Notes under the pieces: generated by a model | Database searches by the model: none | What the model saw: the letters and a program-made list of their open reading frames with translations, nothing else | What the model was told of the DNA's origin: nothing | In this document: in pieces, positions 1-64,000 of the stretch | Position numbering within the stretch: the first letter of the stretch is position 1 | Layout of the letters: each line of letters begins with the position of its first letter | Origin: an uncultured bacterium | GTDB taxonomy: Bacteria > Fidelibacterota > Marinisomatia > Marinisomatales > JACNKV01 | NCBI GenBank assembly: GCA_964645915.1 | Contig: CAZYDH010000001.1 | Coordinates: 76,573-140,572 of the forward strand | Reading direction: 5' to 3' | DNA length: 64,000 nt | Translations under genes and position numbers: made by a program

Positions 1-2
1 CA

Positions 3-536
3 ACGGATCAATCATCCGGCAATCTGGGCTCGTTTGACGGCTGGACATTTAAAGATCATTATTACCTTTTAACCGAGATCCGTGAAATGATAGAGATGAA
101 ATCAATTGGTGGATACATCTTTTTTATTATCTTGATGTCTCTCGCAATGTTGGCAATCTTTGACACACAAGTTTTGTCAATCTTTCGCCGACAGAAAGAG
201 ATTGGAACCCACATTGCACTCGGTATGACACAGCGACAGGTGATTGCATTGTTTACCGTAGAAGGAGCTGTGCACTCCATCTTTGCAGCGATTTTAGCAG
301 CGATTTATGGGTACCCACTTTTGGCGTACCAGGCGTCTGTAGGGTGGGCTATGCCGGCGGGATCAGATGATTTTGGATTAACGATAGCAGAAGTGATTTA
401 TCCTGCTTATAGCTTAGGATTGGTGCTGGGAACCACCTTGATTGTTCTCATCACAACGACGATTGTCAGCTACTTACCCACACGTCGAATTTCAAAGATG
501 AACCCAACTGATGCAATTCGGGGGAAAATCCAATGA
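3..536 (+). CDS. ABC transporter permease, FtsX-like, C-terminal part (5' end outside window)
   Basis: The frame is open from nt 3 to the window edge, so the gene starts upstream. The translated tail has an FtsX-type C-terminal TM bundle (IFFIILMSLAMLAIF, LGLVLGTTLIVLITTTIV) and ends LPTRRISKMNPTDAIRG. Its stop overlaps the next start (ATGA at 533). Confidence 0.7.
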   Translation, partial: TDQSSGNLGSFDGWTFKDHYYLLTEIREMIEMKSIGGYIFFIILMSLAMLAIFDTQVLSIFRRQKEIGTHIALGMTQRQVIALFTVEGAVHSIFAAILAAIYGYPLLAYQASVGWAMPAGSDDFGLTIAEVIYPAYSLGLVLGTTLIVLITTTIVSYLPTRRISKMNPTDAIRGKIQ

Positions 537-1807
537 TTAGATTTATTGTGAAAGGATTGTTGAGAGATCATCATAGAAGTTTATTCCCAATTTTAATTGT
601 AACGATTGGAGTTTGGATCACGGTGTTTTTCCAAGCGTATTTAAACGGCGTCTTTGGTGAATTGGTTGACACAACTGCACGTTTTTCAACCGGTCATGTA
701 AAAATAATGACAAGAGCGTACGCTGAGAACCAGGATCAAAGGCCCAATGATCTGGCGTTGATGGAGACGGATAAGATTAGCTTAGAATTACAGCAACAAT
801 ATCCGGACATGACTTGGGTACAAAGAATTCAATTTGGTGGACTATTGGACATCCCGGACGTAAATGGTGAAACACGATCTCAAGGACCGGTATTTGGAAT
901 GGGTGTTGATTTGTTTAATTCAGAAAGCGGTGAAACAAATCGACTCAACATTGAAAAATCAATTGTTTCCGGCCGAATGCCTAAAAAACCGGGAGAAATA
1001 TTGATTAGCGATAAGCTGGCTGAGAAATTAAATATTGAGATAAATGAACCTGCGACCCTTCTGGGTTCAACCATGTACGGAAGTACAACGTTTTACAACT
1101 TTAAAGTTGTTGGAACAATACGTTTTGGAATTACTGCCATGGACAGGGGTGCAATGATCGCAGATATTACAGATATCCAGCTTGCGTTGGATATGCAAAA
1201 TGCCTGTGGAGAAATTTTGGGATACTTGCCGGATGGTGTCTATAATCATGAAAAGAGTGAATTGATCACAAACCAATTCAATGCCGGATATCTGAAATCA
1301 AATGATGAATTTGCCCCAACGATGGCAACATTACAATCATCAGGTGGTCTTTCTGAGTATATGGATATGGTTGATTATTTTTCTGAAAGTATTGTGTTTA
1401 TTTTCATTTTTGTAATGTCAATTGTGTTATGGAATGCAGGGTTGTTAGGCGGGCTAAGACGGTATGGAGAAGTGGGCGTTCGCTTAGCCATTGGAGAACA
1501 AAAAGGTCATATTTATCGATCGTTGATCTATGAATCGGTATTCATTGGACTAATTGGATCTATTTTCGGAACGATTATTGGACTTGGATGTGCCTATTGG
1601 CTACAAACCCAAGGTTTAGATATTAGCTCAATGATGAAAAATATTAATATGATGTTTCCTGCAGTCATTAGAGCAAAGATTACTCCTGAAACATATTACA
1701 TAGGATTTATTCCCGGATTTGTTTCTACAATTTTAGGTACAGCTTTATCCGGAATTGGTATCTATAAGCGTCAAACTGCTCAGCTATTTAAAGAACTGGA
1801 AACCTAA
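533..1807 (+). CDS. ABC transporter permease, FtsX/MacB-LolE-like
   Basis: 424-aa ORF with an N-terminal TM helix (LFPILIVTIGVWITVFF), a long periplasmic domain and a C-terminal three-TM FtsX-type bundle. It is translationally coupled to the upstream permease. Confidence 0.75.
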   Translation: MIRFIVKGLLRDHHRSLFPILIVTIGVWITVFFQAYLNGVFGELVDTTARFSTGHVKIMTRAYAENQDQRPNDLALMETDKISLELQQQYPDMTWVQRIQFGGLLDIPDVNGETRSQGPVFGMGVDLFNSESGETNRLNIEKSIVSGRMPKKPGEILISDKLAEKLNIEINEPATLLGSTMYGSTTFYNFKVVGTIRFGITAMDRGAMIADITDIQLALDMQNACGEILGYLPDGVYNHEKSELITNQFNAGYLKSNDEFAPTMATLQSSGGLSEYMDMVDYFSESIVFIFIFVMSIVLWNAGLLGGLRRYGEVGVRLAIGEQKGHIYRSLIYESVFIGLIGSIFGTIIGLGCAYWLQTQGLDISSMMKNINMMFPAVIRAKITPETYYIGFIPGFVSTILGTALSGIGIYKRQTAQLFKELET

Positions 1808-1829
1808 GGAAGACCTTAAACAATAAGGA

Positions 1830-2573
1830 ATGATGATGAAAAAAATATTATTTTTTATGATCTGTTCTGCTTTTCTTTTTGGAGAAGAAGAGCTCATATC
1901 TGCAGATGAAATATTGAAAAAAATCGATGACAATACAATTGCAGGAAATCGATCTGCCACTCTAACAATGGTGATCCATGGTCGCAGGGGAGACCGAACA
2001 ATGACCTTAAAATCTTGGGTTGAGGGCTCTGAAAAATCTTTCAGTGAATATCTGGCTCCGGCAAGAGAAAAAGGAACAAAAATGCTGAAACTCAGTGATC
2101 AACTTTGGATGTATTCTCCTCAATCCGACCGGGTCATTCGAATTGCCGGGCATATGCTGCGTCAATCGATGATGGGTTCTGATTTTTCATATGAAGATGT
2201 CATGGAAGATCGTTCTCTTTCAGAAATTTATAAAGCAGAAACATTGGGATCTGAATTTATCTTTGAAAGAGACTGCTGGATTATTGAATTGAAGGCGATT
2301 ACGGAAGATATCACATATTTTTCTCGTAAAATTTGGGTTGACAAAGAGCGTTTACTTCCCCTAAAGGAGTTTCGTTATGCAAAAAGCGGCAAGCTGTTAA
2401 AAAAGACCGAAATTATTGAAACGTTCAAGTTGGAGGATCGATGGTATCCGAAACATATCATTTTTAAAGATGAGTTATCGAAAAACAAAGGAACTGAATT
2501 AATTTTTGATGCAATCGAATTTGACGCAGAGATTCCGCCACATATTTTTTCAAAAGCTGCATTACGGAAATAA
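1830..2573 (+). CDS. LolA-like outer-membrane lipoprotein-sorting protein
   Basis: 247-aa ORF with a signal peptide (MKKILFFMICSAFLFG). Its position directly after an FtsX permease pair and its sequence style match the LolA-like sorting-protein family. The call is from memory and was not searched. Confidence 0.55.
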   Translation: MMMKKILFFMICSAFLFGEEELISADEILKKIDDNTIAGNRSATLTMVIHGRRGDRTMTLKSWVEGSEKSFSEYLAPAREKGTKMLKLSDQLWMYSPQSDRVIRIAGHMLRQSMMGSDFSYEDVMEDRSLSEIYKAETLGSEFIFERDCWIIELKAITEDITYFSRKIWVDKERLLPLKEFRYAKSGKLLKKTEIIETFKLEDRWYPKHIIFKDELSKNKGTELIFDAIEFDAEIPPHIFSKAALRK

Positions 2574-2627
2574 TCCATCGTTAGCTTCATCTTGGAATAA
2601 AACATAATTAGGAATTACATTCCAACA

Positions 2628-3926
2628 ATGAAGAACTTACAAAAACGATTTTTCTCATTGATAATAATCTCTCAGATTGTTTTCGCAGTGGGACTTGACT
2701 ACTCTATTACATTAAACCCAAATCTTCAATATATCAATCACACTCAGACAGATGCTGATACTTTTTATACAGATTTCCGCGATATTGATGATTTTTTACG
2801 CGACGCGAACAGACCTTCTTTGATTGATGTTCATTTTGAATCAAATGAAATAAAAGGGTGGAAAATTGTTGCAAATTTAGGAGTCAGACTTAATTGGCTG
2901 AAGTTGGATGAAAATCTTCGAACCTTTCAAAAAGTTAAGGATATTAATCACCACTTCAATCGCAAGGGCTTCATTCAAAAAACAGGAAGCAATTATCGAG
3001 TAAAATTTGGAAGAGATAATATAGTTTGGGATGGAGAAAGAACAGGCACTATTCTATCAGACAACATGCCTCCCTTAGATCAACTCCGATTAGATATTTG
3101 GGGTGAGAAATGGATGTATCATAGCTTTATTATCGATGCGAACACGCGGAATGTTTTATCACAAGGAACAGATCTTGAAAAAATGATCATTGGACATCGG
3201 ATTGACATTGATTTGAAACAATCATGGAAGATCATTTTTGGAGAAGTTGTTTCTATCTCAAAAGAATTATCTCTTGCAGAATTAAACCCGTTTTTACCTT
3301 TGTATCATAATCAAGAATTCAGTAGTGGCACACACAATGTTATTACGACGATCGGTATTCAAAAACGTTTGAACCCTAAATCCATGCTTTTTGTGCAACT
3401 GGATATTGACGAAATCGACACCGATTTAATCGACGTAGAATGGCGAAAAGATGTCAATGCAACTCGTCCATTGGTTCATGGATTGCAAACGGGGTTGATC
3501 GCAGATAAACTCCAGTGTATTTATACGCAAACCTCTCCACATTTATATCAGCATTATGCTCGAAATAATGCCGACTTCGTTTTAGTTTATAGCCGACCGA
3601 TGGATGGAAAGAAATATCTTAATCGGTTTATGGGATATCCGCTGGGTGGTGGAGTGAAATCCGCAGAATTGATCCTTGGAAAGCGAAATATTCGATCCAT
3701 TCAATATCGATGGATCGAACAAACTCCGAATGCATTTTTCACAAACGACACATTAGGTGGTTTAAATTCACGTCATAGAATTGCAATCGAATGGGAAAAA
3801 CCTTTCAAGAGCAATATAACTTGTTTCGCCAAATGTGCCATTGAGCACCATAGTAATTATAGATTTACAAATACAAGCCGAACCATTACAGAAATTTTTA
3901 CCGGGCTTTCATGGATTGTAAAATAG
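2628..3926 (+). CDS. secreted/outer-membrane protein of unknown function (possibly Wzi-like)
   Basis: 432-aa ORF with a signal peptide (FFSLIIISQIVFA) and a beta-rich, aromatic-rich composition. The segment GRDNIVWDGERTGTILSDNMPPLDQLRLDI is reminiscent of Wzi-type capsule-assembly barrels, but this is weak. Confidence 0.4.
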   Translation: MKNLQKRFFSLIIISQIVFAVGLDYSITLNPNLQYINHTQTDADTFYTDFRDIDDFLRDANRPSLIDVHFESNEIKGWKIVANLGVRLNWLKLDENLRTFQKVKDINHHFNRKGFIQKTGSNYRVKFGRDNIVWDGERTGTILSDNMPPLDQLRLDIWGEKWMYHSFIIDANTRNVLSQGTDLEKMIIGHRIDIDLKQSWKIIFGEVVSISKELSLAELNPFLPLYHNQEFSSGTHNVITTIGIQKRLNPKSMLFVQLDIDEIDTDLIDVEWRKDVNATRPLVHGLQTGLIADKLQCIYTQTSPHLYQHYARNNADFVLVYSRPMDGKKYLNRFMGYPLGGGVKSAELILGKRNIRSIQYRWIEQTPNAFFTNDTLGGLNSRHRIAIEWEKPFKSNITCFAKCAIEHHSNYRFTNTSRTITEIFTGLSWIVK

Positions 3927-3962
3927 TTTCAACACTATTGCTGACATAGACAAAAACATATA

Positions 3963-6191
3963 ATGAAAAAAACGATCGAATTAAAAATAGGTGGGATGCA
4001 TTGTGCTGGATGTAGCTCTTCGGTGGAAAATGCATTATTACGGATTGAAAATGTTGAGTCCGCCGTTGTCAGTCTTACGCTGGAAAAAGCAACTGTAATA
4101 GGCGAAAATATTTCATCGGAACACTTAATTAACGCCATCAATGATTCCGGGTTTAAAGCAAAAGAAATATCAACCGAGTCTGTTGTTGCTACTGAAGAAC
4201 TAACAGAACAAGAAATACAATTTAAATCTGCGCGCAAGAAAGTCATTGCCGGCTGGTTGTTTACAATCCCGATTATGATTTGGATGATCCCCGAAATGGG
4301 CTTTCATATCATGTGGCCGTCACCATTTATTTTTCATTTAGGAATGGTGGTTTTAAGTGGGTTGGTTATGTTTACGGCCGGATTGGATACCCTGCGAAGC
4401 GCTGTTAAGTCGGCTATTCATCGATCTCCAAACATGGACGTTCTAATCGCATTGGGATCTCTTGCTGCATGGATGACAGGCATTGTAAAACTGCTGGCTT
4501 TTAGTGGGTTGGTTCCATCGATGCCATCCTTTGCAGGAATTGCAGGAATGATTGTCGCATTTCATTTGAGTGGGAGGTATATTGAATCAAAAGCACGAGG
4601 ACAATCCTCTGCGGCGATTAGAAAACTCATGACGATCGGAGCGAAAAAAGCAATTGTTTTAGATTCTACAGGGAACGAATATGAAATTGACGTACAAGAT
4701 CTTAAACCGGGAGAGGTATTCATTGTACGTGCGGGTGAAAAGATACCCACCGATGGAAAGATCATAAATGGAAGGGCTTCAGTTGATGAATCTATTGTAA
4801 CCGGGGAACCCATGCCTGTACAAAAAGAAATCGGTGACTCGGTGGTGGGAGCGACGATCAATCTAGATGGAACATTAGAAATTCAAACCACGAAAATTGG
4901 GAAAGAAACATTTTTAGCGCAGGTAATTAAATTGGTAGAGTCTGCACAAACGACAAAAGTTCCGATACAAGTTTTTGCAGATCGTATCACTGCGATTTTT
5001 GTCCCTATTGTTTTAATATTGGCATTAACGACATTTGTTACCTGGCTTGTTTTTTATGATCAAATGGTCATAATTGCTGGAATATTTGTGAATTGGTTTC
5101 CCTGGGCGAATTTATCAATGTCACCGGTAGCGATCGCTTTTTATGCAGGGATTGCAGTTCTGGTCATCGCATGTCCTTGTGCGTTAGGGTTGGCAACACC
5201 AACTGCTTTAATGGTGGGAAGTGGAAAGGGAGCCGAGAATGGGATTTTGATCCGTGATGGAGCCGCCATCCAAAGAATGAATGAAGTCACAACTGTAGTT
5301 CTGGATAAAACCGGAACATTAACCAAAGGTGAACCGAAAGTATCAAACATCCTCATTGAAAAGAACATATCAGAAGAGGAAATATTAAAACTTGCAGCCT
5401 CGTTGGAGATTGAATCAACCCATCCGCTAGCCAAAGCGATTGTAAAAAAAGCGAATAAGAAAAAAATTGAGCTGATAAAAGCAGAAGATATCCACGTTGC
5501 GCCCGGAAAAGGGAATGTCGGAGTAGTAGATGGGAAAGCAATAAAAATCGGCACGGCTGATTTTGTCGGAGCCGAGTCACAAGAATTTGAAGAAAGAACT
5601 CCGGTTTATATGTCCATAGACAATCACCCTGCAGCAATTTTTTTACTGACTGATGAGATTAAGACCGAAGCCAAGAAGATTGTTTCTGAATTGAAGAGAA
5701 AAGGAAAGCGAGTCCTTCTTGTAACGGGCGACAGAGAAAGAACAGCAAAAGCATTATCCGATATATTACAGATTGAGGAATATAGAGCAGAAGTATTACC
5801 CGGAGAAAAAGCTTCAATAGTGAAAGAACTTCAAAACTCAGGAGATGTCGTTGCAATGGTGGGCGATGGGATCAACGATGCGCCGGCTTTAGCTCAAGCT
5901 GATGTTGGAATTGCCCTAAGCACCGGAACAGATATTGCAATGGAAACAGGAGAAATTGTGCTGACCGGAATAGATTTGTATGGAATTATTAAAGCATTCA
6001 ATTTATCAAAAGCAGTATTTAAAAAGATAAAACAGAATCTGTTTTGGGCGTTTATTTATAATTTGATTGCGATCCCAATGGCGGTGTTGGCGTTGTTACA
6101 TCCTATTATTGCAGAGTTGGCGATGGTGTTTTCTTCGATAAATGTTGTAGGAAATTCAAACCGACTTAGGGGAATAAAACTCAATAACTAA
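3963..6191 (+). CDS. copA: copper-translocating P1B-type ATPase
   Basis: One N-terminal heavy-metal-binding domain ([12 protein letters not shown]). Also TGEPMPV, the CPC motif ([12 protein letters not shown]), the phosphorylation site LDKTGTLT and the hinge [13 protein letters not shown]. Confidence 0.93.
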
Positions 6192-6214
6192 AAATAATAT
6201 TTAAAATAATTGAA

Positions 6215-6247
6215 TAAAAAAGGGCCTCACTTGAGACCCTTTTTTAT
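6215..6247. terminator. bidirectional intrinsic terminator between convergent genes
   Basis: An A-run, then the hairpin AGGGCCTC-ACTT-GAGACCCT (6221-6240, one bulge), then a T-run (6241-6246). It lies between the copA stop and the stop of the minus-strand gene. Confidence 0.75.
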
Positions 6248-6268
6248 TAGAATAAGAGTTATTCCTGA

Positions 6269-9200
6269 TTACTTCAAGAACATCATTTTCTTAGTTGCGG
6301 TATAATCACCGGCTTCAATCCGATAGAAGTAGATACCACTACTTACCGGTTGACCGAAGTTATTTACACCGTTCCATTGAACTGTATGCGATCCAGGAGT
6401 TAATCCCTGTCTATCAATCTTTGCTACAGTATTTCCAAGCAGGTTGTAGATAGTCAATGTGACATCGGATACCTGAGGAATGTCGAATGAGATCGACGTA
6501 GTAGGATTGAACGGGTTCGGATAGTTCTGACGTAATGCAAATGAAGTCGGTAAAGGCTTCAGAGGATCTGTAGAAGCAGTTATCCAATCAAGAGCTTGTT
6601 TCAATGAACCTTCCTCTTTAGCTCCCCACCATACGTAAGGATCGTCATTTAATGACAGAGGATCAAATCCAAGGAATAAGGTTTTGTTACCATTTGTCCA
6701 TGTCTTATGGACACCAACAGCATTACCACCGGAGCTGAAACATACTGTTCCGTCTGCAGTGGGTACAAGTCCGTCAAGCCAGTTTGCGAATTCAATTTCA
6801 TAACCCGGATCATAAAGAACCGTGTCTCCACCTTCTGCTGCAAACAGTGCACCGGAGATCAGATCTCCTTCAACAGTTGCAATCGGTGAGATTGCAGCAT
6901 CGTTGATATCATTCAATGTTGAAGCAACACCAAGATTGTGGAAGAATGAACCTTCGGCAAAGTCTACATCGCCCCAGCTCATATTATAGATACCGAATGT
7001 TTCATCACCGGCAAGTACGTATTGTTTATCTCCTTGTGCTAACCAATCAGACAAGGCACCATCATAATAGGTATGAAGCGCACCGTAGAACGGATAATCG
7101 CTTGTAGTTGTGATTTCAAATACGGTGTTATAGAAACTAAGCAGTTCAGCCGTAGGAAGACCATTGACATTACTTTCCCAGAAATCCGGCCATACAAATA
7201 GGTTTCCTGTTACGTAATCATCGTAGAAATAGTATAATCCCGGATAGCTGCCGGAGTCCATTTCATTGTTTAATACAAACAGCACGTCTGAGGATGGCGC
7301 ATAAACGAAGTAACTATAATCAGCAGTTACAAATGAGCCACCGGCATCGGTTGCAACTAAATAATAAACAACTGTTGTTCCGCCTTCTTGTCCCGGGATG
7401 GAACCAGTAAAGGATCCATCTCCGTTGTCGGTCAGGGCTACGGTTGTAGCTTCACCATCAATGGTGTAAATCAGATCAACGGCGAACACATCCCCTTCGC
7501 GGTCTTCAGCGGTTGCAACAACCGTTATATCCTCCTGTGTGAAAATTGGTCCAGAAGGTCCGTCATGGCCAGTTATGACCGGGACTGATTCAACTTCAAA
7601 CCACTGCATTGTATTGTCAAGGAATCCGAAAAGAACGGCATCATCATCAATACCTTCGAGGTGCCATGGTACGAAAGCCATTCTATAAAAGCCGTCATAC
7701 ATTACACCACCAAAGTCAACAAAGTCTTCTTCTTCTGTACTAAACACATTGAAGATAGATTCAGCGTCGTCATCACCAATGATTTCATCAGCCCAGTTGG
7801 AGGCCTCAGGGCAAGTAACTTCGAACGGATCTAAGAACTCGCCGGTGAGGAGATTTCCTTCAACCCCAGTATAAAGAGTGTCTGTGGATCCAAAGTCATC
7901 GCCGTAGTAGTTTGCATCACTCCAGAAGTCAGAGGTGTGAAGGTAGTTGGCTAAGAACGGATATGCACCCGCATCTACAGTAGACCAACCTTCAGCTCCG
8001 CCTGTGATACCATAGATATAGTCAGCAGAGGAGAAAAGCAAATCCCCACCATTGTCTAAGAAAGCCATAACATCAGCTTCAAGCGTTCCACCAACACCAA
8101 GCAATCCTTCACTGTTCAGACCTTGAATAATCACAAGGTCATCGTATTTATTCAATTCACATGCTGTTAATGCTCCACCGGATTGTGTGTTCCAGAAGTC
8201 TACTGAATAACCAAGCTCATAAAGAGCTTCGGCGATCCGAGCAGCATAAGTAGCATCCAATGCATTGGGACCATCGTCCAGAACGAGGACATCAGCGCCG
8301 GCTGTGTATTCACGTACTGTGAAAGATTTGGGAGCTAATGACAGATCTGTTGTGTGTTGTACACCGCCTGCAGGATTCTCATCACCATTATCAACTGCTT
8401 TCCAGTAGTATGAAACAGTGGTTCCAACAGGAACAGATGGAATAGTTCCGGTAAAGATATCGTCAACGCCGCTACCTACTAATTCAGTTTCTACAACGCC
8501 GTCACCAATGTCATATCCGAAGATAACGCTGGTTAATGCACCGGTAAAGTCTGCAGTACCCACATCAACGATGTTTGCAGTAGCATAGTAAGGACCACCG
8601 TCACAGGATGCATATACATCTGGAAGATCTAATACATCTGTAATAAATGGTGGCGGGTCTCCGTAATAGTCAACTTTTGCATCGACAGCAAAGTTTAATC
8701 TTGGAACCCAGCAGCCTTCATCACAATAGGAAGCACCACCATTATAGAATTTGAATCCATGATTGTAAGTGGTTCCACTTCCACCGTCACCGGCATAGTA
8801 GTACAAGTCTGGACCATCACCACCAAAATCACCGATTACTTGGATAGCAAAGTCATTTGCTCCAACATCAGCCGGTGTTGGGAAAGTGAAATCAAGCAAC
8901 GTTGAAACGTCGGAAGAGGTCAATGGGAAAGTATAGGAAGCTAAGACGTTCCCCATAAAGTCCCCAGGTGACTCGTTGTAGTATGAAAAGTCATACACAC
9001 CGTTTGCATCCACACCCGCGGAAGTTACATCTAATACTTCACGGACGACGAGTGTTACGTCGGTACCAACCAATTCTGACTCAGAATGGAAATAGAGCTG
9101 TACACCCTCTACAGTACACTCTGTGTCTGGTCTGTACCAAACTGCAGCACTGTCACCTGTATTAAAGATAAATCCACCAAAGCCAGTGGAACCCGCATCA

Positions 9201-9487
9201 TATGCGATCACTGACGGGAAGCGAGAATCCGCTACCGGGGGTTGATCTCTTAACACGACAGTTTCAGGATCTTGTGTTTTTCTTGCCAGGCGAGGTCCTG
9301 CTGTTAATGCACGTTTTACAATCATATCATTGTTTTGTAAAACAGGTCCTGCAGGCAAGGCTTTTTCTGTAATTTGAGTTGATTGTCCTTTAGGAAGTTC
9401 GCCGGTGCTCTTTAAGATCGCATCGTAAGCAAACGTCACAGAAAAGACCATTACAAGAAAAAGCAATATTTTAACTGTTTTTTTCAT
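6269..9487 (-). CDS. large secreted protein with T9SS C-terminal sorting domain
   Basis: 1072-aa ORF with a signal peptide (MKKTVKILLFLVMVFSVTFA). The last ~88 aa (about nt 6269-6535), LRQNYPNPFNPTTSISFDIP...GIYFYRIEAGDYTATKKMMFLK, match the Por-secretion-tail type sorting domain. Two Ig-like modules share F(T)G(T/S)IP...GTTV.YY..A.D.G. There is a central flavodoxin/ThuA-like stretch (ADVLVLDDGP...YDDLVIIQG...FLDNGGDLLFSS). Confidence 0.8.
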   Translation of the reverse strand: MKKTVKILLFLVMVFSVTFAYDAILKSTGELPKGQSTQITEKALPAGPVLQNNDMIVKRALTAGPRLARKTQDPETVVLRDQPPVADSRFPSVIAYDAGSTGFGGFIFNTGDSAAVWYRPDTECTVEGVQLYFHSESELVGTDVTLVVREVLDVTSAGVDANGVYDFSYYNESPGDFMGNVLASYTFPLTSSDVSTLLDFTFPTPADVGANDFAIQVIGDFGGDGPDLYYYAGDGGSGTTYNHGFKFYNGGASYCDEGCWVPRLNFAVDAKVDYYGDPPPFITDVLDLPDVYASCDGGPYYATANIVDVGTADFTGALTSVIFGYDIGDGVVETELVGSGVDDIFTGTIPSVPVGTTVSYYWKAVDNGDENPAGGVQHTTDLSLAPKSFTVREYTAGADVLVLDDGPNALDATYAARIAEALYELGYSVDFWNTQSGGALTACELNKYDDLVIIQGLNSEGLLGVGGTLEADVMAFLDNGGDLLFSSADYIYGITGGAEGWSTVDAGAYPFLANYLHTSDFWSDANYYGDDFGSTDTLYTGVEGNLLTGEFLDPFEVTCPEASNWADEIIGDDDAESIFNVFSTEEEDFVDFGGVMYDGFYRMAFVPWHLEGIDDDAVLFGFLDNTMQWFEVESVPVITGHDGPSGPIFTQEDITVVATAEDREGDVFAVDLIYTIDGEATTVALTDNGDGSFTGSIPGQEGGTTVVYYLVATDAGGSFVTADYSYFVYAPSSDVLFVLNNEMDSGSYPGLYYFYDDYVTGNLFVWPDFWESNVNGLPTAELLSFYNTVFEITTTSDYPFYGALHTYYDGALSDWLAQGDKQYVLAGDETFGIYNMSWGDVDFAEGSFFHNLGVASTLNDINDAAISPIATVEGDLISGALFAAEGGDTVLYDPGYEIEFANWLDGLVPTADGTVCFSSGGNAVGVHKTWTNGNKTLFLGFDPLSLNDDPYVWWGAKEEGSLKQALDWITASTDPLKPLPTSFALRQNYPNPFNPTTSISFDIPQVSDVTLTIYNLLGNTVAKIDRQGLTPGSHTVQWNGVNNFGQPVSSGIYFYRIEAGDYTATKKMMFLK

Positions 9488-9683
9488 GTTGTTTTGTTCT
9501 CCTGTTTGTTAATTAAGTTTTCTCTACCGATTATCGTTCAATGATTACGAAGAGTCGGCATGGAAAATTATCAAAAATATAATGATGAAAATTCTCTGAG
9601 AAAACACATCACTATTGGAGTTTAAAAAACAATAGACACATATTCCAACACTATTTTGATATAAAAACTTTACACAATTATTT

Positions 9684-9807
9684 GTTGCTTTTTCGGTAAA
9701 AAACACTACAAATTAAACATCGTTTTGAGACAAAATCGATTAACAGTTGCATTTTCAGTAAAAAGCAGTACAAATTCTATGTGGGTTTAGATCAAAATCG
9801 ATATTTG
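9684..9807. repeat. 62-bp imperfect tandem repeat (2 units) in a divergent promoter region
   Basis: Unit A is 9684-9745 and unit B is 9746-9807. A 31-nt box (gttgc.tttc.gtaaaaa.ca.tacaaatt) matches at 27/31 positions. A 10-nt box, caaaatcgat, is identical and sits at the same 62-nt offset. The spacer between the boxes is divergent. Confidence 0.8.
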
Positions 9808-9850
9808 ATAAGCGCTTAAAACCAAATCATACACCAATAAAGAAAATTTA

Positions 9851-12800
9851 ATGGAAATACTTATGAGAAAAATAAAACCATTTATTTTTATAATGATATT
9901 TGCAACGATGTTATTTGCAGGAAATACAGGGAAGATTGCCGGAAGAATAACAGACGCAACAACAGGCGAGCCCCTTATCGGAGCAAACATCATTGTAACG
10001 GGAACATCTCTTGGGTCTGCAACAGATCTGGATGGTTATTATACAATATTATTTGTCCCTCCGGGTCAATACACCCTTAATGTAAATAGTATGGGATATG
10101 CAAAATCCGTGATCACAGATGTTGTTGTGACGGTTGATTTAACAACAACAATCAATGTAGAAATGACAACCGAAGTGCTTGAGGGAGAAATCGTCACAGT
10201 AACAGCAAAGAAACCTTTGATCGAAACGGATTTGGTTTCGTCGCGGAGAAGCATGACATCAGAAATGATTGAAGAGATTCCTGTTGATGATATTGAAGAT
10301 ATATTAAATCTAACAGCAGGGATTGTAGACGGTCATGCTAGGGGTGGACGAGATGGTGAGATTCTATTTTTAATTAATGGTGTCCCGGCCGTTGATCCTA
10401 TTGATAATGAATTCAGTGCAGAAGTTCCAACTTTGGGTATTGCAGAAACCAACATCATTACATCCGGTATTTCCGTTGAGTACAGCAATGCCCTCTCAGG
10501 TGTTGTCAATATGGTTACTCAAGAAGGTAGTTCAAAGTTAAAAGGAACATTCCGTATGAAAACGGATGATAACTCCATGGTTAATTTTGGTTTTCCGGGG
10601 TTAAATAAAGAAACAGTATATGAAGGGGCTTTGGGTGGTCCATTGCTAAACCTCCCTGTTCGTTGGTTTGTTGCAGGTGAAGTCACAAACACTCAGGGAA
10701 GATATGGTGTGGCCGAACGAGAAGCAGGTGCTGTTACAACAAGCTTAACTTGGCGTCCTTTCCCTAAATCAAAATTTAAACTCGCGGTAAATAATAATTA
10801 TTCAAAAAACAATCAATATAGCTATCGATATAGTCGTGTCAGTTATGAAAATGAAAATTCTGATAATGATGATAGACTGGACAGAGTTGTTACTATCCAA
10901 GCAAAAGATATTTTTGATCCGACAACATATGGTACAGATGGTTTATTGTATGGATTGAATATGGAAGATGTCATTTCAATCGCTGGATTAAGTGCAGACG
11001 ATATTCCAAAAAGAAATGTAATGATTGAAGTTGATAAAGATGGTACAGGAGGAATTATTGCAGGAGATGGGGACTTTAGAGAAGAAGATCTTAATGGGAA
11101 TTCTCAATGGGATATTATTGATTTTAATCGGTCAGGCGCTACTACCGACTCCAGCTTTATTGATATGAATGATGATGGAGTATATCAATGGGGCGTTGAT
11201 GTGCCAACAAGCACAAATGCAACTGAGGTTGATGGGCATGCAGTTATTTTAGCAAATAGAAACTTAACCGATGACCCGCTTGCTTCTGGCTTCAATGATT
11301 CATTTAGCATGTTAGATCACTTGCTGCGATTCAAAGATAACAGTTCACATATTAGTTTGAGCTTGAACCAACAATTTGCTAAAAACTCTTTCTTGATGGT
11401 TAGTTTAAGCAGATTTAAAACATATTACCATTATGACACTGAAGAATCTTCTAGTATCCCTTCATATATTGATTTTCTAGATGAAGCAGGGGTTGAACAG
11501 AAATATATTAATGATTATAAGGATAATCTGTTTACAGACTGGAACAACAATGACTTTCTGGATATTTCCGAAGATGCATTCCCCGATGATTATTCAAAAT
11601 GGTTAGCTTGGGAAGATATTCCGATCCAAAACACGCAAGACAGAGATAAATTTTATACATATGGCAATGGAACTACATTTTCACGTAATAGATGGAACGA
11701 AGATGAAAAAGTAATTTGGAATTTTAAAACCACATTAACGAGCCAAGCTACAAAACATCATTTACTGAGAGCTGGTTTTGAAATGAACCTATATGATGTG
11801 TTTGATCACGATATTGATATGCCGTCAGGTGGAAATATTTATGGTCAAAATATTGGTTCAAGAAATGATTGGGGTCGATTTGGTGAATCCTATTCAGACT
11901 GGGGTCTAGACGGCGTTGAAGGGACGAACGATGACTATGAAGGTAATAATACATGGGATCATCTTGATTATGGGGAAGACGGTGTGCTTGCAATCGATGG
12001 AAATGGTGACGGAGATTATGATGATGATTTTATCGATCTTCCACCGGATGTCGGAGAAGGAGACGGGAAAGTAAACTACAATGAATTACATGAGCCGTTT
12101 GAAGATATATATGATGATGACACGTGGGGCAAGAAACAACAAAAACTAGATCCTATATGGTGGGGAATGTTTGTTGAAGATAAAATGGAATTCAAATCTT
12201 TGGTTGTTGTTAGCGGTATTCGTGTAGATTATTTTAATCCAAAGTTTAGTAATTATCCTTCAGATATTAATGACCCGGTCATTGATCAGACCACAGGAGG
12301 AGAAGTAAAAAATCCAACATCAGTTGATGGCAAATTTTATTGGAGTCCGAGAATTGGTATTTCATACCCAATCACGAATAGAGATGCCTTCTATTTCAAC
12401 TATGGACAGACCTTCCAAATCCCACAATTTCAGTTTATGTATAGAAACATTAATTGGGATTTCTCAGGAGCATTCCCGATCGTTGGCAATCCAGACATAT
12501 TGCCCGAGACAACCACAAGCTATGAGCTTGGGTTGAGACATCAGATCGGACAATTTTGGAGATTAGAAGTCAAAGGGTTCTATAAAGACATTCAAGGACT
12601 GGTTGACACAAAACAAATATGGATAAAAGCTAACCAATACTATACTCGTCATATAAATGGTGATTATGGTAATGTAAAAGGATTAGAAATTGATCTATTT
12701 AGACAATTCACTAAGTACTTTGGCGGGAATATTAACTATACTTATTCCATTGCAAAAGGAAAGAGCTCTTCTGCAATGCAGAACTATAGTTTTACATGGG

Positions 12801-13399
12801 CAAGTCAAATCATTCCTGGTCATGAGAATTATTTAGATTGGGATCAAAGACATACTATAAATGCCACGCTAAAGACAACCATACCATATATTGATGTTGA
12901 TATGAATACAACAGTTAACTATGGAAGTGGATTGCCTTATTCTCCACCAAATAAATCTTTAGAGGTTAAAATTAATACAGAAAGATTGCCGCATACATTC
13001 AATATGGATTTATATGCTAGCAAAAGCTTCAACATCCCTGGTTTTGGTGGCGATACAAAAGCATCTGTGTTCCTCTGGATAGACAATTTGTTCAATAATA
13101 AAAATATTACAGCTGTTTATGATTCCGAATGGTATCACTTGTATACAAACTATCAAAAAGCCTATGAGGACAAAGACAAGGCTGTTTTCCCATCTGAAGA
13201 TGATAATAATGGTATTGATGACGATGGAGATGGATATATTGATGAAACATTTAAAGATGAATATATGTGGGTAATGGATATAGATGGTGATGGTAAAGTT
13301 GATTACAATAAAAAACATCCATCGGGCGGAGTGTATGGTATCCCGGGATATCTTTCACAGGATAGAACAGTTAAGTTTGGTATTTCAGTAAAATTTTAA
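9851..13399 (+). CDS. TonB-dependent receptor-like outer-membrane protein with N-terminal carboxypeptidase-regulatory-like domain
   Basis: 1182 aa. The signal peptide fits better from the alternative ATG at 9863 (MRKIKPFIFIMIFATMLFAG). CarboxypepD_reg-like domain (GKIAGRITDATTGEPLIGANIIV...DGYYTILFVPPGQYTLNV), plug-like region (RGGRDGEILFLINGVP) and a barrel ending in a terminal aromatic (VKFGISVKF). Three Asp-rich DxDxDG insert segments. Confidence 0.85.
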   Translation: MEILMRKIKPFIFIMIFATMLFAGNTGKIAGRITDATTGEPLIGANIIVTGTSLGSATDLDGYYTILFVPPGQYTLNVNSMGYAKSVITDVVVTVDLTTTINVEMTTEVLEGEIVTVTAKKPLIETDLVSSRRSMTSEMIEEIPVDDIEDILNLTAGIVDGHARGGRDGEILFLINGVPAVDPIDNEFSAEVPTLGIAETNIITSGISVEYSNALSGVVNMVTQEGSSKLKGTFRMKTDDNSMVNFGFPGLNKETVYEGALGGPLLNLPVRWFVAGEVTNTQGRYGVAEREAGAVTTSLTWRPFPKSKFKLAVNNNYSKNNQYSYRYSRVSYENENSDNDDRLDRVVTIQAKDIFDPTTYGTDGLLYGLNMEDVISIAGLSADDIPKRNVMIEVDKDGTGGIIAGDGDFREEDLNGNSQWDIIDFNRSGATTDSSFIDMNDDGVYQWGVDVPTSTNATEVDGHAVILANRNLTDDPLASGFNDSFSMLDHLLRFKDNSSHISLSLNQQFAKNSFLMVSLSRFKTYYHYDTEESSSIPSYIDFLDEAGVEQKYINDYKDNLFTDWNNNDFLDISEDAFPDDYSKWLAWEDIPIQNTQDRDKFYTYGNGTTFSRNRWNEDEKVIWNFKTTLTSQATKHHLLRAGFEMNLYDVFDHDIDMPSGGNIYGQNIGSRNDWGRFGESYSDWGLDGVEGTNDDYEGNNTWDHLDYGEDGVLAIDGNGDGDYDDDFIDLPPDVGEGDGKVNYNELHEPFEDIYDDDTWGKKQQKLDPIWWGMFVEDKMEFKSLVVVSGIRVDYFNPKFSNYPSDINDPVIDQTTGGEVKNPTSVDGKFYWSPRIGISYPITNRDAFYFNYGQTFQIPQFQFMYRNINWDFSGAFPIVGNPDILPETTTSYELGLRHQIGQFWRLEVKGFYKDIQGLVDTKQIWIKANQYYTRHINGDYGNVKGLEIDLFRQFTKYFGGNINYTYSIAKGKSSSAMQNYSFTWASQIIPGHENYLDWDQRHTINATLKTTIPYIDVDMNTTVNYGSGLPYSPPNKSLEVKINTERLPHTFNMDLYASKSFNIPGFGGDTKASVFLWIDNLFNNKNITAVYDSEWYHLYTNYQKAYEDKDKAVFPSEDDNNGIDDDGDGYIDETFKDEYMWVMDIDGDGKVDYNKKHPSGGVYGIPGYLSQDRTVKFGISVKF

Positions 13400-13415
13400 T
13401 ACATAGAAGACAATC

Positions 13416-15752
13416 ATGAATAAATACAAAAAAATAACAAGTATCATCATAGTGCTTTCACTAAGTATGGTTGTTGGGAAAAATATAAATACAATTAATT
13501 ATTCCCCAACTTCTATGAGAAGTGCGGCTGTCGATGAATATAGAGTTCACAACGTTGGAAAAGTGTGGACAGCAACCAGCAACTTTGGAAACTACGGCGA
13601 TCCGAATGTTCCCGAAGGACTTCCCTCTATGGAATGGCCGGGAGGTACCGGAACACACCATTTGTGGGAAGGGCGACTGTGGATCTCTGCATTAGTTGAT
13701 GGAGAAAAACGCTGTAGTCACGCAGACTACGGACAGTACGAGTTTCACCCAACCGAGGGAAGCACCTTTGACCTTCCGGCATATCCCGGAAAATCAGTTG
13801 AAGACAGCTATGCAACATTTGATGATTTTGTCGGTCCGCACACGACAACATCCCTTGGCATTAAAATTAAACAAAGAGGATTAACATGGAGTACACCCGA
13901 TTATGACGATTTTGTCATTTATGAACTTGATGTTATTAAAGAACGTAGTGGTGATGATTATAGTGGCGATGAATTAAATGAACTCTATGTAAGTTGGGTA
14001 TATGATTGTGATGTAGGTACCGGAAACGACCCAACAAACCCACATATTGACGATGCTGTTGATTTTGATGGATGGGATGGAAATAATCCGGAAAGTCAGA
14101 TTACTTATAAAATAGACCTTGTCGAAAATGGTGATCTTGATGCGGATGGAGTTATTGAAGGTTATAGTGATGCCGGAGTACCGTACGGATGGAAGAATGT
14201 AGGAAGTCCATCATCATCGCAACCGGATTTTGAACCGACATTAGCATATCCAGACGGATTCTATGATGAATATACTGTTCTGTTATCAGATGATGCTAAT
14301 GCACCGGTTATTGTATGGCAATTAGATGCAACAAATCCCGACTATGATGCGGTTGCTGGGCAGGTTGCCGTGATAAGCGGAGACACATTAAAAGGGTATA
14401 TCGTTCCGAGAAATATGTCTTATATGTATGATGCAGACGATCCAACTACTCCTGAAGATGACACAAATGAAGGAGGTAATGTCCCCGGGTTTATTGGAGG
14501 ACGCTTGCTCTACACAGATATGTGGAAAGCAGGTCCTTACTTAGACACAGAGGATGACACACTCATGCGAGTCTTTAGTCATCAATGGTGGAATTGGGAA
14601 TCCGACCCCGCAACTGATAGAGATAAATTTGATTATGCAACCGGAACGCATATTGAAAGTCGGGGAAATAAATTTATGCCCCACCCATTTAATGTGGGTG
14701 CGCCGACATTTGATTATCGGTTTATGTTAACGACCGGTCCATTTAATAATTTTGAATTAGGTGATACAATAAGCTTTGTTTATGCTGCGATTGTTGGATC
14801 AGGCATTAGAGACCTACGAGTAAATGCTGATAATGCTTTAAAAGCTTATTTTGCCGGAAGTACTTCGAGTCCATATGATCCACTTAGCCCGGATGAAGAC
14901 GTTCATTATTTGTTGCCGATTCCTCCTCCAGTTCCTGTGTTAGCATACAGTCCGTTGGATCAAGGTGTCATGATGTCTTGGGACAATTCTTCAGAATTAG
15001 AAGTTGATCCTCTAGTTGGGGCAGCAGATTTTGAAGGGTATAGAATTTATCGATCAAAATTTGTTCCGGGAAACTGGGAATTGCTTGGTGCCTTTGATAA
15101 TGTAGACGGTCCTGTTTATATGCTTGATTTTGAGACAGGTGATACCTTATTTAATAAACAACAATATGACTTACCTGAATTGACTCATAGTTTTTATGAT
15201 ACATCTTCGGTATTTCAATCTTACGATGTAGATGGCAATATAGTGGATATGATTACTGGGATTGATAAACCAATCAACAATCTTCCTTATTATTATGTTG
15301 TGACAGCTTATGACAATCCAGCAGCACATGGGAAACCGGAATTTCCACCCATTGAATCATCAAAATCCAATTATAAAACCAATGCAACAACCGGAGCACC
15401 TGAGCCCGTTTATCCTAGAAAGTTTTATAACGAAGGAGAAGAATGGAACGGAAAATATGTTTCAGTTTATCCAAATCCATATAAAGGAGCATCTCTACTA
15501 GAAGCTCAATATGAAAACAAAATAAACTTTACACACTTACCCCCTGCATGTAAGATTTCAATCTTCAGCATAACAGGAGATTTGATAAAAGAGATATATC
15601 ACAATGATAGCTCATCAGACGATGCATGGGATTTAACTTCAAAAGCAGATTTGGATGTTGTGAGTGGTATGTATGTCTATGTGGTTGAAACAACCATTAA
15701 ATCATTCCCATCTAAACAAATTGGTAAATTCGTTATTCTGAGGGGTAACTAA
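13416..15752 (+). CDS. secreted protein of unknown function with T9SS-type C-terminal domain
   Basis: 778-aa ORF with a signal peptide (ITSIIIVLSLSMVVG), 16 nt downstream of the receptor gene. The C-terminus VYPNPYKGAS...ISIFSITGDLIKEIY...GMYVYVVET...KFVILRGN resembles a T9SS/FlgD-Ig-like sorting domain. Contains a DLDADGVIEG calcium-loop-like motif. Confidence 0.7.
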   Translation: MNKYKKITSIIIVLSLSMVVGKNINTINYSPTSMRSAAVDEYRVHNVGKVWTATSNFGNYGDPNVPEGLPSMEWPGGTGTHHLWEGRLWISALVDGEKRCSHADYGQYEFHPTEGSTFDLPAYPGKSVEDSYATFDDFVGPHTTTSLGIKIKQRGLTWSTPDYDDFVIYELDVIKERSGDDYSGDELNELYVSWVYDCDVGTGNDPTNPHIDDAVDFDGWDGNNPESQITYKIDLVENGDLDADGVIEGYSDAGVPYGWKNVGSPSSSQPDFEPTLAYPDGFYDEYTVLLSDDANAPVIVWQLDATNPDYDAVAGQVAVISGDTLKGYIVPRNMSYMYDADDPTTPEDDTNEGGNVPGFIGGRLLYTDMWKAGPYLDTEDDTLMRVFSHQWWNWESDPATDRDKFDYATGTHIESRGNKFMPHPFNVGAPTFDYRFMLTTGPFNNFELGDTISFVYAAIVGSGIRDLRVNADNALKAYFAGSTSSPYDPLSPDEDVHYLLPIPPPVPVLAYSPLDQGVMMSWDNSSELEVDPLVGAADFEGYRIYRSKFVPGNWELLGAFDNVDGPVYMLDFETGDTLFNKQQYDLPELTHSFYDTSSVFQSYDVDGNIVDMITGIDKPINNLPYYYVVTAYDNPAAHGKPEFPPIESSKSNYKTNATTGAPEPVYPRKFYNEGEEWNGKYVSVYPNPYKGASLLEAQYENKINFTHLPPACKISIFSITGDLIKEIYHNDSSSDDAWDLTSKADLDVVSGMYVYVVETTIKSFPSKQIGKFVILRGN

Positions 15753-16822
15753 TGATTAAGAAAATAAATACTCTATGGAAAACCACGTGTTTTCTACTAA
15801 TAATTACAGGCCTTGCTCTTGGCAGTGATTCAGACTCTGAAGGTTCCAAAACCGCAAAAGCTGGTTTTGTTGGAGCACAGTTTTTAAAACTGGATGTGGG
15901 CGCAAGAGGATTTTCAATGGGTGCATCAATGGATCCGTTGTTGAGCGATGCTTCTTCAGTGTTTTGGAATCCGGCCGGCCTTGCATTAGCGCCTAATCAA
16001 TATGTTTTTGCTTCAAAAACAAAATGGTTTGCCGATGTTAGTCATATGGCTGCTGCCTATTCGATAAAGGTCCCAAAAATCAGGGGAACGGTTGCAGTCA
16101 GTTTAGTCTCATTGTCATCAGGTGATATGCCTGTTACGACCATCGAAGATCAAGACGGAAGTATCAGTGGAGAAAAATTCAGCACAGGAAGCTATTCTGT
16201 TGGTCTTGGATATGGTGTTAACATCTCGGATAAATTTAGTTTTGGTACACATTTTAAATTCATCCATGAAGATTTTGCTCAGGGTCTATCAGATGTAGAG
16301 GATGGATATGGAGCAGGAAGTACTTGGGCTTTTGATGTGGGAACACTTTATGACACCAATTACAAAACGTTAAAATTGGGAATGTCTATCAGAAACTTTG
16401 GACCGGACTTACAATTGGATGGAAGTTTTATAGATTATAATAATGGTGAGCCAATTTTAGATGAAGACGGAGAACCTGAAGAGAATACGTTCAGACCATA
16501 TGGTTTGCCATTGACTTTCCGTTTTGGAGTAGCAGCAACTCCTCTTGATAATCAAGTACATAAGTTAGCTGTTTCGGTAGTTGCAGAGCATCCCGCCGAT
16601 AATCATGAAAGAATTAATATGGGAACGGAGTACACATTTTCTAAGTTTTTTGTATGTCGGGCAGGATATGTGTTTAATGACGATTCAAGAGGAGGATCTT
16701 TGGGGATTGGTATCAATAATTTCCCGATCGCCAATTTTGGAAGAATTAATATTGATATAGGTATGACAGATTACTCCTTGTTTGATCCTACATATATTGC
16801 ATCATTTGGAATTCAAATTTAA
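15752..16822 (+). CDS. PorV/PorQ-family outer-membrane beta-barrel
   Basis: 356 aa with a signal peptide. The N-terminal motif GAQFLKLDVGARGFSMGASMDPLLSDASSVFWNPAGLA is typical of PorV/PorQ (UPF0164-like) barrels. There are alternating beta-strand patterns throughout. Its start overlaps the upstream stop by 1 nt (TAATG). Confidence 0.7.
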   Translation: MIKKINTLWKTTCFLLIITGLALGSDSDSEGSKTAKAGFVGAQFLKLDVGARGFSMGASMDPLLSDASSVFWNPAGLALAPNQYVFASKTKWFADVSHMAAAYSIKVPKIRGTVAVSLVSLSSGDMPVTTIEDQDGSISGEKFSTGSYSVGLGYGVNISDKFSFGTHFKFIHEDFAQGLSDVEDGYGAGSTWAFDVGTLYDTNYKTLKLGMSIRNFGPDLQLDGSFIDYNNGEPILDEDGEPEENTFRPYGLPLTFRFGVAATPLDNQVHKLAVSVVAEHPADNHERINMGTEYTFSKFFVCRAGYVFNDDSRGGSLGIGINNFPIANFGRINIDIGMTDYSLFDPTYIASFGIQI

Positions 16823-16837
16823 CATCAAGAGAATAAT

Positions 16838-19800
16838 ATGAAACATCTCGTAAAAATAATCATAACTATTGCTCTGATAAATTCACACATTTTTTCTGCG
16901 GACGTAACTCAAGCAGAAGTTGGAGACAACTATATGTTTTGGGTCCTCGGACAGGGGTTTTTCTCAGGGTATTACCAATCAAGTGCTACATTGAATGCTG
17001 AAGGCGAAAACGCAGTTGTCTTCACCGAAGACGCCTTGGTGCGCGATCTAGCATTTTTACCATACAATGATTCCGTGTTGGTTGCTACGACGAACTCCGG
17101 TGTGTTTATTTCAACAGACAGAGGAGATACATGGGTAGCTTCACATGGAACAACGGGGACAAGCGCACTTCCGGAACAACCTGCGAACAACTTAACAAAC
17201 ATCGAGGAAATTCCGTATCAACACAAAGAGGCGGTAAACTCAATCGCATTTGAAGATGAGGAAACCTGGTGGGTTGGGTTGAAAGGAACAGACGATACTA
17301 AAACCATTTATCGTACAACAAATGCCGGTGAAACGTGGAAGAAAAAATCTACTGGAGCTCCAACATTTGATGGGCATAACCCCACCGTTAACAAAATGTA
17401 TTTTGCGCCGGGAATTGATAAACCATATGCTGCAACAGTTGGTGGTTTGTTTTACAAATCCGGATCACGTTTTAAAAACATTGGACACGCATTACCAGAT
17501 CCCTCTACAACGGATTGGCCATCAATCCCGACCTATGATGTAATGGCACAAGGTGAAAAACTATACTTTGCAACCGATTATGGAATGTTTTTTGGCTCAG
17601 TTGAGTTGTCGGCAATTGATGCTCTTCCAATTGGAAATGGAACGGTTGATATTAACTCAAGTGGTTTAACGTATGTCGTTGATGAGGTTCTTGATTCAAC
17701 GCAGACAGATCAATTTACTTGGGATTGGGCTACTGGAGATACGGTCTGGGTTTATGATTATTTTACCAGACTGGATACAGTGTCTTGGCATCTCGGGCTT
17801 GATGTTGAAGCACTAGACCACGCAGGACAATATGTAAATGTTGAGGATACCACAACTAGCACAAAATGGAAAAGTAAAATCAATCCTAGTGGTGTGGTTG
17901 AGTTGATGAATGACTATATTTATCAAGAAGGTTCTTTAGACCCGGATCTCTTGGATTATGCTGATTACGATGCGTCCAATCTTATTGTACATCTTGTGGG
18001 AACTGAACCAATCTATGATTTTGATATTGATTCAGCAGGAAATATATATTATTCTACAGGAACTGAAGTAAAAGTCTTAGGTGGAGAATCCATTGAAGGT
18101 TTAAGTGGGACCATCAACGATATTGAACTTTCGGTAAATGAAGATGCACTATTTACAGCAACGTCAAACGGACTTCAAAAACACGTATTCGGAGAGTCCG
18201 GTTGGACCGAAATAACCCCCAAGATTGGCATGCTCAATAAAAATGATGAAATATCATTTGTGGTTACTTCAATTGTACAATTTAATCAAGACACTCTATT
18301 TGTTAGCTGTGGAAACAATCAATTTGACGACCCAAGGACAGTCACGTATCGTACAGGTGGTGTATTAGCCTCTTATGATGGAGGCAGTACATGGGCTCCA
18401 AAAAATATCGGTTTGACCCATCGTTCATCAACCCCTGATGACGTACAAAGTATTTTAAGAGCAAATGTAGTTCCATTGCCAGTTGACTCAACAACCGTTG
18501 CTGACGAAAATGTTGGAATTTATGATTACGTAACTTCATATTATGGCCAGACACCAAATATTGACAATAATGAAAAAGTGAATATTTTAATCGCCGATAT
18601 GGATGATAATGCCTATAACGCAACGAGCGATCTGATCATTCAGGGATATTTTAGTCCTCCAGACCAAGACCCCACAGAACTTAACAGCAATGCATTGGAT
18701 TTAATCTATCTGGATAGTGATCCTCAGGATCCGGGAGAAGCTCAGGAAGGCATTGCCAGAGCACTTGCAAGGTTGATTTGTCATAATTATGATGCAGATG
18801 AAGAAGAGTGGGTGTTGACAGGATTGGAGCATTTTGCAGCCTATATTACCGGTCATAAATCCATGCCTGACGACTCGTTTGTTTTAAGCAATAACAACAG
18901 CTTGACAAAATACGGTGACTATGGAAATAACACGGAATACGATCAACTATTCCTGATGATGGAATATTTATACGAAAAATATTTCAATGAATCCCCGTTT
19001 GAGGAAAACTCCGGAAAATTGATGTCAGTAATTGTACAGGAGGAAGAAAATAGTGTTGACGGTATCGAGAACGCACTTGGTACTATAAATGCCGGAAAAT
19101 CATTCTCAGAAGTATATTCCGATTGGGCGTTAGCGATTCATTTTGATAACCCTGACAACTCACTCTATGATGGTTTATATGGATTTGAAAATGTAGATGT
19201 AAGCATTGCACCCTCTTCTTATCCGTGGGGTGTTACTTCAGGGTATTCACCCTATTCTGAAACGATTAAAAATTGGTCTGTTAAATATACTCAAACAGAA
19301 AAATGGGTTGATAATAATGGATCATGGACAAACAAAGCATTAGACTTTAATCAGGAAACACTTGTTGTAAATGCCTCTGATAATGGTGATTTTGATATGT
19401 TCCTTATTAAACAGCACCATAAAACCGAAAAAGATTCAACCGCGACAGTAACACTATTGGATCTTAACCTGGATCAAAATAGGATTGTTTACTCTGATTG
19501 GGACGATTTTGGTTCCACAGTGGAATCGGTCACCGACAGCTCTGAAATTAATGAGTATCAGTATTTTGCTCTGATTGTTGTATCAAAAGAAACGGGTAGC
19601 GATGCTGGTGGTTCGTTCGTTGTAGATGACGAAACAGACCCACCGGTGACTTTTGACTTGCATATTAATCAAAATTCAGACCTTGTAAATTACTTGGACA
19701 TCTATGCGTTCAGCGATGTGGCGATCTATGGTGACGGTGCTTCCAGTACAAATAGTGAACTTGAAGGACCTCTTGTAGAAATCAACAATGGAGAAGGTAT

Positions 19801-20659
19801 TGTTACGTCCTTTATTGTTCCACAAGTTTACGATGCCGGAAATGGGTTTGTTTATAGCGCTCCATTTGATCTTAGATCGTTTCTTCCAACAACCATATCT
19901 GAATATTGGTTTATCGGACATGCAGAAAGCATTGGAGGAAATGCAGCAGCTTCGGATAGTGTTTTTGTAGTCGCTATTAAAAACGACAATCAATCTGCTC
20001 GTGAATTTGTTAGCACACACACACAACTGACAATGACGATTCCCGCACAAACCATTGTCGAAAACGAACTACTGACAGTGATTAAAACAGACCAAGATAT
20101 GGCCAACCAAACATTTATGCCGGTTAGCGATGCATTTGCTGTTGGGAATGTAAATGTTGAATTAAGAAGACCAATTACGGTCGGTTTTGATCTGTCGTCA
20201 ATGAATCTTTCCATCGATGATAAACGCAAATTAGATATTTGTTATGAGTTGGATGGCGAACCAATTGCTCTCAACACACAAATTGATTTAATAAATGATA
20301 TTGTTACAGCACAAATAGACAAATGCGGTAACATCCAATTGGTGATCAACTCTAATAAACCTATAGTTGAAGAGGTCCCCAATAGCTATAAGCTATTTCA
20401 AAACCATCCTAATCCGTTTAACCCAAGAACCATCATTCAATATGATATTCCGGAAGCAACAAATGTATCATTAAGTGTTTATGATCTTCTTGGTAGAAAC
20501 ATAAAAACACTGATTAATGAACATCAAAAAGCCGGTCATTATTCAGTTCAATGGGCAGGCCTTGATTACGCAGGGAATAAAGTTTCCTCAGGTATATATT
20601 TCTATAGACTTGAAACAGAACAATTTTCAAAAACATATAAAATGATAATGGTGAAATAA
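16838..20659 (+). CDS. very large secreted protein with Asp-box (BNR) repeats and T9SS C-terminal sorting domain
   Basis: 1273 aa with a signal peptide. Asp-boxes are STDRGDTW (~17111), TTNAGETW (~17315) and SYDGGSTW (~18371). The sorting domain (~20387-20659) is LFQNHPNPFNPRTIIQYDIP...GIYFYRLETEQFSKTYKMIMVK, clearly homologous to the tail of the 6269-9487 gene. Confidence 0.8.
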   Translation: MKHLVKIIITIALINSHIFSADVTQAEVGDNYMFWVLGQGFFSGYYQSSATLNAEGENAVVFTEDALVRDLAFLPYNDSVLVATTNSGVFISTDRGDTWVASHGTTGTSALPEQPANNLTNIEEIPYQHKEAVNSIAFEDEETWWVGLKGTDDTKTIYRTTNAGETWKKKSTGAPTFDGHNPTVNKMYFAPGIDKPYAATVGGLFYKSGSRFKNIGHALPDPSTTDWPSIPTYDVMAQGEKLYFATDYGMFFGSVELSAIDALPIGNGTVDINSSGLTYVVDEVLDSTQTDQFTWDWATGDTVWVYDYFTRLDTVSWHLGLDVEALDHAGQYVNVEDTTTSTKWKSKINPSGVVELMNDYIYQEGSLDPDLLDYADYDASNLIVHLVGTEPIYDFDIDSAGNIYYSTGTEVKVLGGESIEGLSGTINDIELSVNEDALFTATSNGLQKHVFGESGWTEITPKIGMLNKNDEISFVVTSIVQFNQDTLFVSCGNNQFDDPRTVTYRTGGVLASYDGGSTWAPKNIGLTHRSSTPDDVQSILRANVVPLPVDSTTVADENVGIYDYVTSYYGQTPNIDNNEKVNILIADMDDNAYNATSDLIIQGYFSPPDQDPTELNSNALDLIYLDSDPQDPGEAQEGIARALARLICHNYDADEEEWVLTGLEHFAAYITGHKSMPDDSFVLSNNNSLTKYGDYGNNTEYDQLFLMMEYLYEKYFNESPFEENSGKLMSVIVQEEENSVDGIENALGTINAGKSFSEVYSDWALAIHFDNPDNSLYDGLYGFENVDVSIAPSSYPWGVTSGYSPYSETIKNWSVKYTQTEKWVDNNGSWTNKALDFNQETLVVNASDNGDFDMFLIKQHHKTEKDSTATVTLLDLNLDQNRIVYSDWDDFGSTVESVTDSSEINEYQYFALIVVSKETGSDAGGSFVVDDETDPPVTFDLHINQNSDLVNYLDIYAFSDVAIYGDGASSTNSELEGPLVEINNGEGIVTSFIVPQVYDAGNGFVYSAPFDLRSFLPTTISEYWFIGHAESIGGNAAASDSVFVVAIKNDNQSAREFVSTHTQLTMTIPAQTIVENELLTVIKTDQDMANQTFMPVSDAFAVGNVNVELRRPITVGFDLSSMNLSIDDKRKLDICYELDGEPIALNTQIDLINDIVTAQIDKCGNIQLVINSNKPIVEEVPNSYKLFQNHPNPFNPRTIIQYDIPEATNVSLSVYDLLGRNIKTLINEHQKAGHYSVQWAGLDYAGNKVSSGIYFYRLETEQFSKTYKMIMVK

Positions 20660-22008
20660 TGAATAAATACAAAACAATATTTCAACCTGTTATTTTCGGA
20701 TTACTTGGACTTCTTGTCCTGTCAAGCTGCCGAAAAGATTTAAGCTCAGACATACCGGAAGATTACAATACGGTAGAATCGCTGATTGTAGATGGGTGGG
20801 CGTATTACGCCGATGGAGATTATTCTAGTGCTCTTGATGCTTTTCAACTAACATCAGAACGGAATGCTCAAACCATTGAAGCTTATATCGGCAAAGGTTG
20901 GTCTTATTTACGTCTTGGACACATACAACACTCCAGGGTAGAATTTAGTGTCGTTCTAAATTTAGCAAATGAAAATAACGATGATGTTTCCATGGCGGAT
21001 GCTTATGCTGGTTTGTTTTTGATTGCGTTAGAAAATAGGTTTTCTGCTCAAACGGATCCAGAACAAGAGCCAACAGAAGAAGATTTGATTGATTTGAACA
21101 ACAAGATCATTGAAATGGGTGAAAAGGTATTCGTTTATAATAGCGACTATTCAACCAACCATGATCCGGATTTATCGAGTGATGAAGTCCATATAGCCCT
21201 TGCACAAACGTATTATAATGTTAGTCGCTATCAAGAAGCATTGGAACACGCTCAACCTGTCTTTGGGAATATACTTGATCAGATTGATGCTGTTGAAACA
21301 GTAGCAATAGAATTGAATCCATGGATAGGGTCTGATGGAGAGCTCCAATTATTTAACTTTAGCGAGACGGAAGAATTAACTTCTGTTAATATACCTACCG
21401 GACATACAATTAGCGTAGATGACATCCAGGATCTTAATAACAGCAATGCAACAGTAAAAAATGAACTTTTTGATTACTTATTGAATCATAATGTTATAGA
21501 GTTGAATTCAGACTACCTATTTACACCCCATGAAGAAAGAGTTTATTCTGTTACTGTTTCTCATGCTCAACCGGGATCAGCATCACAAGACTATTCCATA
21601 TTGAGCTTAGAGAAACAAGGTGTATTTCAAGTTGAATCTGTTCAAAAAATAACACTTGAAGACGTTGTAACATGGTATTATGTCGATGCAAATAATGATA
21701 CTACGCTAGCTGATGGGACATATGAAGACGATGGAACAGGAGATTTCTTCTCCGTTATTACAGAAGAAGAAATATTTACTGATGTTGATGGTAGTATATG
21801 GACTCCAGTTGATCCAGATACAGATACTCCAGTAGATACAGTGGGCGTTATTCCTTACAATTATAATATGATCAATCTTTCATCGGGCGCTGAAGGTGAC
21901 GAGTATTTAGTTACATATAAATTTGGAAGTTATTTAGTAGATTGTACACAAACAATTAACTTCTTAGGATATTTAGAATTATTAAACTCATATTTATCAC
22001 TCGATTAA
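20659..22008 (+). CDS. lipoprotein with TPR-like N-terminal half
   Basis: 449 aa with a lipobox-like signal (LLGLLVLSSC). TPR-like helices (YYADGDYSSALDAFQ...EAYIGKGWSYLRLG...YYNVSRYQEALEHAQ) and an acidic beta-rich C-terminal half. Its start overlaps the upstream stop by 1 nt (TAATG). Confidence 0.6.
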   Translation: MNKYKTIFQPVIFGLLGLLVLSSCRKDLSSDIPEDYNTVESLIVDGWAYYADGDYSSALDAFQLTSERNAQTIEAYIGKGWSYLRLGHIQHSRVEFSVVLNLANENNDDVSMADAYAGLFLIALENRFSAQTDPEQEPTEEDLIDLNNKIIEMGEKVFVYNSDYSTNHDPDLSSDEVHIALAQTYYNVSRYQEALEHAQPVFGNILDQIDAVETVAIELNPWIGSDGELQLFNFSETEELTSVNIPTGHTISVDDIQDLNNSNATVKNELFDYLLNHNVIELNSDYLFTPHEERVYSVTVSHAQPGSASQDYSILSLEKQGVFQVESVQKITLEDVVTWYYVDANNDTTLADGTYEDDGTGDFFSVITEEEIFTDVDGSIWTPVDPDTDTPVDTVGVIPYNYNMINLSSGAEGDEYLVTYKFGSYLVDCTQTINFLGYLELLNSYLSLD

Positions 22009-22035
22009 TTAATACAAATCATCGATAGATTAAAA

Positions 22036-22066
22036 TAAAAAGGGGTCTTGCGAGACCCCTTTTTTA
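22036..22066. terminator. bidirectional intrinsic terminator
   Basis: An A-run, then the perfect hairpin GGGGTCT-TGCG-AGACCCC (22042-22059), then a T-run (22060-22065). It lies between convergent gene ends. Confidence 0.85.
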
Positions 22067-22074
22067 TAACAATA

Positions 22075-23127
22075 TTATTTTATATAAATTTTATTAAGCA
22101 AATCGAAAAGTTGAGAGGACTCAACACCTTGTCCTAAATAATATTCTCCGGATTCATTTTGTACAATGATTTCAATATGAAGATGTGACCCTTTTTTGTT
22201 TCCGTTTATTGCACCAACCATTCCTGAATTGCCAACCTTTCCAAAAACCTCTCCCTTTGTAATTTCATATCCAGGGATAATATGCGGTAAAATTTCGGAA
22301 AGATGAGCATAAATTGAAATCGTTCGATATCCTCGAACAATCTCAAATCCGTGATCAATGATAACAGCCCGCCCAAGAAAGATGTGATTAAACAGATCAG
22401 AGGGTGTATGTCCTGTTCGCTCCGAATGGTCTATCCCTTTCTCCAAGAAAGAAGAAGATATCTCTTTATAATACAGATCAGAACGAACAATCATACCATT
22501 TGCAACAGCTCGAACAGGCGTTCCCCAATTTGCTTGAAAGTCAATACCTCGATGGATACCGTTTCGGTAATTTCGAGGTGAATTTGGCAAAAAGAGAGGA
22601 TTCTCAGGCACCGATATCGAATCACATGGTAAATGAAACTGAGCATCATTAAAGTCATTCACAGAAGGAAACTTATCATTGTGAGGAAAGGAAGGTTCAA
22701 TAGGAAATGCAATATTCTTCTTATGTGCTTTTAACGCATTAGATATCGACCTGTTTATAGAATCATATTTAATGATGTAGTCCAGTGTAATGTTATAATG
22801 ATTGATCGAAACATTAGTTAGTTCAAACCAATCAGTATATTTTGATATAAGCTCGGTTTTTATAAAATGCCTGAGAGAAGAATCTTTGATATCCGAAAGA
22901 AGGGGATCGATTAACTTTTGGACAGGTTCATAGAAAAGACTATCTTGATTAAACGATTCTCGGAAATATTTTTCACCACCTGTAAAAGTTAGATGTAGAG
23001 AATCTTGTCCAAATACATGTGTGATAGTCCTTGGAGAAGTGTCTTCATGTGATATTGGTGGAGATGAAGAACAGCCTATCAGAATAAATAGAAATATCCC
23101 TATAGAAAGAGAGCGAAATAGAATCAC
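22075..23127 (-). CDS. M23 family metallopeptidase lipoprotein
   Basis: GTG start and a lipobox (FILIGCSSS). LytM/M23 motifs HRGIDFQANWGTPVRAVANGMIV and GSHLHIEII. Confidence 0.85.
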   Translation of the reverse strand: MILFRSLSIGIFLFILIGCSSSPPISHEDTSPRTITHVFGQDSLHLTFTGGEKYFRESFNQDSLFYEPVQKLIDPLLSDIKDSSLRHFIKTELISKYTDWFELTNVSINHYNITLDYIIKYDSINRSISNALKAHKKNIAFPIEPSFPHNDKFPSVNDFNDAQFHLPCDSISVPENPLFLPNSPRNYRNGIHRGIDFQANWGTPVRAVANGMIVRSDLYYKEISSSFLEKGIDHSERTGHTPSDLFNHIFLGRAVIIDHGFEIVRGYRTISIYAHLSEILPHIIPGYEITKGEVFGKVGNSGMVGAINGNKKGSHLHIEIIVQNESGEYYLGQGVESSQLFDLLNKIYIK

Positions 23128-23130
23128 GGG

Positions 23131-23574
23131 TTATTCCTTTGTGTTTTTTACTCGGTTGACCAAAAGGTCAATTCCTTTTAAAAAGGTTTCATCGGGTTGC
23201 CCGGAGACAACGCCGGAGCTGATAGATGATAAAATAGAATCTTCAGCAGAGGTCCCCATATAAAAGTCGTCATTGAAGTAAATTTCCACAAAAGGAGTTT
23301 CGATGAGTTCTAAAACCTCTTTTAAAACAAATTCATATCGTGCCCATGCCATAGGAGCAATTAAAATACCGTTTGCCCAATTACGGTTTCTTTGAAGGAG
23401 CGAAAGCATTCTTTCCAACTTGTGTGTCTGATAAATCTTTAACTCTATATCTTTATCACGGACGTGACGGCGAATAGCACGATTGACTTTATCTAGAGTT
23501 AACCGGTGACCGCTTTTTAATGATTTTACACCTAAGAGATTTAAGTTGGGTCCTTGGAGGATTAATATATTCAT
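23131..23574 (-). CDS. type II 3-dehydroquinate dehydratase-like protein with degenerate active site
   Basis: The N-terminus MNILILQGPNLNLLG is the AroQ signature. Positions expected to carry the catalytic and substrate-binding residues read differently (see finding). Confidence 0.55.
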   Translation of the reverse strand: MNILILQGPNLNLLGVKSLKSGHRLTLDKVNRAIRRHVRDKDIELKIYQTHKLERMLSLLQRNRNWANGILIAPMAWARYEFVLKEVLELIETPFVEIYFNDDFYMGTSAEDSILSSISSGVVSGQPDETFLKGIDLLVNRVKNTKE

Positions 23575-23585
23575 GATTTAAACTT

Positions 23586-23963
23586 TCATCTTAAGGGCAA
23601 TAAATGACCCAATATATAGCCGACGATGATCCCTGTTAAAACTGCAACGGTTAGAATTCTAGAACTTGTTACCGACTTTGTATATCCTTTTTTGATAGCC
23701 ACAACAGATATAAAATACCCAAGGCCATTCACAAGCCAGAAAAAGGGGATCGTAAACAATTTTACAATAAATGGACCTACCCAAGGGATCAAGGCAATTA
23801 ATGCACCTAACCCAGAAAACACCTGAGTAAATAAACCAAGAGTTAACGTAAGGAAAACAACGATCTTTTCGTCTATTCCAAGGCGGAGAGCCATAACGAT
23901 CACCGCCAAAACAATTCCCCAAATAAAGAAATGATGTTTATGTTCTTTCCAGATTTTATTCAT
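23586..23963 (-). CDS. small integral membrane protein (about 4 TM), unknown function
   Basis: 125-aa ORF with four hydrophobic helices. A 4-nt overlap links it to the upstream gene in the same operon. Confidence 0.6.
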   Translation of the reverse strand: MNKIWKEHKHHFFIWGIVLAVIVMALRLGIDEKIVVFLTLTLGLFTQVFSGLGALIALIPWVGPFIVKLFTIPFFWLVNGLGYFISVVAIKKGYTKSVTSSRILTVAVLTGIIVGYILGHLLPLR

Positions 23964-24670
23964 GGATTCTTTCTTATGAATATTGGAATATTAGACAGAG
24001 CTAAAGACGCTTGAATGATTTCATCGTTTTTATGATCAACCCATATCTGTCGTATACCATTTTGATGGGTAATATTACGACTGAAGTAGTCCGTTTGGTC
24101 AAGTACTTTTATGTTTTTAGTTTCATAGGGAAGGAGATCAAGTCTATAATGAACACACTCAACAGAATCTTGGTTAATATTTAACAAGGTTGATCCGGCT
24201 GATAAAAATCTGGAACGATAAGATCCCCCTTCATGTTCTGTGTAAAACCATTTTGTGTCTATACTGTCAGCGGGCACTGTTTTTACACGCGCAAGTAAGG
24301 AAAATATATTATGATGTAAGTCTTTGCGAGACACAACACCTAACTTTCGATATTCAAAAGTTTGATTATCATCATTCCATTGACAGATTAATTTCTGCTG
24401 AAAAGATCCCTGATGTATAGATTTTTTATACGAAACACATTGATATGATGTTGTGTCGAATGTAGTTACATATTCATTATTGAAGGGAAGAAATAAATCT
24501 AAAAGACCAGAAGAATTGGCAGAAACGATAATTGAATCCATTGTTGGCATGGATATTTGCACGTTGCCGATTGGAAAATCCCAAACAGAGATAGTATATG
24601 TTTGGGATGTTGCTGAAGAAGGACTCAACAAGATAATAAACAAAGACAAAAACAACGAACGAAACTTCAT
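23960..24670 (-). CDS. secreted protein of unknown function (possibly DUF3108-like)
   Basis: 236-aa ORF with a signal peptide (LFLSLFIILLSPSSA) and a beta-rich sequence. The family guess is weak. Confidence 0.45.
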   Translation of the reverse strand: MKFRSLFLSLFIILLSPSSATSQTYTISVWDFPIGNVQISMPTMDSIIVSANSSGLLDLFLPFNNEYVTTFDTTSYQCVSYKKSIHQGSFQQKLICQWNDDNQTFEYRKLGVVSRKDLHHNIFSLLARVKTVPADSIDTKWFYTEHEGGSYRSRFLSAGSTLLNINQDSVECVHYRLDLLPYETKNIKVLDQTDYFSRNITHQNGIRQIWVDHKNDEIIQASLALSNIPIFIRKNP

Positions 24671-24722
24671 GATATTCGAAAAGAAATAATAGTTAGACTA
24701 AAATTCAGCCCAAACCTAACGT

Positions 24723-26093
24723 TTAGATCGAAAGAATGGATGTTGCAATAAGAAAATAACATGCAACTCCAAGAATGTCTATACTTGTAGTAACAAAAGG
24801 TCCAGTTGCAATTGCCGGATCAATATCCATTTTACGGAGCAGTAATGGCACTAACGTTCCAATAAATGTTGCGATTAACATTGATAAACAAATACTAAGC
24901 CCGACGACTAATCCCAATAGGGGTGGAGCGTCAATAAACTTAAACATTGCAAAAAATCCGAGGAGCAATCCATACAATCCTCCCAAAATCAATCCGACAC
25001 TTGTTTCTTTTAGGATTAACTTGAAATCATCTCCAACATTAACACGACCGGTTGCCAAGCCTCGAACAATAATGGTGGAGCTTTGTGTCCCGATGTTACC
25101 TCCCATACCAATAATAACAGGGATAAACGCTGTCAACGCCATCACGACTTCTAATACATGCTCAAATGCACCAATGATAGATGCGGCGACGATTCCCCCG
25201 ATCCAGCTTGCGAACAACCAAGGTAAGCGTGATCGTGCGTTTTCCCATGAGGATTTCAATAAGATCTCCCGATCTTTACCGGCTCCGGCCATTTGTAAAA
25301 AGTCTTCAGTTGCTTCTTCTCGGATAACATCTACGATATCGTCAACAGTTACAATCCCTAAAATTGTGTTTTCTGAATCAACAACGGGAAGAGCTAAATA
25401 ATTATATAAAGATACAATACGTGCGACCTCTTCTTGGTCTGTTTCCGGTCGAACTGAATGTACATGTTTTGCCATGATATCTTTTAACAAAACTTCAGGG
25501 GGCGTTGTGACGAGGTCTCTTAAGGAGATCACCCCAGAAAGACATCCATCATCATCCGTGATATACAGATAAAATACCATCTCAGCATCGTCTTGATATT
25601 GAAGAGAGTGAATGGCCTCTTCAGCGGTGGTTTCTTCATGCAAAGTGAACACATCAGTTGACATGATACTTCCGGCACTGTCTTCAGGATACCCAAGTAT
25701 TTCCTCAACCTCTTCTTGCTCTTCTTCCTTCATTAGGTCTAGAATAGATTGAGCTTGTTCTTCAGGCAATAGATTTAAGATATTTGCTTGATCATTTGAT
25801 CCTAACTTCTGAAAAATACTAACAACTCGAGTTGGATCTTCATATTGAAATAGGTTTAACAAAATGGATTCATCCAACTCTGTGATAACCTCAGCGGTAT
25901 GCTCATCTTCGACCATGTATGAGAACAAAGTTATTTGTTCGCTATCAGTAAAATATCGGAATAGAACCGCTAAATCGGCAGGGTGCGTTTTTTGGATTAA
26001 CTTAATTAAGTTAGCTTTAGCGTGTCGACGAAGCAGTCTTCTAAAAGTATCCCGCAAAACAGTAATTTCATGTACGAACATTTCTTTTTTCAT
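24723..26093 (-). CDS. mgtE: magnesium transporter MgtE
   Basis: 456 aa with an acidic N-domain, a CBS pair (ITDDDGCLSGVISLRDL..., VVDSENTILGIVTVDDIV) and a C-terminal five-TM domain containing GMGGNIGTQSSTI. Confidence 0.9.
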   Translation of the reverse strand: MKKEMFVHEITVLRDTFRRLLRRHAKANLIKLIQKTHPADLAVLFRYFTDSEQITLFSYMVEDEHTAEVITELDESILLNLFQYEDPTRVVSIFQKLGSNDQANILNLLPEEQAQSILDLMKEEEQEEVEEILGYPEDSAGSIMSTDVFTLHEETTAEEAIHSLQYQDDAEMVFYLYITDDDGCLSGVISLRDLVTTPPEVLLKDIMAKHVHSVRPETDQEEVARIVSLYNYLALPVVDSENTILGIVTVDDIVDVIREEATEDFLQMAGAGKDREILLKSSWENARSRLPWLFASWIGGIVAASIIGAFEHVLEVVMALTAFIPVIIGMGGNIGTQSSTIIVRGLATGRVNVGDDFKLILKETSVGLILGGLYGLLLGFFAMFKFIDAPPLLGLVVGLSICLSMLIATFIGTLVPLLLRKMDIDPAIATGPFVTTSIDILGVACYFLIATSILSI

Positions 26094-26887
26094 GGTTGAA
26101 TCTCCAATGAGTTATGAAGCCATTTGAAACCAAAATAAACAAAGATAATAGCAAAAACAAGTAAAATAGGGTGGACATGTCCCTGCAAAGTATAAATTGA
26201 ATCAAGGCCTTCAATATTTACCAGTAAAATAGCAAATCCATTATTTAAACCGTGTAAAATAAAACTGGAAATAATTGATCCGGTTTTCCAGGCAAGATAT
26301 CCCAACATTATACCCAGAATATAGATTTGAATAATCCAAAAAGGGTTCATGTGAATAAAAGCAAAGAACAAGCTGGTTATTAAAACAGCTCGTGTAATAT
26401 CTTTCCAATGTTCTTCTAAAAACTGTTGTAAGAATCCTCGGAAGAGGAGTTCTTCACCAAGCGGAGCAATAATAACAATTGAAGAAATAATCAGAAATGC
26501 GCTTCCAAAGGATTCCAGTTTCAATAATTTTCCGACGTCTTCAAACACATCCGGTATTGTAAAAAAGGTATTCATAAGCCTATCCATTTCATCTGCGAGG
26601 AGAATTACTCCAATTGAAAAGATGATAACAGAAAGTGCAGTGTGGAGAGAAATTTTATGAATACGAAATCGGTATAAAAGTCGTTCTTTTCGATGTAATA
26701 ACAGAATTAATACAGGAAGAGCGATCAATCCTTGTCCGATGAACAGGGACAGATGAGTATAAAGAATGTTTTGATCAGGATGGTATTTCAGACCAAAACC
26801 AAGAACAGCACCGCCCACCGCAAAAGCAAATAGCACGGATGCAAATACAATTCCCAGTACAAGAGAAACTGTAAGGGTCCGGTTCAT
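26090..26887 (-). CDS. CPBP (CAAX) family intramembrane metalloprotease
   Basis: Multi-TM protein with the motifs EELLFRGFLQ, FAFIHMN and HGLNN. Confidence 0.85.
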   Translation of the reverse strand: MNRTLTVSLVLGIVFASVLFAFAVGGAVLGFGLKYHPDQNILYTHLSLFIGQGLIALPVLILLLHRKERLLYRFRIHKISLHTALSVIIFSIGVILLADEMDRLMNTFFTIPDVFEDVGKLLKLESFGSAFLIISSIVIIAPLGEELLFRGFLQQFLEEHWKDITRAVLITSLFFAFIHMNPFWIIQIYILGIMLGYLAWKTGSIISSFILHGLNNGFAILLVNIEGLDSIYTLQGHVHPILLVFAIIFVYFGFKWLHNSLEIQP

Positions 26888-26921
26888 GGGGGTCTGTGTC
26901 CTTGTAATTCATGCACGAAAG

Positions 26922-27686
26922 TTAAGAATTTTGAGTGGTTAGTTCATACAACAGAATCGTTCCGGCAATTGCAGCATTTAATGATTCACCATCCCCGATT
27001 TTTGGTATAGAAATAGAATAGTCTAATAATTGTTCAGCTTCATCAGAAATTCCATGTGCTTCATTGCCAATAACCAACCCCCAAGGTTTGTCTATTTTTG
27101 GTCGTTCTGAAAGTGGAGTTCCATTCGCATTACCGCCAACTAGAATATGACTTTGTTTTAAATTTAACAAATGAATCGTATGATAAATTGACAATGAAAA
27201 ATGTGCTCCCATCCCGGCTCGTACTACTTTAGGATTGAAAGGATCCACACATTTTTCAGAAAGAATGATATGATTTATTCCAAACCATGCTGCCGTTCGG
27301 AACAGGGTTCCTAAATTCCCCGGATCTTGTATCCGGTCTAAATATAAAAAGTTTGAATTAGAAATAGTGGTAATGTCACTTGATTGAGGATAATAACAAA
27401 TCGCAACGACTCCTGAAGGGTGAACCGTATTCGTGATTGATGTCAGATCCGCAAGAGAAATAACCCCAATTGAAAGACCGTTTTCGTTAAGAGAACGAAT
27501 AAAAGAAGAATAAGTTGAATCATTCATAAACTCCTCAGTGATGAGAACTTTTTTTATGATTTGAGGATTTGAATCAACCGCAGTAGAAACTAATCGCAAC
27601 CCTTCAATAAGATATTCACCATAATGTTGTCTATATTTTTTGATTTGAAGAGAACGAATTTGTTTTATTTCTTTCTGGGTTAACAT
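26922..27686 (-). CDS. TrmH/SpoU family RNA 2'-O-methyltransferase
   Basis: 254 aa with an L30e-like N-terminal domain and SpoU motifs (DRIQDPGNLGTLFRTAAWFG, LVIGNEAHGIS, SLNAAIAGTILLYE). Confidence 0.85.
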   Translation of the reverse strand: MLTQKEIKQIRSLQIKKYRQHYGEYLIEGLRLVSTAVDSNPQIIKKVLITEEFMNDSTYSSFIRSLNENGLSIGVISLADLTSITNTVHPSGVVAICYYPQSSDITTISNSNFLYLDRIQDPGNLGTLFRTAAWFGINHIILSEKCVDPFNPKVVRAGMGAHFSLSIYHTIHLLNLKQSHILVGGNANGTPLSERPKIDKPWGLVIGNEAHGISDEAEQLLDYSISIPKIGDGESLNAAIAGTILLYELTTQNS

Positions 27687-27698
27687 AGTATCATAAAT

Positions 27699-29261
27699 CT
27701 AACAAGAAAAAACAATCTTTCCGTTAAGTATTGTATACAAAACGTTTGATGTTAATATTTCTTTATGTGTGACGGATTCTATCGGACGATCTAGCACAGT
27801 AAAATCAGCAAAATAACCCGGGAGCAACGTTCCTTTAATATTTTCTTCAAATGAAGCATATGCTCCCCAGGATGTCATCATTTTAATAGCGTCGTGTATC
27901 GAGATTTTTTCAGAGGATTGCCACCCATTTTTTGGATTTCCCGATTTGTCTTGGCGTGTAACAGCTGCATAAATCCCCTCCAAAGGTGATGGATATTCAA
28001 TAGGAGCATCGGAACCTCCCGGAATAATCGAACCCGCATTTAGCAGGGATTTCCACGGATACGCCCTGCTTAATCTATGAGGACCTAATCGTGTTTCAAC
28101 CCATGACATATCCGCGGTGCAATGAGTAGGTTGCATGGATGGGAGCACACCTAATTGAGCAAATCGCATCAGGTCACTTTTATGAATGATTTGAGCATGT
28201 TCGATACGATTTCTTAATTCTTTTTTCCCATGATGTTCAAATAGATTAAGCGCAACATGGTTTGCACGGTCTCCGATACAATGAACACAAACTTGAAATC
28301 CAGCAGCATTGGCTTGTTGAATTTTTTCACCAATAGTATTAGGACTTTCTAGTAGAAGCCCAAAATTGTTTGGATCATCTACATAAGGTTCAATCATTGC
28401 AGCGCCTTTTGACCCCAATGCACCATCCATATATAACTTGACCGCTCGTATTTTAAGAAATGGATCATCGAGTTCAGGACCATTTGAAAAAAAGTAGCCG
28501 GTATCTTCGGGGTCATCATTTAACATTGTATATACACGAACAGAAAGATCGTTTTGATTCTTTAAATCTTTTAATAAATGAATAGTCTCTAAATCTGTGC
28601 CCGCATCATGAAGGCTTGTAATTCCAAGGCTGTTTAATGTTGAGATACTATTATTTATATATCGTTTTTTTTCATCTTTTGTAGAAGATGGAATATGCTT
28701 TGAGACCAAATCCATTGCTTTATCAATAAGAATGCCGGTGGGTGTACCGTCAGCATTACGTATGATTTTTCCTCCAACCGGACCTATGGTTTTTTTGGTA
28801 ATTCTAGAGATTTCCAGGGCTTTTGAATTTACCCAGGCGGCATGCCCGTCTACTCTGCGAAGAATAACCGGAATATCTTTAGCGACGGAGTCCAACATTT
28901 CTTTAGTTGGAAATTCAGGAATGACCCATGTGTTTTGATCCCAACCACGACCAATAAGCCAAGAATGTCTATTTTTGTTTTTTACAGCATCTGATATATG
29001 TAACAGAATATCATCAATGGAGTTCATTCCTTTTAAATTTAATACTTCTAACGACCATCCAAATCCGGTTAAATGTAAATGAGAATCTATAAATCCGGGA
29101 TAAAGGTAGTTACCGCCCAGATCAATTTCCTCAACACCTTTTTGTTGTATATTTAATCCGATTTTTTCAATGAGACCGTTGTTGCAAAGAATGGAGTTTG
29201 CATTCGGGTGCTGATAAACCGAACAATTTGTGAATAGTATATTTTTATTACTGCTTAACAT
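27699..29261 (-). CDS. amidohydrolase family protein (YtcJ-like metal-dependent hydrolase)
   Basis: 520 aa with PGFIDSHLHL metal-binding histidines, internal VHCIGD and IEHAQ motifs, and GSDAP near the C-terminus. Confidence 0.8.
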   Translation of the reverse strand: MLSSNKNILFTNCSVYQHPNANSILCNNGLIEKIGLNIQQKGVEEIDLGGNYLYPGFIDSHLHLTGFGWSLEVLNLKGMNSIDDILLHISDAVKNKNRHSWLIGRGWDQNTWVIPEFPTKEMLDSVAKDIPVILRRVDGHAAWVNSKALEISRITKKTIGPVGGKIIRNADGTPTGILIDKAMDLVSKHIPSSTKDEKKRYINNSISTLNSLGITSLHDAGTDLETIHLLKDLKNQNDLSVRVYTMLNDDPEDTGYFFSNGPELDDPFLKIRAVKLYMDGALGSKGAAMIEPYVDDPNNFGLLLESPNTIGEKIQQANAAGFQVCVHCIGDRANHVALNLFEHHGKKELRNRIEHAQIIHKSDLMRFAQLGVLPSMQPTHCTADMSWVETRLGPHRLSRAYPWKSLLNAGSIIPGGSDAPIEYPSPLEGIYAAVTRQDKSGNPKNGWQSSEKISIHDAIKMMTSWGAYASFEENIKGTLLPGYFADFTVLDRPIESVTHKEILTSNVLYTILNGKIVFSC

Positions 29262-29294
29262 TGGTTAAGAAGATTAACAGTTGTTTTGAATAAA

Positions 29295-29993
29295 CTATAA
29301 GTTTCTTTTTTCTACAAGTGAAGCATTTATAAATATTTCAACCCTTCTATTAATTTCACGCCCCTCTTCGCTTGTATTATTTGTAACCGGGCGGAATTCT
29401 CCGAATCCTGCAATAGCGAATTGTGACTCAGGAAGGTTGCTCTTTTGAAAAAGAATCCGCATAATCGACTGTGCTCTCGCTGCGCTTAATTCCCAATTAT
29501 TCCTGTAATCAGATCCTTCAATCAATGGAATATTATCAGTGTGCCCCTCTATTCTAATTTCTACGTTCCAATCCAATCCCATTCTATCATAATCTTTTAA
29601 CCACTTTTCATAAGCAGAGACTTTTTGTAAATGAAAAATAGTTAAGTTGGAAATTGCTTTTGAAATGACCTCTAATTGAGATTGGAAAAGAGGAAGAGGC
29701 TCTGCTTTTCCCAAGTCAAACATATTAGGATTATTTAATGTTAAACGAATACCTTTTGTGTCCTGTGAAATATGGAAAGAATCAATATCAAATTGTGAGA
29801 TTACATCCGTTAGTTCATGTGAGCTTTCATCTAAGCACTTGTAAACCCAGTTATGTACTTTTGAGATATCCCCGGATCGTGTTATTAATGTCATAATAAA
29901 AAAACAGATAAGGAGAGTGGCAACATCCCCGTAAGAAAGAAGCCAGGCTCCGCGGGCGCGCTCAGAAAGCGATCGTTTAGTTGTTATTGCCAT
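29295..29993 (-). CDS. MotB/OmpA-family stator-like protein (retains TM aspartate)
   Basis: 232 aa. The N-terminal TM WLLSYGDVATLLICFFIM carries Asp23 (GAT, 29925-29927). The C-terminal OmpA-like peptidoglycan (PG)-binding motif is NWELSAARAQSIMRIL...INRRVEIFI. It overlaps the upstream paralogue by 17 nt. Confidence 0.8.
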   Translation of the reverse strand: MAITTKRSLSERARGAWLLSYGDVATLLICFFIMTLITRSGDISKVHNWVYKCLDESSHELTDVISQFDIDSFHISQDTKGIRLTLNNPNMFDLGKAEPLPLFQSQLEVISKAISNLTIFHLQKVSAYEKWLKDYDRMGLDWNVEIRIEGHTDNIPLIEGSDYRNNWELSAARAQSIMRILFQKSNLPESQFAIAGFGEFRPVTNNTSEEGREINRRVEIFINASLVEKRNL

Positions 29994-30693
29994 TTAATGA
30001 AACCATTTGTGCATTAATATAGATCTCTACGCGACGATTTTCTTCAAGGTTATCTTGATCGCGCAATGGATGAAAAGGACCATACCCGGCAATTGAAAAT
30101 AGGTGATATGGTAGCTGTAGTTTCTCTTGTAACAACGCCATTACATTGCCTGCGCGCGCAATGCTTAATTCCCAATTATCTTTAAATCGCGTGTTGTTAA
30201 TTGTTCTGCGATCTGTATGCCCTTCAATGACAATATCCACTCTAATATCTTTGTTGATACTGTTTAGATATTGAATTTCTTGAGAATATCGAGAAGGTAT
30301 TTGTTCTAACCTCAGCGTGTGAATAACTTCTACAACAGAATTGATATAAGGCTCAAAGTCAGTTTTAATAATATCATCCCCAGAGTCAAACATGGAAACA
30401 TTTTTGGAATTAATCGAGGCATCTACAATTGTAGAGGGAATAAGAAGCTTGACACCTTTTGTTCCCGTGTTTTCAACATGAAGCCAGTTTAGTTCTTTTT
30501 GGTGTTTTTCATACAGAACACGTATATATATATTATTTTTTAATAGATCAGCAACGCGAAATTTAGATTCTACAGCTTCTTCAGCTTTAAAAACGAAAAA
30601 GATGAAAAAAGCCAACAGAGCTGTAATCAGCGAAGCGTAAGTTAGCATCCACCGATGGTTTTTAGATGATCCGCTAGACTTGTTTTTTATCAT
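29977..30693 (-). CDS. MotB/OmpA-family stator-like protein (TM aspartate replaced by serine)
   Basis: 238 aa. The N-terminal TM WMLTYASLITALLAFFIFF has Ser21 (TCG, 30631-30633) at the Asp position. The OmpA-like motif is NWELSIARAGNVMALL...ENRRVEIYI. A 4-nt overlap links it to the MotA-like gene. Confidence 0.8.
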   Translation of the reverse strand: MIKNKSSGSSKNHRWMLTYASLITALLAFFIFFVFKAEEAVESKFRVADLLKNNIYIRVLYEKHQKELNWLHVENTGTKGVKLLIPSTIVDASINSKNVSMFDSGDDIIKTDFEPYINSVVEVIHTLRLEQIPSRYSQEIQYLNSINKDIRVDIVIEGHTDRRTINNTRFKDNWELSIARAGNVMALLQEKLQLPYHLFSIAGYGPFHPLRDQDNLEENRRVEIYINAQMVSLNGNNN

Positions 30694-31514
30694 GATATAT
30701 TTCTAAAAACATCCCTGGAGTCTTTATCGATAAATGTGATTAATTTTTCTTGAATCATCATCCAATGTTCTTTTTGATGAAGACCAATAATTCCAGTCTT
30801 TATCATTTCACAGACATGAACTTCTTCGTTTGTGTGATTTTGTAGTTTGCCCGCAATTGGAATAAAAAACAAATTAGAGAGTAGGACTCCGTAAAATGTT
30901 GTGACCAATGCAATTCCCATATTTTTTAATAAACCTTGAAGAGGATCACTGAACTGATTTGCAAAATCTGAAACAGAACTACTTGTTGCTTCACCGTGCA
31001 TCATCAAAATGAGCCCCATAACCGTTCCCAGAAGACCAAAAGCAGGAGCATAGGAACCCATATTAAAAAACAATTCATGTCCAGATTGATGGCGTTTGAT
31101 AAGATTTTGTAGTTCGTTATCTAAGAATTTTTCCAGACGAACTTTATCTTTTTCAATAATTGCGTATTCTAACCCGGTTTGCATATATTGTTCTTCGAGG
31201 CTTGGTAATTCTTTTTCAAGCTCTGCTAATCCTTTTTTTCTGGCCAACTTACTTAAATCAACAAAACGGTGAATTAAAGATATCGGATCTTGTTGGTTTT
31301 TTCCTAAAAAGGCATTCCCTGCAATTTTGAATAGCTGAGCAACTTGAGAAAGTTGATAGTTCACAAGTGTTGCGGCAAAGGTGCCGCCTAAGACAATGGC
31401 TAATCCTTGTAATTGGAAAAATGTTGAAGGAACACCGCCCGTGGCACTGTCGAACATTCCAAAGCCGATTAAAAACAGTCCAGCAATTAATCCAAAAATA
31501 GTTGATAGATCCAT
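30690..31514 (-). CDS. MotA/PomA-type proton (ion) channel protein
   Basis: 274 aa with four TM helices. The conserved segments are YAPAFGLLGTVMGLI and TTFYGVLLSNLFFIPIAGKL, with both signature prolines present. Confidence 0.85.
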   Translation of the reverse strand: MDLSTIFGLIAGLFLIGFGMFDSATGGVPSTFFQLQGLAIVLGGTFAATLVNYQLSQVAQLFKIAGNAFLGKNQQDPISLIHRFVDLSKLARKKGLAELEKELPSLEEQYMQTGLEYAIIEKDKVRLEKFLDNELQNLIKRHQSGHELFFNMGSYAPAFGLLGTVMGLILMMHGEATSSSVSDFANQFSDPLQGLLKNMGIALVTTFYGVLLSNLFFIPIAGKLQNHTNEEVHVCEMIKTGIIGLHQKEHWMMIQEKLITFIDKDSRDVFRNIS

Positions 31515-31534
31515 TTGTTTTCCCTCTTATTTAT

Positions 31535-32353
31535 TTAGTTCTTTGTGTTCTTTTTGGATAATATCGTATTAACGGATTGAAAAATTGATTTTTCTTTTTC
31601 CGAAAGATTGTCGTATCCAATTTGATTAATTTTGTTTAAAAGACGTAAAAGAGTTTTTTCACGATCAATAGAGGCTTGATCTTTCTTTTCACTCCATTGA
31701 TGTTTCAATCCGAGTATAAATTTTCTAAATGAAAAAGAAGTCTTTTTCCATTTCCAATTTGATTTTAAATAAAAATATCCAATGATCATACCGGACAAAT
31801 GAGTTAAGTGGCTGATGTTAGAATTAGAGCCCCAGGATGAATAGAGAGCAAGAAGCCCAATAAACAGCACAAACCATTTGACCTTAATTGGGATCACAAA
31901 ATATAATAAAACCGTTCGATTGGGGAAGATTAAACCATACGCTAAAAGTATACCATATATTGCTCCACTGGCACCGATCAAAATCAAATGAGAATTTGAA
32001 AGATTAAAGAGGAGCCAAACGAGACCGGACCCGACACCGGTTATGAAATAATATTTGATAAACTGGTTCTTTCCCCAAATGGATTCTAATTCAGAACCAA
32101 ACATCCATAAGATTAACATGTTGATCGCAAGATGCCAAATATTCCCATGGATAAACATATAAGATACGGGTTGCCATAACATGGGAAGAACTGCTCTGGG
32201 AGAAAGTCCGAATTTCGAAGAAAAATCCAAAGATAAAAGAATATCGAAAAGAAAAAGAACAGCATTTATTCCAATGAGGATCTTTATTGCTTCAGGAAAA
32301 TATTTAGGTTTCCATGAAAATTGTCCGTGTTGGGACTGGAATTGATATCTCAT
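31535..32353 (-). CDS. rhomboid family intramembrane serine protease
   Basis: 272 aa. Motifs FIHGNIWHLAINM, the catalytic GASGAIYG, and the histidine helix HLTHLSGMIIGYF. There is a C-terminal cytoplasmic extension. Confidence 0.85.
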   Translation of the reverse strand: MRYQFQSQHGQFSWKPKYFPEAIKILIGINAVLFLFDILLSLDFSSKFGLSPRAVLPMLWQPVSYMFIHGNIWHLAINMLILWMFGSELESIWGKNQFIKYYFITGVGSGLVWLLFNLSNSHLILIGASGAIYGILLAYGLIFPNRTVLLYFVIPIKVKWFVLFIGLLALYSSWGSNSNISHLTHLSGMIIGYFYLKSNWKWKKTSFSFRKFILGLKHQWSEKKDQASIDREKTLLRLLNKINQIGYDNLSEKEKSIFQSVNTILSKKNTKN

Positions 32354-33211
32354 TTAGTTTTCGTACAAAACGGAACGAACGCGAAGACGGTTCTTAGGAT
32401 TTAGCAAAGGAGTCATACGACTGGGGGGAGCTTCCGGAACGGTTAATTGTGGCATTTTAAAGATTCTTACTTTCAAGTCGGGTGCATGCTGAAGATTGTA
32501 AGCAATATTAACAAAAAGATCGAAAGGAAAAACTCCTTTGATCTTAGTGAATCCGTACCGATTTAATCCGTCACGAATGATCGTGCTGCAACTACGGGTA
32601 AGAAAATTAAAATCTCTATATTTTTCAGGAGCTTTTTTACTGGGTACACATGCATGGATTGTTTTTAACTCTTCATGATAAATATCAGAAAGTTTTTTTG
32701 TGTCAACCCCTTCAATTCTAATCACATGGATTGTTCTCATAAAATTGCGGCCGAATTTGTCAAAAAAGGCTCGTCCGTCATCAAGAATTTCAAACATATC
32801 ATTATTTGGAGATGGTGCAAATTCACCTAATGCGGGGCGATAAAAATATTCTTCTTTCACCATGACTTCATTTTCATTGATTAAATGTGAAAAATTAAAT
32901 ATTTCTCCATTAACATTGATCGCATTGTGTCCGAATGTTGATGCAATATATTTTACCAGACTTTCATTATAATAAAACTCGACAAATGGAGTGCTTACCG
33001 GGGGATCATCTGGCCAGACAATTATAATGGGTGCTCCCGTTTCATAATCTTTTTGGGGCAGATGTCTGGCACAGACTTTTTTATTAAGCCAATGAACACA
33101 ATATCCATCCCAAATATTTTCACCTTCAAAATGTCGGGTTCCGCTTTCATCTAACAGGAAGGTAGAGCTGTTGGATTGAGTAAGAACTCCCTTAACGGTT
33201 TTATTTATCAT
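32354..33211 (-). CDS. cytoplasmic protein of unknown function with His...Cys motif pair (possible PPPDE/DUF4105-like thiol hydrolase)
   Basis: 285 aa with no signal peptide. FGHNAINVNGEIFNFS and, downstream, FNFLTRSCSTIIRDGL resemble the His-then-Cys arrangement of permuted papain-like folds. The stop abuts the rhomboid start and the start overlaps the recO stop. Confidence 0.35.
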   Translation of the reverse strand: MINKTVKGVLTQSNSSTFLLDESGTRHFEGENIWDGYCVHWLNKKVCARHLPQKDYETGAPIIIVWPDDPPVSTPFVEFYYNESLVKYIASTFGHNAINVNGEIFNFSHLINENEVMVKEEYFYRPALGEFAPSPNNDMFEILDDGRAFFDKFGRNFMRTIHVIRIEGVDTKKLSDIYHEELKTIHACVPSKKAPEKYRDFNFLTRSCSTIIRDGLNRYGFTKIKGVFPFDLFVNIAYNLQHAPDLKVRIFKMPQLTVPEAPPSRMTPLLNPKNRLRVRSVLYEN

Positions 33212-33894
33212 GAAAAAATTTTCTTAATTACTTCTAATGATTTCAAGGATTTAATTCCCTCAAAATGATAATGAATTTGCGTTAAAAGATATTGGCTTAC
33301 AATCGTCTTATCTATGGGTTTTATATCTAATTCGGGTAAGGATTCTAAAGAATGTTTTTGCAGAGTGGATAAAATATTCAAGCTGGACGGATGATTTTGC
33401 ATAACAGGAAGATTTATTCCCGGAAGATCATCGGTAGAAAGATCCGGTTTAAATCCTAAAAGAGTCAGTAGTTTCATTTCATAATACCAATATAGAACAT
33501 TGGCTGGATGTGATTTTATATCTAAGGCACGAATACAATTGATCAGCTCATCAAATAATTCCGGATGTGGATCGTGATCAGTGATGGCTTTTTCTGTTAA
33601 CTCAATAATTGCTAATGCTATTGATACAGTTTTTAGATCTGTCTGTAAATTAAGCCAAGGTTCTAAAAAAGATGCCTTTGAGATGGTTTGAAGTTCTCGA
33701 GATTGTTTATAATAGAAAATGACATCTAAATAACTTAAGTGTTGAAAGTAAGCTCCCATCGGATTTTTTTTTCGGCGAGCGCCACGAACTATCACGCTGA
33801 TTTTACCCAAATCCCGTGTTAGACATCGGGCAATTAAACTGGTATCCCCGTATGGAAAGCTTTTTAATACAATCGCAGGAGATTGAACGATCAT
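33208..33894 (-). CDS. recO: DNA repair protein RecO
   Basis: 228 aa. The N-terminal OB-fold signature is AIVLKSFPYGDTSLIARCLTRDLGKISVIVRGARR, followed by a helical C-terminal domain. Confidence 0.8.
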   Translation of the reverse strand: MIVQSPAIVLKSFPYGDTSLIARCLTRDLGKISVIVRGARRKKNPMGAYFQHLSYLDVIFYYKQSRELQTISKASFLEPWLNLQTDLKTVSIALAIIELTEKAITDHDPHPELFDELINCIRALDIKSHPANVLYWYYEMKLLTLLGFKPDLSTDDLPGINLPVMQNHPSSLNILSTLQKHSLESLPELDIKPIDKTIVSQYLLTQIHYHFEGIKSLKSLEVIKKIFS

Positions 33895-33906
33895 AATAAA
33901 ATTGGT

Positions 33907-35385
33907 TTAATAGGCTTTGGCGAAAACAACCTCATGCTTCGCTGGTTTTCCGGAGTAGATACATGTTAAGCCGGAGGGTTCTTCATCAAATGGGATAACG
34001 CGGATCGTAGCTTTTGTTTCTTCTTTGATTGCATTTTCGGTTTCTGTTGTTCCATCCCAGCCACACCGAATGAAACCACCCTGGTTGTTAATAATCTCTT
34101 TGAACTCTTCGTATGATGAAACTGTGTGAGTGTTTTCTGTTCTGAAATCTTTTGCCTGTTTTAATAGTCCGGATTGAATATCATCCAACATGTCAGATAG
34201 CAGATTAGGTACTGCATTTATTGCAACGAATGTTTTTTCTCCGGTATCTCTGCGAGCAACAACCACTAGTCCATTGTTCATGTCTCGTTGACCGACCTCT
34301 AAACGGATTGGGACACCTTTTAATTCCCATTCATTAAATTTGAATCCCGGAGATGCATCTGACCAGTCAATTTTTATTCGAATGCCTAAAGACTTAATTT
34401 CTGACAACGTTGATTTGAGATATTCTTCTACTTTTTTCCGATCTTCATCAGTTCGCGTGATTGGAATAATAACAACTTGTATAGGAGCAATTTTAGGAGG
34501 AAGGCGTAGACCCTTGTCATCTCCGTGCGTCATAATAACAGCTCCGACAAGTCGAGTGGTGACTCCCCAACTTGTGGCATAGACGAACTCTTCTTTGTTG
34601 TCTTTTGTTTGAAATGTTACATCAAAAGCTTTTGCAAAATTCTGTCCAAGATCATGAGAAGTGCCGGCTTGCAAAGCGCGTTTATCTCCCATCATTGCTT
34701 CAATACAATAAGTTTGTTCCGCACCTGCAAATTTTTCAGATTCTGATTTTGTCCCGGTTAGAACCGGAACTGCCAGATAATCTTCCGCAAGCTGGCAATA
34801 AACTTCTAACATTTTTAAGGCTTCTTCTTTTGCTTCGTCAGCACTGGCATGTGCCGTATGTCCTTCTTGCCATAAAAATTCGGTTGTCCGCAAAAATAAG
34901 CGAGTACGCATTTCCCATCGAACGACATTTGCCCATTGGTTAATTAATAAAGGAAGGTCCCTGTAAGAATTAATCCACTTTTTATACATAGACCAAATGA
35001 TAGTTTCGCTTGTTGGGCGAACGATGAGTTCTTCTTCTAGTTTAGATGAGGGATCAACTTCTACACCTTTTCCATCTTCTGTTGTACGAAGACGATGATG
35101 TGTTACAACGGCACATTCTTTTGCAAAACCTTCTACATGTTCAGCTTCTTTAGAAAGGAAAGATTTCGGAATGAATAATGGAAAGTACGCATTAACATGT
35201 CCCGTGTCTTTAATCATGGTATCCAAAGCATCTCGTAAGTGCTCCCATAAAGCAAACCCATATGGACGGATGACCATTGATCCGCGAACAGGGCTGTAAT
35301 CAGCTAGTTTCGCCTTAACAACAATATCAGTATACCAAGCGGCATAATCCTGTTTCTGTGATGTAATTCCTTTTGACATTAACAA
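33907..35385 (-). CDS. proS: proline--tRNA ligase (archaeal/eukaryote-like type)
   Basis: About 490 aa. Class II motifs ([32 protein letters not shown]-like, [14 protein letters not shown]) and a C-terminal zinc-type domain ending KAY. Confidence 0.9.
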
Positions 35386-35412
35386 CCTATGTATTTATGT
35401 GTAATTGTGGAG

Positions 35413-37061
<1,649 letters not shown>

Positions 37062-37299
37062 CTATAAAATTAGGGTAGAAAATTAGAGAGTCTTTTTCGG
37101 AGTTACAAACAGGTTTCATGATAGATGTTTTCACAGCTAATTTCTTTGGCTGTACAATGATGAGCATTCAAAGAGATAAGAATCTTAAGCAGAAGTAAAG
37201 ATGACATGTCTGTTACAATAGAAACATCGGAACTTAACCATCGTTTTGAAAGTTTCTTTAGCACATTACAACAATTTTAAAACAATAGTTTGAGTAAAT

Positions 37300-38289
37300 A
37301 TGAACATCAATATTTTCAAATACACAAGTAATGATAAACAAGATTGGGATCGTTTTGTTCAAAACTCAAACAACGGAACACTCTTTCACTTGCGGAACTT
37401 CTTATCCTATCATATTGATCGTGTTTTTCCGGACCATTCGCTAATGTGTAAAAAAGGTGAAAAAATTGTTGCGGTATTTCCCGGGTCGATCGTTGAGGAA
37501 GATGGAAAAAAAGTTTTATTTTCTCATCCAGGAGCAAGTTATGGTGGGTTTATTATAAACGATCCTTCTTTTGCTTTGGCGTCGCAAATTCTTGAACAAT
37601 TCCAAAAATATTGTGAAAAAGAAAATATCCATGAAGTAGCCTTAATTCCACCACCATGGATTTATCATTCTTTGCAAAACGAGTCATTTGAATACGCGAT
37701 GTTGTGGAATCAATATATCACAGATGAAATTTATATATCCAGTGTGATTCCATTGATAGAAGATGAAAAAACACTCATCGATAATGTGTGTAAGTTGAAA
37801 CATCGGTCGAAGAAATATTTTGATAAAATCATTCAGGATTTTGGAATTACAACTGAATGGAATAATAATTTTGAGGAATTTTATCCGATTCTGTTAAAGA
37901 ACAAACAGAGACATCAATCCAAGCCAACACATTCATTACAAGAATTAAAAGTATTAGATAAAGCCCTCCCAAACCATCTCCACCTTTTGATGATGTACTC
38001 AAATGGAAAGCCGATTGGAGGAACGTTAATATTTATGGCAAATGAAAAGGTTGCGATCATTTTCTATAATATGATTGATTACGATTATATTGGAGCCCAA
38101 CCCGCAACACTTCAGATAATGGAAACAATAAAATGGGCGAAAAAAAGAGGATTTTCATATTTAGATTTTGGAGTATCTCAAAACCCAACAGCTGAAAACC
38201 CCTTAACACCGGCTCCTTCACTTATTCGATTCAAAGAGGAGTTCGGATCTCTTGGGATGATTAGAAAAGTGTTTCGAAAAACTTTTTAA
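37300..38289 (+). CDS. FemAB-like / GNAT-fold acyltransferase
   Basis: 329 aa. The C-terminal half (GKPIGGTLIFMANEKVAIIFYNMIDYDYIGAQPATLQIMETIKWAKKRGFSYLDFG) resembles FemAB/Acetyltransf_6-type peptide or acyl transferases. It is the first gene of the glycan cluster. Confidence 0.55.
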   Translation: MNINIFKYTSNDKQDWDRFVQNSNNGTLFHLRNFLSYHIDRVFPDHSLMCKKGEKIVAVFPGSIVEEDGKKVLFSHPGASYGGFIINDPSFALASQILEQFQKYCEKENIHEVALIPPPWIYHSLQNESFEYAMLWNQYITDEIYISSVIPLIEDEKTLIDNVCKLKHRSKKYFDKIIQDFGITTEWNNNFEEFYPILLKNKQRHQSKPTHSLQELKVLDKALPNHLHLLMMYSNGKPIGGTLIFMANEKVAIIFYNMIDYDYIGAQPATLQIMETIKWAKKRGFSYLDFGVSQNPTAENPLTPAPSLIRFKEEFGSLGMIRKVFRKTF

Positions 38290-38317
38290 CACTATGCAGT
38301 TGTAAAAAGGAAAACAG

Positions 38318-39760
38318 TTGCTAATTAAATCATTAGGGAAGCACGCATTGATCTACGGTGCCGGGCATATTCTTGCTCGATTGGTGTCTTTTTTGCTATT
38401 ACCTCTATATACGAACGTGTTTTCTCCGGAAGAATATGGTGTTGTATCGTTAGGTTATGCGTTTCTCGGATTTATGGGAGTCGTCCTTCATTATGGATTA
38501 GATGCCTCTTTAATGAAACATTATGTCCCCGCAGATCAAAATAACCGAAAATCATTTTTAACAAATACATATATATCATATATAATTACTTCAATAATTG
38601 CCGCTGGGATTATCATTGTTTTTCGATCGACCTTAGCGCCCGTGATATTAGGAAGTAATTATGTAAAATTCTTACCGTATTTAGCAGGTATTTTATTACT
38701 GGATATCTTGTGGTCCGTTCCAATGCTGATTCTCCGATCAGAAGAAAAACCCTATTATTTTATTATGTTAAGTCTAACGAATGTTGGGCTGTCGTTGTCC
38801 TTGAATTTGTACTTTGTGCTGTCATTAAAAATGGGGATTGGAGGTGTTTTTCTAAGCAATCTTTTTACGTCCGGTGTGTTATTGTTATTGACATCTCCAT
38901 TCTTATTTTCTCGTATTTCATTCAAAATGATTTCCTTTTCCGTCTGGAAAAAGTTAATGAGATTTGGGTGGCCTTTTTTATTGTCAGGGATGTTTGCAAT
39001 GATGATGGAATTAGCGGACAGATATATTTTAAGCTGGATGACAGACGTTGGAACAGTTGGGTTCTATAGTGCTGGATATAAATTAGGAATGTTCATGTTA
39101 CTCGTGGTTATGGGCTTTAACATGGGATGGCAGCCGTTTTTTCTTAAAGACGGAGATTGGGAAGAAAAGAAAAAACTATTCAGTAGAATCACATCTTATG
39201 TACTTTGGGCAATGGGATTGATTTGGGTAACATTGGTCCTTTGGGTTGATGTTTTAATACAGCTGGATTTAGGCGGTTTTACATTTTATGGTCCTGAGTA
39301 CTGGTCTTCAACCTCTATCGTGTTTTGGATTGCTCTGGGATACTTATTTGATGCGATGTACTTGTTGCAGCTTCCGGGTCCGTTTTTAACAAATAAATCA
39401 GGAATTATTGCTTGGTCGCGCGCTGTTGGTGCAGTTATCAATATCGGGTTAAATATTCTTCTCATCCCGATTTATGGAGCGCTGGGCGCTGCACTTGCTA
39501 CGTGTATCTCTTTTGGAGCAATGGCCATATTCCTTTTTGTTATAAATCGTAAAATATATCCTATTCAATACGAATGGGGAAAACTAATCCGAATCAGCTT
39601 AGTGCTTTGCATTATTGGGTTAATTATAACGAATTATAGTTTATCGCTGAGTGAAAAATTATTTATTACTCTCCTGTTCCCGGGATTGACAATATTAACC
39701 GGATTTTTTACAAAAGGAGAAATTGAGAAGATCAAAAAAATCTTTAGATCAAATCGGTAA
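38318..39760 (+). CDS. polysaccharide/oligosaccharide flippase (Wzx/MOP family)
   Basis: 480 aa with a TTG start and 12-14 TM helices. The N-terminus is GAGHILARLVSFLLLPLYTNVFSPEEYGVVS. Confidence 0.8.
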   Translation: MLIKSLGKHALIYGAGHILARLVSFLLLPLYTNVFSPEEYGVVSLGYAFLGFMGVVLHYGLDASLMKHYVPADQNNRKSFLTNTYISYIITSIIAAGIIIVFRSTLAPVILGSNYVKFLPYLAGILLLDILWSVPMLILRSEEKPYYFIMLSLTNVGLSLSLNLYFVLSLKMGIGGVFLSNLFTSGVLLLLTSPFLFSRISFKMISFSVWKKLMRFGWPFLLSGMFAMMMELADRYILSWMTDVGTVGFYSAGYKLGMFMLLVVMGFNMGWQPFFLKDGDWEEKKKLFSRITSYVLWAMGLIWVTLVLWVDVLIQLDLGGFTFYGPEYWSSTSIVFWIALGYLFDAMYLLQLPGPFLTNKSGIIAWSRAVGAVINIGLNILLIPIYGALGAALATCISFGAMAIFLFVINRKIYPIQYEWGKLIRISLVLCIIGLIITNYSLSLSEKLFITLLFPGLTILTGFFTKGEIEKIKKIFRSNR

Positions 39761-40898
39761 ATATTGATTGTACGTGATCTGTGTAAATTTGATCTCCATA
39801 ATTTTTTTCAACGAATCGTCGAATGTCTTTTCCACTGTAATTTTTATAATTCATTATCAAGCTTATCATTCCGCCTGCAAGAGCTTGAATATTGTTTTTT
39901 TGAACAAGAACACCTGTTGTTGAATTGATATAATCAGAAGGCCCTCCGCAATCGGTTGCAACAACGGGCAGTCCGCATGCCATTGCTTCAATGGGCGCTA
40001 CACCAAATGTTTCTATGTCGCTGGAAAGCACAAGCGCATCGCTCTTTTGAAGTTGTCGGGCGATTAAATTCTTTTCTAAGTAACCCTTTAAGGTAACAGA
40101 CGAAGATAGGTTCAGCTTTCGAATTTGCTGATGAACTTTGTTTCTTAAAGGACCGTCCCCAACGATGACCAGATGAGAGTTTGGATGTTTGTTGTTAACC
40201 AAAGAAAAAGCATTCAACAATAAGACCAATCGTTTTTCAGGACGGAATAATCCAATGTAAATGAAATGAAATGGATTAGGTTGGTCAGATAGAATTTTCA
40301 GTTCAAATGATTGAATGTCTGCAGGATTGGGTATGACTTTGAGTTTGCTGTGAACATTTGGGAACTGGCGGAGGATGTTGTCCTTCAAAGCAGAACTGGT
40401 TGCAACCACACTCAACGCTTTTTCATAAGTTTGAGCAATCTTTTTCTTTTGAAAATTGGACAAACCGTTTTTATACATAAATCCCATTAAGTGTTCTGAT
40501 ACAGCGAACGGGATATTCATCTTATCCAGTAATGAGAATAATGCAGCTCCAGCCCAAAGAGATGAGTGAATATAAACAGCATCGGGTTCTCCGATTTTTT
40601 CAATCGCCTGTTGGAACAACGATATTGTTGCTTTTTGATAAGCTTTGAAAGACAAAGATTCACATTTTGGAAATTTATTAATAGTCTCTTTTTGCACAAG
40701 AGACATATTTCCGTCTTTTTCCCATCTTATGCCATCGGATTTAAATTGGAAGAGATTCCACAGAGAATGTTGAATGGGGGAGATGACAGTGATATTTATT
40801 CCGTTGCGAGAAAGGATTTGTGCTTGTTCTCGAAAAAATGTCCCGCTTTCCGGGTGAATTTTTGTAGGATACCAAGAAGGTATAACAAATAGATTCAT
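39744..40898 (-). CDS. glycosyltransferase family 4 (GT-B)
   Basis: The ORF track begins at a TTG (40946), but the ATG at 40898 gives the typical N-terminus MNLFVIPSWYP. The C-terminal domain has LVLSSDIETFGVAPIEAMACGLPVVATDCGG (E-x7-E region). Confidence 0.85.
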   Translation of the reverse strand: MNLFVIPSWYPTKIHPESGTFFREQAQILSRNGINITVISPIQHSLWNLFQFKSDGIRWEKDGNMSLVQKETINKFPKCESLSFKAYQKATISLFQQAIEKIGEPDAVYIHSSLWAGAALFSLLDKMNIPFAVSEHLMGFMYKNGLSNFQKKKIAQTYEKALSVVATSSALKDNILRQFPNVHSKLKVIPNPADIQSFELKILSDQPNPFHFIYIGLFRPEKRLVLLLNAFSLVNNKHPNSHLVIVGDGPLRNKVHQQIRKLNLSSSVTLKGYLEKNLIARQLQKSDALVLSSDIETFGVAPIEAMACGLPVVATDCGGPSDYINSTTGVLVQKNNIQALAGGMISLIMNYKNYSGKDIRRFVEKNYGDQIYTDHVQSIFTDLI

Positions 40899-41070
40899 AA
40901 AAGAATAATATGTTTTAAATTCATCGTTATTGAAGTCTGAAAACAATTCGTTTTCAATTTATCTATGAAATAAATAGAGCCATTAATAGGATCACACGAA
41001 ACCAAACCCCCTATTTTATTTAGGTAAGTTTAATCATGAACATGTGGAGGATTAAATAAAAATTTCAACC

Positions 41071-42162
41071 ATGAGAATACTTTATATTTCTCCAGAAAAT
41101 ACAGTTGGGACTTTAAGAACATGGAAAAAAGCACACAAAGCCAAAGGGAATACGTGTGATTTTGTAACACTTTATCAATCAAAACATCAATACGATCCCG
41201 GTATTTGTTTGGACCTTCCGATGATTAATACACAATCATGGTATTTAAAAGGGAGGCATCTCTATTATCAAGCCTATCGTGGAACCCATGGAGACCACCA
41301 TGAAAAAACCGGATATCCGCCAACTTGGGAACCCAATTCATATTTAGAAAACCTCTATTTTAAATTTCGAGATTGGGTATGGCATTTTAAAATTGAACCT
41401 GCTATTCGTCGATATAACTTATTGGATTATGATGTTTATCATTTTGAATGGGGGATGGATCTTTATCGAGACGGTCGATTTGCTCAAAAAATAGCAGCAC
41501 TTGGGAAACCGATTGTTTGTACTTATCATGGTCAGGATTTGAGGACACGAGGTGTAATCCCTCAAATGGATAAATTGAGTCAATTGAATCTTACCAGCGA
41601 ATTGGATTTGTTGCAAAAACATCCAAATCTTCACTATATGTTTTTACCCTTTGAGACGGATCAATTTGATAATCAACCTGTAGAAGATGAGAAGATTCGA
41701 ATATGTCACAGCCCAACAAATCGTTACTATAAAGGCAGTGAAGTTATTATTCCGATCTGTGAAAGAATTGCTAATGAAAATGAACATGTAGAATTTATTT
41801 TGATTGAGAACACGCCTTATGATGAAACAATCAGGTTAAAACAAAAGAGTGATATTTTGGTCGATCAAATTTTTAACCGAGGAGGTTGGGGATATGGAAT
41901 GAACTCGATCGAAGCCCTGTCCCTGGGATTGTGTTGCGCAACAGAACTAAATTCCGAGTATATTAGTTTTATTCCGGATCATCCGTTTGTAAATGTAAAT
42001 AATAGCAATTTATACGAGAAGCTAACTAAACTGATCAATGATCCGGAGGGATTAAAAACCAAGAAAGAACAATCTAAAGAGTGGGTAAAAACCAATCACA
42101 ATCTTCATAATGTTGCCGACAAACTTTATCAATATTATGAAACCATCTTGGGGATAAAATAA
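41071..42162 (+). CDS. putative glycosyltransferase (GT-B C-terminal Rossmann-like)
   Basis: 363 aa. The C-terminal half (KGSEVIIPICERIA...FILIENTPYDETIRLKQKSDILVDQIF...GYGMNSIEALSLGLCCATEL) fits a GT1/GT4-type donor-binding domain. The N-terminal half is unrecognised. Confidence 0.5.
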   Translation: MRILYISPENTVGTLRTWKKAHKAKGNTCDFVTLYQSKHQYDPGICLDLPMINTQSWYLKGRHLYYQAYRGTHGDHHEKTGYPPTWEPNSYLENLYFKFRDWVWHFKIEPAIRRYNLLDYDVYHFEWGMDLYRDGRFAQKIAALGKPIVCTYHGQDLRTRGVIPQMDKLSQLNLTSELDLLQKHPNLHYMFLPFETDQFDNQPVEDEKIRICHSPTNRYYKGSEVIIPICERIANENEHVEFILIENTPYDETIRLKQKSDILVDQIFNRGGWGYGMNSIEALSLGLCCATELNSEYISFIPDHPFVNVNNSNLYEKLTKLINDPEGLKTKKEQSKEWVKTNHNLHNVADKLYQYYETILGIK

Positions 42163-42163
42163 T

Positions 42164-43285
42164 ATGAAATTGAATGTGGTGTCTTTTGACGTTCCCTATC
42201 CACCGGATTATGGTGGAGTAATAGATGTATTCTATAAATTAAAAGCTCTTTATGATGAAGGGGTTGAAATCGATTTACATTGTTTCCAATATGGTCGTAA
42301 TGAATCTAATCAATTAGAAAAGATTTGTTCCAATGTTTATTACTATAGACGATATAGAAATCCATTTTTATATCTGCATCAAAAGCCTTTTGTTGTGAAC
42401 TCCAGAGCAAACAAATCATTGGGACGTTCTTTAGCTAAAAATAATGCACCGATCTTATTTGAAGGACTTCATTCATGTTATTATTTATCTGATCTTCGTT
42501 TAAAAGACAGGTTCAAAATTGTTCGAATGCACAATATTGAACATCACTATTATCAGCAACTTTCTGAAGCAGAACCCAATCGACTAATGAAACATTATTT
42601 AGCAACAGAAAGCAAAAAACTGAAACGATTTGAGTCTATATTAACAGATTCAAATTTTATTGCAGCCATTTCAGAGAATGACACCGAGTATTTGCACTCA
42701 AAATATGACTCGGTATTTCACTTACCTATTTTTCATGGGAACACAACTGTGAATATTAAACCAGGGCATGGAAAGTATGCTCTGTATCATGGAAATTTGT
42801 CAGTTAGTGAGAATGAAAAAGCAGCACTATTTCTGATAGAAAACATTTTCAACGATCTAGATGTAAAATTTTATATCGCCGGGCATAATCCTTCGAATAC
42901 TATTATAAACTCTGCTCAAAAGTATTCTAATATTGTTGTAATGAAAAACCTCGCTCCTGCAGAGTTGTATGATTTAGTACACAATGCCCAAATAAATGTT
43001 TTACCAACATTTCAAGCGACGGGTATAAAGTTAAAAGTGATTAACGCGCTATTTAATGGGCGCCACTGCCTTGTGAACAAGGAAATGATAACGGATTCAA
43101 AATTGAGTTCTTGTTGTGAGGTTGCTGATACTGTAGAAGAGATGAAATCCAGCATCTTGAGATGTATGAAAAAAGAGATTTCACAACAGTCCTTGGAAAG
43201 CAGACAGCAACTTTTACAAAATCAATATTCAAATTCAAAAAATATAAAGATACTCCTAAATACGGTTTTTGCATCAAAAATATAA
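42164..43285 (+). CDS. glycosyltransferase family 1-like
   Basis: 373 aa. The N-terminus is DVPYPPDYGGVIDVFYKLKALYDEGVEIDLHCF and the C-terminal Rossmann-like region is INVLPTFQATGIKLKVINALFNGRHCLVN. It lies 1 nt after the upstream gene. Confidence 0.65.
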   Translation: MKLNVVSFDVPYPPDYGGVIDVFYKLKALYDEGVEIDLHCFQYGRNESNQLEKICSNVYYYRRYRNPFLYLHQKPFVVNSRANKSLGRSLAKNNAPILFEGLHSCYYLSDLRLKDRFKIVRMHNIEHHYYQQLSEAEPNRLMKHYLATESKKLKRFESILTDSNFIAAISENDTEYLHSKYDSVFHLPIFHGNTTVNIKPGHGKYALYHGNLSVSENEKAALFLIENIFNDLDVKFYIAGHNPSNTIINSAQKYSNIVVMKNLAPAELYDLVHNAQINVLPTFQATGIKLKVINALFNGRHCLVNKEMITDSKLSSCCEVADTVEEMKSSILRCMKKEISQQSLESRQQLLQNQYSNSKNIKILLNTVFASKI

Positions 43286-43433
43286 AAAATGTTGCAATAT
43301 CTCGAATTATATGTAAATTTCCATGATTATAAAGGTATTACACTGCAAAGATTACTGAACATAAAAAAACTTGATAAACGGGGGTGGGAATAGTGCCCCT
43401 GTTTTTGTTGATAAACAAACCAAGGAGGTAATT

Positions 43434-43643
43434 ATGGCTGATGTAAGCGCAACAGTGCAAAACGTAGTCAAAGGACTTGTGAGCTTAATAAAAGGGTTAG
43501 TAGTACTCTTTGTTTTTGCAAACATAATCTACGCAACGGGATTTGATCCGGTTGGAGGAATTGTTGATCTTGTCAATGCATTCCTCGATGGGGGATTCCC
43601 GGGCTTGTTAGCCCTGCTGTTCTTTATTTCTTTTCTGGACTAA
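43434..43643 (+). CDS. small two-TM membrane protein, paralogue A
   Basis: 69 aa from an ATG preceded by AAGGAGG (43422-43428, 5-nt spacer); the ORF-track TTG start at 43371 is rejected. It has two hydrophobic helices and the motif DGGFPGLLALLFFISF, shared with the next gene. Confidence 0.7.
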   Translation: MADVSATVQNVVKGLVSLIKGLVVLFVFANIIYATGFDPVGGIVDLVNAFLDGGFPGLLALLFFISFLD

Positions 43644-43686
43644 CCACTTAAGATAAATCTGTTAACTCAGATTAATGGAGGAACAA

Positions 43687-43902
43687 ATGAAAAACGCTTT
43701 TGAATTCGTTAATAAATGGCTTGGTGAATTAGTGGAATTACTTAAAACACTAATCGTCGTCGGTGTAATTGTTGGAATTCTTTTTGATGATTACTTCGGT
43801 GTTATAGCCGGGATAGGACGAGTCGTTGGTCAATTCGGTGATGGCGGATTGGCTGGATTACTGGCGTTGATCATCATAGCAATGTGGTATCAGAAGAAGT
43901 AA
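43687..43902 (+). CDS. small two-TM membrane protein, paralogue B
   Basis: 71 aa from an ATG preceded by GGAGGA (43677-43682); an alternative ATG is at 43675. It aligns along its whole length with paralogue A (V.K.L..LV.L.K.L.V...DGG..GLLAL). Confidence 0.7.
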   Translation: MKNAFEFVNKWLGELVELLKTLIVVGVIVGILFDDYFGVIAGIGRVVGQFGDGGLAGLLALIIIAMWYQKK

Positions 43903-43918
43903 GCCAAACACCTTAAAA

Positions 43919-43946
43919 TAGCGCCTCAACAGAGGCGCTATTTTTC
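43919..43946 (+). terminator. intrinsic terminator after the small-protein pair
   Basis: Perfect hairpin GCGCCTC-AACA-GAGGCGC (43921-43938) followed by TATTTTT. Confidence 0.8.
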
Positions 43947-43972
43947 TTTTAACCTGTAATTGTAGATTATAT

Positions 43973-44800
43973 ATGAATAAAATATTTGCCAATATCTTGT
44001 TTTGGGGAATCTCGATTGTTCAAATGAATATTTGTTTAGGTGCTTTTGAACATGTCCCATTATCAACAATGGGATTAAGCACTGGAAGGATCGTTGAGTT
44101 ACCTGTTGTCCATCCAGTAGATGTAATGACCCATCCTGCATTACTTGCAAATCCGAGTGAACGAGCAGAGGTCTTGTGGGGTCGGTTGTTTAATCAACCT
44201 AATTTGAATTATGGTTATTGTGCCGGCGTGATGTCTACACCATTTGCAAATATGGGCGTTTTAGGTGGAACATTCGGAAACCAAATATATCGAGAAACAA
44301 TCTTTGCCTTCTCTGTAGGAAAGTCATGGAAAGAAAAATTGCAATTTGGAACAACCGTATCGGTTTATCACTTACAAATAGGTAAATATGGCTCAGCACA
44401 GACTTTTGGACTAAATGTATCATGGCGGTATGTTATCGTTGATAAATTTGTGTGGTCAACCCGTCTAAAAAATATTAATGCGCCTACTCTTGGCGTAAAT
44501 GGCGATCGGTTATCACAAAATATCTCTACCGGAATTAGTACAACGCTTCATGAAAGAATATTTGCGTCAGTTGAATGGGCGCATGATCTGGATTTTGAAA
44601 GAAGTCTTAATTTTGGTATAATATACTTTCCATTAAAAAATATTGGAATATCATCCGGTTTTTGTTCCTTCCCAACAGAAATTACTGCCGGATTATTTTT
44701 TAGAAAAAATCGTTTATATATTGAATATGCAGCTTCAATCAATCAGAAAATATATCGAATCTCACAGCAGATTAGCCTGGGTTTATCTTTCCCTCGTTAA
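43973..44800 (+). CDS. outer-membrane beta-barrel, PorQ/PorV-like (tentative)
   Basis: 275 aa with a signal peptide (ILFWGISIVQMNICLGA). The N-terminal stretch GLSTGRIVELPVVHPVDVMTHPALLAN resembles the ...NPAGLA motif region of PorV/PorQ barrels. There is an alternating beta pattern to the C-terminus (ISLGLSFPR). Confidence 0.45.
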   Translation: MNKIFANILFWGISIVQMNICLGAFEHVPLSTMGLSTGRIVELPVVHPVDVMTHPALLANPSERAEVLWGRLFNQPNLNYGYCAGVMSTPFANMGVLGGTFGNQIYRETIFAFSVGKSWKEKLQFGTTVSVYHLQIGKYGSAQTFGLNVSWRYVIVDKFVWSTRLKNINAPTLGVNGDRLSQNISTGISTTLHERIFASVEWAHDLDFERSLNFGIIYFPLKNIGISSGFCSFPTEITAGLFFRKNRLYIEYAASINQKIYRISQQISLGLSFPR

Positions 44801-46511
44801 TAGTTGTCTTTGTAATTCGACTCAAATATTCTTCTCTGAACTCGGCCTTGATCCGGAAGATAATATTTCTGAAGAAGAAATAATTATTATTGAACAACTG
44901 CCGTACATCAACGAGCCTGAAATATGGATTCCGCTTGTAGAATCCTTGTCATTTATTACTGAAGAGGACATTCAACTACTTCGCCTATATAATAATTCGA
45001 TACCGGAATCGTTACTGAAGATGCATCCAAACGCATCTCCCCAATGCCAAGCTGTTCTTGAGCGAATTGGAAGTAGAACTAAACAAAAACAAACCATTTT
45101 AAACCTAAAACAAGCAATGGTTAAAAACGATGATATTAAATATCAATGGCGATTACAATGGAAGAAAGACAACCTTACAGCCGGAGCAATGATTGAACGT
45201 GATCCAAACGAGAAAGACCTCCTTGATTATTTGTCCATGTACCTAAAAGGAGAAGCGGGTCGAGCCAAATGGATAGTTGGAGACCATCAAATAAAAGCAG
45301 GATATGGATTAAATATTTGGGGAGGGTATCCAAAACAAAAAGGGTTTGAAACTATCAACATATTACCAAGATATGGCAGAGGACTCTCTGCATATCGATC
45401 CAGTCATGAATCGTGGGGATTTAGAGGGTTGGGTTTTGCTTTGTTAACAGATCATGGACAATGGACCGTGTCCGTCGGTAGAAATTATCGAGACGGGACG
45501 GTAGATAAAAATATAATTCATTTGTTTGATGATGGATATCATGATACGGAACTCGCTATTTCAAGAAAAAACAAGATCAAAGAAACAACAGTTTCAGGGA
45601 TGTGGCATTTCCAAAACAAATCAATGTATCTCGGATTGTCGACTTCTTATGGAAGAAGGAACATTAAAGATTTTAACGAAACCAAAAAGGCAATTTCGAT
45701 CTTTGGTGAATATAATAAACCTTATGGAAAGATATTTAGCGAAGCATGCAAAACTGATAATGGTACCGGTTTAATATTGGGAACACTGTTAAGAAATAAG
45801 TTGATCAGCTATGTCTCTTCCCTAAGGATCTACTCTGACGGGTATGGTAGTTTGCGCTCAAATCCGATGGCTGAGTGGGCGGGCGCCACAATGGGAGAGT
45901 CTGGTGTATATCAAGGATTAAGACTATCTACAAAACACATAAAAGTTGTTGTGTTTGGTGATTGGTATTCCGAAAGTAATATCACTCCACGAATAGGATA
46001 CGAAAGTGGGATAAGAGCAGATTGGAAGAGAGAACGAAATAAAATACGATTTCAATGGAAGACAGAAGAGAAGACAATTGAGGATGGTGGAAATTGGGAG
46101 CCCAATAGCTTAAACTCAACGGTCAAAAGAGAGACATATAAAATTGTTGGTGTTACAAAAATAACAAATAAGTTGAGTTTCCGCGGACAACTTATTCAAA
46201 CTATTGCATTTGAAGAGAAAGGAAAATGTGTTGAGCTTCAAACAATCTACAAACATCGTGCACTTTCATTTTGGATTCAAGGCATTGTATCAAAAATTCC
46301 GGACTATACATCAAGAATTTATGTGTGGGCGTTGAACCTACCAGGAGAAATGCGAAGTCGGATGTATTCAGATTCCGGAATTTCTCTATCATGTAAAACT
46401 ATGTATGAGAAAGAAAAATATCGTTTTGGTGCACGGACATCTTTGGATTATATACCAGAAACAAAAAGCGTTACACATGACCATGCAATTATTATTGAGG
46501 TAAGTTTATAA
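44727..46511 (+). CDS. outer-membrane protein of unknown function with possible N-terminal helix-hairpin-helix-like region
   Basis: The ORF is open from 44643. The ATG at 44727 gives a signal/lipobox-like N-terminus (RLAWVYLSLVNSC), and either start overlaps the upstream gene. The C-terminal ~450 aa are beta-rich with many aromatic-x-aromatic strands. Confidence 0.5.
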   Translation: MQLQSIRKYIESHSRLAWVYLSLVNSCLCNSTQIFFSELGLDPEDNISEEEIIIIEQLPYINEPEIWIPLVESLSFITEEDIQLLRLYNNSIPESLLKMHPNASPQCQAVLERIGSRTKQKQTILNLKQAMVKNDDIKYQWRLQWKKDNLTAGAMIERDPNEKDLLDYLSMYLKGEAGRAKWIVGDHQIKAGYGLNIWGGYPKQKGFETINILPRYGRGLSAYRSSHESWGFRGLGFALLTDHGQWTVSVGRNYRDGTVDKNIIHLFDDGYHDTELAISRKNKIKETTVSGMWHFQNKSMYLGLSTSYGRRNIKDFNETKKAISIFGEYNKPYGKIFSEACKTDNGTGLILGTLLRNKLISYVSSLRIYSDGYGSLRSNPMAEWAGATMGESGVYQGLRLSTKHIKVVVFGDWYSESNITPRIGYESGIRADWKRERNKIRFQWKTEEKTIEDGGNWEPNSLNSTVKRETYKIVGVTKITNKLSFRGQLIQTIAFEEKGKCVELQTIYKHRALSFWIQGIVSKIPDYTSRIYVWALNLPGEMRSRMYSDSGISLSCKTMYEKEKYRFGARTSLDYIPETKSVTHDHAIIIEVSL

Positions 46512-46564
46512 TTAATTGGTTCTAACCTTGCCATAGAATCATCCTAACAGATAAATTGTCTGCC

Positions 46565-48046
46565 ATGAATTTCCGCAGATATTTCCTTTTTATCATTTTT
46601 CTGGTGAGTTACGCTACTGCCTCTATTCAGGTGATTAATCGTACAGAGCAGCTGGAAGATGAAATAAAGACATTGGCAAAGATGACAGGAACCTACATTT
46701 CTGTGATTGATCTTGCCCGTACGCTTTCAACACATCTATATAAAAACGATGAACGAGAAAAGGTCGTTTTATATATTGGTGATCATCGCATTAAAATATC
46801 CGCTGAATCCGGCTATATCATTGTCAATGGCGAAGGTTACCAAATGCCGATGTCAGCAATTGGAAGATCCGGCGATATATTTCTCCCGGCAGAAGCGTTC
46901 TTTTCCATCTTGCGATCGACAGCCTTGCCGGGAATCCATTACGATTCGCATAAACAAATCTTAGAGTTTCAACTGACAAAGTTTAATGTGAATTCCCTCA
47001 CGATTGATGAAAAAACAAACGGAACGATATTACGGATCAAAACAAGTAAATATTTTGATGATGGAGACATCAGTGTTTTTAAACATCAAAACGGTTGGTT
47101 CTATGTTACTATTAACGGCGGTCTGGTGGATGCAGCTGAAATGCAACGAACAGAAACTCGTGGGGTAGTTCAGCAAGTAACATACGATCAAATGAAAGAA
47201 TCCGCACAGTTAGCATTAAAGCTACGGTCTGATATTGAAGGATATGAATTTTATCAAAGTCACGATCCAAATGAAATTGTCGTTACGTTGAGAAGTCCAC
47301 TTTCAAAAAGCGCAGCTCGGATTCTTTCCGTAAAAAATCGTTGGAGAATGGATAAAGTAGTCTTAGATGCAGGACATGGAGGTAAAGATGGTGGTGCCGT
47401 CGGAAAATATGGAACAAAAGAAAAAGATATAACACTGGATATTACAAAACGCATCGGGATGTTGCTGGAGAAAAACACACGAACAAAAGTAGTTTATACT
47501 CGAGATGAGGACGTATTCATTCCTTTATGGAAACGAACAAAGATTGCCAACGAAAATGATGGAAAATTATTTATTAGTATCCATATCAACGCCAATCCGA
47601 ATCGCAATGTGCGTGGTTATGAAACTTATTTATTGAAACCGGGTAAAACCGATGACGCAATTGAAGTATCCTCTCGTGAAAACTCAGTGATCAATTTGGA
47701 AAAAACAGGAAAAAAGAAATATGAATCTCTGACGGGTGAAAATTTGATCATGGCGACAATGGCACAGGCAATGTTTATGAAAGAAAGTGAAGATTTTGCT
47801 GCAATTGTTCAATCCGAATTGTCTAAAAAAATAAACTCAAAAAACAGAGGAGTGAAACAAGCAGGTTTTTATGTGCTAATTGGAGCGAGCATGCCAAACG
47901 TATTGGTTGAAGTCGGATTTTTATCTAATCCAGGTGAAGAAAAAAAATTAAAGAAATCGGCTTATCGACAAAAAATTGCAGAAGGTATTTATAAAGCAAT
48001 TCTTAAGTTTAAAACTTCTCGTGAAAAAATGTTGGCAGAAGGATAA
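46565..48046 (+). CDS. N-acetylmuramoyl-L-alanine amidase (Amidase_3, AmiC-like) with AMIN-like N-terminal domain
   Basis: Signal peptide (FLFIIFLVSYATA). The AMIN-like segment is TIDEKTNGTILRIKTSKYF...GWFYVTINGG. The catalytic domain has VVLDAGHGGKDGGAVG, SIHINAN and VLVEVGFLSNPGEE. Confidence 0.88.
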   Translation: MNFRRYFLFIIFLVSYATASIQVINRTEQLEDEIKTLAKMTGTYISVIDLARTLSTHLYKNDEREKVVLYIGDHRIKISAESGYIIVNGEGYQMPMSAIGRSGDIFLPAEAFFSILRSTALPGIHYDSHKQILEFQLTKFNVNSLTIDEKTNGTILRIKTSKYFDDGDISVFKHQNGWFYVTINGGLVDAAEMQRTETRGVVQQVTYDQMKESAQLALKLRSDIEGYEFYQSHDPNEIVVTLRSPLSKSAARILSVKNRWRMDKVVLDAGHGGKDGGAVGKYGTKEKDITLDITKRIGMLLEKNTRTKVVYTRDEDVFIPLWKRTKIANENDGKLFISIHINANPNRNVRGYETYLLKPGKTDDAIEVSSRENSVINLEKTGKKKYESLTGENLIMATMAQAMFMKESEDFAAIVQSELSKKINSKNRGVKQAGFYVLIGASMPNVLVEVGFLSNPGEEKKLKKSAYRQKIAEGIYKAILKFKTSREKMLAEG

Positions 48047-48063
48047 TAACATTGAAAAAAAAG

Positions 48064-48864
48064 ATGAATAATAATCCAATCGGTATTTTTGACTCAGGTT
48101 TAGGAGGGCTAACAGTCGTAAAAGCTATCCGCAAAGCACTACCAAATGAGTCAGTAGTTTACTTGGGAGATACAGCCAGAGTTCCTTACGGGAATAAAAG
48201 TGAAAAACTCATTCAGGAGTATTCTTTACAAATTGCTGATTTTTTAATCAATAAAGGTGCAAAAATGATTGTGGTCGCCTGCAACACTGCTTCTGCACTG
48301 GCCCTGGATACATTAATTAAAAAAATTGACATACCGATTATTGGTGTCATCGAGCCCGGAGCCGTAGCTGCAATTAAAACCACAAAGAACCGGCATGTCG
48401 GCGTGATCGGAACAATTGCCACAATCTCATCGGGGGCCTATCAAGAAGCACTTCTTCAGCAGAGCAAGGATGTCATTGTTGAAAGCAAAGAATGTCCATT
48501 GTTTGTACCACTTGTTGAAGAAGGCTGGTTAAACGAAAAAGCTACCAAGTTGATTGTGCATGAATATTTGGATGAGTTAAAAGAGAAATCAATTGACACG
48601 TTAATTTTAGGATGCACACATTATCCTCTTTTAAAGCCGACCATCAACCAAGCTTTGGATGGCGAAGTCACACTCGTGGATTCCGCGGATGTGGTCGCCG
48701 ATAAAACAGCCGTTATTCTCAAGGAAAAACAATTATCATCTGACATATCCGACGAAGGAGAGTTGCAGTGTTATGTAACCGATCTACCTGCACGTTTTCA
48801 GAACGTTGCTGAGCGTTTCCTTGGAGAAGCCATTCATCAAGCGGAGACGGTTCACCTTCCATAA
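48064..48864 (+). CDS. murI: glutamate racemase
   Basis: PIGIFDSGLGGLTV, VVACNTASA and LGCTHYPLL (both catalytic Cys motifs). The ATG at 48064 is preferred over the TTG at 48052. Confidence 0.93.
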   Translation: MNNNPIGIFDSGLGGLTVVKAIRKALPNESVVYLGDTARVPYGNKSEKLIQEYSLQIADFLINKGAKMIVVACNTASALALDTLIKKIDIPIIGVIEPGAVAAIKTTKNRHVGVIGTIATISSGAYQEALLQQSKDVIVESKECPLFVPLVEEGWLNEKATKLIVHEYLDELKEKSIDTLILGCTHYPLLKPTINQALDGEVTLVDSADVVADKTAVILKEKQLSSDISDEGELQCYVTDLPARFQNVAERFLGEAIHQAETVHLP

Positions 48865-48923
48865 GTACCGAACCTTTTTTCTTAGGCAACCGAAAGAGAA
48901 AGAAATTGAAGGTTACAGACGAC

Positions 48924-50180
48924 ATGAGAAACCTGCTAAATTACCTTTATGGTCTTGAGCGGAAAGGTATTAAAGTTGGATTAAAGCACACCAAAGAATT
49001 GTTAAAACGATGTGGAAATCCGGAAAAATCTTTTCGGATAATTCATGTGGCTGGAACAAATGGCAAAGGCTCAACATGTGTAATGATTGCAGCAATCCTG
49101 CGCGAATATGGATTGAAGGTTGGACTGTATACATCTCCACACTTAATCAATTTTAACGAACGAGTTCGCGTAAACAGCACCCCGATTCTTGATGAAGATA
49201 TAGTGGAATTTGTTCATCGATATCAGGCGGATATCAAAGAGATCGAGTCCACTTTTTTTGAAACAACGACCGCTTTAGCATTTTCGTATTTTAAAAATTG
49301 TAACGTGGATGTTGCTGTTGTTGAAACAGGGTTAGGCGGACGACTTGATTCAACCAATGTAATTACTCCGGAAATATCCGTTATTACCCCCATCGGGATG
49401 GACCATACAGAATTTTTAGGGGATACTTTAATATCCATTGCAAGAGAAAAAGCAGGGATCATTAAGCCATCGGTTCCATTGGTTATGTCTGAACAAAAAA
49501 ATGAAGCCGAAAAAGTTCTTCTGGAGACCGCTAAGAAAATATCTGCATCCGTTAAACGTGTTCAATCCTCAGATTATCGAACCGTCAGTTCAGGAGTGTT
49601 CGGAACCGAATTTATCTATTTGGAAGAAAAATATTTTACTCCGTTACTGGGTGACTACCAAACCTTGAATGCGTGTACTGCAATAAAAACAGTTCAATTA
49701 TTTGAACCAATCCTCACGCGAAAAGATATCAATGCGGGATTACAAAAAACAAAATGGCCCGGACGTATTCAATTGCTGGAAACCAATCCACCTATTTATT
49801 ATGATGTTGCCCATAATGTTCATGGTATTCAGGCTGTTTTGAAATGGTTAAGTTATCAATATTCTGAAAAGCCGGTAGGCGTTTTTGTTTTAAAGGCAGA
49901 CAAAGAATTAGAAAAAATGCAGTCAATTTTATCCAATGGTTTTTCATCTTTGATCGTGACATCTGTGACTGATTCCGGATTAATGAGCGCAGAGGCTATG
50001 GAAAAATCTTTGAATGAAATCGGTATAATTCCTATTCGCGATGATGATTTTCACTTAGCCGTAAATCGATTAAAGCGATCCATATCAGAGAAGAAACCCG
50101 GATTAATATTTGGCAGTCATTATATAGCTTCTGCCGTATATGACCACTTCGATTTTTTCTTTGACAAAGGGATCATTTAA
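48924..50180 (+). CDS. folC: bifunctional folylpolyglutamate synthase / dihydrofolate synthase
   Basis: P-loop HVAGTNGKGST and Mur-ligase-like middle and C-terminal domains (VVETGLGGRLDSTNV). The ATG at 48924 is preferred over the TTG at 48906. Confidence 0.88.
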   Translation: MRNLLNYLYGLERKGIKVGLKHTKELLKRCGNPEKSFRIIHVAGTNGKGSTCVMIAAILREYGLKVGLYTSPHLINFNERVRVNSTPILDEDIVEFVHRYQADIKEIESTFFETTTALAFSYFKNCNVDVAVVETGLGGRLDSTNVITPEISVITPIGMDHTEFLGDTLISIAREKAGIIKPSVPLVMSEQKNEAEKVLLETAKKISASVKRVQSSDYRTVSSGVFGTEFIYLEEKYFTPLLGDYQTLNACTAIKTVQLFEPILTRKDINAGLQKTKWPGRIQLLETNPPIYYDVAHNVHGIQAVLKWLSYQYSEKPVGVFVLKADKELEKMQSILSNGFSSLIVTSVTDSGLMSAEAMEKSLNEIGIIPIRDDDFHLAVNRLKRSISEKKPGLIFGSHYIASAVYDHFDFFFDKGII

Positions 50181-50192
50181 TGTAATTTACCG

Positions 50193-50253
50193 TATCGGCT
50201 ATAGCCGATATACCGAAAGGTTTTATATAAATCTCTTTTTTCCCCCGGAAAAA
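50193..50253 (+). promoter_or_regulatory. two palindromes in the folC-rho intergenic leader
   Basis: An 18-nt perfect palindrome, TATCGGCTA/TAGCCGATA (50193-50210). A second hairpin, TTTTTCC-CCC-GGAAAAA (about 50235-50253), lies 24 nt before the rho ATG. Confidence 0.5.
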
Positions 50254-50276
50254 TCATAATTAAAGGACTATTTATT

Positions 50277-51524
50277 ATGGATGTTAATAAGCTCCATTCC
50301 TTAAAGATCAAGGAATTAACGAAGCTTGCCCAAGAATTAAATATTAAAGGATATTCAGGGCTGAACAAGCAGGCACTGATTATGCGAATTATTCAGGAAC
50401 GAGAGGACAAAGACAGCTCTTTATACGCCAAAGGTGTACTCGAAGTGATGTCTGACGGATATGGATTTCTCCGAAGTGCAGATTTCAATTATCTTCCCGG
50501 ACCGGATGACATTTATGTCAGCCCTTCCCAAATTAAACGACTTGGCTTAAGAACGGGTCATTCAGTGTACGGTCAAATTCGACCTCCAAAAGCAAAAGAG
50601 CGGTTTTATGCTTTATTAAAAACAGAAATGGTAAATGATCGCCCTGTTGAGGAAATGAAAAATGCCATTATGTTTGATAATTTTACTCCACTCCACCCTG
50701 AAGAAAAATTCAACCTTGACACAGATCCGAAAAATATGTCTATGCGAATCATGGACTTGATCTCTCCTCTTGGTAAAGGACAGAGGGGGATGATCGTCGC
50801 CCAACCGAAAACAGGGAAGACAGTCCTTTTGCAAAAAATTGCAAATGCGATTCGAAAAAATCATCCTGAAACAAAGATGCTTATCTTATTGATCGATGAA
50901 CGTCCGGAAGAAGTAACCGACATGAAACGAAATGTAGATGCAGAAGTTGTCAGCTCAACATTTGATGAAGCGCCGGAACGTCACGTTGCCGTGACAGACA
51001 TGGTTCTGCAAAAAGCAAAACGCATGGTAGAATATGGTGAGGATGTTGTAATCCTTTTGGATAGTTTGACTCGTCTGGGGCGTGCACACAACGCTGTCAT
51101 ACCACATAGCGGAAAAATCCTTTCAGGAGGTGTAGACTCCAATGCCTTGAAAAAACCAAAACAGTTTTTTGGCGCAGCAAGGAACACCGAAGAAGGTGGA
51201 AGTCTTACAATCGTTGCAACGGCATTGGTAGATACGGGAAGTCGGATGGATGATGTGATTTTTGAAGAATTTAAAGGAACGGGAAATATGGAATTGGTCT
51301 TAGATCGAAAATTAAGTGATCGGCGACTTTTCCCTGCCTTCGATCTGATACGTTCCGGGACCAGAAAAGAAGAACTTTTACTCTCAAAATTAGGAACCGG
51401 AAGAATGTGGATTTTACGGAAACTCTTAAACGAGATGAACACGGTAGAAGCAATGGAATTCATATTGGATAAGATGAGACGAACAAAATCAAATGAAGAA
51501 TTTTTAAATACAATGGGAAGATAA
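50277..51524 (+). CDS. rho: transcription termination factor Rho
   Basis: 415 aa. N-terminal [15 protein letters not shown], the CSD-like RNA-binding domain [14 protein letters not shown], Walker [12 protein letters not shown], and LIDERPEEV. Confidence 0.96.
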
Positions 51525-51626
51525 TTACTCCATATATTTAACGACTGGTGTAGATAATAAATAATTTGTTGGGAAGATAATTACTTCCTATATTTAATGA
51601 CTGGTGTAGATAATAAATAATTTGTT
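51515..51626. repeat. 56-bp tandem direct duplication (2 units, 53/56 identical) spanning the rho stop codon
   Basis: Unit 1 is 51515-51570 and unit 2 is 51571-51626. Both begin GGGAAGATAA, the last 10 nt of rho including its TAA. Mismatches are at unit positions 16, 18 and 28. Confidence 0.9.
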
Positions 51627-51638
51627 TATGAGGTATAT

Positions 51639-52661
51639 ATGAATGAACAGGTATCACCTATTATAGAAGAAAGAGTGATAAAAACTGTAATCGTAAAAGT
51701 CATTACGGATAAACCGGTGAGAAAAACACCTTATCAGGTGAAGGGTGTTTTTATCAGCCATTTCCCTGATGAGGATATTGTTCCGTTATTGGATGGAAGA
51801 TACAGGGAGCATTTTTTGTATCCCCGTGTTCAAGTCAAGATCCTTAACGAGCAAATATATATCGTGGGTGTGAATGAAGGTGTAGAACCGGTTTTATCAT
51901 TGGCACAAAAATTTGATGTCTTAGATTTTGGGAATATCACTTTTCAGGTAATGGACGTTGATGTCGAAGAAATCATGGATAGGTTTAAACCCGTTGATCG
52001 GTTGATTCGATATCGGTTTATAACTCCTTGGGTTGCTCTAAATCAAACAACCGGAAGTCGGTATCGCTTCTTAAATAATACAGAACGGGTTACATATCTA
52101 AATCGTTTGCTAGGGCAGAACATAGTTTTTCTTGCAAGAGAGATGGGAATTGACATAGAGGATAAGATTTATACAAAATTAGCCTTAACCTCCCTTTTCC
52201 CGAAACCGGTAGATGAAAACAACTGGGGTGCTTTTTATGGCGAATTCCGTACGAATTTTATTCTGCCGAATTATATCGGTGTTGGAAATGGAATTACGCG
52301 CGGATATGGAACGATCTATGGACTGGTTAATCCAGAAGTCTTCAGTTTTGATGAAGAAACACTCAAGAAAAGTGTGAAAAAAGAAAAACCGGAAGAAATA
52401 AAAGAAACAGACAAAGGACTGGAATCTGTTGGGGTTGAAGAAGTCCCAACTCCTAAAAAACGGATCTTTTTCCAGAGAAAAAAAGAGAGCAGTCGTAAGA
52501 TGTTTGCGGAGGAGTTTGATGTGGAAGAGCAGCCACTACCGTCTGAGAAAAAGCGGAAATCGCCTGCAAAAATCACACGGAAGAAAAAGAAAAAAGATGT
52601 GGAAACAGACGAAGATAAATTCAACAGCCCTGAATTTCATCAAAAGCAACACAGTATATAA
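51639..52661 (+). CDS. Cas6-like RAMP-fold protein with lysine-rich C-terminal tail (orphan, no CRISPR context)
   Basis: 340 aa. The first ~225 aa show a Cas6-like pattern: the N-terminus KTPYQVKGVFISHF...YPRVQVKIL and a glycine-rich loop, YIGVGNGITRGYGTIYG (52278-52316), matching G-h-G-x(4,5)-G-[FY]-G. The last ~105 aa are Lys/Glu-rich low complexity (KKSVKKEKPEEIKE...KKRKSPAKITRKKKKKD). Confidence 0.45.
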   Translation: MNEQVSPIIEERVIKTVIVKVITDKPVRKTPYQVKGVFISHFPDEDIVPLLDGRYREHFLYPRVQVKILNEQIYIVGVNEGVEPVLSLAQKFDVLDFGNITFQVMDVDVEEIMDRFKPVDRLIRYRFITPWVALNQTTGSRYRFLNNTERVTYLNRLLGQNIVFLAREMGIDIEDKIYTKLALTSLFPKPVDENNWGAFYGEFRTNFILPNYIGVGNGITRGYGTIYGLVNPEVFSFDEETLKKSVKKEKPEEIKETDKGLESVGVEEVPTPKKRIFFQRKKESSRKMFAEEFDVEEQPLPSEKKRKSPAKITRKKKKKDVETDEDKFNSPEFHQKQHSI

Positions 52662-52679
52662 TTCGATTCCGAACTAAAT

Positions 52680-52710
52680 AAAAAAGCCTCGAAACCCGAG
52701 GCTTTTTTTA
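52680..52710. terminator. bidirectional intrinsic terminator
   Basis: An A-run, then the hairpin AGCCTCG-AAACC-CGAGGCT (52685-52703), then a T-run. It lies between convergent genes. Confidence 0.85.
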
Positions 52711-52738
52711 TTAACAAAAGATTAAACAACTAAAAAGG

Positions 52739-54391
52739 TTATTTCGACAACCTTTTTGGTCCGGCTGAGATAACGTCATCCGGAACTCCGGCAGAAAACA
52801 ATTTGAAGTTTTCAACATACCGTGAGACCAATGCATCATATTTTTGCCAATATTCATCTTTATCTCCCCAGGCATTGGAAGGCTCAAAAACATCTTCTGG
52901 AACCCCAGGACAAGAAAGAGGAATATCAAAACCAAAGAGTTTATCTTTACGATATTTAACTTTATCTAACTCTCCATCCAAGGCAGCATTTAACATGTTG
53001 CGTGTATGACGGATACTAATCCGTTTCCCTACACCAAATTTTCCACCGACCCACCCTGTGTTTACCAACCAAACATTCGCACCGGAATTTTCTGTTTTCT
53101 TTCGAAGAAGATCCGCATAGAAAAATGGATGGTGTACCATGAACGGCGCACCAAAACATGGACTGAAAGTGATTTCAGGTTCAATACCTAAGCCCATTTC
53201 CGTTCCGGCAATTTTGGAGGTGTATCCGCTGATAAAATGATAGATCATTTGCTCCATGTTCAACTTAGCAATCGGTGGCATAACTCCCTGAGCATCACAG
53301 GTAAGAAAAATGATGTTGTTCGGTTGAGAACGCACTATTTTATCCTGAACTGCATTCGGAATGAATTCCAGAGGATAGGATAGACGCGTATTCTCAGTGA
53401 ATCGTTCATCATCGAGATCGATATGACGAGAAGTTGTATCAAAGACAACATTCTCTAAAATCGTTCCAAACTTTCGTGTGCAGGCGTGAATTTCAGGTTC
53501 AGCTTCGGCAGAAAGGCGAATAGCTTTCGCGTAGCACCCACCTTCATAGTTGAATACCGCTTCGTCACTCCATCCGTGTTCATCGTCCCCAATCAGAGAC
53601 CGGCTTGGATCGGCAGACAGAGTCGTTTTCCCCGTTCCGCTTAATCCGAAGAACAATGCGACATCGTTCTTTTTACCAACATTTGCTGAACAGTGCATAG
53701 ACATAACATCTTTTAATGGCATGAGATAATTCATGACAGTAAATGCAGTCTTTTTGATCTCACCTGCATAGTGGGTATTGGCTACTATCGCAAGACGTTT
53801 CGATAAGTCCACGGAAATAGCCGTTTCACTATTTGTTCCATCAATACGCGGATCGACCTTAAAAGATGGAGACGCAATAATCGTAAACTCCGGAATAAAG
53901 GACTTATGTTTATCCAGTTTTTCATCACCAATAAACATATTTCGGGCAAACATGCTCTGCCAAGCAGTATCCGTAATGATACGAATCGCCATCCGATGTT
54001 CAGGATCGGCACCAACATACATATCCTGTACAAAGAGTTCTTCTCCTTGTAGAAAGGCTTGTAATCTAGTGTAAAGATTATTGAACTTTTCTACGCTCAT
54101 CGGACGATTATATTCGCCCCAATTGATCTTGTCTTCAGTCGAAGGTTCGCGAACAAAATATTTTTCGTTTGCTGCACGGGCGGTCCATTTTCCGGTATTG
54201 ACCAAAAAAGCACCACCGTATGTGAGTTTTCCTTCGTTTCTGAATATGGCTTCTTCATAGAGTGCCGGTTTGGGTAAATTCCAAAACACACGCTCCAGAT
54301 GAACCAACCCATGATTTTTTAATCCATAATCACTTTTCAGATCCTTAGCCTGTTTTTGAGCAGGCGATTCAAATTTTAAATACTTGCTCAT
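52739..54391 (-). CDS. pckA: phosphoenolpyruvate carboxykinase (ATP)
   Basis: 550 aa. Kinase-1a loop FFGLSGTGKTTLS, plus IGDDEHGW and NTGWVGG. Confidence 0.95.
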   Translation of the reverse strand: MSKYLKFESPAQKQAKDLKSDYGLKNHGLVHLERVFWNLPKPALYEEAIFRNEGKLTYGGAFLVNTGKWTARAANEKYFVREPSTEDKINWGEYNRPMSVEKFNNLYTRLQAFLQGEELFVQDMYVGADPEHRMAIRIITDTAWQSMFARNMFIGDEKLDKHKSFIPEFTIIASPSFKVDPRIDGTNSETAISVDLSKRLAIVANTHYAGEIKKTAFTVMNYLMPLKDVMSMHCSANVGKKNDVALFFGLSGTGKTTLSADPSRSLIGDDEHGWSDEAVFNYEGGCYAKAIRLSAEAEPEIHACTRKFGTILENVVFDTTSRHIDLDDERFTENTRLSYPLEFIPNAVQDKIVRSQPNNIIFLTCDAQGVMPPIAKLNMEQMIYHFISGYTSKIAGTEMGLGIEPEITFSPCFGAPFMVHHPFFYADLLRKKTENSGANVWLVNTGWVGGKFGVGKRISIRHTRNMLNAALDGELDKVKYRKDKLFGFDIPLSCPGVPEDVFEPSNAWGDKDEYWQKYDALVSRYVENFKLFSAGVPDDVISAGPKRLSK

Positions 54392-55605
54392 ACCCAGTCC
54401 CTCACTAATTTACGTTCACCAATATAAAGTTCATTCGGTGAGTTTGGATCTAATGCCCATTTAATCCGCTCTATCCCTGCGGTAATATCTTTAATCGTTC
54501 CACAGGTAGAAAGGCGTAAAAATCCGTCCAAACCAAATTCAACACCCGGCATGGTGGCAACCCGAACTTTTTCCAACAGGAAATTGGCAAGTTCAGTAGA
54601 GTTTTTATTATATTTTCTGAAATCAACGAATGTATAAAATGCTCCATCCGGTTTATATGCTTTCACTCCCTCAAATGCATTGAGTTGCTCCATCATGACA
54701 TTTCGGTTGTTCTCCAGTGTCAGTCTCAAAGATTCTACACAGGACTGGACCCCGTTAATAGCACCGACAGTGGCACGTTGCATCAACACGGGTGGACCGG
54801 AGGTCTGATGCCCTTGAATATTGGTCATGACTTCGATCAGTTTTGTGTTCGCAACCGCCCAGCCGATACGAAATCCTGTCATTGCGTATTGTTTGGAGAC
54901 GCTGTTCACAAGAATCAATTTGGAGTTATTCGAAAAGTCCGAAGCATAATCATAACAGGAAATGGTTTTTCTACCGTCAAAGATCAGTCGATGATAGATC
55001 TCATCCATGATCAGGTAAATACCTTTTTTCTCGCAATATTGTACAATATCTGAAATGAAATCTTCAGAGTACATCGCACCGGTTGGATTGTTCGGACTGT
55101 TGATAATGATCGCTTTTGTGTACGAAGTAACATTTTGTTCAATGTCTTTCATACGTGGATAAAAGGAACCATCTTCAGATAAAACAGGAACCGGAACAGC
55201 CCCACAGAGTTTGACCATCTCTGGATAACTCACCCAATACGGCGCAGGGAAGATAACTTCATCTTGTGGATCAAGAATCGCCTGAAGTACAACCATGATC
55301 GCTTGTTTAGCGCCACTAGATGCAATCACATTTTCCGGTTCAACTTTTCGATTGTAGAATTCTTCCGTATAGCGAATGATCGCTTGTTTTAATGGAATGA
55401 TCCCATCGGCAGGTGTATAGCGTATTTCACCGGAATTCAACAATCCGGAAACAGCTGTGATCGCGTCGATGGGAGCTTTTGTTTTTGGTTCTCCTCCGCC
55501 GAGATGAATAAGGGGTTCTCCCTTTGCGCGAAGGATGGCGGCAACCTCATTCAGCTTCAGGGTCGCTGATTCACCGATTGACCGCCCAATTAGGCTTATA
55601 CTCAT
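54388..55605 (-). CDS. class I/II pyridoxal-phosphate-dependent aminotransferase (aspartate aminotransferase-like)
   Basis: Contains INSPNNPTG and the PLP-lysine motif SVSKQYAMTGFRIGW. The ATG at 55605 is preferred over the TTG at 55623. A 4-nt overlap links it to pckA. Confidence 0.88.
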   Translation of the reverse strand: MSISLIGRSIGESATLKLNEVAAILRAKGEPLIHLGGGEPKTKAPIDAITAVSGLLNSGEIRYTPADGIIPLKQAIIRYTEEFYNRKVEPENVIASSGAKQAIMVVLQAILDPQDEVIFPAPYWVSYPEMVKLCGAVPVPVLSEDGSFYPRMKDIEQNVTSYTKAIIINSPNNPTGAMYSEDFISDIVQYCEKKGIYLIMDEIYHRLIFDGRKTISCYDYASDFSNNSKLILVNSVSKQYAMTGFRIGWAVANTKLIEVMTNIQGHQTSGPPVLMQRATVGAINGVQSCVESLRLTLENNRNVMMEQLNAFEGVKAYKPDGAFYTFVDFRKYNKNSTELANFLLEKVRVATMPGVEFGLDGFLRLSTCGTIKDITAGIERIKWALDPNSPNELYIGERKLVRDWV

Positions 55606-55921
55606 AATGATACCTTTTAACAATTAGTCTTGTTAAAAATCGCCGGAAATTTTCAAATGCACATCTGCAAAATGAAAATATTTTCCACGGCATGTGTCTT
55701 AGAAATTAGGGAGTTATTTCTATCGAAATGAAGTGATTTTCAACAGAATTTTAAATCTATTAATTTTGCCAAGTTATAGAGAATAATAACTCTTAAATTT
55801 ATTAGAAAAGAATCAATTTAAGAGAAAAACCATTCCTTATAGTGGCACATTTGATGGGAATTATCTTTCTTGTTCTTCCAATACAGTTAATCTATATTTC
55901 CCGTCTTAATTTGGAGATAAT

Positions 55922-56707
55922 ATGAAAGAATGGGTTCTAATATTAGGATGTTCCACCGGACATGGTGGAGCAACAGCAAAGCGTTTAGCCGAAGACGGTT
56001 ACGGTATTCTTGGGTTTCATTTCGATCGAAGTGAAGTCAGGAAAAAAGCGTTGGCATTCAAAGAAAAACTTGAAGAAATTAATGGCGGACGGGTTCACTT
56101 TTGGAATGTGAACGCAGCTTCAATCGAAACGATGGATGAATACATTCCGAAGATCAAAGAGATCATTGGAGATTCAACATTAAAGCTGTTACTTCATTCA
56201 ATTGCATTTGGTACAACAATGGATCTGCTTGGTGAAAAACATGTGACAAGAAAGCAGATGGACATGACCCTTCATGTAATGGGGACCTCACTTTTATATT
56301 GGACACAAAAACTCCACGACTCCGGAATGTTGGGTGAAGGCTCACGTGTAATGGGATTCACGAGCGAAGGGAATTATGTTGCAATGGAAGGATATGGTCC
56401 GGTGTCCGTTGCTAAAGTCGCGATGGAAGCGATCATCCGTCAGATCGGATGGGAACTTGGACGGTTTGGGATCACAGCAAACTGTATTCAAGCAGGTGTA
56501 ACACCCACACGTGCGTTGACAAAAATATCTGATCGATGGGAAGATTGGGTGGAGCGTACGGAATACCGTAATCCAATGCGGCGCACAACAACACCCGAAG
56601 ATGTTGCCGGGACTGTCTCTTTGCTTTTAAGAAAGGAAGCAGACTTTATTAACTGCTCAACAATTTATTGCGACGGTGGCGAGCATCGATCCGGAAGAAT
56701 TTATTAA
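55922..56707 (+). CDS. SDR-fold enoyl-reductase-like oxidoreductase (FabI/FabL-type Y-x6-K)
   Basis: 261 aa. The nucleotide-binding N-terminus is LILGCSTGHGGATAKRL. The catalytic spacing YGPVSVAK is Y-x6-K, as in FabI/FabL, rather than the classical YxxxK. Confidence 0.6.
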   Translation: MKEWVLILGCSTGHGGATAKRLAEDGYGILGFHFDRSEVRKKALAFKEKLEEINGGRVHFWNVNAASIETMDEYIPKIKEIIGDSTLKLLLHSIAFGTTMDLLGEKHVTRKQMDMTLHVMGTSLLYWTQKLHDSGMLGEGSRVMGFTSEGNYVAMEGYGPVSVAKVAMEAIIRQIGWELGRFGITANCIQAGVTPTRALTKISDRWEDWVERTEYRNPMRRTTTPEDVAGTVSLLLRKEADFINCSTIYCDGGEHRSGRIY

Positions 56708-56716
56708 GCTCTCGGT

Positions 56717-57340
56717 TTATTTTCCGTGAACTAAAAAACCTCCATAATGCCCGATAACGGAAATAATTCCTAAAGAGATTACTTGGGCAATGATGTAAAA
56801 ACCATAGGTAAACGACAATCCGGGTTCAGCAATGGTTCTTAATCCTACTGCAAGAGTTAACATTATAAAAAGAACAAATGATAGTCGGATCTTTTTTGTA
56901 ATGATAGTATAGGTTCGGCCACGGTATTTCCGTTTCCAATCGATTAAACCGGTGAAAAAAGTCGCCAATCCACCCGCAAAAGAGATTAGCAACAACCAAT
57001 AACCGATCCATTCAAATTCTGCGGCTTTAAGGGTCCATTCACAGGATGCATATGCACAAAATAAGAATGCGATGAGATGGGCAAGAAAAGCCAGCGGTAA
57101 AAGTCCGATTGAAAAATGTGTTGCAATAGTATGAAGGCGAAACATCGGTTGGGGACGTTTAATCTCAACATTGTGTACGATCGGAATTTTATGTCCGTTC
57201 GAATCAGCAACCTCTAACACAGCACCGCAAACCGGGCAGACCACCAATCCGTTTTCATCCACATCATGCATGTGGAGCTCCAAATGGCAGATCGGACAAA
57301 CGAACCGGTTTTTTCTAGCTTGGAGTTTACGTTTTCTCAT
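56717..57340 (-). CDS. DUF2231-like membrane protein with N-terminal CxxC...CxxC zinc ribbon
   Basis: 207 aa. Contains CPICHLELHMHDVDENGLVVCPVCG, then four TM helices starting RLHTIATHFSIGLLPLAFLAH and ending IGHYGGFLVHGK. ATGA overlap with the ACAD gene. Confidence 0.6.
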   Translation of the reverse strand: MRKRKLQARKNRFVCPICHLELHMHDVDENGLVVCPVCGAVLEVADSNGHKIPIVHNVEIKRPQPMFRLHTIATHFSIGLLPLAFLAHLIAFLFCAYASCEWTLKAAEFEWIGYWLLLISFAGGLATFFTGLIDWKRKYRGRTYTIITKKIRLSFVLFIMLTLAVGLRTIAEPGLSFTYGFYIIAQVISLGIISVIGHYGGFLVHGK

Positions 57341-58476
57341 CTTCCCCTCATCAAACTTGCAACGATGATCGTACGCTGGATCTCGCTGGTCCCTTCATAA
57401 ATTTGAAAGATCTTTGCGTCTCGCATGAGTTTTTCCATTGGGACTTCCATTGAGTAACCGTATCCACCCATAACTTGTACCGCATCGATAGTCGCTTTCA
57501 TACAATAATCTGCCGCATAGGCTTTTGCCATTGCAGATTCTTTTGTGTTTGGAAGTCCTTGGTCATATAACCATGCAGATTTCCAGGTCAGCAATCTAGC
57601 AGTTTCTACATGCATTGCAATGTCAGCCAATTTAAAACTGACACCTTGGTATTTAATGATCTTTTTATTAAAACATTTTCTGCGTTTTGCATAGGTCGTG
57701 GCATGCTCTAGAGCTGCTCGAGCTACACCTACGGCTGCGGCTGCAACTAATGGACGAGAATAATCAAACGTTTTCATCGCAATTTTAAAACCGTCACCTT
57801 CTTTCCACAGGATGTTTTCCGCAGGGACATGAACATCTTCAAAAGCTACGCGCACCGTATTTGATGCATGTTGACCTAAGTTTTCTTCTTTGGGTCCACG
57901 AACAATTCCGGGAGAGTCTGCATCAACAATAAATCCGGTGGGACCGTTTTCTGTTCTTGCAAGGACAAAATACCAGTTGGCAACACCTCCGCCCGTGATC
58001 CACCATTTTAGACCGTTGATCACAAAGGTATTGTCATTGATCTTTGTTGCAGTTGTTGAAAGTCGAGAGACGTCGGACCCTGCATCGGGTTCGGTAACCG
58101 CATAGGATGCGAACATTGGTTTTTCAGTCATTGGTTGTAAGAATTGACGTTTTTGTTCGTCACTTCCTGCGACAAGGAGAGGTCCTTGTGCCAACGAATT
58201 TGCATCAAGCGCAATTCCAATTCCACTACAGGCTGCCGATATTTCTTCAGCAATAATGCAGGTTTCTATACTTCCGCGCCCGGGGCCACCAAATTCTGCA
58301 GGAATATGAGAATTTAAGAATCCTTCTTTCCAAGCTTGTTTTGCAATTTCGTATGGAAATTCCCCTGTGCGATCATGTTCAGCTGCGCCCGGAGCTACAA
58401 CATCCTTTGCAAATTGACGTACCCGTAATTGTAATTCTTGTTGTTCTTTTGTTAAACTAAAATCAATCATTGTCAT
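57337..58476 (-). CDS. acyl-CoA dehydrogenase (short/medium-chain type)
   Basis: 379 aa. Contains YAVTEPDAGSD, WITGGGVANWYFVLAR and the C-terminal catalytic-base region IYEGTSEIQR. Confidence 0.92.
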   Translation of the reverse strand: MTMIDFSLTKEQQELQLRVRQFAKDVVAPGAAEHDRTGEFPYEIAKQAWKEGFLNSHIPAEFGGPGRGSIETCIIAEEISAACSGIGIALDANSLAQGPLLVAGSDEQKRQFLQPMTEKPMFASYAVTEPDAGSDVSRLSTTATKINDNTFVINGLKWWITGGGVANWYFVLARTENGPTGFIVDADSPGIVRGPKEENLGQHASNTVRVAFEDVHVPAENILWKEGDGFKIAMKTFDYSRPLVAAAAVGVARAALEHATTYAKRRKCFNKKIIKYQGVSFKLADIAMHVETARLLTWKSAWLYDQGLPNTKESAMAKAYAADYCMKATIDAVQVMGGYGYSMEVPMEKLMRDAKIFQIYEGTSEIQRTIIVASLMRGR

Positions 58477-58963
58477 CTACCTCTTTAAGTGTTTGAAGGG
58501 TTTGAGAAAGAATATCGTAATCCGGTTGGTTTTCTTCATTTTTGGTGTAGGATAGTTTTCCACCGTATCTACCTTGAGTAGAGATCAAACCAATCACCAT
58601 GATCCAAACGACCAAGATCGGCTGAACAACCCAGATAGAGAGGTTGATTATTCCAGGGAAAGGTGTTGGTTGTAAAATAGTTGGAAGAGTCGTAGCTAAA
58701 CTGATAACCAACAATACAGAAAAGATCAACTTTCGCTTGAAAGAAGGAAACCAGTTTGCGTGTTTCTTATTACGTTCCAAAATTCCGGTGGCTATCGAAA
58801 TAAGAGATGTAATAAGAGAGACGGTTACTAAAAACACAACCGCTGTTTTATAAACCGGATTACCTTTGAACAAAAATAACGCATGGGTAATCGCTGCCAA
58901 TGGAATAGTTGCACAAGGTGCGTGTACTACCATTGAATGTAAATGGAGTTTGTTTTTCATCAT
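58463..58963 (-). CDS. DUF2231-like membrane protein
   Basis: 166 aa. The N-terminus is LHSMVVHAPCATIPLAAITHALF (compare the HP..VHFPIAL pattern). It has four TM helices and the C-terminus is GRYGGKLSY. It overlaps the ACAD start by 14 nt. Confidence 0.6.
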   Translation of the reverse strand: MMKNKLHLHSMVVHAPCATIPLAAITHALFLFKGNPVYKTAVVFLVTVSLITSLISIATGILERNKKHANWFPSFKRKLIFSVLLVISLATTLPTILQPTPFPGIINLSIWVVQPILVVWIMVIGLISTQGRYGGKLSYTKNEENQPDYDILSQTLQTLKEVDDND

Positions 58964-59022
58964 TTTAAAAGGGTTTAAGTGTTAAGGTTAGCGAAAGAAA
59001 GATACAAAGGAAAGAATGAAAC

Positions 59023-59409
59023 TCAAGATTCGGGAGGTAGAGAATTCAGTAATATCCGTTTATGGATAAGTTCCAATAAATCATAATGCTCTTGAGTTGG
59101 CTGAAGATCAAAACAAATTTTTGCTTCTTTTAATGCAGCATCCCACCAGCCTTTTTTTGTATAAACGATTGCCATATGATAATGAGCATTACCTAAAAGA
59201 AGGAACTGCTCACGGGTCATTGTTTGATGATTAGCAGGGGATAGACGAATCACTTCGCGGAATTCAAGCACTGCATCATTCCATAATCCTTTTTGTGCGT
59301 ACCATTTTCCCAATTCAAGATGCCGACCGGGATTATCATTACAGCCAACAATAAAAAACAGTAATGGCAGAACGAGGAACAGAGGCTTGATTTGTCTTTT
59401 GATTTTCAT
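59023..59409 (-). CDS. small TPR-like lipoprotein
   Basis: 128 aa with a lipobox (LLFFIVGCNDN). TPR-like helices (GKWYAQKGLWNDAVLEFREVIRL, GNAHYHMAIVYTKKGWWDAALKEAKICFDL). Confidence 0.6.
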   Translation of the reverse strand: MKIKRQIKPLFLVLPLLFFIVGCNDNPGRHLELGKWYAQKGLWNDAVLEFREVIRLSPANHQTMTREQFLLLGNAHYHMAIVYTKKGWWDAALKEAKICFDLQPTQEHYDLLELIHKRILLNSLPPES

Positions 59410-59525
59410 TAGAAGCTGTACAGAAGTTTCATTAATTCACTGTCTTAATGCAAGTAAAAGATTGTGCTAAGATCAAAGGATTTTATTGAAGTATATGAGT
59501 CAAAAAAAAGAAAGATTATTTTTTG

Positions 59526-59975
59526 TTAATCTACAATGATCTTTTTCATTTTGTAATGACTTTCGGTCGTTTTGTACGTTTTGAACCCACATCTTTCATA
59601 TAGAATCCGTGCAGGATTATTTAGAAAAACTTCAAGATATAACTCACTAAATCCATTGTCTTTACCTTTACTTTCACAAAGGTTTAAAACATAGTGTCCG
59701 ATTCCTCTATTTTGAAAATTTGTGGACAATTGAATATTAGCAATATGGGCATTTTCATTAAGACGAAAAACAAAAAAACCAGCTTTATCTCCGTCTATCA
59801 TTATGATGTTCGTTGATTGAGTATCCAGACCGCGTTTATAAATATCTGAATTCCAGCCACCCCAATACTTATTGATATAATCGATCATATTATTCCGATG
59901 CAAATTATGCGTGAACAGATAGTCTTGATCTGAGTAGGGAACGATATTTATTTCCATGCACACTGAGTTTTTCAA
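59526..59975 (-). CDS. GNAT family N-acetyltransferase
   Basis: 149 aa. The acetyl-CoA motif A-like stretch is QLSTNFQNRGIGHYVLNLCE, followed by RILYERCGFK. Confidence 0.8.
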   Translation of the reverse strand: MKNSVCMEINIVPYSDQDYLFTHNLHRNNMIDYINKYWGGWNSDIYKRGLDTQSTNIIMIDGDKAGFFVFRLNENAHIANIQLSTNFQNRGIGHYVLNLCESKGKDNGFSELYLEVFLNNPARILYERCGFKTYKTTESHYKMKKIIVD

Positions 59976-59978
59976 AGA

Positions 59979-61268
59979 TTAAGAATCAACATAAATCATA
60001 GATTCATATGAATGATCTTTTGGGTCTTTTACCATAAACACCAATAAAAACAATCCGACAAACATCATAACAGCGATAATGGTGAAAATCCAGATGGTAG
60101 AATACATTTCTGCCATAATTCCGGCAACAACAATTGCAATAAGCGTAAAAGGAGCTAAGGTTGAATCAATCAGTGCCATGATCAATTTATTATCTCCTTT
60201 TTCGCCGGCAAAATCATAGACCATATTCATAGCAGATGGCATAAAAGCTCCTTGGGCGATTCCAATGAAAAGGAAAATTCCATACACCCATACCATCGAT
60301 TGAGCAGTGATTGCGGTTAAAACGGCTAACAAGTGTGCGATAAAAGCTAACGTTAAGGATGTTTTATGTCCGAACTGATCACCAATTTTGCCCGAAGCAT
60401 AACTTGCAAAACCATATGCGATGGCTGTAAGTGCTGTAAAAATGCCCGCTTCGCTAATATCAAAATTGAATTTGTCCTGACTGTAGACAGCATAGAGACT
60501 CATTGCTGGATAATTAAATGTAAAAAAGATACGAGCCAGCAGATATTTTCTGAAATTAGTATGGGTTTGAATAATGGTTTTGATTTCTTGGAAAAAATGA
60601 GATGCAGTTCTATGGGATTGGATTTCTGAAGAAGAATCCAGTCGAAATCCGACAAACAATACTGCACCGATCGTCATTGAAGCGGTGAAGATCAAAAATC
60701 CCCAACCAAAATTATTTGGAAAAGGGATTGAACTACTCAACAACAACTTTACCAGAATCCCACCGACAAACCCGCCGATGCTATTGAAGGCAAATGAAAT
60801 CCCAAAAAACGAGCCTCGTGTTTTGTCATCTGTTGCATGACGAAGAAACCCGGTCCAAATCGGAATGATAATACCGACGGAAAGTCCATAAAGAATAAAA
60901 CAGATATAATAAAAGATCCATGCATTATCCCCAAGTGGTGTAAGGAAGGCAAAAACAAATCCGGCAATAAACATAGGGGGGATGGCAAATCCATGAACAC
61001 CGATAGCAGCCCATCGAATATTTTTTATGTTTCGACCAAGGAATGCAGAAAAAAATTGCGGTATGGACATTAGAATGTAGAATAGCCCTGCTAGCGAAGC
61101 GACAATAGCATCCGGAGCACCTAATTTGTTCATAAATAGGGGGATCACCGCATATACTGTGTGAAATGCAAAACCAAATCCCCATGAAAATTCATGCAGA
61201 CTATTTAAATATAAATTATGCCGAAGATCTTTAGAAGTAAGTTTAGGCATTCTCTTGCTTCGTTTCAC
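59979..61268 (-). CDS. MFS transporter
   Basis: 429 aa with about 12 TM helices. The loop motif GKIGDQFGHK follows TM8. Confidence 0.75.
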   Translation of the reverse strand: MKRSKRMPKLTSKDLRHNLYLNSLHEFSWGFGFAFHTVYAVIPLFMNKLGAPDAIVASLAGLFYILMSIPQFFSAFLGRNIKNIRWAAIGVHGFAIPPMFIAGFVFAFLTPLGDNAWIFYYICFILYGLSVGIIIPIWTGFLRHATDDKTRGSFFGISFAFNSIGGFVGGILVKLLLSSSIPFPNNFGWGFLIFTASMTIGAVLFVGFRLDSSSEIQSHRTASHFFQEIKTIIQTHTNFRKYLLARIFFTFNYPAMSLYAVYSQDKFNFDISEAGIFTALTAIAYGFASYASGKIGDQFGHKTSLTLAFIAHLLAVLTAITAQSMVWVYGIFLFIGIAQGAFMPSAMNMVYDFAGEKGDNKLIMALIDSTLAPFTLIAIVVAGIMAEMYSTIWIFTIIAVMMFVGLFLLVFMVKDPKDHSYESMIYVDS

Positions 61269-62145
61269 GCGTGAGAAGAATGATTGCAGTTAGCAAGACG
61301 CAACCACCGATTATCTGCGATGTTGAAAAAACTCTTCCACGGATCAGCCAGTCAATTGCCACGGCAGATAGTGGCCAGAACAATTCATAAATAGTTGCAT
61401 GAGATGCAGGAAGGTGAGTTAATCCGTAATAATAGATAAACAGTGCGATCGATCCTGAGGTTAATACAATAAGGATAATAGCCATCCATTGATTTCCGGT
61501 AAGATTGAATGTGATCGAATCAAATTGGGTGGATAGCAAAATCGCTAAAGCAACCACAGATGTAGTGGTCAGACGTAATGCCGTAACGACAGGGAAAGAG
61601 ATCTTATTTAAAGCATGTTTCCCCAACACGGTTGAGCTTCCCCATGCAAATGCTGCCAAGAGAGCCAACAGAGAAGCAATGAGCGTTTTATCATCCGTTT
61701 CGGTAATTGGACTTATCCCGAAAGTGACTAAATATCCCCCGACAAAAGCAGCGCCAGCCAAAAGAAGAAATCGTTTTGTAAGTTTTTCTTTTAAAACGAC
61801 CGATGCCAACGTGATTGCAAAAATCGGTTGAAATTTTTGAAGCAAAACAACAACCGAAAGATCAATATAGTGTATATAGCTAAGAGCTTTTGTATAGAAA
61901 AAAGTACCCAATATTCCACCGCAGATAGATATCCATAATATAGACGACCAACTTCGTTGGCTCATAGTTGCAATTTCTTTCCATCCTTTTATCAAAAAAC
62001 CAATAAACAATAATGCACCGAAAGTGTGCTCTAGAGTAACAATCAGAAAAGATGGTAGTGAATAAAGTTCTTGTCTAAGAAAGCCGTCTAAACTCCAAAG
62101 AGTTGCAGCAAAGATGATCGCAAGTGCAGGTAGGTACTTTTTCAT
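61243..62145 (-). CDS. DMT superfamily (EamA-like) transporter
   Basis: 300 aa with 10 TM helices forming two EamA-like repeats. A 26-nt overlap links it to the MFS gene. Confidence 0.75.
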   Translation of the reverse strand: MKKYLPALAIIFAATLWSLDGFLRQELYSLPSFLIVTLEHTFGALLFIGFLIKGWKEIATMSQRSWSSILWISICGGILGTFFYTKALSYIHYIDLSVVVLLQKFQPIFAITLASVVLKEKLTKRFLLLAGAAFVGGYLVTFGISPITETDDKTLIASLLALLAAFAWGSSTVLGKHALNKISFPVVTALRLTTTSVVALAILLSTQFDSITFNLTGNQWMAIILIVLTSGSIALFIYYYGLTHLPASHATIYELFWPLSAVAIDWLIRGRVFSTSQIIGGCVLLTAIILLTRETKQENA

Positions 62146-62209
62146 ACCTGAAATTACGGAGAATATAAAAACTGTAAATCACAAATTATTCACGAAAACA
62201 ATATGTATT

Positions 62210-64000
62210 TTACCAGAGAATTTGTGCTCCGATCTTTAAAGAACGTGGTTCAACAATTGACTCTGTTATCACTGCAGTTAGTTTAAAACGATCTTTATGT
62301 TTGATTGAAATACCGGCATTGAAGTTAAACTTGTTTGAAAAATGGTGGTCTCCGGGGAATTCGTGTCCTTCAACATAGGCAGAATCTTCCTCAGTAATTG
62401 TGATGCCATCCACAATAGTGGTTGATGATTCGTGATTTACAATTAGATCGTATCCTTCCTCAACATCGATCTGTTTCATTAATTTTGTAAACCCGACCTG
62501 AATTTCAATATTATTACCAACATCAACAAAGACACCTATTGGGACAGCAAGAATTGTTTGAGTTCTTTCATACCACCATGCAAATTGTTTGTCGTCTAGT
62601 TGTGTAGTTGTTTTATCGTAAAAGCTTGTCCAGCTATAACCATTATAGAGTCGTTGAGAAAATTTTTCTCCTTCAAAAGGTTCGGTAGCTTCTTGTTTCT
62701 GATTCAAATAATCGAAACTTAATCCCCCTACAAATCGCAAAGAAGGACTGATACTCCAATCAACCCCGGCAGTTATTTGTTGATGTTTCCGAAGAAAATC
62801 TCCTCGCCCAATGCGATCCATAGTTGCCCAAGAATCCGACTCAGAAATATAACGATAACTTGTGTCATTGGCTGTATACAAAAAAGTACGATGGTAATAA
62901 CTATGCCCGAAAAAATCTTCAGATTCATCTAAATCAGCTTTCGAATCTTCGGTGTGAACTGAGAATCGTAGTAGAAAACCATCACGGATGGTAATATCTG
63001 CATGAACGGATGCCCAAACCGAGTTTCCATCATAATCCCATTTTTTGATATTATCAGATCTTCTGAAACTTCTATAAATGCTTGAATCGGGTTGGTTAAC
63101 ATTATATAAAGAAAAATAATTTGAAGTATCGGTTACTACATAGGTCCGGGATAAAGAACCAGGAGTAAAACCCGCTGAGACACCAAAGCGTACGGTTTCT
63201 TTGGGTGACCAGATTAATCCCGCCCTAACTTCAGCCTGATCGAAATTTTGCTTTCGATTTTTGTAGCTATTTGAATATCTCAAATACTCATCAGCATAGT
63301 TGTTATCATCTTTACGATCCATATCGCGATATGTACCATCGCTATTTTCAAGATGTAACGTTGTTCCAACTCCAAGACTTAACCAATTGAAAAGCGGAAT
63401 TGCCAGAAAACTGTTCAAACGATATCCGGTATTAGTTTCGGTGTTTGTTCCGGTTTCTACTAAACGATAATCGGTATATGGATCGATTAGTTCATCACTG
63501 TACTCAGCACCATCAGCCGCTTCAGTATACCATTCACTTCGATACCAGTACGGACGATAAAAATCCTCTTCATTATAGAAATACTCTGCAGTAATTCCAA
63601 ATCGAAGCGGTAGGGTCGGTATTTTTCCCAAATATACAGCTCGAAAGAGGGGTTCTTTCCCTTGAACAGTTTCTGTTGTTGTATAAGGCGACCAATAATA
63701 TGGATAGGGACTGTAAATATCAATCCCATCATAACCGATCCCAGGGACATTATTAAATCTTGGTTCAAACTCTTCACTGGCCAAATCGAGATAGATATAA
63801 TTATCCGGGACATAACTTAAATAGGCTGGATTTAAAAATACATTATCTAACGGGTGATTATAAATGTTGAGAAAATGATTACCTAATCCCATTAATCCAA
63901 CAGAACGAATCTTTGTAGGTGCTAAGTAATCTTGTCGGATTTGAAAATCGGTTGCAAGAATTGTATAATCCGGATACCAGCCATAAAGCAAAGAACAAGA
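62210..64000 (-). CDS. outer-membrane beta-barrel protein of unknown function (5' end outside window)
   Basis: The frame stays open past the track's TTG (63991) to the window edge. It is Tyr/Trp/Asp-rich with alternating strands, and the C-terminus is SLKIGAQILW with a terminal aromatic, as in OM barrels. Confidence 0.55.
   Translation of the reverse strand, partial: SCSLLYGWYPDYTILATDFQIRQDYLAPTKIRSVGLMGLGNHFLNIYNHPLDNVFLNPAYLSYVPDNYIYLDLASEEFEPRFNNVPGIGYDGIDIYSPYPYYWSPYTTTETVQGKEPLFRAVYLGKIPTLPLRFGITAEYFYNEEDFYRPYWYRSEWYTEAADGAEYSDELIDPYTDYRLVETGTNTETNTGYRLNSFLAIPLFNWLSLGVGTTLHLENSDGTYRDMDRKDDNNYADEYLRYSNSYKNRKQNFDQAEVRAGLIWSPKETVRFGVSAGFTPGSLSRTYVVTDTSNYFSLYNVNQPDSSIYRSFRRSDNIKKWDYDGNSVWASVHADITIRDGFLLRFSVHTEDSKADLDESEDFFGHSYYHRTFLYTANDTSYRYISESDSWATMDRIGRGDFLRKHQQITAGVDWSISPSLRFVGGLSFDYLNQKQEATEPFEGEKFSQRLYNGYSWTSFYDKTTTQLDDKQFAWWYERTQTILAVPIGVFVDVGNNIEIQVGFTKLMKQIDVEEGYDLIVNHESSTTIVDGITITEEDSAYVEGHEFPGDHHFSNKFNFNAGISIKHKDRFKLTAVITESIVEPRSLKIGAQILW

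Follow-up and report, generated by a model that had tools for sequence, protein, structure and literature searches.

A conserved gene module of FCB candidate phyla associates a TonB-dependent transporter with a PorZ-like-CTD protein and a PorV/PorQ-family barrel

Introduction

What joins the gene of a TonB-dependent transporter (TBDT) to genes of T9SS-type secreted proteins and of a PorV-like barrel, at a locus with no SusD? The FCB superphylum has two signature inventions at the outer membrane, SusC/SusD-type complexes and the T9SS, which have been studied separately. The locus that raises the question is located in a stretch of 64,000 nucleotides (the window) from an uncultured Fidelibacterota (Marinimicrobia) bacterium, where the first-pass annotation had proposed a self-contained outer-membrane module, with a private PorV shuttle serving two cargo proteins behind the TBDT. 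Here, we have compared the genes of this locus, g0 to g5, with profile models, with known structures and with homologous loci, asking whether they belong together, to which of its neighbours the barrel is linked, and what the module may do.

Results

Layout of the locus

Genes g1 to g5 are located on the same strand at the expected coordinates (Table 1), and their junctions are also as originally described: 16 nt between g1 and g2, a TAATG overlap (-1 nt) between g2 and g3, 15 nt between g3 and g4, and a second TAATG overlap (-1 nt) between g4 and g5. The strong terminator that had been announced at 22042-22065 corresponds to a GC-rich hairpin at slightly different coordinates, with A/T runs on its flanks, which is a putative bidirectional intrinsic terminator that would close both the operon and the M23 peptidase gene converging with it. 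The 16 nt shared by the starts of g2 and g5, which had also been pointed out, are truly identical (20/21 in the longer comparison), but encode merely MNKYK in an AT-rich genome; they are not conserved in relatives, and the similarity is compositional.

Table 1. Coordinates of the features of the locus, counted from the first nucleotide of the window.
Feature	Position	Strand	Description
g0	6269..9487	-	1072-aa secreted protein, canonical T9SS type-A CTD; slot 6
Intergenic region	9488..9850	.	Putative divergent promoter region
g1	9851..13399	+	1182-aa TonB-dependent transporter (TBDT)
g2	13416..15752	+	778-aa partner; PorZ-like CTD at aa ~680-778 (nt ~15453-15749)
g3	15752..16822	+	356-aa PorV/PorQ-family, 14-strand-type outer-membrane barrel; TAATG coupling to g2
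g4	16838..20659	+	1273-aa slot 4 protein
g5	20659..22008	+	449-aa TPR lipoprotein, translationally coupled to g4
Terminator hairpin	22037..22064		AAAAAGGGGTCTTGCGAGACCCCTTTTTT, 12 pairs, 5 G-C; separates g5 from the M23 peptidase gene, which is convergent

Near 9590-9605, the region between g0 and g1 contains a palindromic block that is conserved. It also contains a tandem 62-nt repeat (9677-9738 and 9739-9800, 73% identity), each copy of which carries a sigma70-like TTGC-N19-TACAAATT arrangement; the core is conserved once in the corresponding intergenic region of locus L005.

Conservation of the gene order

The comparison of 80 genomes at species level, drawn from FCB candidate phyla (Fidelibacterota, Calditrichota, KSB1, LCP-89 and Zixibacteria), in which each gene was counted at its assessable loci only, has revealed a real, conserved outer-membrane gene module. 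Gene g1 is located upstream of g2 in 72/72 loci and g3 after g2 in 78/78, while a g4-type protein occupies slot 4 in 59/59 and g5 is present in 58/59. A homologue of g0 follows g5 in 44 of 52 assessable loci, and only in the window and in locus L005 is it inverted and placed upstream; the module consists, therefore, of six conserved genes, with g0 being the sixth. Its earlier description as a third, divergently transcribed cargo gene is correct as to tail and orientation, but g0 is a module member relocated by inversion, rather than a mere neighbour.

The order is the same in different phyla, where the proteins are 40-55% identical and the flanks unrelated, and hence reflects more than chance. 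For a chance juxtaposition of unrelated outer-membrane genes, to which we attach practically no weight, the sole argument would be that FCB genomes are generally rich in genes for TBDTs and T9SS tails; the translational coupling of the genes also speaks against it, and the synteny data refute it. The three results that had been named beforehand as fatal to the annotation were a barrel that fails the PorV/PorQ models, tails that fail the sorting-domain models and a gene order without conservation; the barrel passes the family-level model, the tails pass TIGR04183 and the order is conserved. The proposal of a self-contained outer-membrane module, which joins a TBDT with a dedicated PorV-family barrel and with proteins of T9SS type and has no SusD, is thus supported. 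A search with Pfam and NCBIfam models has found no SusD/RagB match in any gene of the operon or of the 64-kb window, so that the SusD/RagB lipoprotein beside a TBDT by which a SusC/SusD polysaccharide utilisation locus is recognised does not occur here.

The transporter, g1

As had been predicted, g1 combines a CarboxypepD_reg-like extension (aa 29-117; PF13620, 62.8 bits), a plug (aa ~127-270) and a 22-strand-type barrel (TonB_dep_Rec_b-barrel, PF00593, 83.9 bits, cutoff 27), the latter with long acidic DxDxDG loop insertions (motifs at aa 438, 716, 1123 and 1143). The Pfam Plug model stays below its cutoff (17.5 against 23.9 bits), while the g1 family profile matches the plugs of Cir and FepA (E 4e-18 to 1e-8, with Cir at 4e-18), the barrel of PhuR (E 6e-14) and SusC-type N-terminal extension (NTE) domains; no solved SusC barrel is among its matches. 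The NTE is followed by a TonB-box-like VTVTA, within the motif VTVTA/ExVxVxAERP, and with this motif, its plug and its barrel, g1 is a genuine TBDT. The assignment of g1 to SusC/RagA has been rejected: TIGR04056 gives 58.1 bits against a cutoff of 368.25, over its first 119 model positions only, i.e. over the NTE.

The partner protein, g2, and its CTD

Gene g2 encodes a signal peptide, an Asp/Trp-rich beta-sandwich of ~480 aa, an FN3 domain and the CTD. Its body matches no Pfam domain and the beta-sandwich belongs to no known family; in the AF2 model (pLDDT 82, pTM 0.80), Foldseek finds FN3 tandems and PorZ (5m11), but no convincing structural homologue of the N-domain (TMq about 0.2), so that a ligand-binding role of g2 is a conjecture.

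The T9SS-type tail that had been attributed to g2 passes TIGR04183 (24.5 bits, cutoff 23) and remains below the cutoff of Por_Secre_tail (PF18962, 20.8 against 27 bits). In g2 and in three of the four other cassette partners that were scanned, the best curated tail match is the NCBIfam PorZ CTD, with two of these proteins also showing a weak PorU tail match; in the other cassette partners, the generic sorting-domain model is below cutoff or absent. An HMM of the g2-type CTD class gives 75.5 bits for g2, against 22.0 for g4 and 17.6 for g0, and the alignment of the class has a signature of its own. By these scores and this signature, the g2 CTD forms a distinct PorZ-like class, unlike the ordinary type-A tails of g4 and g0. 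No other segment of the module is better conserved (p-distance 0.43; g2 body, 0.53), which would be unexpected for a signal that is discarded. PorZ and PorU keep their CTDs, by which they are bound non-covalently to the barrels PorQ and PorV (PMC10202324).

The barrel, g3

The PorV/PorQ-like character of g3 is borne out at the level of the family: PorV_fam (NF033709) gives 176.5 bits against a cutoff of 90, and the g3 family profile matches the solved PorV structure 6h3i_F (E 2e-28). As a PorV, PorQ or PorV2 proper, g3 has been rejected (NF033710 74.7/250, NF033711 68.6/220 and NF052325 59/325 bits, score/cutoff), and five other cassette barrels are likewise below these equivalog cutoffs. With lengths of 323-356 aa, the barrels of the cassettes are of PorQ size. 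The PorQ score exceeds the PorV score in the other cassettes (5/5), while in g3 of the window the PorV score is marginally the higher. We propose g3 as the cognate anchor or carrier of the g2 CTD; the conservation of this CTD, its co-variation with g3 and the obligatory neighbourhood of the two genes lend indirect support to such a pair.

The accessory proteins, g4, g5 and g0

Protein g4 begins with a variable BNR/Asp-box propeller (aa ~68-250), followed by an M30-like domain (aa ~564-700, nt ~18527-18934), further beta domains and a canonical type-A CTD (aa ~1183-1273; TIGR04183 39.2 bits, PF18962 28.2 bits); both the Asp-box repeats and the canonical tail had been noticed previously, with the motif of the latter reading HPNPFNP instead of YPNPFNP. 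The g4 family profile matches the BNR protein 3b7f (E 4.5e-14) and the M30 peptidase lugdulysin (7bb9, E 9e-26), but HExxH is absent in 23/23 g4 homologues, where the aligned positions read e.g. ARALAR; since it is replaced in all of them, g4 is no active M30 peptidase, and its protease-like domain is catalytically dead. The part from the M30-like domain through the tail is common to all slot-4 proteins (59/59).

Protein g5 agrees with its annotation as a TPR lipoprotein: an N-terminal TPR domain (aa ~40-210; TPR_2 34 bits) follows the lipobox LVLSSC (LSSC), whose Cys24 is invariant in 34 homologues, while the beta-rich C-terminal half is poorly modelled. The g5 profile finds TPR proteins only, and no SusD, in the PDB; at an AF2 pLDDT of 56 (low confidence), Foldseek returns generic TPR folds only. 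The tail of g0 is also of type A (TIGR04183 40.8 bits, PF18962 32 bits); its body contains an Ig-like domain only, with no enzymatic match.

The three-gene cassette

The association of the g2-type CTD with its neighbours has been tested on 80 independent metagenomic loci that encode such a CTD. A PorV-family barrel follows the CTD-bearing gene in 71/72 loci and a TBDT precedes it in 43/45. Where the g2-type CTD of distant proteins is attached to unrelated bodies, the barrel is directly downstream in all five cases and a CarboxypepD_reg TBDT upstream in four, as the contig ends within the fifth upstream gene. Neither a barrel nor a TBDT adjoins the relatives with canonical tails (2/2). Minimal cassettes (L086 and L091) consist of TBDT, partner and barrel only, without canonical-tail cargo. 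The recurrent functional core is the triad g1-g2-g3, i.e. a TBDT, then a PorZ-like-CTD protein, then a PorV-family barrel. The partner bodies (636-1280 aa) share no Pfam domains across cassettes, and paralogous triads are located side by side within one genome (L024, L064 and L072). The CTD class is encoded in at least 547 metagenomic stretches, and the g2 profile matches 9,834 cluster representatives.

Co-variation within the triad has been measured by partial Mantel (mirror-tree) tests over 46 non-redundant loci, with the reservation that shared rate constraints could also give such correlations. The g2 body correlates with g1 given g3 (r = 0.76, p 3e-4) and not with g3 given g1 (r = -0.02), while the g2 CTD correlates with g3 given g1 (r = 0.49, p 3e-4) and not with g1 given g3 (r = 0.06). 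These values point to a double dissociation, in which the body of g2 co-varies with the TBDT and its CTD with the barrel. The g4 CTD also co-varies with g3, weakly but significantly (r = 0.24), and g3 may, therefore, serve more than one cargo.

Discussion

Proposed mechanism

The reading that we prefer, with a probability of about 55%, is that of an outer-membrane uptake module with the core g1-g2-g3, where g2 is the T9SS-exported, g3-tethered partner of g1; we infer the retention of the CTD, the g2-g3 and g2-g1 contacts and the direction of import from the sequences. The TBDT g1, with its SusC-style NTE, would work together with g2, a surface protein that would be exported via Sec and the T9SS without removal of its PorZ-like CTD; this CTD would stay on the extracellular loops of g3, and the dedicated PorQ/PorV-family barrel would therefore be the carrier of g2 at the T9SS translocon first and its membrane anchor next. 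The tethered body of g2, placed on or beside g1, would capture the substrate, possibly peptides or glycopeptides; SusD or BtuG lipoproteins are the substrate-capturing partners of TBDTs in Bacteroidota. Proteins g4 and g0, with their ordinary type-A tails, would take the general PorV route and be displayed or released as accessory ligand-binding proteins, and the TPR lipoprotein g5 would be an assembly or scaffold factor. The T9SS core genes (SprA, GldKLMN, PorU) are absent from the 64-kb window; the only machinery-like gene that we have seen encodes a PorU-like C25 protein beside the L090 cassette.

Alternative explanations

The private shuttle that had been suggested originally differs from this mechanism in that g3 would ferry g2, g4 and g0 from the translocon to the surface for ordinary type-A processing, with no lasting g2-g3 complex. 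PorV is the known carrier of type-A cargo (PMC10994853), g3 is of its family and is placed between two CTD-bearing genes, and the weak co-variation of the g4 CTD with g3 is also in line with a shuttle. The dedicated barrel, however, tracks the g2-type CTD (71/72) and is missing beside relatives with canonical tails; the minimal cassettes have no canonical-tail cargo to be ferried, and the g2 CTD is of a separate class that resembles the retained CTD of PorZ. We consider a shuttle for two cargo proteins unlikely for these reasons, and the PorZ-PorQ anchor pair is the better analogy for g2-g3.

Two further explanations concern the purpose of the module. Myxococcus Oar is a TBDT-like protein that is needed for protein secretion, and g1 has an Oar-like domain order (PF13620, plug, long barrel); in none of its partners, all of them large surface proteins, can a catalytic domain be identified, and DxDxDG loops of the Ca-binding type are frequent in adhesins and surface arrays. 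Export, or the assembly of a surface layer or adhesive structure from the six proteins, nevertheless seems quite improbable to us, as the cargo already has T9SS signals, which make a second exporter unnecessary; the plug, TonB-box-like motif and barrel are conserved and importer-like, a TonB_C gene adjoins one locus (L002), and the differently bodied cassettes in tandem resemble substrate-specific uptake loci. Instead of being specific for a substrate, the module could also be the counterpart of the T9SS attachment complex (PorU/V/Q/Z) in these lineages, or a different machine for envelope biogenesis, considering that g2 is PorZ-sized (778 aa), with a PorZ-like CTD and an adjoining PorQ-like barrel, that the g4 propeller repeats are weakly PorZ-like, and that the PorU-like gene is found beside one cassette. 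Such a machine would hardly require a TBDT that is essentially always there (72/72, 43/45), partner bodies so diverse, or paralogous triads adjacent in one genome; the module contains no sortase-type Cys/His domain, and the AF2 model of g2 shows a beta-sandwich rather than a double propeller. We regard this explanation as very improbable.

Implications

Our literature search has found no published description of a TBDT/T9SS-partner/barrel arrangement, which is widespread in metagenomes and apparently undescribed. If the uptake mechanism is true, the cassette physically links SusC/SusD-type uptake logic with the T9SS and makes nutrient uptake dependent on type IX secretion, while anchoring through a retained CTD on a PorV-like barrel becomes a general, modular display route, beyond PorZ-PorQ and PorU-PorV. 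It would also explain TonB transporters without SusD in Fidelibacterota/SAR406, Calditrichota, KSB1 and Zixibacteria, suggest a function for thousands of proteins without Pfam annotation, and make the g2-type CTD a signature that predicts a partner barrel and a transporter. Tentatively, a large group of TonB-dependent uptake systems might have gone unrecognised in the non-Bacteroidota FCB phyla. They would be outer-membrane complexes of three components that functionally replace SusC/SusD, in which the substrate-binding or lid component outside the cell is no lipoprotein, but a T9SS-secreted protein with a retained PorZ-like CTD, held in a dedicated PorQ-like barrel whose gene comes directly after its own. 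The four lineages named above are abundant and uncultured in ocean and sediment.

Comparison with known systems

The pairs PorZ-PorQ and PorU-PorV of the Porphyromonas gingivalis T9SS attachment complex resemble g2-g3 in that a protein with a PorZ-type CTD goes together with a barrel of the PorV/PorQ family, whose size in the cassettes is like that of PorQ. In contrast to PorZ-PorQ, g2 and g3 are adjacent, translationally coupled and always preceded by a TBDT, the partner bodies are widely variable and unrelated to the double propeller of PorZ, the barrels stay below the equivalog cutoffs of both PorQ and PorV, a genome can have several cassettes, and the hosts are non-Bacteroidota FCB phyla. 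In Flavobacterium johnsoniae, a PorP/SprF-like barrel is the carrier and surface anchor of type-B CTD cargo, e.g. SprB-SprF (PMC12618676, PMC10994853); a specialised CTD class is here, too, genetically linked to a dedicated outer-membrane barrel, but g3 is of the PorV/PorQ and not the PorP/SprF family, the g2 CTD is divergent type-A/PorZ-like and not type B, the TBDT linkage has no counterpart, and the F. johnsoniae cargo consists of gliding adhesins instead of proposed transporter partners.

In SusC/SusD (RagA/RagB) and BtuB-BtuG, as in our module, a TBDT with a CarboxypepD_reg-like NTE is located directly upstream of the presumed surface partner, accessory surface proteins follow downstream, and the loci are modular and paralogous. 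Unlike these systems, g2 is neither a lipoprotein nor SusD-like and would travel by the T9SS to be held by a separate barrel, the third membrane component g3 is obligatory, and g1 stays below the cutoff of SusC/RagA (58 against 368 bits). The loops of BamG, a FadL/PorV-related 14-strand barrel of the Bacteroidota BAM, hold the extracellular protein BamH near a larger barrel (PMC12578637, PMC12611786), similarly to what is proposed for g3 and g2; BamH, however, is a lipoprotein, BamG does not belong to the PorV family, the larger barrel is BamA instead of a TBDT, and the function is OMP biogenesis. Lastly, g4 resembles the M30 peptidases (hyicolysin/lugdulysin) in its profile match, but differs from them in the replaced HExxH and in that its domain is embedded in a multidomain surface protein of 1200-1750 aa. 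NCBIfam also has a category of T9SS-dependent inactivated M6-like proteases.

The three-gene cassette and its six-gene module

The first three genes of the operon g1-g5 (a TonB-dependent transporter or TBDT, a partner protein with a C-terminal T9SS sorting-type domain or CTD, and a PorV-family barrel) form a cassette that is widespread in uncultured FCB phyla, and that in the window is part of a conserved six-gene module, whose sixth member is the divergent upstream gene g0. ORF calling has reproduced the coordinates that the first-pass annotation gave for the six genes, together with the junctions from g1 through g5 (16 nt, TAATG, 15 nt and TAATG); the terminator that it described is a GC-rich hairpin, situated between g5 and the convergent gene of an M23 peptidase.

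Positions of the module genes and of other features in the window
Feature	Coordinates	Strand	Length
g0	6269-9487	-	1072 aa
Palindromic block	~9590-9605		
Tandem direct repeat	9677-9800		62 nt per copy
g1	9851-13399	+	1182 aa
g2	13416-15752	+	778 aa
g3	15752-16822	+	356 aa
g4	16838-20659	+	1273 aa
g4 tail	20384-20656		
g5	20659-22008	+	449 aa
GC-rich hairpin	22037-22064		
CPBP-family protease gene	26090-26887		
MotA/MotB-like and rhombosortase-like genes	29295-32353		
FemAB/HfsF/GT4 cluster	37300-43285		

When 185,579 species genomes were scanned for relatives of g2, 190 were positive, all of them MAGs, with labels among which are Neomarinimicrobiota/Fidelibacterota, Calditrichota, KSB1, LCP-89 and Zixibacteria, such MAG labels being unreliable. 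The MAGs with the closest relatives of g2 bear the names Marinimicrobia, Neomarinimicrobiota or Fidelibacterota, and the window therefore most likely comes from this phylum. The gene order of the window, plus a sixth gene with a T9SS tail, recurs in three neighbourhoods at 41-55% identity. Among the best 80 loci, where only loci with enough flank were counted as assessable, g1 is located upstream of g2 in 72/72 and g3 downstream of it in 78/78; a slot-4 protein, homologous to g4 from the M30-like domain to the tail, occurs in 59/59, g5 in 58/59, and a g0-family protein in slot 6 in 44 of 52. In these 80 loci, g0 is inverted upstream only in the window and in its 88%-identical relative L005. 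Conservation of the gene order across related genomes, the check that the first-pass annotation had proposed, has thus been found, while the flanks, inspected as hints to the substrate, are shared nowhere and differ at every locus; chance juxtaposition of the module genes is excluded.

The region immediately 5' of g1 contains a 62-nt direct repeat in tandem, the copies of which are 73% identical and both include a sigma70-like -35/-10 pair, TTGC-N19-TACAAATT; in L005, the closest relative, the repeat unit occurs as a single copy, and therefore the predicted promoter of g1 appears to have been duplicated in the window. Two elements, the palindromic block AATTCTCTGAGAAAA and, close to it, AACACATATTCCAAC, are kept in both the window and L005, the surrounding divergent intergenic region having diverged, and may be operators bound by a regulator of g0 and g1-g5. 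The 16 nt that are shared by the starts of g2 and g5 have been rejected as a regulatory element; as they are not conserved in the relatives, we regard the similarity as compositional. Rfam, at the gathering threshold, has no RNA-element match in the whole window.

The transporter, the partner protein and the barrel

By its domain composition, g1 is assigned as a true TBDT: its N-terminal extension is of the CarboxypepD_reg type, its barrel scores 83.9 bits, and its plug is found by the family profile (Cir, E 4e-18). It is not a SusC/RagA protein (58 bits on TIGR04056, against a cutoff of 368), and no SusD is present anywhere in the window, the first-pass annotation having noted none in the operon. 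The loops of g1 carry long, acidic insertions, predicted to be extracellular, with calcium-binding-type DxDxDG motifs at aa 438, 716, 1123 and 1143; repeats of a thrombospondin-type-3-like kind (EDxNGNGxLD) appear in the family consensus, and a single motif of the DxDxDG type also occurs in g2, at aa 240.

The g2 family is conserved over its full length and has no Pfam domain. The AF2 model of g2 is good (pLDDT 82, pTM 0.80), and consists of a beta-sandwich of ~480 aa with many invariant Asp, Trp and Gly residues, followed by an FN3 domain and by the CTD sandwich. In Foldseek searches with the whole model, FN3 dominates, and the C-terminal part matches FN3 tandems and PorZ (5m11); the phosphorylase/lyase supersandwich matches of the N-domain, with a TMq of only ~0.2, are too weak for a function to be assigned from them. 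On the PorV/PorQ umbrella model, the barrel g3 is above the cutoff of 90 with 176.5 bits, and its family profile matches the solved PorV (E 2e-28), in agreement with the first-pass description of a PorV/PorQ-like barrel at the family level; the PorV, PorQ and PorV2 equivalog models all fail.

Of the T9SS tails that had been proposed, those of g4 and g0 are canonical type-A tails, while the tail of g2 is marginal on generic T9SS models and also matches the NCBIfam PorZ tail model. The tail alignment separates two CTD classes: the g2 type (VVPNPY, a 10-17-residue insertion, F.NLP..C.IRI[FY]T..GDL ... WD ... VSG.YIY.V ... GKF.[IV].R) and the canonical type (QN[YH]PNPFNP ... IYN.LGQ ... SSGIYFYRL ... 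KKM.LLK). On the class HMM of the g2 type, g2 reaches 75.5 bits, whereas g4 and g0 reach 22.0 and 17.6.

The cassette outside the module

An exhaustive search with the g2-family profile has returned 9,834 cluster representatives of many architectures (749 at E <= 1e-30), and the neighbourhoods of seven of these have been examined. In five, a g2-type CTD is attached to an unrelated body (701-1146 aa): a barrel of the PorV family, 323-332 aa long, lies directly 3' in 5/5, and a CarboxypepD_reg TBDT lies directly upstream in four, the upstream gene of the fifth being cut by the contig end. The other two, in which a g2-like N-domain is combined with a canonical tail, have no TBDT and no barrel next to them. 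None of the five cassette partners has a Pfam domain; the five barrels all pass PorV_fam, score higher on PorQ than on PorV, and fail every equivalog. In an NCBIfam scan of four partner tails, three have E-values of 2e-8 to 2e-6 on the PorZ tail model, two of them also matching the PorU tail, weakly, and the fourth (L086) has only a sub-cutoff generic type-A match.

An alignment of the CTD alone, from four sequences, was used to scan metagenomes and has given at least 547 confirmed stretches; in the 80 loci analysed, the partners (636-1280 aa) are mostly not g2 orthologues. Of the assessable loci, 71/72 have a PorV-family ORF downstream and 43/45 a TBDT upstream. At three loci (L024, L064, L072), a second, paralogous triad (a TBDT, a protein of ~1120 aa with partial homology to g2, and a PorV-family barrel) is located in tandem directly upstream of the six-gene module, and in L003/L004 an additional CarboxypepD_reg TBDT begins immediately after slot 6 (22250 onward); cassettes therefore form arrays. 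In the minimal cassette of L091 (7862-12230), two GWxTD-domain proteins and a TolC-like OEP gene come after the barrel in place of slot 4-6 proteins, and thus the downstream accessory set is interchangeable. The cassette of L090 (363-18772) is followed by T9SS-tailed Peptidase_M6 and Peptidase_S8 proteins, and preceded by a 1160-aa T9SS-tailed Peptidase_C25 protein that scores 110 bits, below cutoff, on the PorU sortase model.

Co-variation of the cassette proteins

The most conserved segment of the module is the g2 CTD, and the partial Mantel tests show a double dissociation between the g2 body, which follows g1, and the g2 CTD, which follows g3; the g4 segments show no such split.

Mean p-distances (57 loci) and partial Mantel correlations (46 non-redundant loci)
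Segment	p-distance	r with g1, controlling g3	r with g3, controlling g1
g2 CTD	0.43	0.06 (n.s.)	0.49 (p 3e-4)
g2 body	0.53	0.76 (p 3e-4)	-0.02 (n.s.)
g1	0.56		
g3	0.60		
g4 CTD	0.60	-0.08	0.24
g4 body	0.77	0.33	0.22

Contact of the g2 body with g1, and of the g2 CTD with g3, would be expected to give such a pattern, mirror-tree statistics being correlative and no proof of contact.

The accessory proteins

The g4 tail has the motif QNHPNPFNP rather than the YPNPFNP of the first-pass annotation; NYPNPFNP is the version found in g0. With the slot-4 family profile, matches are obtained to lugdulysin, a metalloprotease of family M30 (E 9e-26), and to BNR propellers, the propeller being the variable part, swapped for something else in many loci. 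We have rejected g4 as an active protease: the M30 homology is genuine, yet HExxH is replaced in 23/23 aligned homologues, with the downstream DEEEW..GL block kept, and for this reason the M30-like domain is read as a protease fold that has been inactivated and plausibly serves in binding. The body of g0 has an Ig-like domain as its sole match; g0 is rejected as a PorU-like sortase, since the match to the PorU model is confined to its tail and neither a Cys nor a His is invariant in the family. The TPR lipoprotein g5 has an invariant Cys24, and its family profile matches only TPR proteins in the PDB; Foldseek with the poor AF2 model (pLDDT 56) also returns only generic TPR folds. The reading of g5 as a cryptic SusD finds no support and is rejected, this negative being weak.

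Proposed mechanism and related systems

The CTDs of PorU and PorZ are retained, bound to PorV and PorQ, and it has been proposed that cognate PorV-like barrels shield CTDs from cleavage (PMC10202324); inside SprA, CTDs bind the extracellular loops of the carrier (PMC10994853). Type-B cargo has adjacent cognate PorP/SprF carriers that stay as anchors (PMC12618676), and the FadL-type BamG holds the surface protein BamH beside BamA (PMC12578637, PMC12611786). By analogy, g3 would act as the cognate carrier in the export of g2 through the T9SS, and g2 would retain its CTD, remain tethered to g3 next to g1, and serve as the extracellular partner of the transporter; g4 and g0 would take the general type-A route, adding binding capacity, and g5 may be a scaffold or assembly lipoprotein. 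We infer import as the direction of transport, because the TBDT architecture is intact; the inactivated protease domain and the active peptidases of a sister cassette hint at peptides as the substrate, a hint to which we give little weight.

The logic is like that of SusC/SusD and the anchoring like that of PorZ-PorQ, but the module belongs to neither, as the SusC and SusD models fail in the one case and the PorV and PorQ models in the other. We would class the cassette as a hybrid, in part a TBDT-partner uptake complex and in part a T9SS cognate carrier/anchor pair; full-text searches of the open-access literature have found no TBDT/CTD-protein/PorV-family cassette described.

Surroundings of the module

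Outside the module, the 64-kb window contains no further PorV-family gene, g1-type TBDT or T9SS-tail protein, and no T9SS machinery genes have been found in it; the remaining genes are those of an ordinary chromosome (CopA, MgtE, ProS, enolase, Rho, MurI, PckA and others). A CPBP-family intramembrane protease is encoded downstream of the operon, and a MotA/PomA-like gene and two MotB/OmpA-like genes adjoin a rhombosortase-like gene, in a window that has no flagellar genes. A further cluster encodes a FemAB-family protein, an HfsF-like polysaccharide biosynthesis protein and GT4 glycosyltransferases, all of its genes weakly matching PEP-CTERM/XrtA-associated models, and its composition suggests an exopolysaccharide locus.

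Follow-up and report, generated by a model that had tools for sequence, protein, structure and literature searches.

The 64,000-nucleotide stretch of DNA analyzed here, referred to as the window, harbors three overlapping genes on its minus strand that encode a MotA/PomA-like channel protein (A) followed by two MotB-like stalk proteins (B1 and B2), of which only B2 carries the ion-binding aspartate expected in the channel. What would be built from one channel protein and two unequal stalk proteins in a genome without a flagellum? Our tentative answer, to which we give slightly less than an even chance, is that this one operon encodes a flagellar-type (PomAB/MotPS-like) ion-driven stator unit that has unequal stalk proteins, A5:B1:B2, with one ion site, and that acts outside a flagellum. 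What we infer from the observations described below is how many copies of each protein the unit contains, that it works with one ion site, and what its partner is.

Organization of the locus

The open reading frames of the A-B1-B2 module lie exactly where the first-pass annotation had placed them, and their Pfam matches agree with its description of one MotA-like gene and two overlapping MotB-like genes (Table 1). The ATGA overlap between A and B1 suggests that their translation is coupled, and the 17-nt overlap suggests the same for B1 and B2. A promoter and terminator scan returned fewer sites than shuffled sequences did, and operon boundaries can therefore not be drawn. The neighbors of the module in the window are a rhomboid protease gene and an amidohydrolase-like gene. 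The rhomboid gene, which had been presented as part of the setting of the module, does adjoin it here, but among 49 loci it does so only in the genus and in one other genome. No conserved partner gene emerged from this neighbor analysis of 49 loci. A search for related loci with B1 over genome contigs returned only two distant and irrelevant loci.

Table 1. Features of the A-B1-B2 module, with positions counted from the first nucleotide of the window.
Feature	Position	Strand	Basis
A subunit, a 274-aa stator channel protein of the MotA/PomA type	30690..31514	-	PF01618, full-length alignments and AF2 model
B1: MotB-like stalk protein without channel aspartate, 238 aa	29977..30693	-	MotB_plug and OmpA
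B2: MotB-like stalk protein with channel aspartate, 232 aa	29295..29993	-	MotB_plug and OmpA; start ATG at 29993
TCG codon encoding Ser21 of B1, equivalent in position to E. coli MotB Asp32	30631..30633	-	Sequence read and alignment
GAT codon, Asp23 of B2, ion-binding residue	29925..29927	-	ORF translation and alignment
ATGA overlap of A stop codon and B1 start codon	30690..30693	-	Sequence read
17-nt overlap of B1 end and B2 start	29977..29993	-	ORF coordinates and sequence read

A flagellar-type A subunit and two unequal B subunits

The A protein matches the Pfam family MotA_ExbB (PF01618, 5.5e-22) and aligns over its full length with MotA from 6YSF (5e-36, residues 7-272) and with PomA from 8BRI (4e-28), whereas the TolQ model reaches an E-value of only 0.002. 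Its structure was predicted with AF2 from an alignment (pLDDT 79), and a single-sequence AF2 model (pLDDT 43) was set aside. When searched with Foldseek, the model gives TM-scores of 0.8-0.9 with the flagellar stator A chains 8UCS, 8BRD and 6YSF, and of at most 0.58, with E-values of at least 0.01, with ExbB/TolQ. The predicted fold comprises four short cytoplasmic helices between TM2 and TM3 (residues 55-70, 77-94, 96-105 and 109-120) and an unbroken TM3 formed by a single continuous helix (residues 124-178). Both signature prolines that had been read in A, P157 in TM3 and P219 in TM4, are indeed invariant among 46 homologues. In the rotor-facing pair of the same homologues, E100 never varies and R92 reaches a conservation of at least 90%. 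Their spacing of 8 equals that of R88 and E96 in PomA. By sequence and predicted fold, A is thus a flagellar-type (PomA/MotA-fold) protein, not a TolQ/ExbB-type one, and it scores far below the curated NCBIfam equivalog cut-offs for MotA, PomA and MotP (the highest score, 174 bits, is obtained with MotP, for which the cut-off is 394). Stator A subunits of the flagellar type (MotA/PomA) constitute the 'FIT' class (PMC12505986).

Both B proteins match MotB_plug (PF13677) and OmpA (PF00691) above the cut-offs, with E-values of 5e-08 and 2.8e-09 for B1 and of 2.2e-07 and 7e-14 for B2, and neither matches the ExbD/TolR family PF02472. The peptidoglycan-binding motif ascribed to both of them is kept, since NWELS.AR and NRRVEI, as well as EGHTD, are present in B1 and B2. 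HMMER alignments to the MotB chains of 6YSL and 6YSF place Asp23 of B2 and Ser21 of B1 under the same channel aspartate, in agreement with the Asp and Ser codons singled out by the first-pass annotation. The ion-binding TM aspartate that characterizes MotB/PomB proteins is therefore found in B2 and not in B1. The TM segment of E. coli MotB reads IAYAD32FMTAMMAFFLV (bioRxiv 10.1101/2023.03.05.530362). That of B1, WMLTYASLITALLAFFIFFVF, contains neither Asp nor Glu, and therefore no acidic residue is located one turn away, as a misaligned serine would have implied.

The loss of the channel residue, together with a post-TM 'plug' region in B1 that is unlike that of B2, would also suit a B1 located outside the pore as a membrane-anchored stator accessory, comparable in its role to MotY or FliL-type helpers, A5:B2:B2 being then the whole motor. 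We give this reading little credence, because the MotB pattern W..TY..LT..LAFF is almost intact in the B1 TM segment and one B1 lineage carries Asp exactly at the channel position, two features that fit a pore helix.

The module resembles the PomA5PomB2 and MotA5MotB2 stators (Vibrio 8BRD/8BRI, C. sporogenes 6YSF/8UCS and B. subtilis 6YSL) in the fold and length of A, in its TM3 and TM4 prolines and Arg/Glu pair, and in B subunits whose single TM helix and plug region are joined to an OmpA-like peptidoglycan domain. It differs from them by its two different B genes, one of which lacks the channel Asp, by a source genome without a flagellum, and by a periplasmic TM3-TM4 loop of A that is about 14 residues longer than in PomA/MotA. 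One A gene with two B genes is also the arrangement of AglRQS, the gliding motor of Myxococcus and Bdellovibrio, to which the module had been likened, and of exbB-exbD1-exbD2. In those systems, however, A is of the TolQ/ExbB type and the B proteins are of the TolR/ExbD type without OmpA, whereas the module combines a flagellar-type A with MotB-type B proteins. The analogy with AglRQS or TolQR fails given the flagellar-stator fold of A, its two prolines and its Arg/Glu pair, and a motor of that type was rejected on the fold of A and on the lack of PF02472 in B1 and B2. The ZorAB proteins of the phage-defense system Zorya were rejected as well: A has 274 aa, whereas ZorA has a long C-terminal tail (~700 aa), the ZorA match has an E-value of 0.0086, the neighboring rhomboid protease and amidohydrolase-like genes are not of the ZorC/ZorD type, and the ZorB matches reflect general MotB similarity.

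Conservation of the unequal B pair

A total of 48 complete A-B1-B2 modules were compared; nine Marinimicrobia families account for 47 of them and Thiomicrospira for the remaining one. The gene order is the same in all 48, and B1 is found without an adjacent B2 only at contig ends. The channel position is occupied by Asp in every B2; in B1 it is occupied by Ser (26 modules), Ala (2) or Asp (20), the Asp cases all belonging to one family. The Asp/Ser split, for which conservation in orthologous operons had been proposed as a check, is thus not a local oddity. Both TCN and AGY serine codons are found at the B1 position, where at least two changes are required on the tree, and the rest of the B1 TM segment is strongly conserved (W, T, Y, LLT and LAFF at 90% or more). 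Because the B2 Asp is invariant, the B1 position labile and the remaining B1 TM segment so conserved, the asymmetry fits either a stalk made of both B proteins or an Asp-less B protein with a role of its own. We found no paper in the literature describing Asp-less MotB paralogues.

B1 and B2 form separate clades in the tree, with an SH-aLRT support of 96% for the B1 clade, and each includes a gammaproteobacterial subclade; thus, the duplication is an old one, and the module moves as a single block. The B1 clade contains about 20 clusters at 50% identity, nearly all of which are Asp-less. B1 and B2 have similar dN values, and in the sole pair for which it could be computed dN/dS is 0.16, dS being saturated in most pairs. 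Judging from these comparisons, B1 and B2 are ancient and under purifying selection. Outgroup rooting, with a very long outgroup branch and a poorly resolved base of the B1 clade, favors an Asp-less B1 ancestor and a single regain of Asp through Ala.

The only motA/motB1/motB2 operon studied is that of Aquifex aeolicus, in which one MotA gene is also followed by two OmpA-anchored MotB genes (PMC4525482). The TM regions of Aquifex MotB1 and MotB2 are 97% identical, both bear the Asp, and chimeras of either with the E. coli periplasmic region drive the flagellum together with the single MotA (PMC4525482), whereas in the source genome of the window the TM segments of B1 and B2 differ, Asp is restricted to B2, and no flagellum is present. 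Since either Aquifex chimera works with MotA (PMC4525482), two alternative homodimeric units have to be considered a real alternative to A5:B1:B2, with A5:B2:B2 as the working stator and A5:B1:B1 as an ion-dead competitor for its binding sites, whose role would be that of a brake, of a placeholder or of a static anchor in the peptidoglycan. B1 retains all that is needed for assembly and peptidoglycan binding, and the family with Asp in both B proteins is what self-sufficient units would predict. A dead unit would, however, hardly be worth keeping, given that its gene overlaps its neighbors and would be co-translated with them and that it is strictly linked 1:1 to B2 in two phyla, and the fact that B2 never loses its Asp while B1 does would be left unexplained. 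We therefore regard two homodimers as unlikely, at about one chance in four.

Genome context and a candidate one-site stator

The source genome, that of a marine member of the Marinimicrobia (Fidelibacterota), is 96% complete and contains no match to FlhA, Flg_bb_rod or Flagellin_N; it is a genome without a flagellum. The window itself contains no flagellar, Tol or Exb gene among the profiles searched, as had been claimed. The claim that the module has no flagellar context does not extend to the genome, where an orphan MotA-MotB-FliF-like-FliG-like operon is located on contig C3, along with all FliG_C and ExbD matches and all MotA_ExbB and OmpA matches outside the module. Some flagellated related families also carry the module, as might be expected if B1 and B2 were ordinary duplicated flagellar stator genes or the decaying remnant of a lost flagellum. 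This is hardly credible, given the absence of FlhA, rod and flagellin matches in the source genome, the separate MotB that flagellated relatives hold within their flagellar cluster, and an intact B1 that forms an old clade and has a dN like that of B2 over 48 modules.

The search of the whole genome for OmpA-family domains returned three, one each in B1, in B2 and in the rotor operon's MotB, and therefore no Pal or OmpA is detected. The single ExbB-ExbD1-ExbD2 set, in which Asp is kept in both ExbD copies, probably serves TonB-dependent receptors. The module is also present in the closed genome of Fidelibacter multiformis IA91, in which FlhA was not found, and this cultured species is non-motile (PMC11652737). 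These observations are compatible with an ion-driven envelope tether that has no FliG-type rotor and that would energize peptidoglycan binding and release in a Tol-Pal/Ton-like manner, organizing the envelope of a Pal-less bacterium. We consider such a tether improbable, because the full flagellar-type cytoplasmic domain of A and its rotor-facing Arg/Glu pair would be needless without a cytoplasmic partner, and because the module occurs in only about 1/6 of the phylum genomes sampled. A link with type IX secretion was rejected, the module being too rare in the phylum for a general motor; GldM was searched for without a positive control.

In the A5:B1:B2 unit that we tentatively favor, five A subunits would surround one B1 and one B2, the only ion-binding aspartate would come from B2, and B1, with its conserved, non-ionizable helix, would fill the other position in the pore. 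Both stalk proteins would tie the unit to peptidoglycan via their OmpA-like domains. Rotation of the A ring would be powered by ions passing the lone Asp, and in a flagellum-less host the ring would push on a target that is not a flagellar rotor. The likeliest partner would be the FliG-like protein of the orphan MotAB/FliF-like/FliG-like envelope machine of the phylum, which the module would serve as an additional, alternative stator. Besides the Aquifex chimeras, further points count against this arrangement. Mutants of E. coli MotB at Asp32 are non-functional and dominant-negative, which suggests that a unit with one Asp may be unable to rotate, and the presence of the module in flagellated families makes an accessory flagellar stator role possible there. 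A broader claim, which we hold to be doubtful at somewhat under one chance in three, is that of a natural 5:1:1 rotary motor with a single ion site per unit that is old, common to Marinimicrobia and Thiomicrospiraceae, switchable between one and two sites, and drives a non-flagellar FliG-type rotor in non-motile bacteria. The design is apparently switchable since one lineage bears Asp in both stalks.

To our knowledge, current models of 5:2 motors (MotAB, PomAB, ExbBD and TolQR) all involve two equivalent, alternating aspartates. The module may represent a naturally occurring motor in which a single ion site takes the place of two; if so, a conserved one-Asp unit would test the need for both sites and would reveal a torque cost or an ion saving. 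As a flagellar-type stator is kept without flagella, including in the only cultured representative of the phylum, the module also makes it possible to study experimentally what flagellar-type motor parts do in a phylum that is abundant in the ocean.

The orphan FliF-like/FliG-like rotor is a plausible candidate partner of the module. Like the module, the orphan operon of Marinimicrobia encodes a flagellar-type stator in a phylum mostly without flagella; it occupies a separate locus, where rotor genes accompany a single MotB, which bears the Asp, whereas the module has no adjacent rotor gene. Against the partnership, no conserved neighbor ties the module to the FliG-like operon. A Peptidase_C25 gene adjoins the module in only one family among the 49 loci. 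Of the 140 genomes of the phylum in which a B1/B2-type stator match occurs, 133 also contain a FliG-type match, versus 86 of the 161 that lack such a stator match, relatives among these genomes not being independent. The module and the FliG-like operon are located on different contigs in the source genome and lie 7 kb apart in one family.

Gene anatomy and motor class

The module is a three-gene operon encoding a MotA/PomA-type channel subunit (A) and two MotB-like stalk proteins, B1 without and B2 with the channel aspartate, and its three open reading frames were confirmed where the first-pass annotation had placed them. The A stop and B1 start codons share an ATGA, and B1 overlaps B2 by 17 nt. 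When aligned by HMMER to MotB chains of known structure, from B. subtilis (6YSL) and C. sporogenes (6YSF), Ser21 of B1 and Asp23 of B2 both fall on the channel Asp of those chains, and the E. coli MotB segment IAYAD32FMTAMMAFFLV (preprint, bioRxiv 10.1101/2023.03.05.530362) gives the same alignment. The B1 TM helix is entirely free of acidic residues. This rules out the objection that the serine is misaligned and that an aspartate lies a turn away, so the Ser/Asp difference stands as first observed.

Features of the module, its neighbor and other motor operons of the source genome (G000)
Feature	Position	Strand	Description
A	30690-31514	minus	274 aa; Pfam MotA_ExbB, over curated cut-off
B1	29977-30693	minus	238 aa; Pfam MotB_plug and OmpA, over curated cut-offs
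B2	29295-29993	minus	232 aa; Pfam MotB_plug and OmpA, over curated cut-offs
B1 Ser21 codon TCG	30631-30633	minus	under channel Asp of 6YSL/6YSF (HMMER)
B2 Asp23 codon GAT	29925-29927	minus	under the same channel Asp (HMMER)
Rhomboid protease gene	31535-32353	same as A	ends 20 nt upstream of A start
Orphan rotor-stator operon	contig C3:97,900-104,600 (locus L005:7948-14591), outside window		MotB with Asp; FliF_C-like, 524 aa; FliG-like, 311 aa
ExbB and two ExbD paralogues	contig C3:85,066-86,291 (locus L006:6863-8310)		TM Asp in both ExbD

The alignment of A with MotA/PomA chains of flagellar stators is full-length. In its alignment-based AF2 model (pLDDT 79), TM2 is followed by four short cytoplasmic helices and then by TM3, which is unbroken; these features are assigned to the four-helix type of the flagellar 'FIT' class (PMC12505986). 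A Foldseek search with this model returned flagellar stator chains as the top 23 matches (TM-score 0.8-0.9), with ExbB and TolQ only afterwards (E 0.01 or worse). All 46 homologues compared share E100, and at least 90% share R92; the two are spaced like R88/E96, the rotor-contact pair of PomA. On these grounds the module is a flagellar-type stator. The full-length alignment, the Foldseek ranking and R92/E100 rule out an AglRQS- or TolQR-type motor, so that the earlier comparison with the one-A/two-B gliding motor AglRQS was dropped. Zorya was also rejected, as A is short and scores insignificantly against ZorA, and the surrounding genes include no partner of the ZorC/ZorD kind. All curated equivalog cut-offs (MotA, PomA, MotP, MotB, MotD, MotS) were missed by a wide margin, which makes the module a distinct subfamily. 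Relative to solved MotA/PomA chains, the periplasmic TM3-TM4 loop of A (window 30945-31010, residues ~169-190) has ~14 extra residues. Model confidence is low in this loop (pLDDT 47) and nowhere else, and family members share part of the loop sequence (LL.GMG).

Conservation and history of B1 and B2

We searched 301 genomes of Marinimicrobia/Fidelibacterota, the phylum of the source genome, fetched the loci and added one Thiomicrospira locus with a B1 homologue. B1-type genes occur in ~48 of the 301 genomes, each time adjoined by a B2-type gene, and the 48 complete modules keep the A-B1-B2 order without exception. The channel position is Asp in all 48 B2 proteins; in B1, 26 proteins have Ser there (TCN in 23, AGY in 3), 2 have Ala, and the remaining 20, all from a single family, have Asp. 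The Asp/Ser pair thus recurs in orthologous modules, and the position is clearly free to vary in B1 and fixed in B2, whichever the direction of change. Across the 48 aligned modules, conservation of the pattern W..TY..LLT..LAFF in the B1 TM helix reaches 90% or more, and EGH.D, NW.LS.AR and NRRVE are kept in B1 and B2 alike. Values of dN are similar for both proteins and dS is saturated; the sole pair allowing computation gave a dN/dS of 0.16 for B1. Given its conserved helix, motifs and B2-like dN, B1 is therefore a functional protein and no decaying copy. Ordinary duplicated or decaying flagellar genes, a lesser alternative, are contradicted by our tests.

A tree of the B proteins resolves B1 and B2 as one clade each (96% and 99% SH-aLRT, respectively), both with a gammaproteobacterial subclade; a third MotB type, found as a single copy in Marinimicrobia, joins them in a group that is itself well supported. 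Hence the duplication came first, and the module then spread between Marinimicrobia and Thiomicrospiraceae as one unit. Among 1.84 billion representatives, a profile search for B1 relatives recovered a B1 clade of ~20 clusters, nearly all without Asp (Ser, Ala or Gly); the next-best matches were MotB proteins with Asp. Named members beyond Marinimicrobia were only Thiomicrospiraceae or Thiotrichales, such as Thiomicrorhabdus immobilis. The copy of Thiomicrospira sp. XS5 (L021:6377-9406), with Ala in B1, is placed among housekeeping genes and not in a flagellar cluster; glyQS and genes for a HAD hydrolase and an acyltransferase of PlsC type precede it.

In a concatenated A+B1+B2 tree, the B1 Asp state is limited to one subtree, inside which the three AGY-Ser rows are nested; the closest rows outside carry Ala (GCC) and Ser (TCT), and the pattern requires two changes or more. 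When the tree is rooted on the gammaproteobacterial sequences, the shortest account is an ancestor without Asp in B1 and a single regain via Ala; this direction is tentative, as the outgroup branch is long and the B1 clade unresolved at its base. In two genomes of one family (G015:C180:34163-37894 and G029:C125:4201-7921), the module lies directly downstream, by ~2.4 kb, of another MotB match, presumably a further MotA-MotB module, so that two stator operons stand in tandem.

Genomic setting of the module

The source genome (1.93 Mb, 96% complete) has no match for FlhA, the rod/hook family Flg_bb_rod or flagellin, in agreement with the proposed absence of a flagellum. FlhA was likewise unmatched in four further module-bearing genomes from four genera. 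One of these, a single contig of 2,788,509 bp (G067), was taken as Fidelibacter multiformis, the cultured type strain of the phylum, a non-motile diderm with a 2.79-Mb genome (PMC11652737). Its A-B1(Ser)-B2 module (L063, G067:C1:128000-147500) is located 7 kb downstream of a MotAB/FliF-like/FliG-like operon; the intervening genes, one of them for a GAF/HD-GYP-like protein, are unrelated. The module is thus predicted from gene content to work without a flagellum. Flagellated families of the same order carry it too, plus another MotB within the flagellar cluster.

The first-pass annotation had described no flagellar context; the source genome as a whole does carry flagellar-type parts, in an orphan operon on contig C3, ordered CarboxypepD_reg protein, TPR protein, MotA, MotB, FliF_C-like protein and FliG-like protein. 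The MotA/ExbB-family genes of the source genome number three (A, the C3 MotA, and an ExbB with two ExbD, a second one-A/two-B motor operon). A FliG-type match is nearly universal in the order, and families with FlhA have an additional, higher-scoring FliG match (E ~1e-42 vs ~1e-20 for FliG-like). By our own count, FliG-type matches occur in 133/140 phylum genomes with a B1/B2-type stator match and in 86/161 without, which is consistent with a stator-FliG link and no proof of it because relatives are not independent. The leading candidate for the partner of the A ring is the FliG-like protein, since the rotor-contact pair is retained in A. A Tol-Pal-like tether without rotor partner is a lesser alternative; a search of the whole source genome found three OmpA-family domains and no more, all in MotB-like proteins (B1, B2, C3 MotB), and detected neither Pal nor an OmpA-type anchor in this diderm.

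The module has no conserved flanking genes. The rhomboid protease gene does adjoin it as first noted, and a functional link is probably absent because, outside the source genus, the pairing recurs in just one genome, from a different family. The source genome also encodes an SprA-type type IX secretion translocon (e.g. C17:7396-8730) and 42 proteins with a Por_Secre_tail sorting domain, including C1:82853-83095 and C1:96980-97219 on the contig that holds the window. GldM_1st had no match there or in 151 phylum genomes in a search without positive control, which does not show absence of the GldLM/PorLM motor.

Arrangement of the two stalk proteins

We tentatively favor, at a little under even chances, a mixed stalk in which one B1 and one B2 would sit inside the pentamer of A subunits and each unit would have just one ion site, because B1/B2 linkage and overlap are strict, the B2 Asp is invariant, the B1 Asp is dispensable and the B1 helix is conserved. 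Asp32 mutants of E. coli MotB are dominant-negative. The main rival, two homodimeric units of which one is active and one ion-dead, is less likely; it draws support from Aquifex, where chimeras of either MotB function with the single MotA (PMC4525482). That B1 is an accessory outside the pore is a lesser possibility. For the mixed stalk, we found no paper describing such a MotB arrangement or an Asp-less MotB paralogue. Paired stalk proteins are predicted in TolQ-like motors (PMC12204202), but those bear the Asp.

Follow-up and report, generated by a model that had tools for sequence, protein, structure and literature searches.

The gene cas6L, which stands directly behind rho in the window (the whole stretch of DNA analysed, 64 kb in length), very probably encodes a non-CRISPR, domesticated housekeeping protein that is derived from Cas6b and co-expressed with Rho. 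Cas6b is the crRNA endoribonuclease of type I-B systems and is also associated with type III. A preliminary description of this DNA had proposed a stand-alone Cas6 fold that serves outside CRISPR and may be linked to Rho. This reading is supported by the profile searches, by the predicted structure and by the comparison of genomes, the functional part of the link to Rho being what we infer. As for the full mechanism, that of a non-cleaving RNA binder acting together with Rho, we advance it tentatively and give it somewhat less than an even chance.

Cas6b fold and layout of the locus

The product of cas6L is a genuine Cas6b-fold protein of tandem RRM (RAMP) architecture. It matches both Pfam domains above their gathering cutoffs, i.e. 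Cas6b_N (PF17955) at 4e-10 (40.1 bits vs a cutoff of 25) and Cas6b_C (PF17262) at 2.5e-25 (89.4 bits vs a cutoff of 39.4), and the PADLOC profiles Cas6/Cas6b match it at about 1e-42 (Cas6b alone at 1.7e-40); the NCBIfam search with the same protein gave no match. Moreover, the sequence of Methanococcus maripaludis Cas6b in the PDB (4z7k) is matched at E = 1.3e-28, and together with the Pfam results this places the Cas6-like RAMP identity, as first suggested, far beyond chance. An AF2 model of the domains, built from a domain-only alignment of 44 sequences, reached a pLDDT of 89.2 and a pTM of 0.84, and it superseded an earlier model from a full-length alignment of 20 sequences, in which the C-domain had a pLDDT of 49. 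The best Foldseek match of the model is 4z7k_A (E = 6.2e-21, TM 0.76/0.82), and the 30-odd structures ranked below it all belong to the Cas6 family (Cas6, Csf5, Cse3); a two-RRM RAMP fold with its ferredoxin-like duplication is thus present.

M. maripaludis Cas6b (4z7k/4z7l, the same two Pfam families) and cas6L have 26–28% sequence identity and, besides the fold, have in common a YP.xQxK strand, a Y..F.TPW.ALN segment and a G-x-G-x5-G-x-G loop, while the changes specific to the cas6L clade include F in place of S at position 164 and an extra Pro inserted at 188. The C-terminal glycine-rich loop, of the pattern G-h-G-x5-G-h-G, reads GVGNGITRGYG, and the strings quoted in the preliminary description were all recovered from the ORF (PYQVKGVFISHFPDEDIVPLLDGRYREHFLYPRVQVK at residues 31–67, YIGVGNGITRGYGTIYG at 212–228 and EKKRKSPAKITRKKKKKD at 303–320). 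The placing of the gene between rho and a strong terminator, with a 56-bp duplicated element on its 5' side, proved to be accurate as well (Table 1).

Table 1. Position of rho, cas6L and the elements within and around them in the window
Feature	Position	Strand	Remarks
rho	50277..51524	+	415 aa; Rho_N, Rho_RNA_bind and ATPase domains; invariant upstream partner gene
56-bp tandem duplication (two copies)	51514..51625	+	Copies at 51514–51569 and 51570–51625; 95% identity
GGTGTAG copy 1	51547..51553	+	Conserved linear motif in the rho-cas6L spacer
GGTGTAG copy 2	51603..51609	+	Begins 36 nt 5' of the start codon
Shine-Dalgarno GAGGT	51630..51634	+	4 nt 5' of ATG; kept in species with aligned spacers
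cas6L	51639..52661	+	ATG start; 340 aa including the tail; Cas6b-like protein
N-terminal RRM/ferredoxin-like domain (Cas6b_N)	51678..51959	+	Residues 14–107; Pfam, model, Foldseek
IVPLLDG	51777..51797	+	Residues 47–53; aligned to the catalytic 'VHNH' segment of Cas6b
C-terminal RRM domain (Cas6b_C)	51996..52316	+	Residues 120–226; Pfam, model, Foldseek
Glycine-rich loop YIGVGNGITRGYGTIYG	52272..52322	+	Residues 212–228
Polyampholyte tail	52335..52658	+	108 aa, residues 233–340; net charge +3
Tail motif 1, VEEVPTPKK	52434..52460	+	Family consensus VPxP[RK]K
Tail motif 2, RKMFAEEFDVEE	52494..52529	+	Family consensus [RK]KVLSEEFxIEE
C-terminal motif DKFNSPEFHQKQHSI	52614..52658	+	Family consensus [FY]N..x[FYH]H.K[QR]H..-COOH
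Bidirectional intrinsic terminator	52680..52708		13-bp stem; common to convergent pckA; closes the rho-cas6L transcription unit

Active site, tail and spacer

The two catalytic histidines of M. maripaludis Cas6b, H38 and H40, align to P49 and L51 of cas6L, so that both are substituted, and the H-x-H dyad, which 85 of the 92 representatives of canonical Cas6b possess, occurs in none of 46 members of the rho-linked clade. Cleavage activity is drastically reduced in the H38A/H40A double mutant of M. maripaludis Cas6b, whereas the single-His mutants are still active (PMC3479195), and some Cas6 enzymes cleave without histidine, via Arg, Lys or Tyr (reviewed in PMC6546412). Neither the cas6L clade nor the 92 canonical representatives show any variation at the loop glycines G216, G222 and G224, and Y61, P62, Y125, W131, N161, F199, G201 and F203 are also common to cas6L and canonical Cas6b. 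This loop is the RNA-binding loop of Cas6 proteins, and the common residues would be retained hallmarks of RNA binding. Every clade member has Y61 (equivalent to Y49 of the M. maripaludis enzyme), and R56 is conserved in the marine clade and in the majority of the deep lineages; since these residues are kept and Cas6 catalysis without histidine exists, cas6L may remain a nuclease. It would then be an active endoribonuclease with an Arg, Lys or Tyr site, whose substrate is a housekeeping RNA, for example the polycistronic transcript of the rho operon or a precursor of rRNA, tRNA or sRNA, and the position behind rho would only ensure constitutive co-expression. The intact fold and glycine-rich loop and the variable sets of catalytic residues among Cas6 enzymes are in favour of this explanation, but the drastic loss of activity in the enzyme deprived of both histidines, the state of all 46 clade members, and the lack of any candidate substrate repeat or structure in the search near the gene make it rather unlikely in our estimate.

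The 56-bp element, which had been considered as a structured RNA partner of the protein, turned out to be a species-specific tandem duplication and was rejected in that role. It takes in the final 11 nt of rho together with the ancestral spacer between rho and cas6L, and is found in the species of the window only, the closest species (L004) having one copy and a gap of 57 nt. Its RNA fold is not significant (z = −0.07), and RNAalifold predicted 0 pairs on 28 rho-cas6L spacers. Furthermore, the motif RGTGTAR is present in 42 of 77 rho-cas6L spacers, which is about 60-fold over the locus background. The form GGTGTAG was observed 10 times across the window against 2.3 expected, and was discarded as a genome-wide regulatory signal because most of the excess stems from Gly-Val codons of coding regions, conservation being confined to the copies between rho and cas6L.

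The tail (residues 233–340) had been taken for a lysine-rich segment of the type that binds nucleic acids non-specifically. The Lys/Glu/Arg-rich string is there as described, but its composition (23 K and 5 R vs 19 E and 6 D) is that of a polyampholyte rather than of a simply lysine-rich segment. A generic basic nucleic-acid-binding tail does not agree with the nearly neutral net charge, with the conserved short linear motifs or with the absence of the tail from the deep lineages. The tail is present in the marine clade and is modelled at low confidence (pLDDT < 50 across most of its length). Among its conserved short motifs is the C-terminal FNSxEYHKKQH, and a search for the C-terminal motif in the six-frame translation of 1.7 Mb of related loci gave 80 matches, all within cas6L and none outside it. 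The conserved tail motifs are found in this protein alone. For the comparison of dN/dS between core and tail, dS was saturated against both L004 and L005.

Coupling with rho and conservation in the phylum

In all 83 Marinimicrobia loci rho is directly upstream of cas6L and in the same orientation; the gap between them has a median of 53 bp and is never below 20 bp. The eight deeper lineages with upstream sequence likewise have cas6L behind rho on the same strand (a ninth, P0142, lies on a 2-kb contig without upstream sequence), and in deep lineages at 25–40% identity the gaps are 12, 13, 14, 25, 64 and 151 bp. The adjacency pointed out in the preliminary description is thus conserved in every locus that has upstream sequence. 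In several lineages the gaps are too short for independent signals, which points to co-transcription and, in places, probably to translational coupling; those of 12–14 bp in particular suggest coupled expression. The commonest gene order is folC-rho-cas6L-aminotransferase-rpmE(L31)-DUF1385-prfA, from which the window differs by a convergent pckA 3' of cas6L. Lineages L089 and L095 keep the rho-cas6L pair (gaps of 12–13 bp) although all their other neighbours are different, being carotenoid synthase, ubiA and dnaE in L089/L090 and pyr genes and lspA in L095. The conserved genomic coupling of cas6L with rho therefore exceeds local synteny.

The core of cas6L is constrained at the housekeeping level, nearly as strongly as Rho itself, as shown by the median core identities over about 80 species (cas6L 72%, Rho 77%, amidase 58%, murI 56% and folC 48%). 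Cas proteins co-vary with fast-evolving repeats, and a phylum-wide core identity of 72% is atypical for them. All the cas6L lineages lie within a single phylum, Fidelibacterota (Marinimicrobia/SAR406), and the rho-linked clade has a support of 63/100 in an unrooted NJ tree.

We propose that an ancestral Cas6b endoribonuclease was exapted and became a vertically inherited housekeeping gene of Fidelibacterota, the product of which would bind a conserved cellular RNA by its sequence or shape and hold it instead of cutting it. The likeliest site of action would be the Rho pathway, where transcripts could be marked or loaded for Rho, or shielded from it. In the marine clade the tail and its C-terminal FNSxEYHKKQH peptide may serve as a docking site for another protein, Rho being the first candidate; such docking cannot be the ancestral mechanism, because the deep lineages have no tail. 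Going further, the protein might be a dedicated, phylum-specific subunit or adaptor of Rho termination, in which an RNA-recognition module captured from CRISPR in the ancestor of Fidelibacterota would load Rho onto particular transcripts, or keep it off them, according to their sequence, and the tail peptide of the marine clade would dock on Rho; we regard this as speculative and on balance improbable. If it were true, it would be the first Cas-derived part of the core transcription machinery.

The adjacency to rho could partly mirror inherited operon structure, because all the lineages are in one phylum. The protein would then be a housekeeping RNA or protein binder unconnected to Rho, for example one that is associated with ribosomes or with the termination of translation, and its position would be inherited from an ancestral rho-rpmE-prfA neighbourhood, in accordance with rpmE(L31), DUF1385 and prfA in the commonest context. 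Neighbourhoods of rho-rpmE-prfA are conserved elsewhere and, to our knowledge, have no known functional link. However, the rho-cas6L pair persists where the other neighbours change (L089/L090, L095 and the window) and the gaps of 12–14 bp suggest that expression is coupled, and we consider the explanation unlikely, with perhaps one chance in a few.

CRISPR context and comparison with known systems

No CRISPR array, tRNA or Rfam family was found in the 64-kb window, and no cas or defence gene was found among the ORFs of at least 130 aa at 1–41 kb, among the Pfam-annotated called genes at 41.6–62.6 kb or in the ORF at 62210–63991, so the statement that the 64 kb is free of both holds for the sequences and ORFs searched. 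A 62-nt tandem repeat at 9684–9802 was examined and is not CRISPR-like. Nor were there any arrays in 1.7 Mb of related loci, which were covered with flanks of 10 kb or less per locus; the detector had been validated with synthetic arrays, and it found no arrays in the flanks of CRISPR-Cas control loci either. The genes called around cas6L in 10 lineages likewise include no Cas families. By contrast, two Cas6b proteins of canonical size that served as controls, P0286 and P0292, belong to cas operons (type III-A and type I-B). cas6L is very probably not a working CRISPR component. That it is an ordinary Cas6b which matures crRNAs in trans for a remote type I/III locus is very improbable indeed, although some stand-alone cas6 genes are known to serve arrays at a distance and many proteins of the clade carry the database name 'CRISPR-associated endonuclease Cas6', because no clade member retains the catalytic dyad, the core is conserved at housekeeping level across the phylum and the position behind rho is fixed in about 90 lineages, and the flanks are without arrays while true Cas6b relatives are in cas operons.

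Compared with Cas6b, then, cas6L has its H38/H40 dyad replaced, is located in a rho operon instead of a cas operon or beside an array, shows phylum-wide housekeeping conservation and, in the marine clade, has gained a tail of about 100 aa with conserved short motifs. Cas6nc of Pyrococcus horikoshii we take to be a Cas6 fold without the catalytic His, which binds RNA and does not cleave it. It was matched by Foldseek at E = 2.7e-7 with a TM of about 0.47 (3qjj, 'One RAMP protein binding different RNA substrates'), but unlike cas6L it comes from a CRISPR-bearing archaeon, binds CRISPR repeats and has neither linkage to rho nor a tail. Cas proteins have been recruited beyond canonical adaptive immunity in the I-E-derived cas5-6-7-8 of Streptomyces with a STAND NTPase, in CAST and in type IV systems (PMC8730458). 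Those systems are still modules of several Cas proteins with ties to defence or to mobile elements, whereas cas6L is a single domain, vertically inherited in a housekeeping operon, and no case like it is mentioned in that review of exapted CRISPR components. A literature search on Cas6 in Marinimicrobia/Fidelibacterota/SAR406, Rho-linked or non-CRISPR, likewise found no description of the protein.

On the side of Rho, the factors Hfq, Rof/YaeO, Psu and NusG bind RNA or Rho and tune where Rho acts; they are analogous to the proposed role in function only and are unrelated to cas6L in sequence and fold. In Bacteroidota, charged and disordered segments in the N-terminal insertion domains of Rho extend its RNA interactions, but the Rho of the window is a canonical protein of 415 aa without such an insertion.

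The usual view of cas genes is that they belong to defence, evolve fast and move horizontally, and here a single Cas6b domain appears to have been fixed for as long as a major marine phylum of global abundance has existed. In this it would be a clean natural case in which core RNA metabolism has taken over an RNA-recognition module of CRISPR; it hints at an unrecognised factor that ends transcription or processes RNA in SAR406, and may offer a compact, probably non-cleaving scaffold for sequence-specific RNA binding. Furthermore, hundreds of entries named 'CRISPR-associated endonuclease Cas6' in the phylum are probably mis-annotated and could inflate the counts of CRISPR components in marine metagenomes. 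The phylum has a cultured member, Fidelibacter multiformis IA91 (PMC11652737), in which the gene might be open to experiment, provided that the strain carries it. Among the related loci, L063 lies on a complete chromosome (OZ252221.1).

Cas6b fold and the lost histidine dyad

The window protein is established as a Cas6b homologue with a two-RRM RAMP fold by profile, sequence and model-structure matches. Cas6b_N (residues 14–107, 4e-10) and Cas6b_C (residues 120–226, 2.5e-25) are both above the gathering score of Pfam, the PADLOC Cas6/Cas6b models match at ~1e-42, and the solved Cas6b of M. maripaludis (4z7k) matches at 1.3e-28. From an alignment of 44 sequences, AlphaFold gave a confident model (pLDDT 89.2, pTM 0.84), and its top PDB match is 4z7k_A (E = 6e-21, TM 0.76/0.82), followed by type IV Csf5, P. 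furiosus Cas6 and further Cas6-family structures. The Cas6-family identity given in the preliminary description is thus confirmed, as are the ORF directly after rho with all its quoted sequence strings, the terminator behind the gene and the duplicated 56-bp element before it.

In the M. maripaludis enzyme, H38 and H40 are interchangeable catalytic histidines, and cleavage drops drastically when both are mutated (PMC3479195). They are aligned to P49 and L51 of the window protein. Among 138 near-full-length family representatives, H-x-H is kept in 85 of the 92 canonical sequences and in none of the 46 grouping with the window protein, a clade whose bipartition has moderate support in an unrooted NJ tree (bootstrap 63/100). 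Retained are Y61, P62, Y125, W131, N161, F199, G201, F203, G216, G222 and G224. Since the glycine-rich loop is kept alongside the core aromatic and Asn residues, the RNA-binding scaffold of Cas6 proteins looks intact. Cas6L, the product of this Cas6b-like gene (cas6L), may bind a particular conserved RNA of the cell and leave it uncut, or may cleave it by altered chemistry. Active sites of Cas6 proteins are known to vary, and it is conceivable but somewhat unlikely that Cas6L is still an active nuclease whose site has no histidine.

Linkage to rho and genomic context

cas6L is obligately co-located with rho: rho lies immediately upstream on the same strand in all 83 fetched loci, and the gap sizes (median 53 bp, minimum 20–25 bp) make co-transcription of the two genes very probable. 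Moreover, nine deep lineages, 25–40% identical to the window protein, have no histidine at the dyad site and no conserved long tail. Rho precedes the gene in all eight of them with upstream sequence (P0138, P0141, P0150, P0152, P0158, P0161, P0178 and P0242), with gaps of 12, 13, 14, 25, 64 and 151 bp, or with a contig-truncated rho confirmed by tblastn in the rest; the ninth (P0142) is on a 2-kb contig that has no upstream sequence. The rho adjacency therefore holds in every locus where it could be checked. Downstream of cas6L, the + strand of most relatives carries aminotransferase-rpmE(L31)-DUF1385-prfA, which is replaced in the window lineage and in two other loci (L005 and L010) by convergent pckA and an aminotransferase, a local rearrangement at 52680–55623 that left the rho–cas6L pair intact.

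Features of the window
Feature	Position	Strand	Remarks
Very large protein	6269–9487	-	1072 aa; Por_Secre_tail/FlgD_ig type IX secretion sorting domains
62-nt x1.9 tandem repeat	9684–9802		79% matches; divergent intergenic region
CarboxypepD_reg-TonB-dependent (SusC-like) receptor	9851–13399	+	flanked by the 1072- and 1273-aa proteins
Two ORFs without Pfam match	13416–15752; 15752–16822		also between the 1072- and 1273-aa proteins
Very large protein	16838–20659	+	1273 aa; sorting domains as in the 1072-aa protein
rho	50277–51524		upstream of cas6L, 114-nt gap
56-bp x2 tandem duplication	51514–51625		in rho–cas6L gap; 95% identical
GGTGTAG copies	51547–51553; 51603–51609		one per 56-bp unit
cas6L	51639–52661	+	ATG start, 340 aa
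Strong bidirectional terminator	52680–52708		3' of cas6L
pckA	52739–54391		convergent; shares terminator with cas6L
Aminotransferase	54388–55623		beside pckA

Cas6L could also be a housekeeping factor unrelated to Rho, its position being operon inheritance from an ancestral rho-rpmE-prfA neighbourhood, which we consider unlikely; the rho–cas6L pair is kept in loci L089/L090 (carotenoid synthase, ubiA, dnaE) and L095 (pyr genes, lspA), where the neighbours are otherwise all different.

CRISPR arrays, tRNAs and Rfam families are all absent from the 64-kb window. A search for cas and defence genes was negative for the ORFs of at least 130 aa in 1–41 kb (Pfam), for the Pfam-less ORFs and ORF 62210–63991 (PADLOC), and for the called genes of 41.6–62.6 kb by their precomputed Pfam annotations. 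There is also no CRISPR-like array in the 1.7 Mb of fetched loci, using a detector that recovered all 20 synthetic arrays and gave no false positive. Two canonical-size Cas6b whose context was checked as positive control lie inside a type III-A csm-cas1-cas2 operon (P0286) and a type I-B cas8b-cas7-cas5-cas3-cas1-cas2-cas4 operon (P0292). It is very improbable that the protein is an ordinary Cas6b working for an array elsewhere in the genome. A member of the Cas6b family by homology, the window protein lacks two testable features that define a CRISPR Cas6b by function, a catalytic dyad and a cas or CRISPR neighbourhood, and is not a working CRISPR Cas6b.

We are confident that this is a non-CRISPR domestication of a Cas6b-derived housekeeping protein co-expressed with Rho. 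In function, it comes nearest to Cas6 proteins without catalysis (3qjj is among the fold matches) and to derived CRISPR modules (PMC8730458), but in neither does a lone Cas6 domain have a fixed place in a core housekeeping operon. No description of this protein was found in the literature searched on Cas6 with this phylum or with Rho, a coverage outside which most subscription journals fall.

Conservation, the tail and the putative role

There are more than 1,200 homologues, and the best 120 are 313–365 aa long at ~96% coverage, with all named members from Marinimicrobia, Neomarinimicrobiota or Fidelibacterota. Across ~80 GTDB species representatives, the median identity of the Cas6-like core is 72%, compared with 77% for Rho, 58% for the amidase, 56% for MurI and 48% for FolC, by which the core is judged to be under housekeeping-grade constraint, unlike what one would usually expect for a Cas protein. 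Inheritance of cas6L is vertical throughout the phylum, and the constraint on it is strong. The named members of the deep lineages are again Marinimicrobia or Fidelibacterota, except one MAG labelled 'Lentisphaeria bacterium' (MCF7841586.1); it belongs to the 90%-identity cluster of P0161, otherwise labelled Marinimicrobia, and its label probably reflects mis-binning of the contig, not the presence of the gene in another phylum. In public databases, P0007, P0008, P0032, P0033, P0040, P0048, P0073, P0114, P0152 and P0277 are named 'CRISPR-associated endonuclease Cas6'; all ten are rho-linked and histidine-less, and the name probably misleads throughout the rho-linked clade.

The tail (residues 233–340), described at first as lysine-rich and typical of non-specific nucleic-acid binding, is not simply lysine-rich: it has 23 K and 5 R against 19 E and 6 D, a net charge of +3. 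Species vary in this charge from -17 to +14, with a median of +1, and 44% of the tail residues are charged. AF2 modelled most of the tail with low confidence (pLDDT <50). It carries three conserved short linear motifs, VPxP[RK]K, [RK]KVLSEEFxIEE and the C-terminal [FY]N..x[FYH]H.K[QR]H..-COOH; the last has 80 matches, all within cas6L, and none outside it in the 1.7-Mb six-frame translation. Such conserved peptides in a variable charged linker would resemble protein-docking motifs more than a non-specific nucleic-acid clamp. In the deep lineages the tail is absent or replaced by short unrelated extensions, so the main marine clade acquired it later. We assume that a tail peptide may recruit a partner, for which Rho is the most plausible candidate, and that Cas6L would most likely act in the Rho pathway, the link to Rho being drawn from comparative evidence; the full Rho-linked, non-cleaving mechanism is proposed tentatively, as slightly short of an even chance.

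The rho–cas6L spacer and other features of the window

The final 11 nt of rho and the ancestral spacer together make up the duplicated 56-bp element. L001–L003, three contigs of different samples, carry identical versions of the duplication; the nearest species (L004, 86% protein identity) has a single copy in a 57-nt gap. The suggestion that it is a structured RNA partner was not supported: besides the single copy in L004, the element has no significant fold (z = -0.07), and a consensus RNA structure was not found in 28 aligned spacers. Conserved in the spacer are GAGGT, the Shine-Dalgarno sequence, and a linear block, GGTGTAG(C). Matched as RGTGTAR, the block is present in 42 of 77 spacers, an enrichment of ~60-fold over the locus background, and is positioned over the Shine-Dalgarno or 18–46 nt upstream of the start codon (spacers of L004–L083); elsewhere in the window the same heptamer is mostly in coding sequence, as Gly-Val codons. 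In the spacer of L033 (UBA6531), at 9612–9968 of that locus, at least 5 copies of a 9-nt AAAAGTGTA unit surround an assembly gap. GTGTA-bearing units have thus been tandemly expanded in two independent lineages (the window and L033), with sister species being single-copy. The block may serve as an internal promoter element, as a standby site for ribosomes or for the binding of a protein.

The 62-nt repeat upstream of the TonB-dependent receptor gene, this genome's second case of tandem duplication between genes, is not CRISPR-like. The 6269–20659 region around it looks like a polymer-utilisation or surface-protein cluster.
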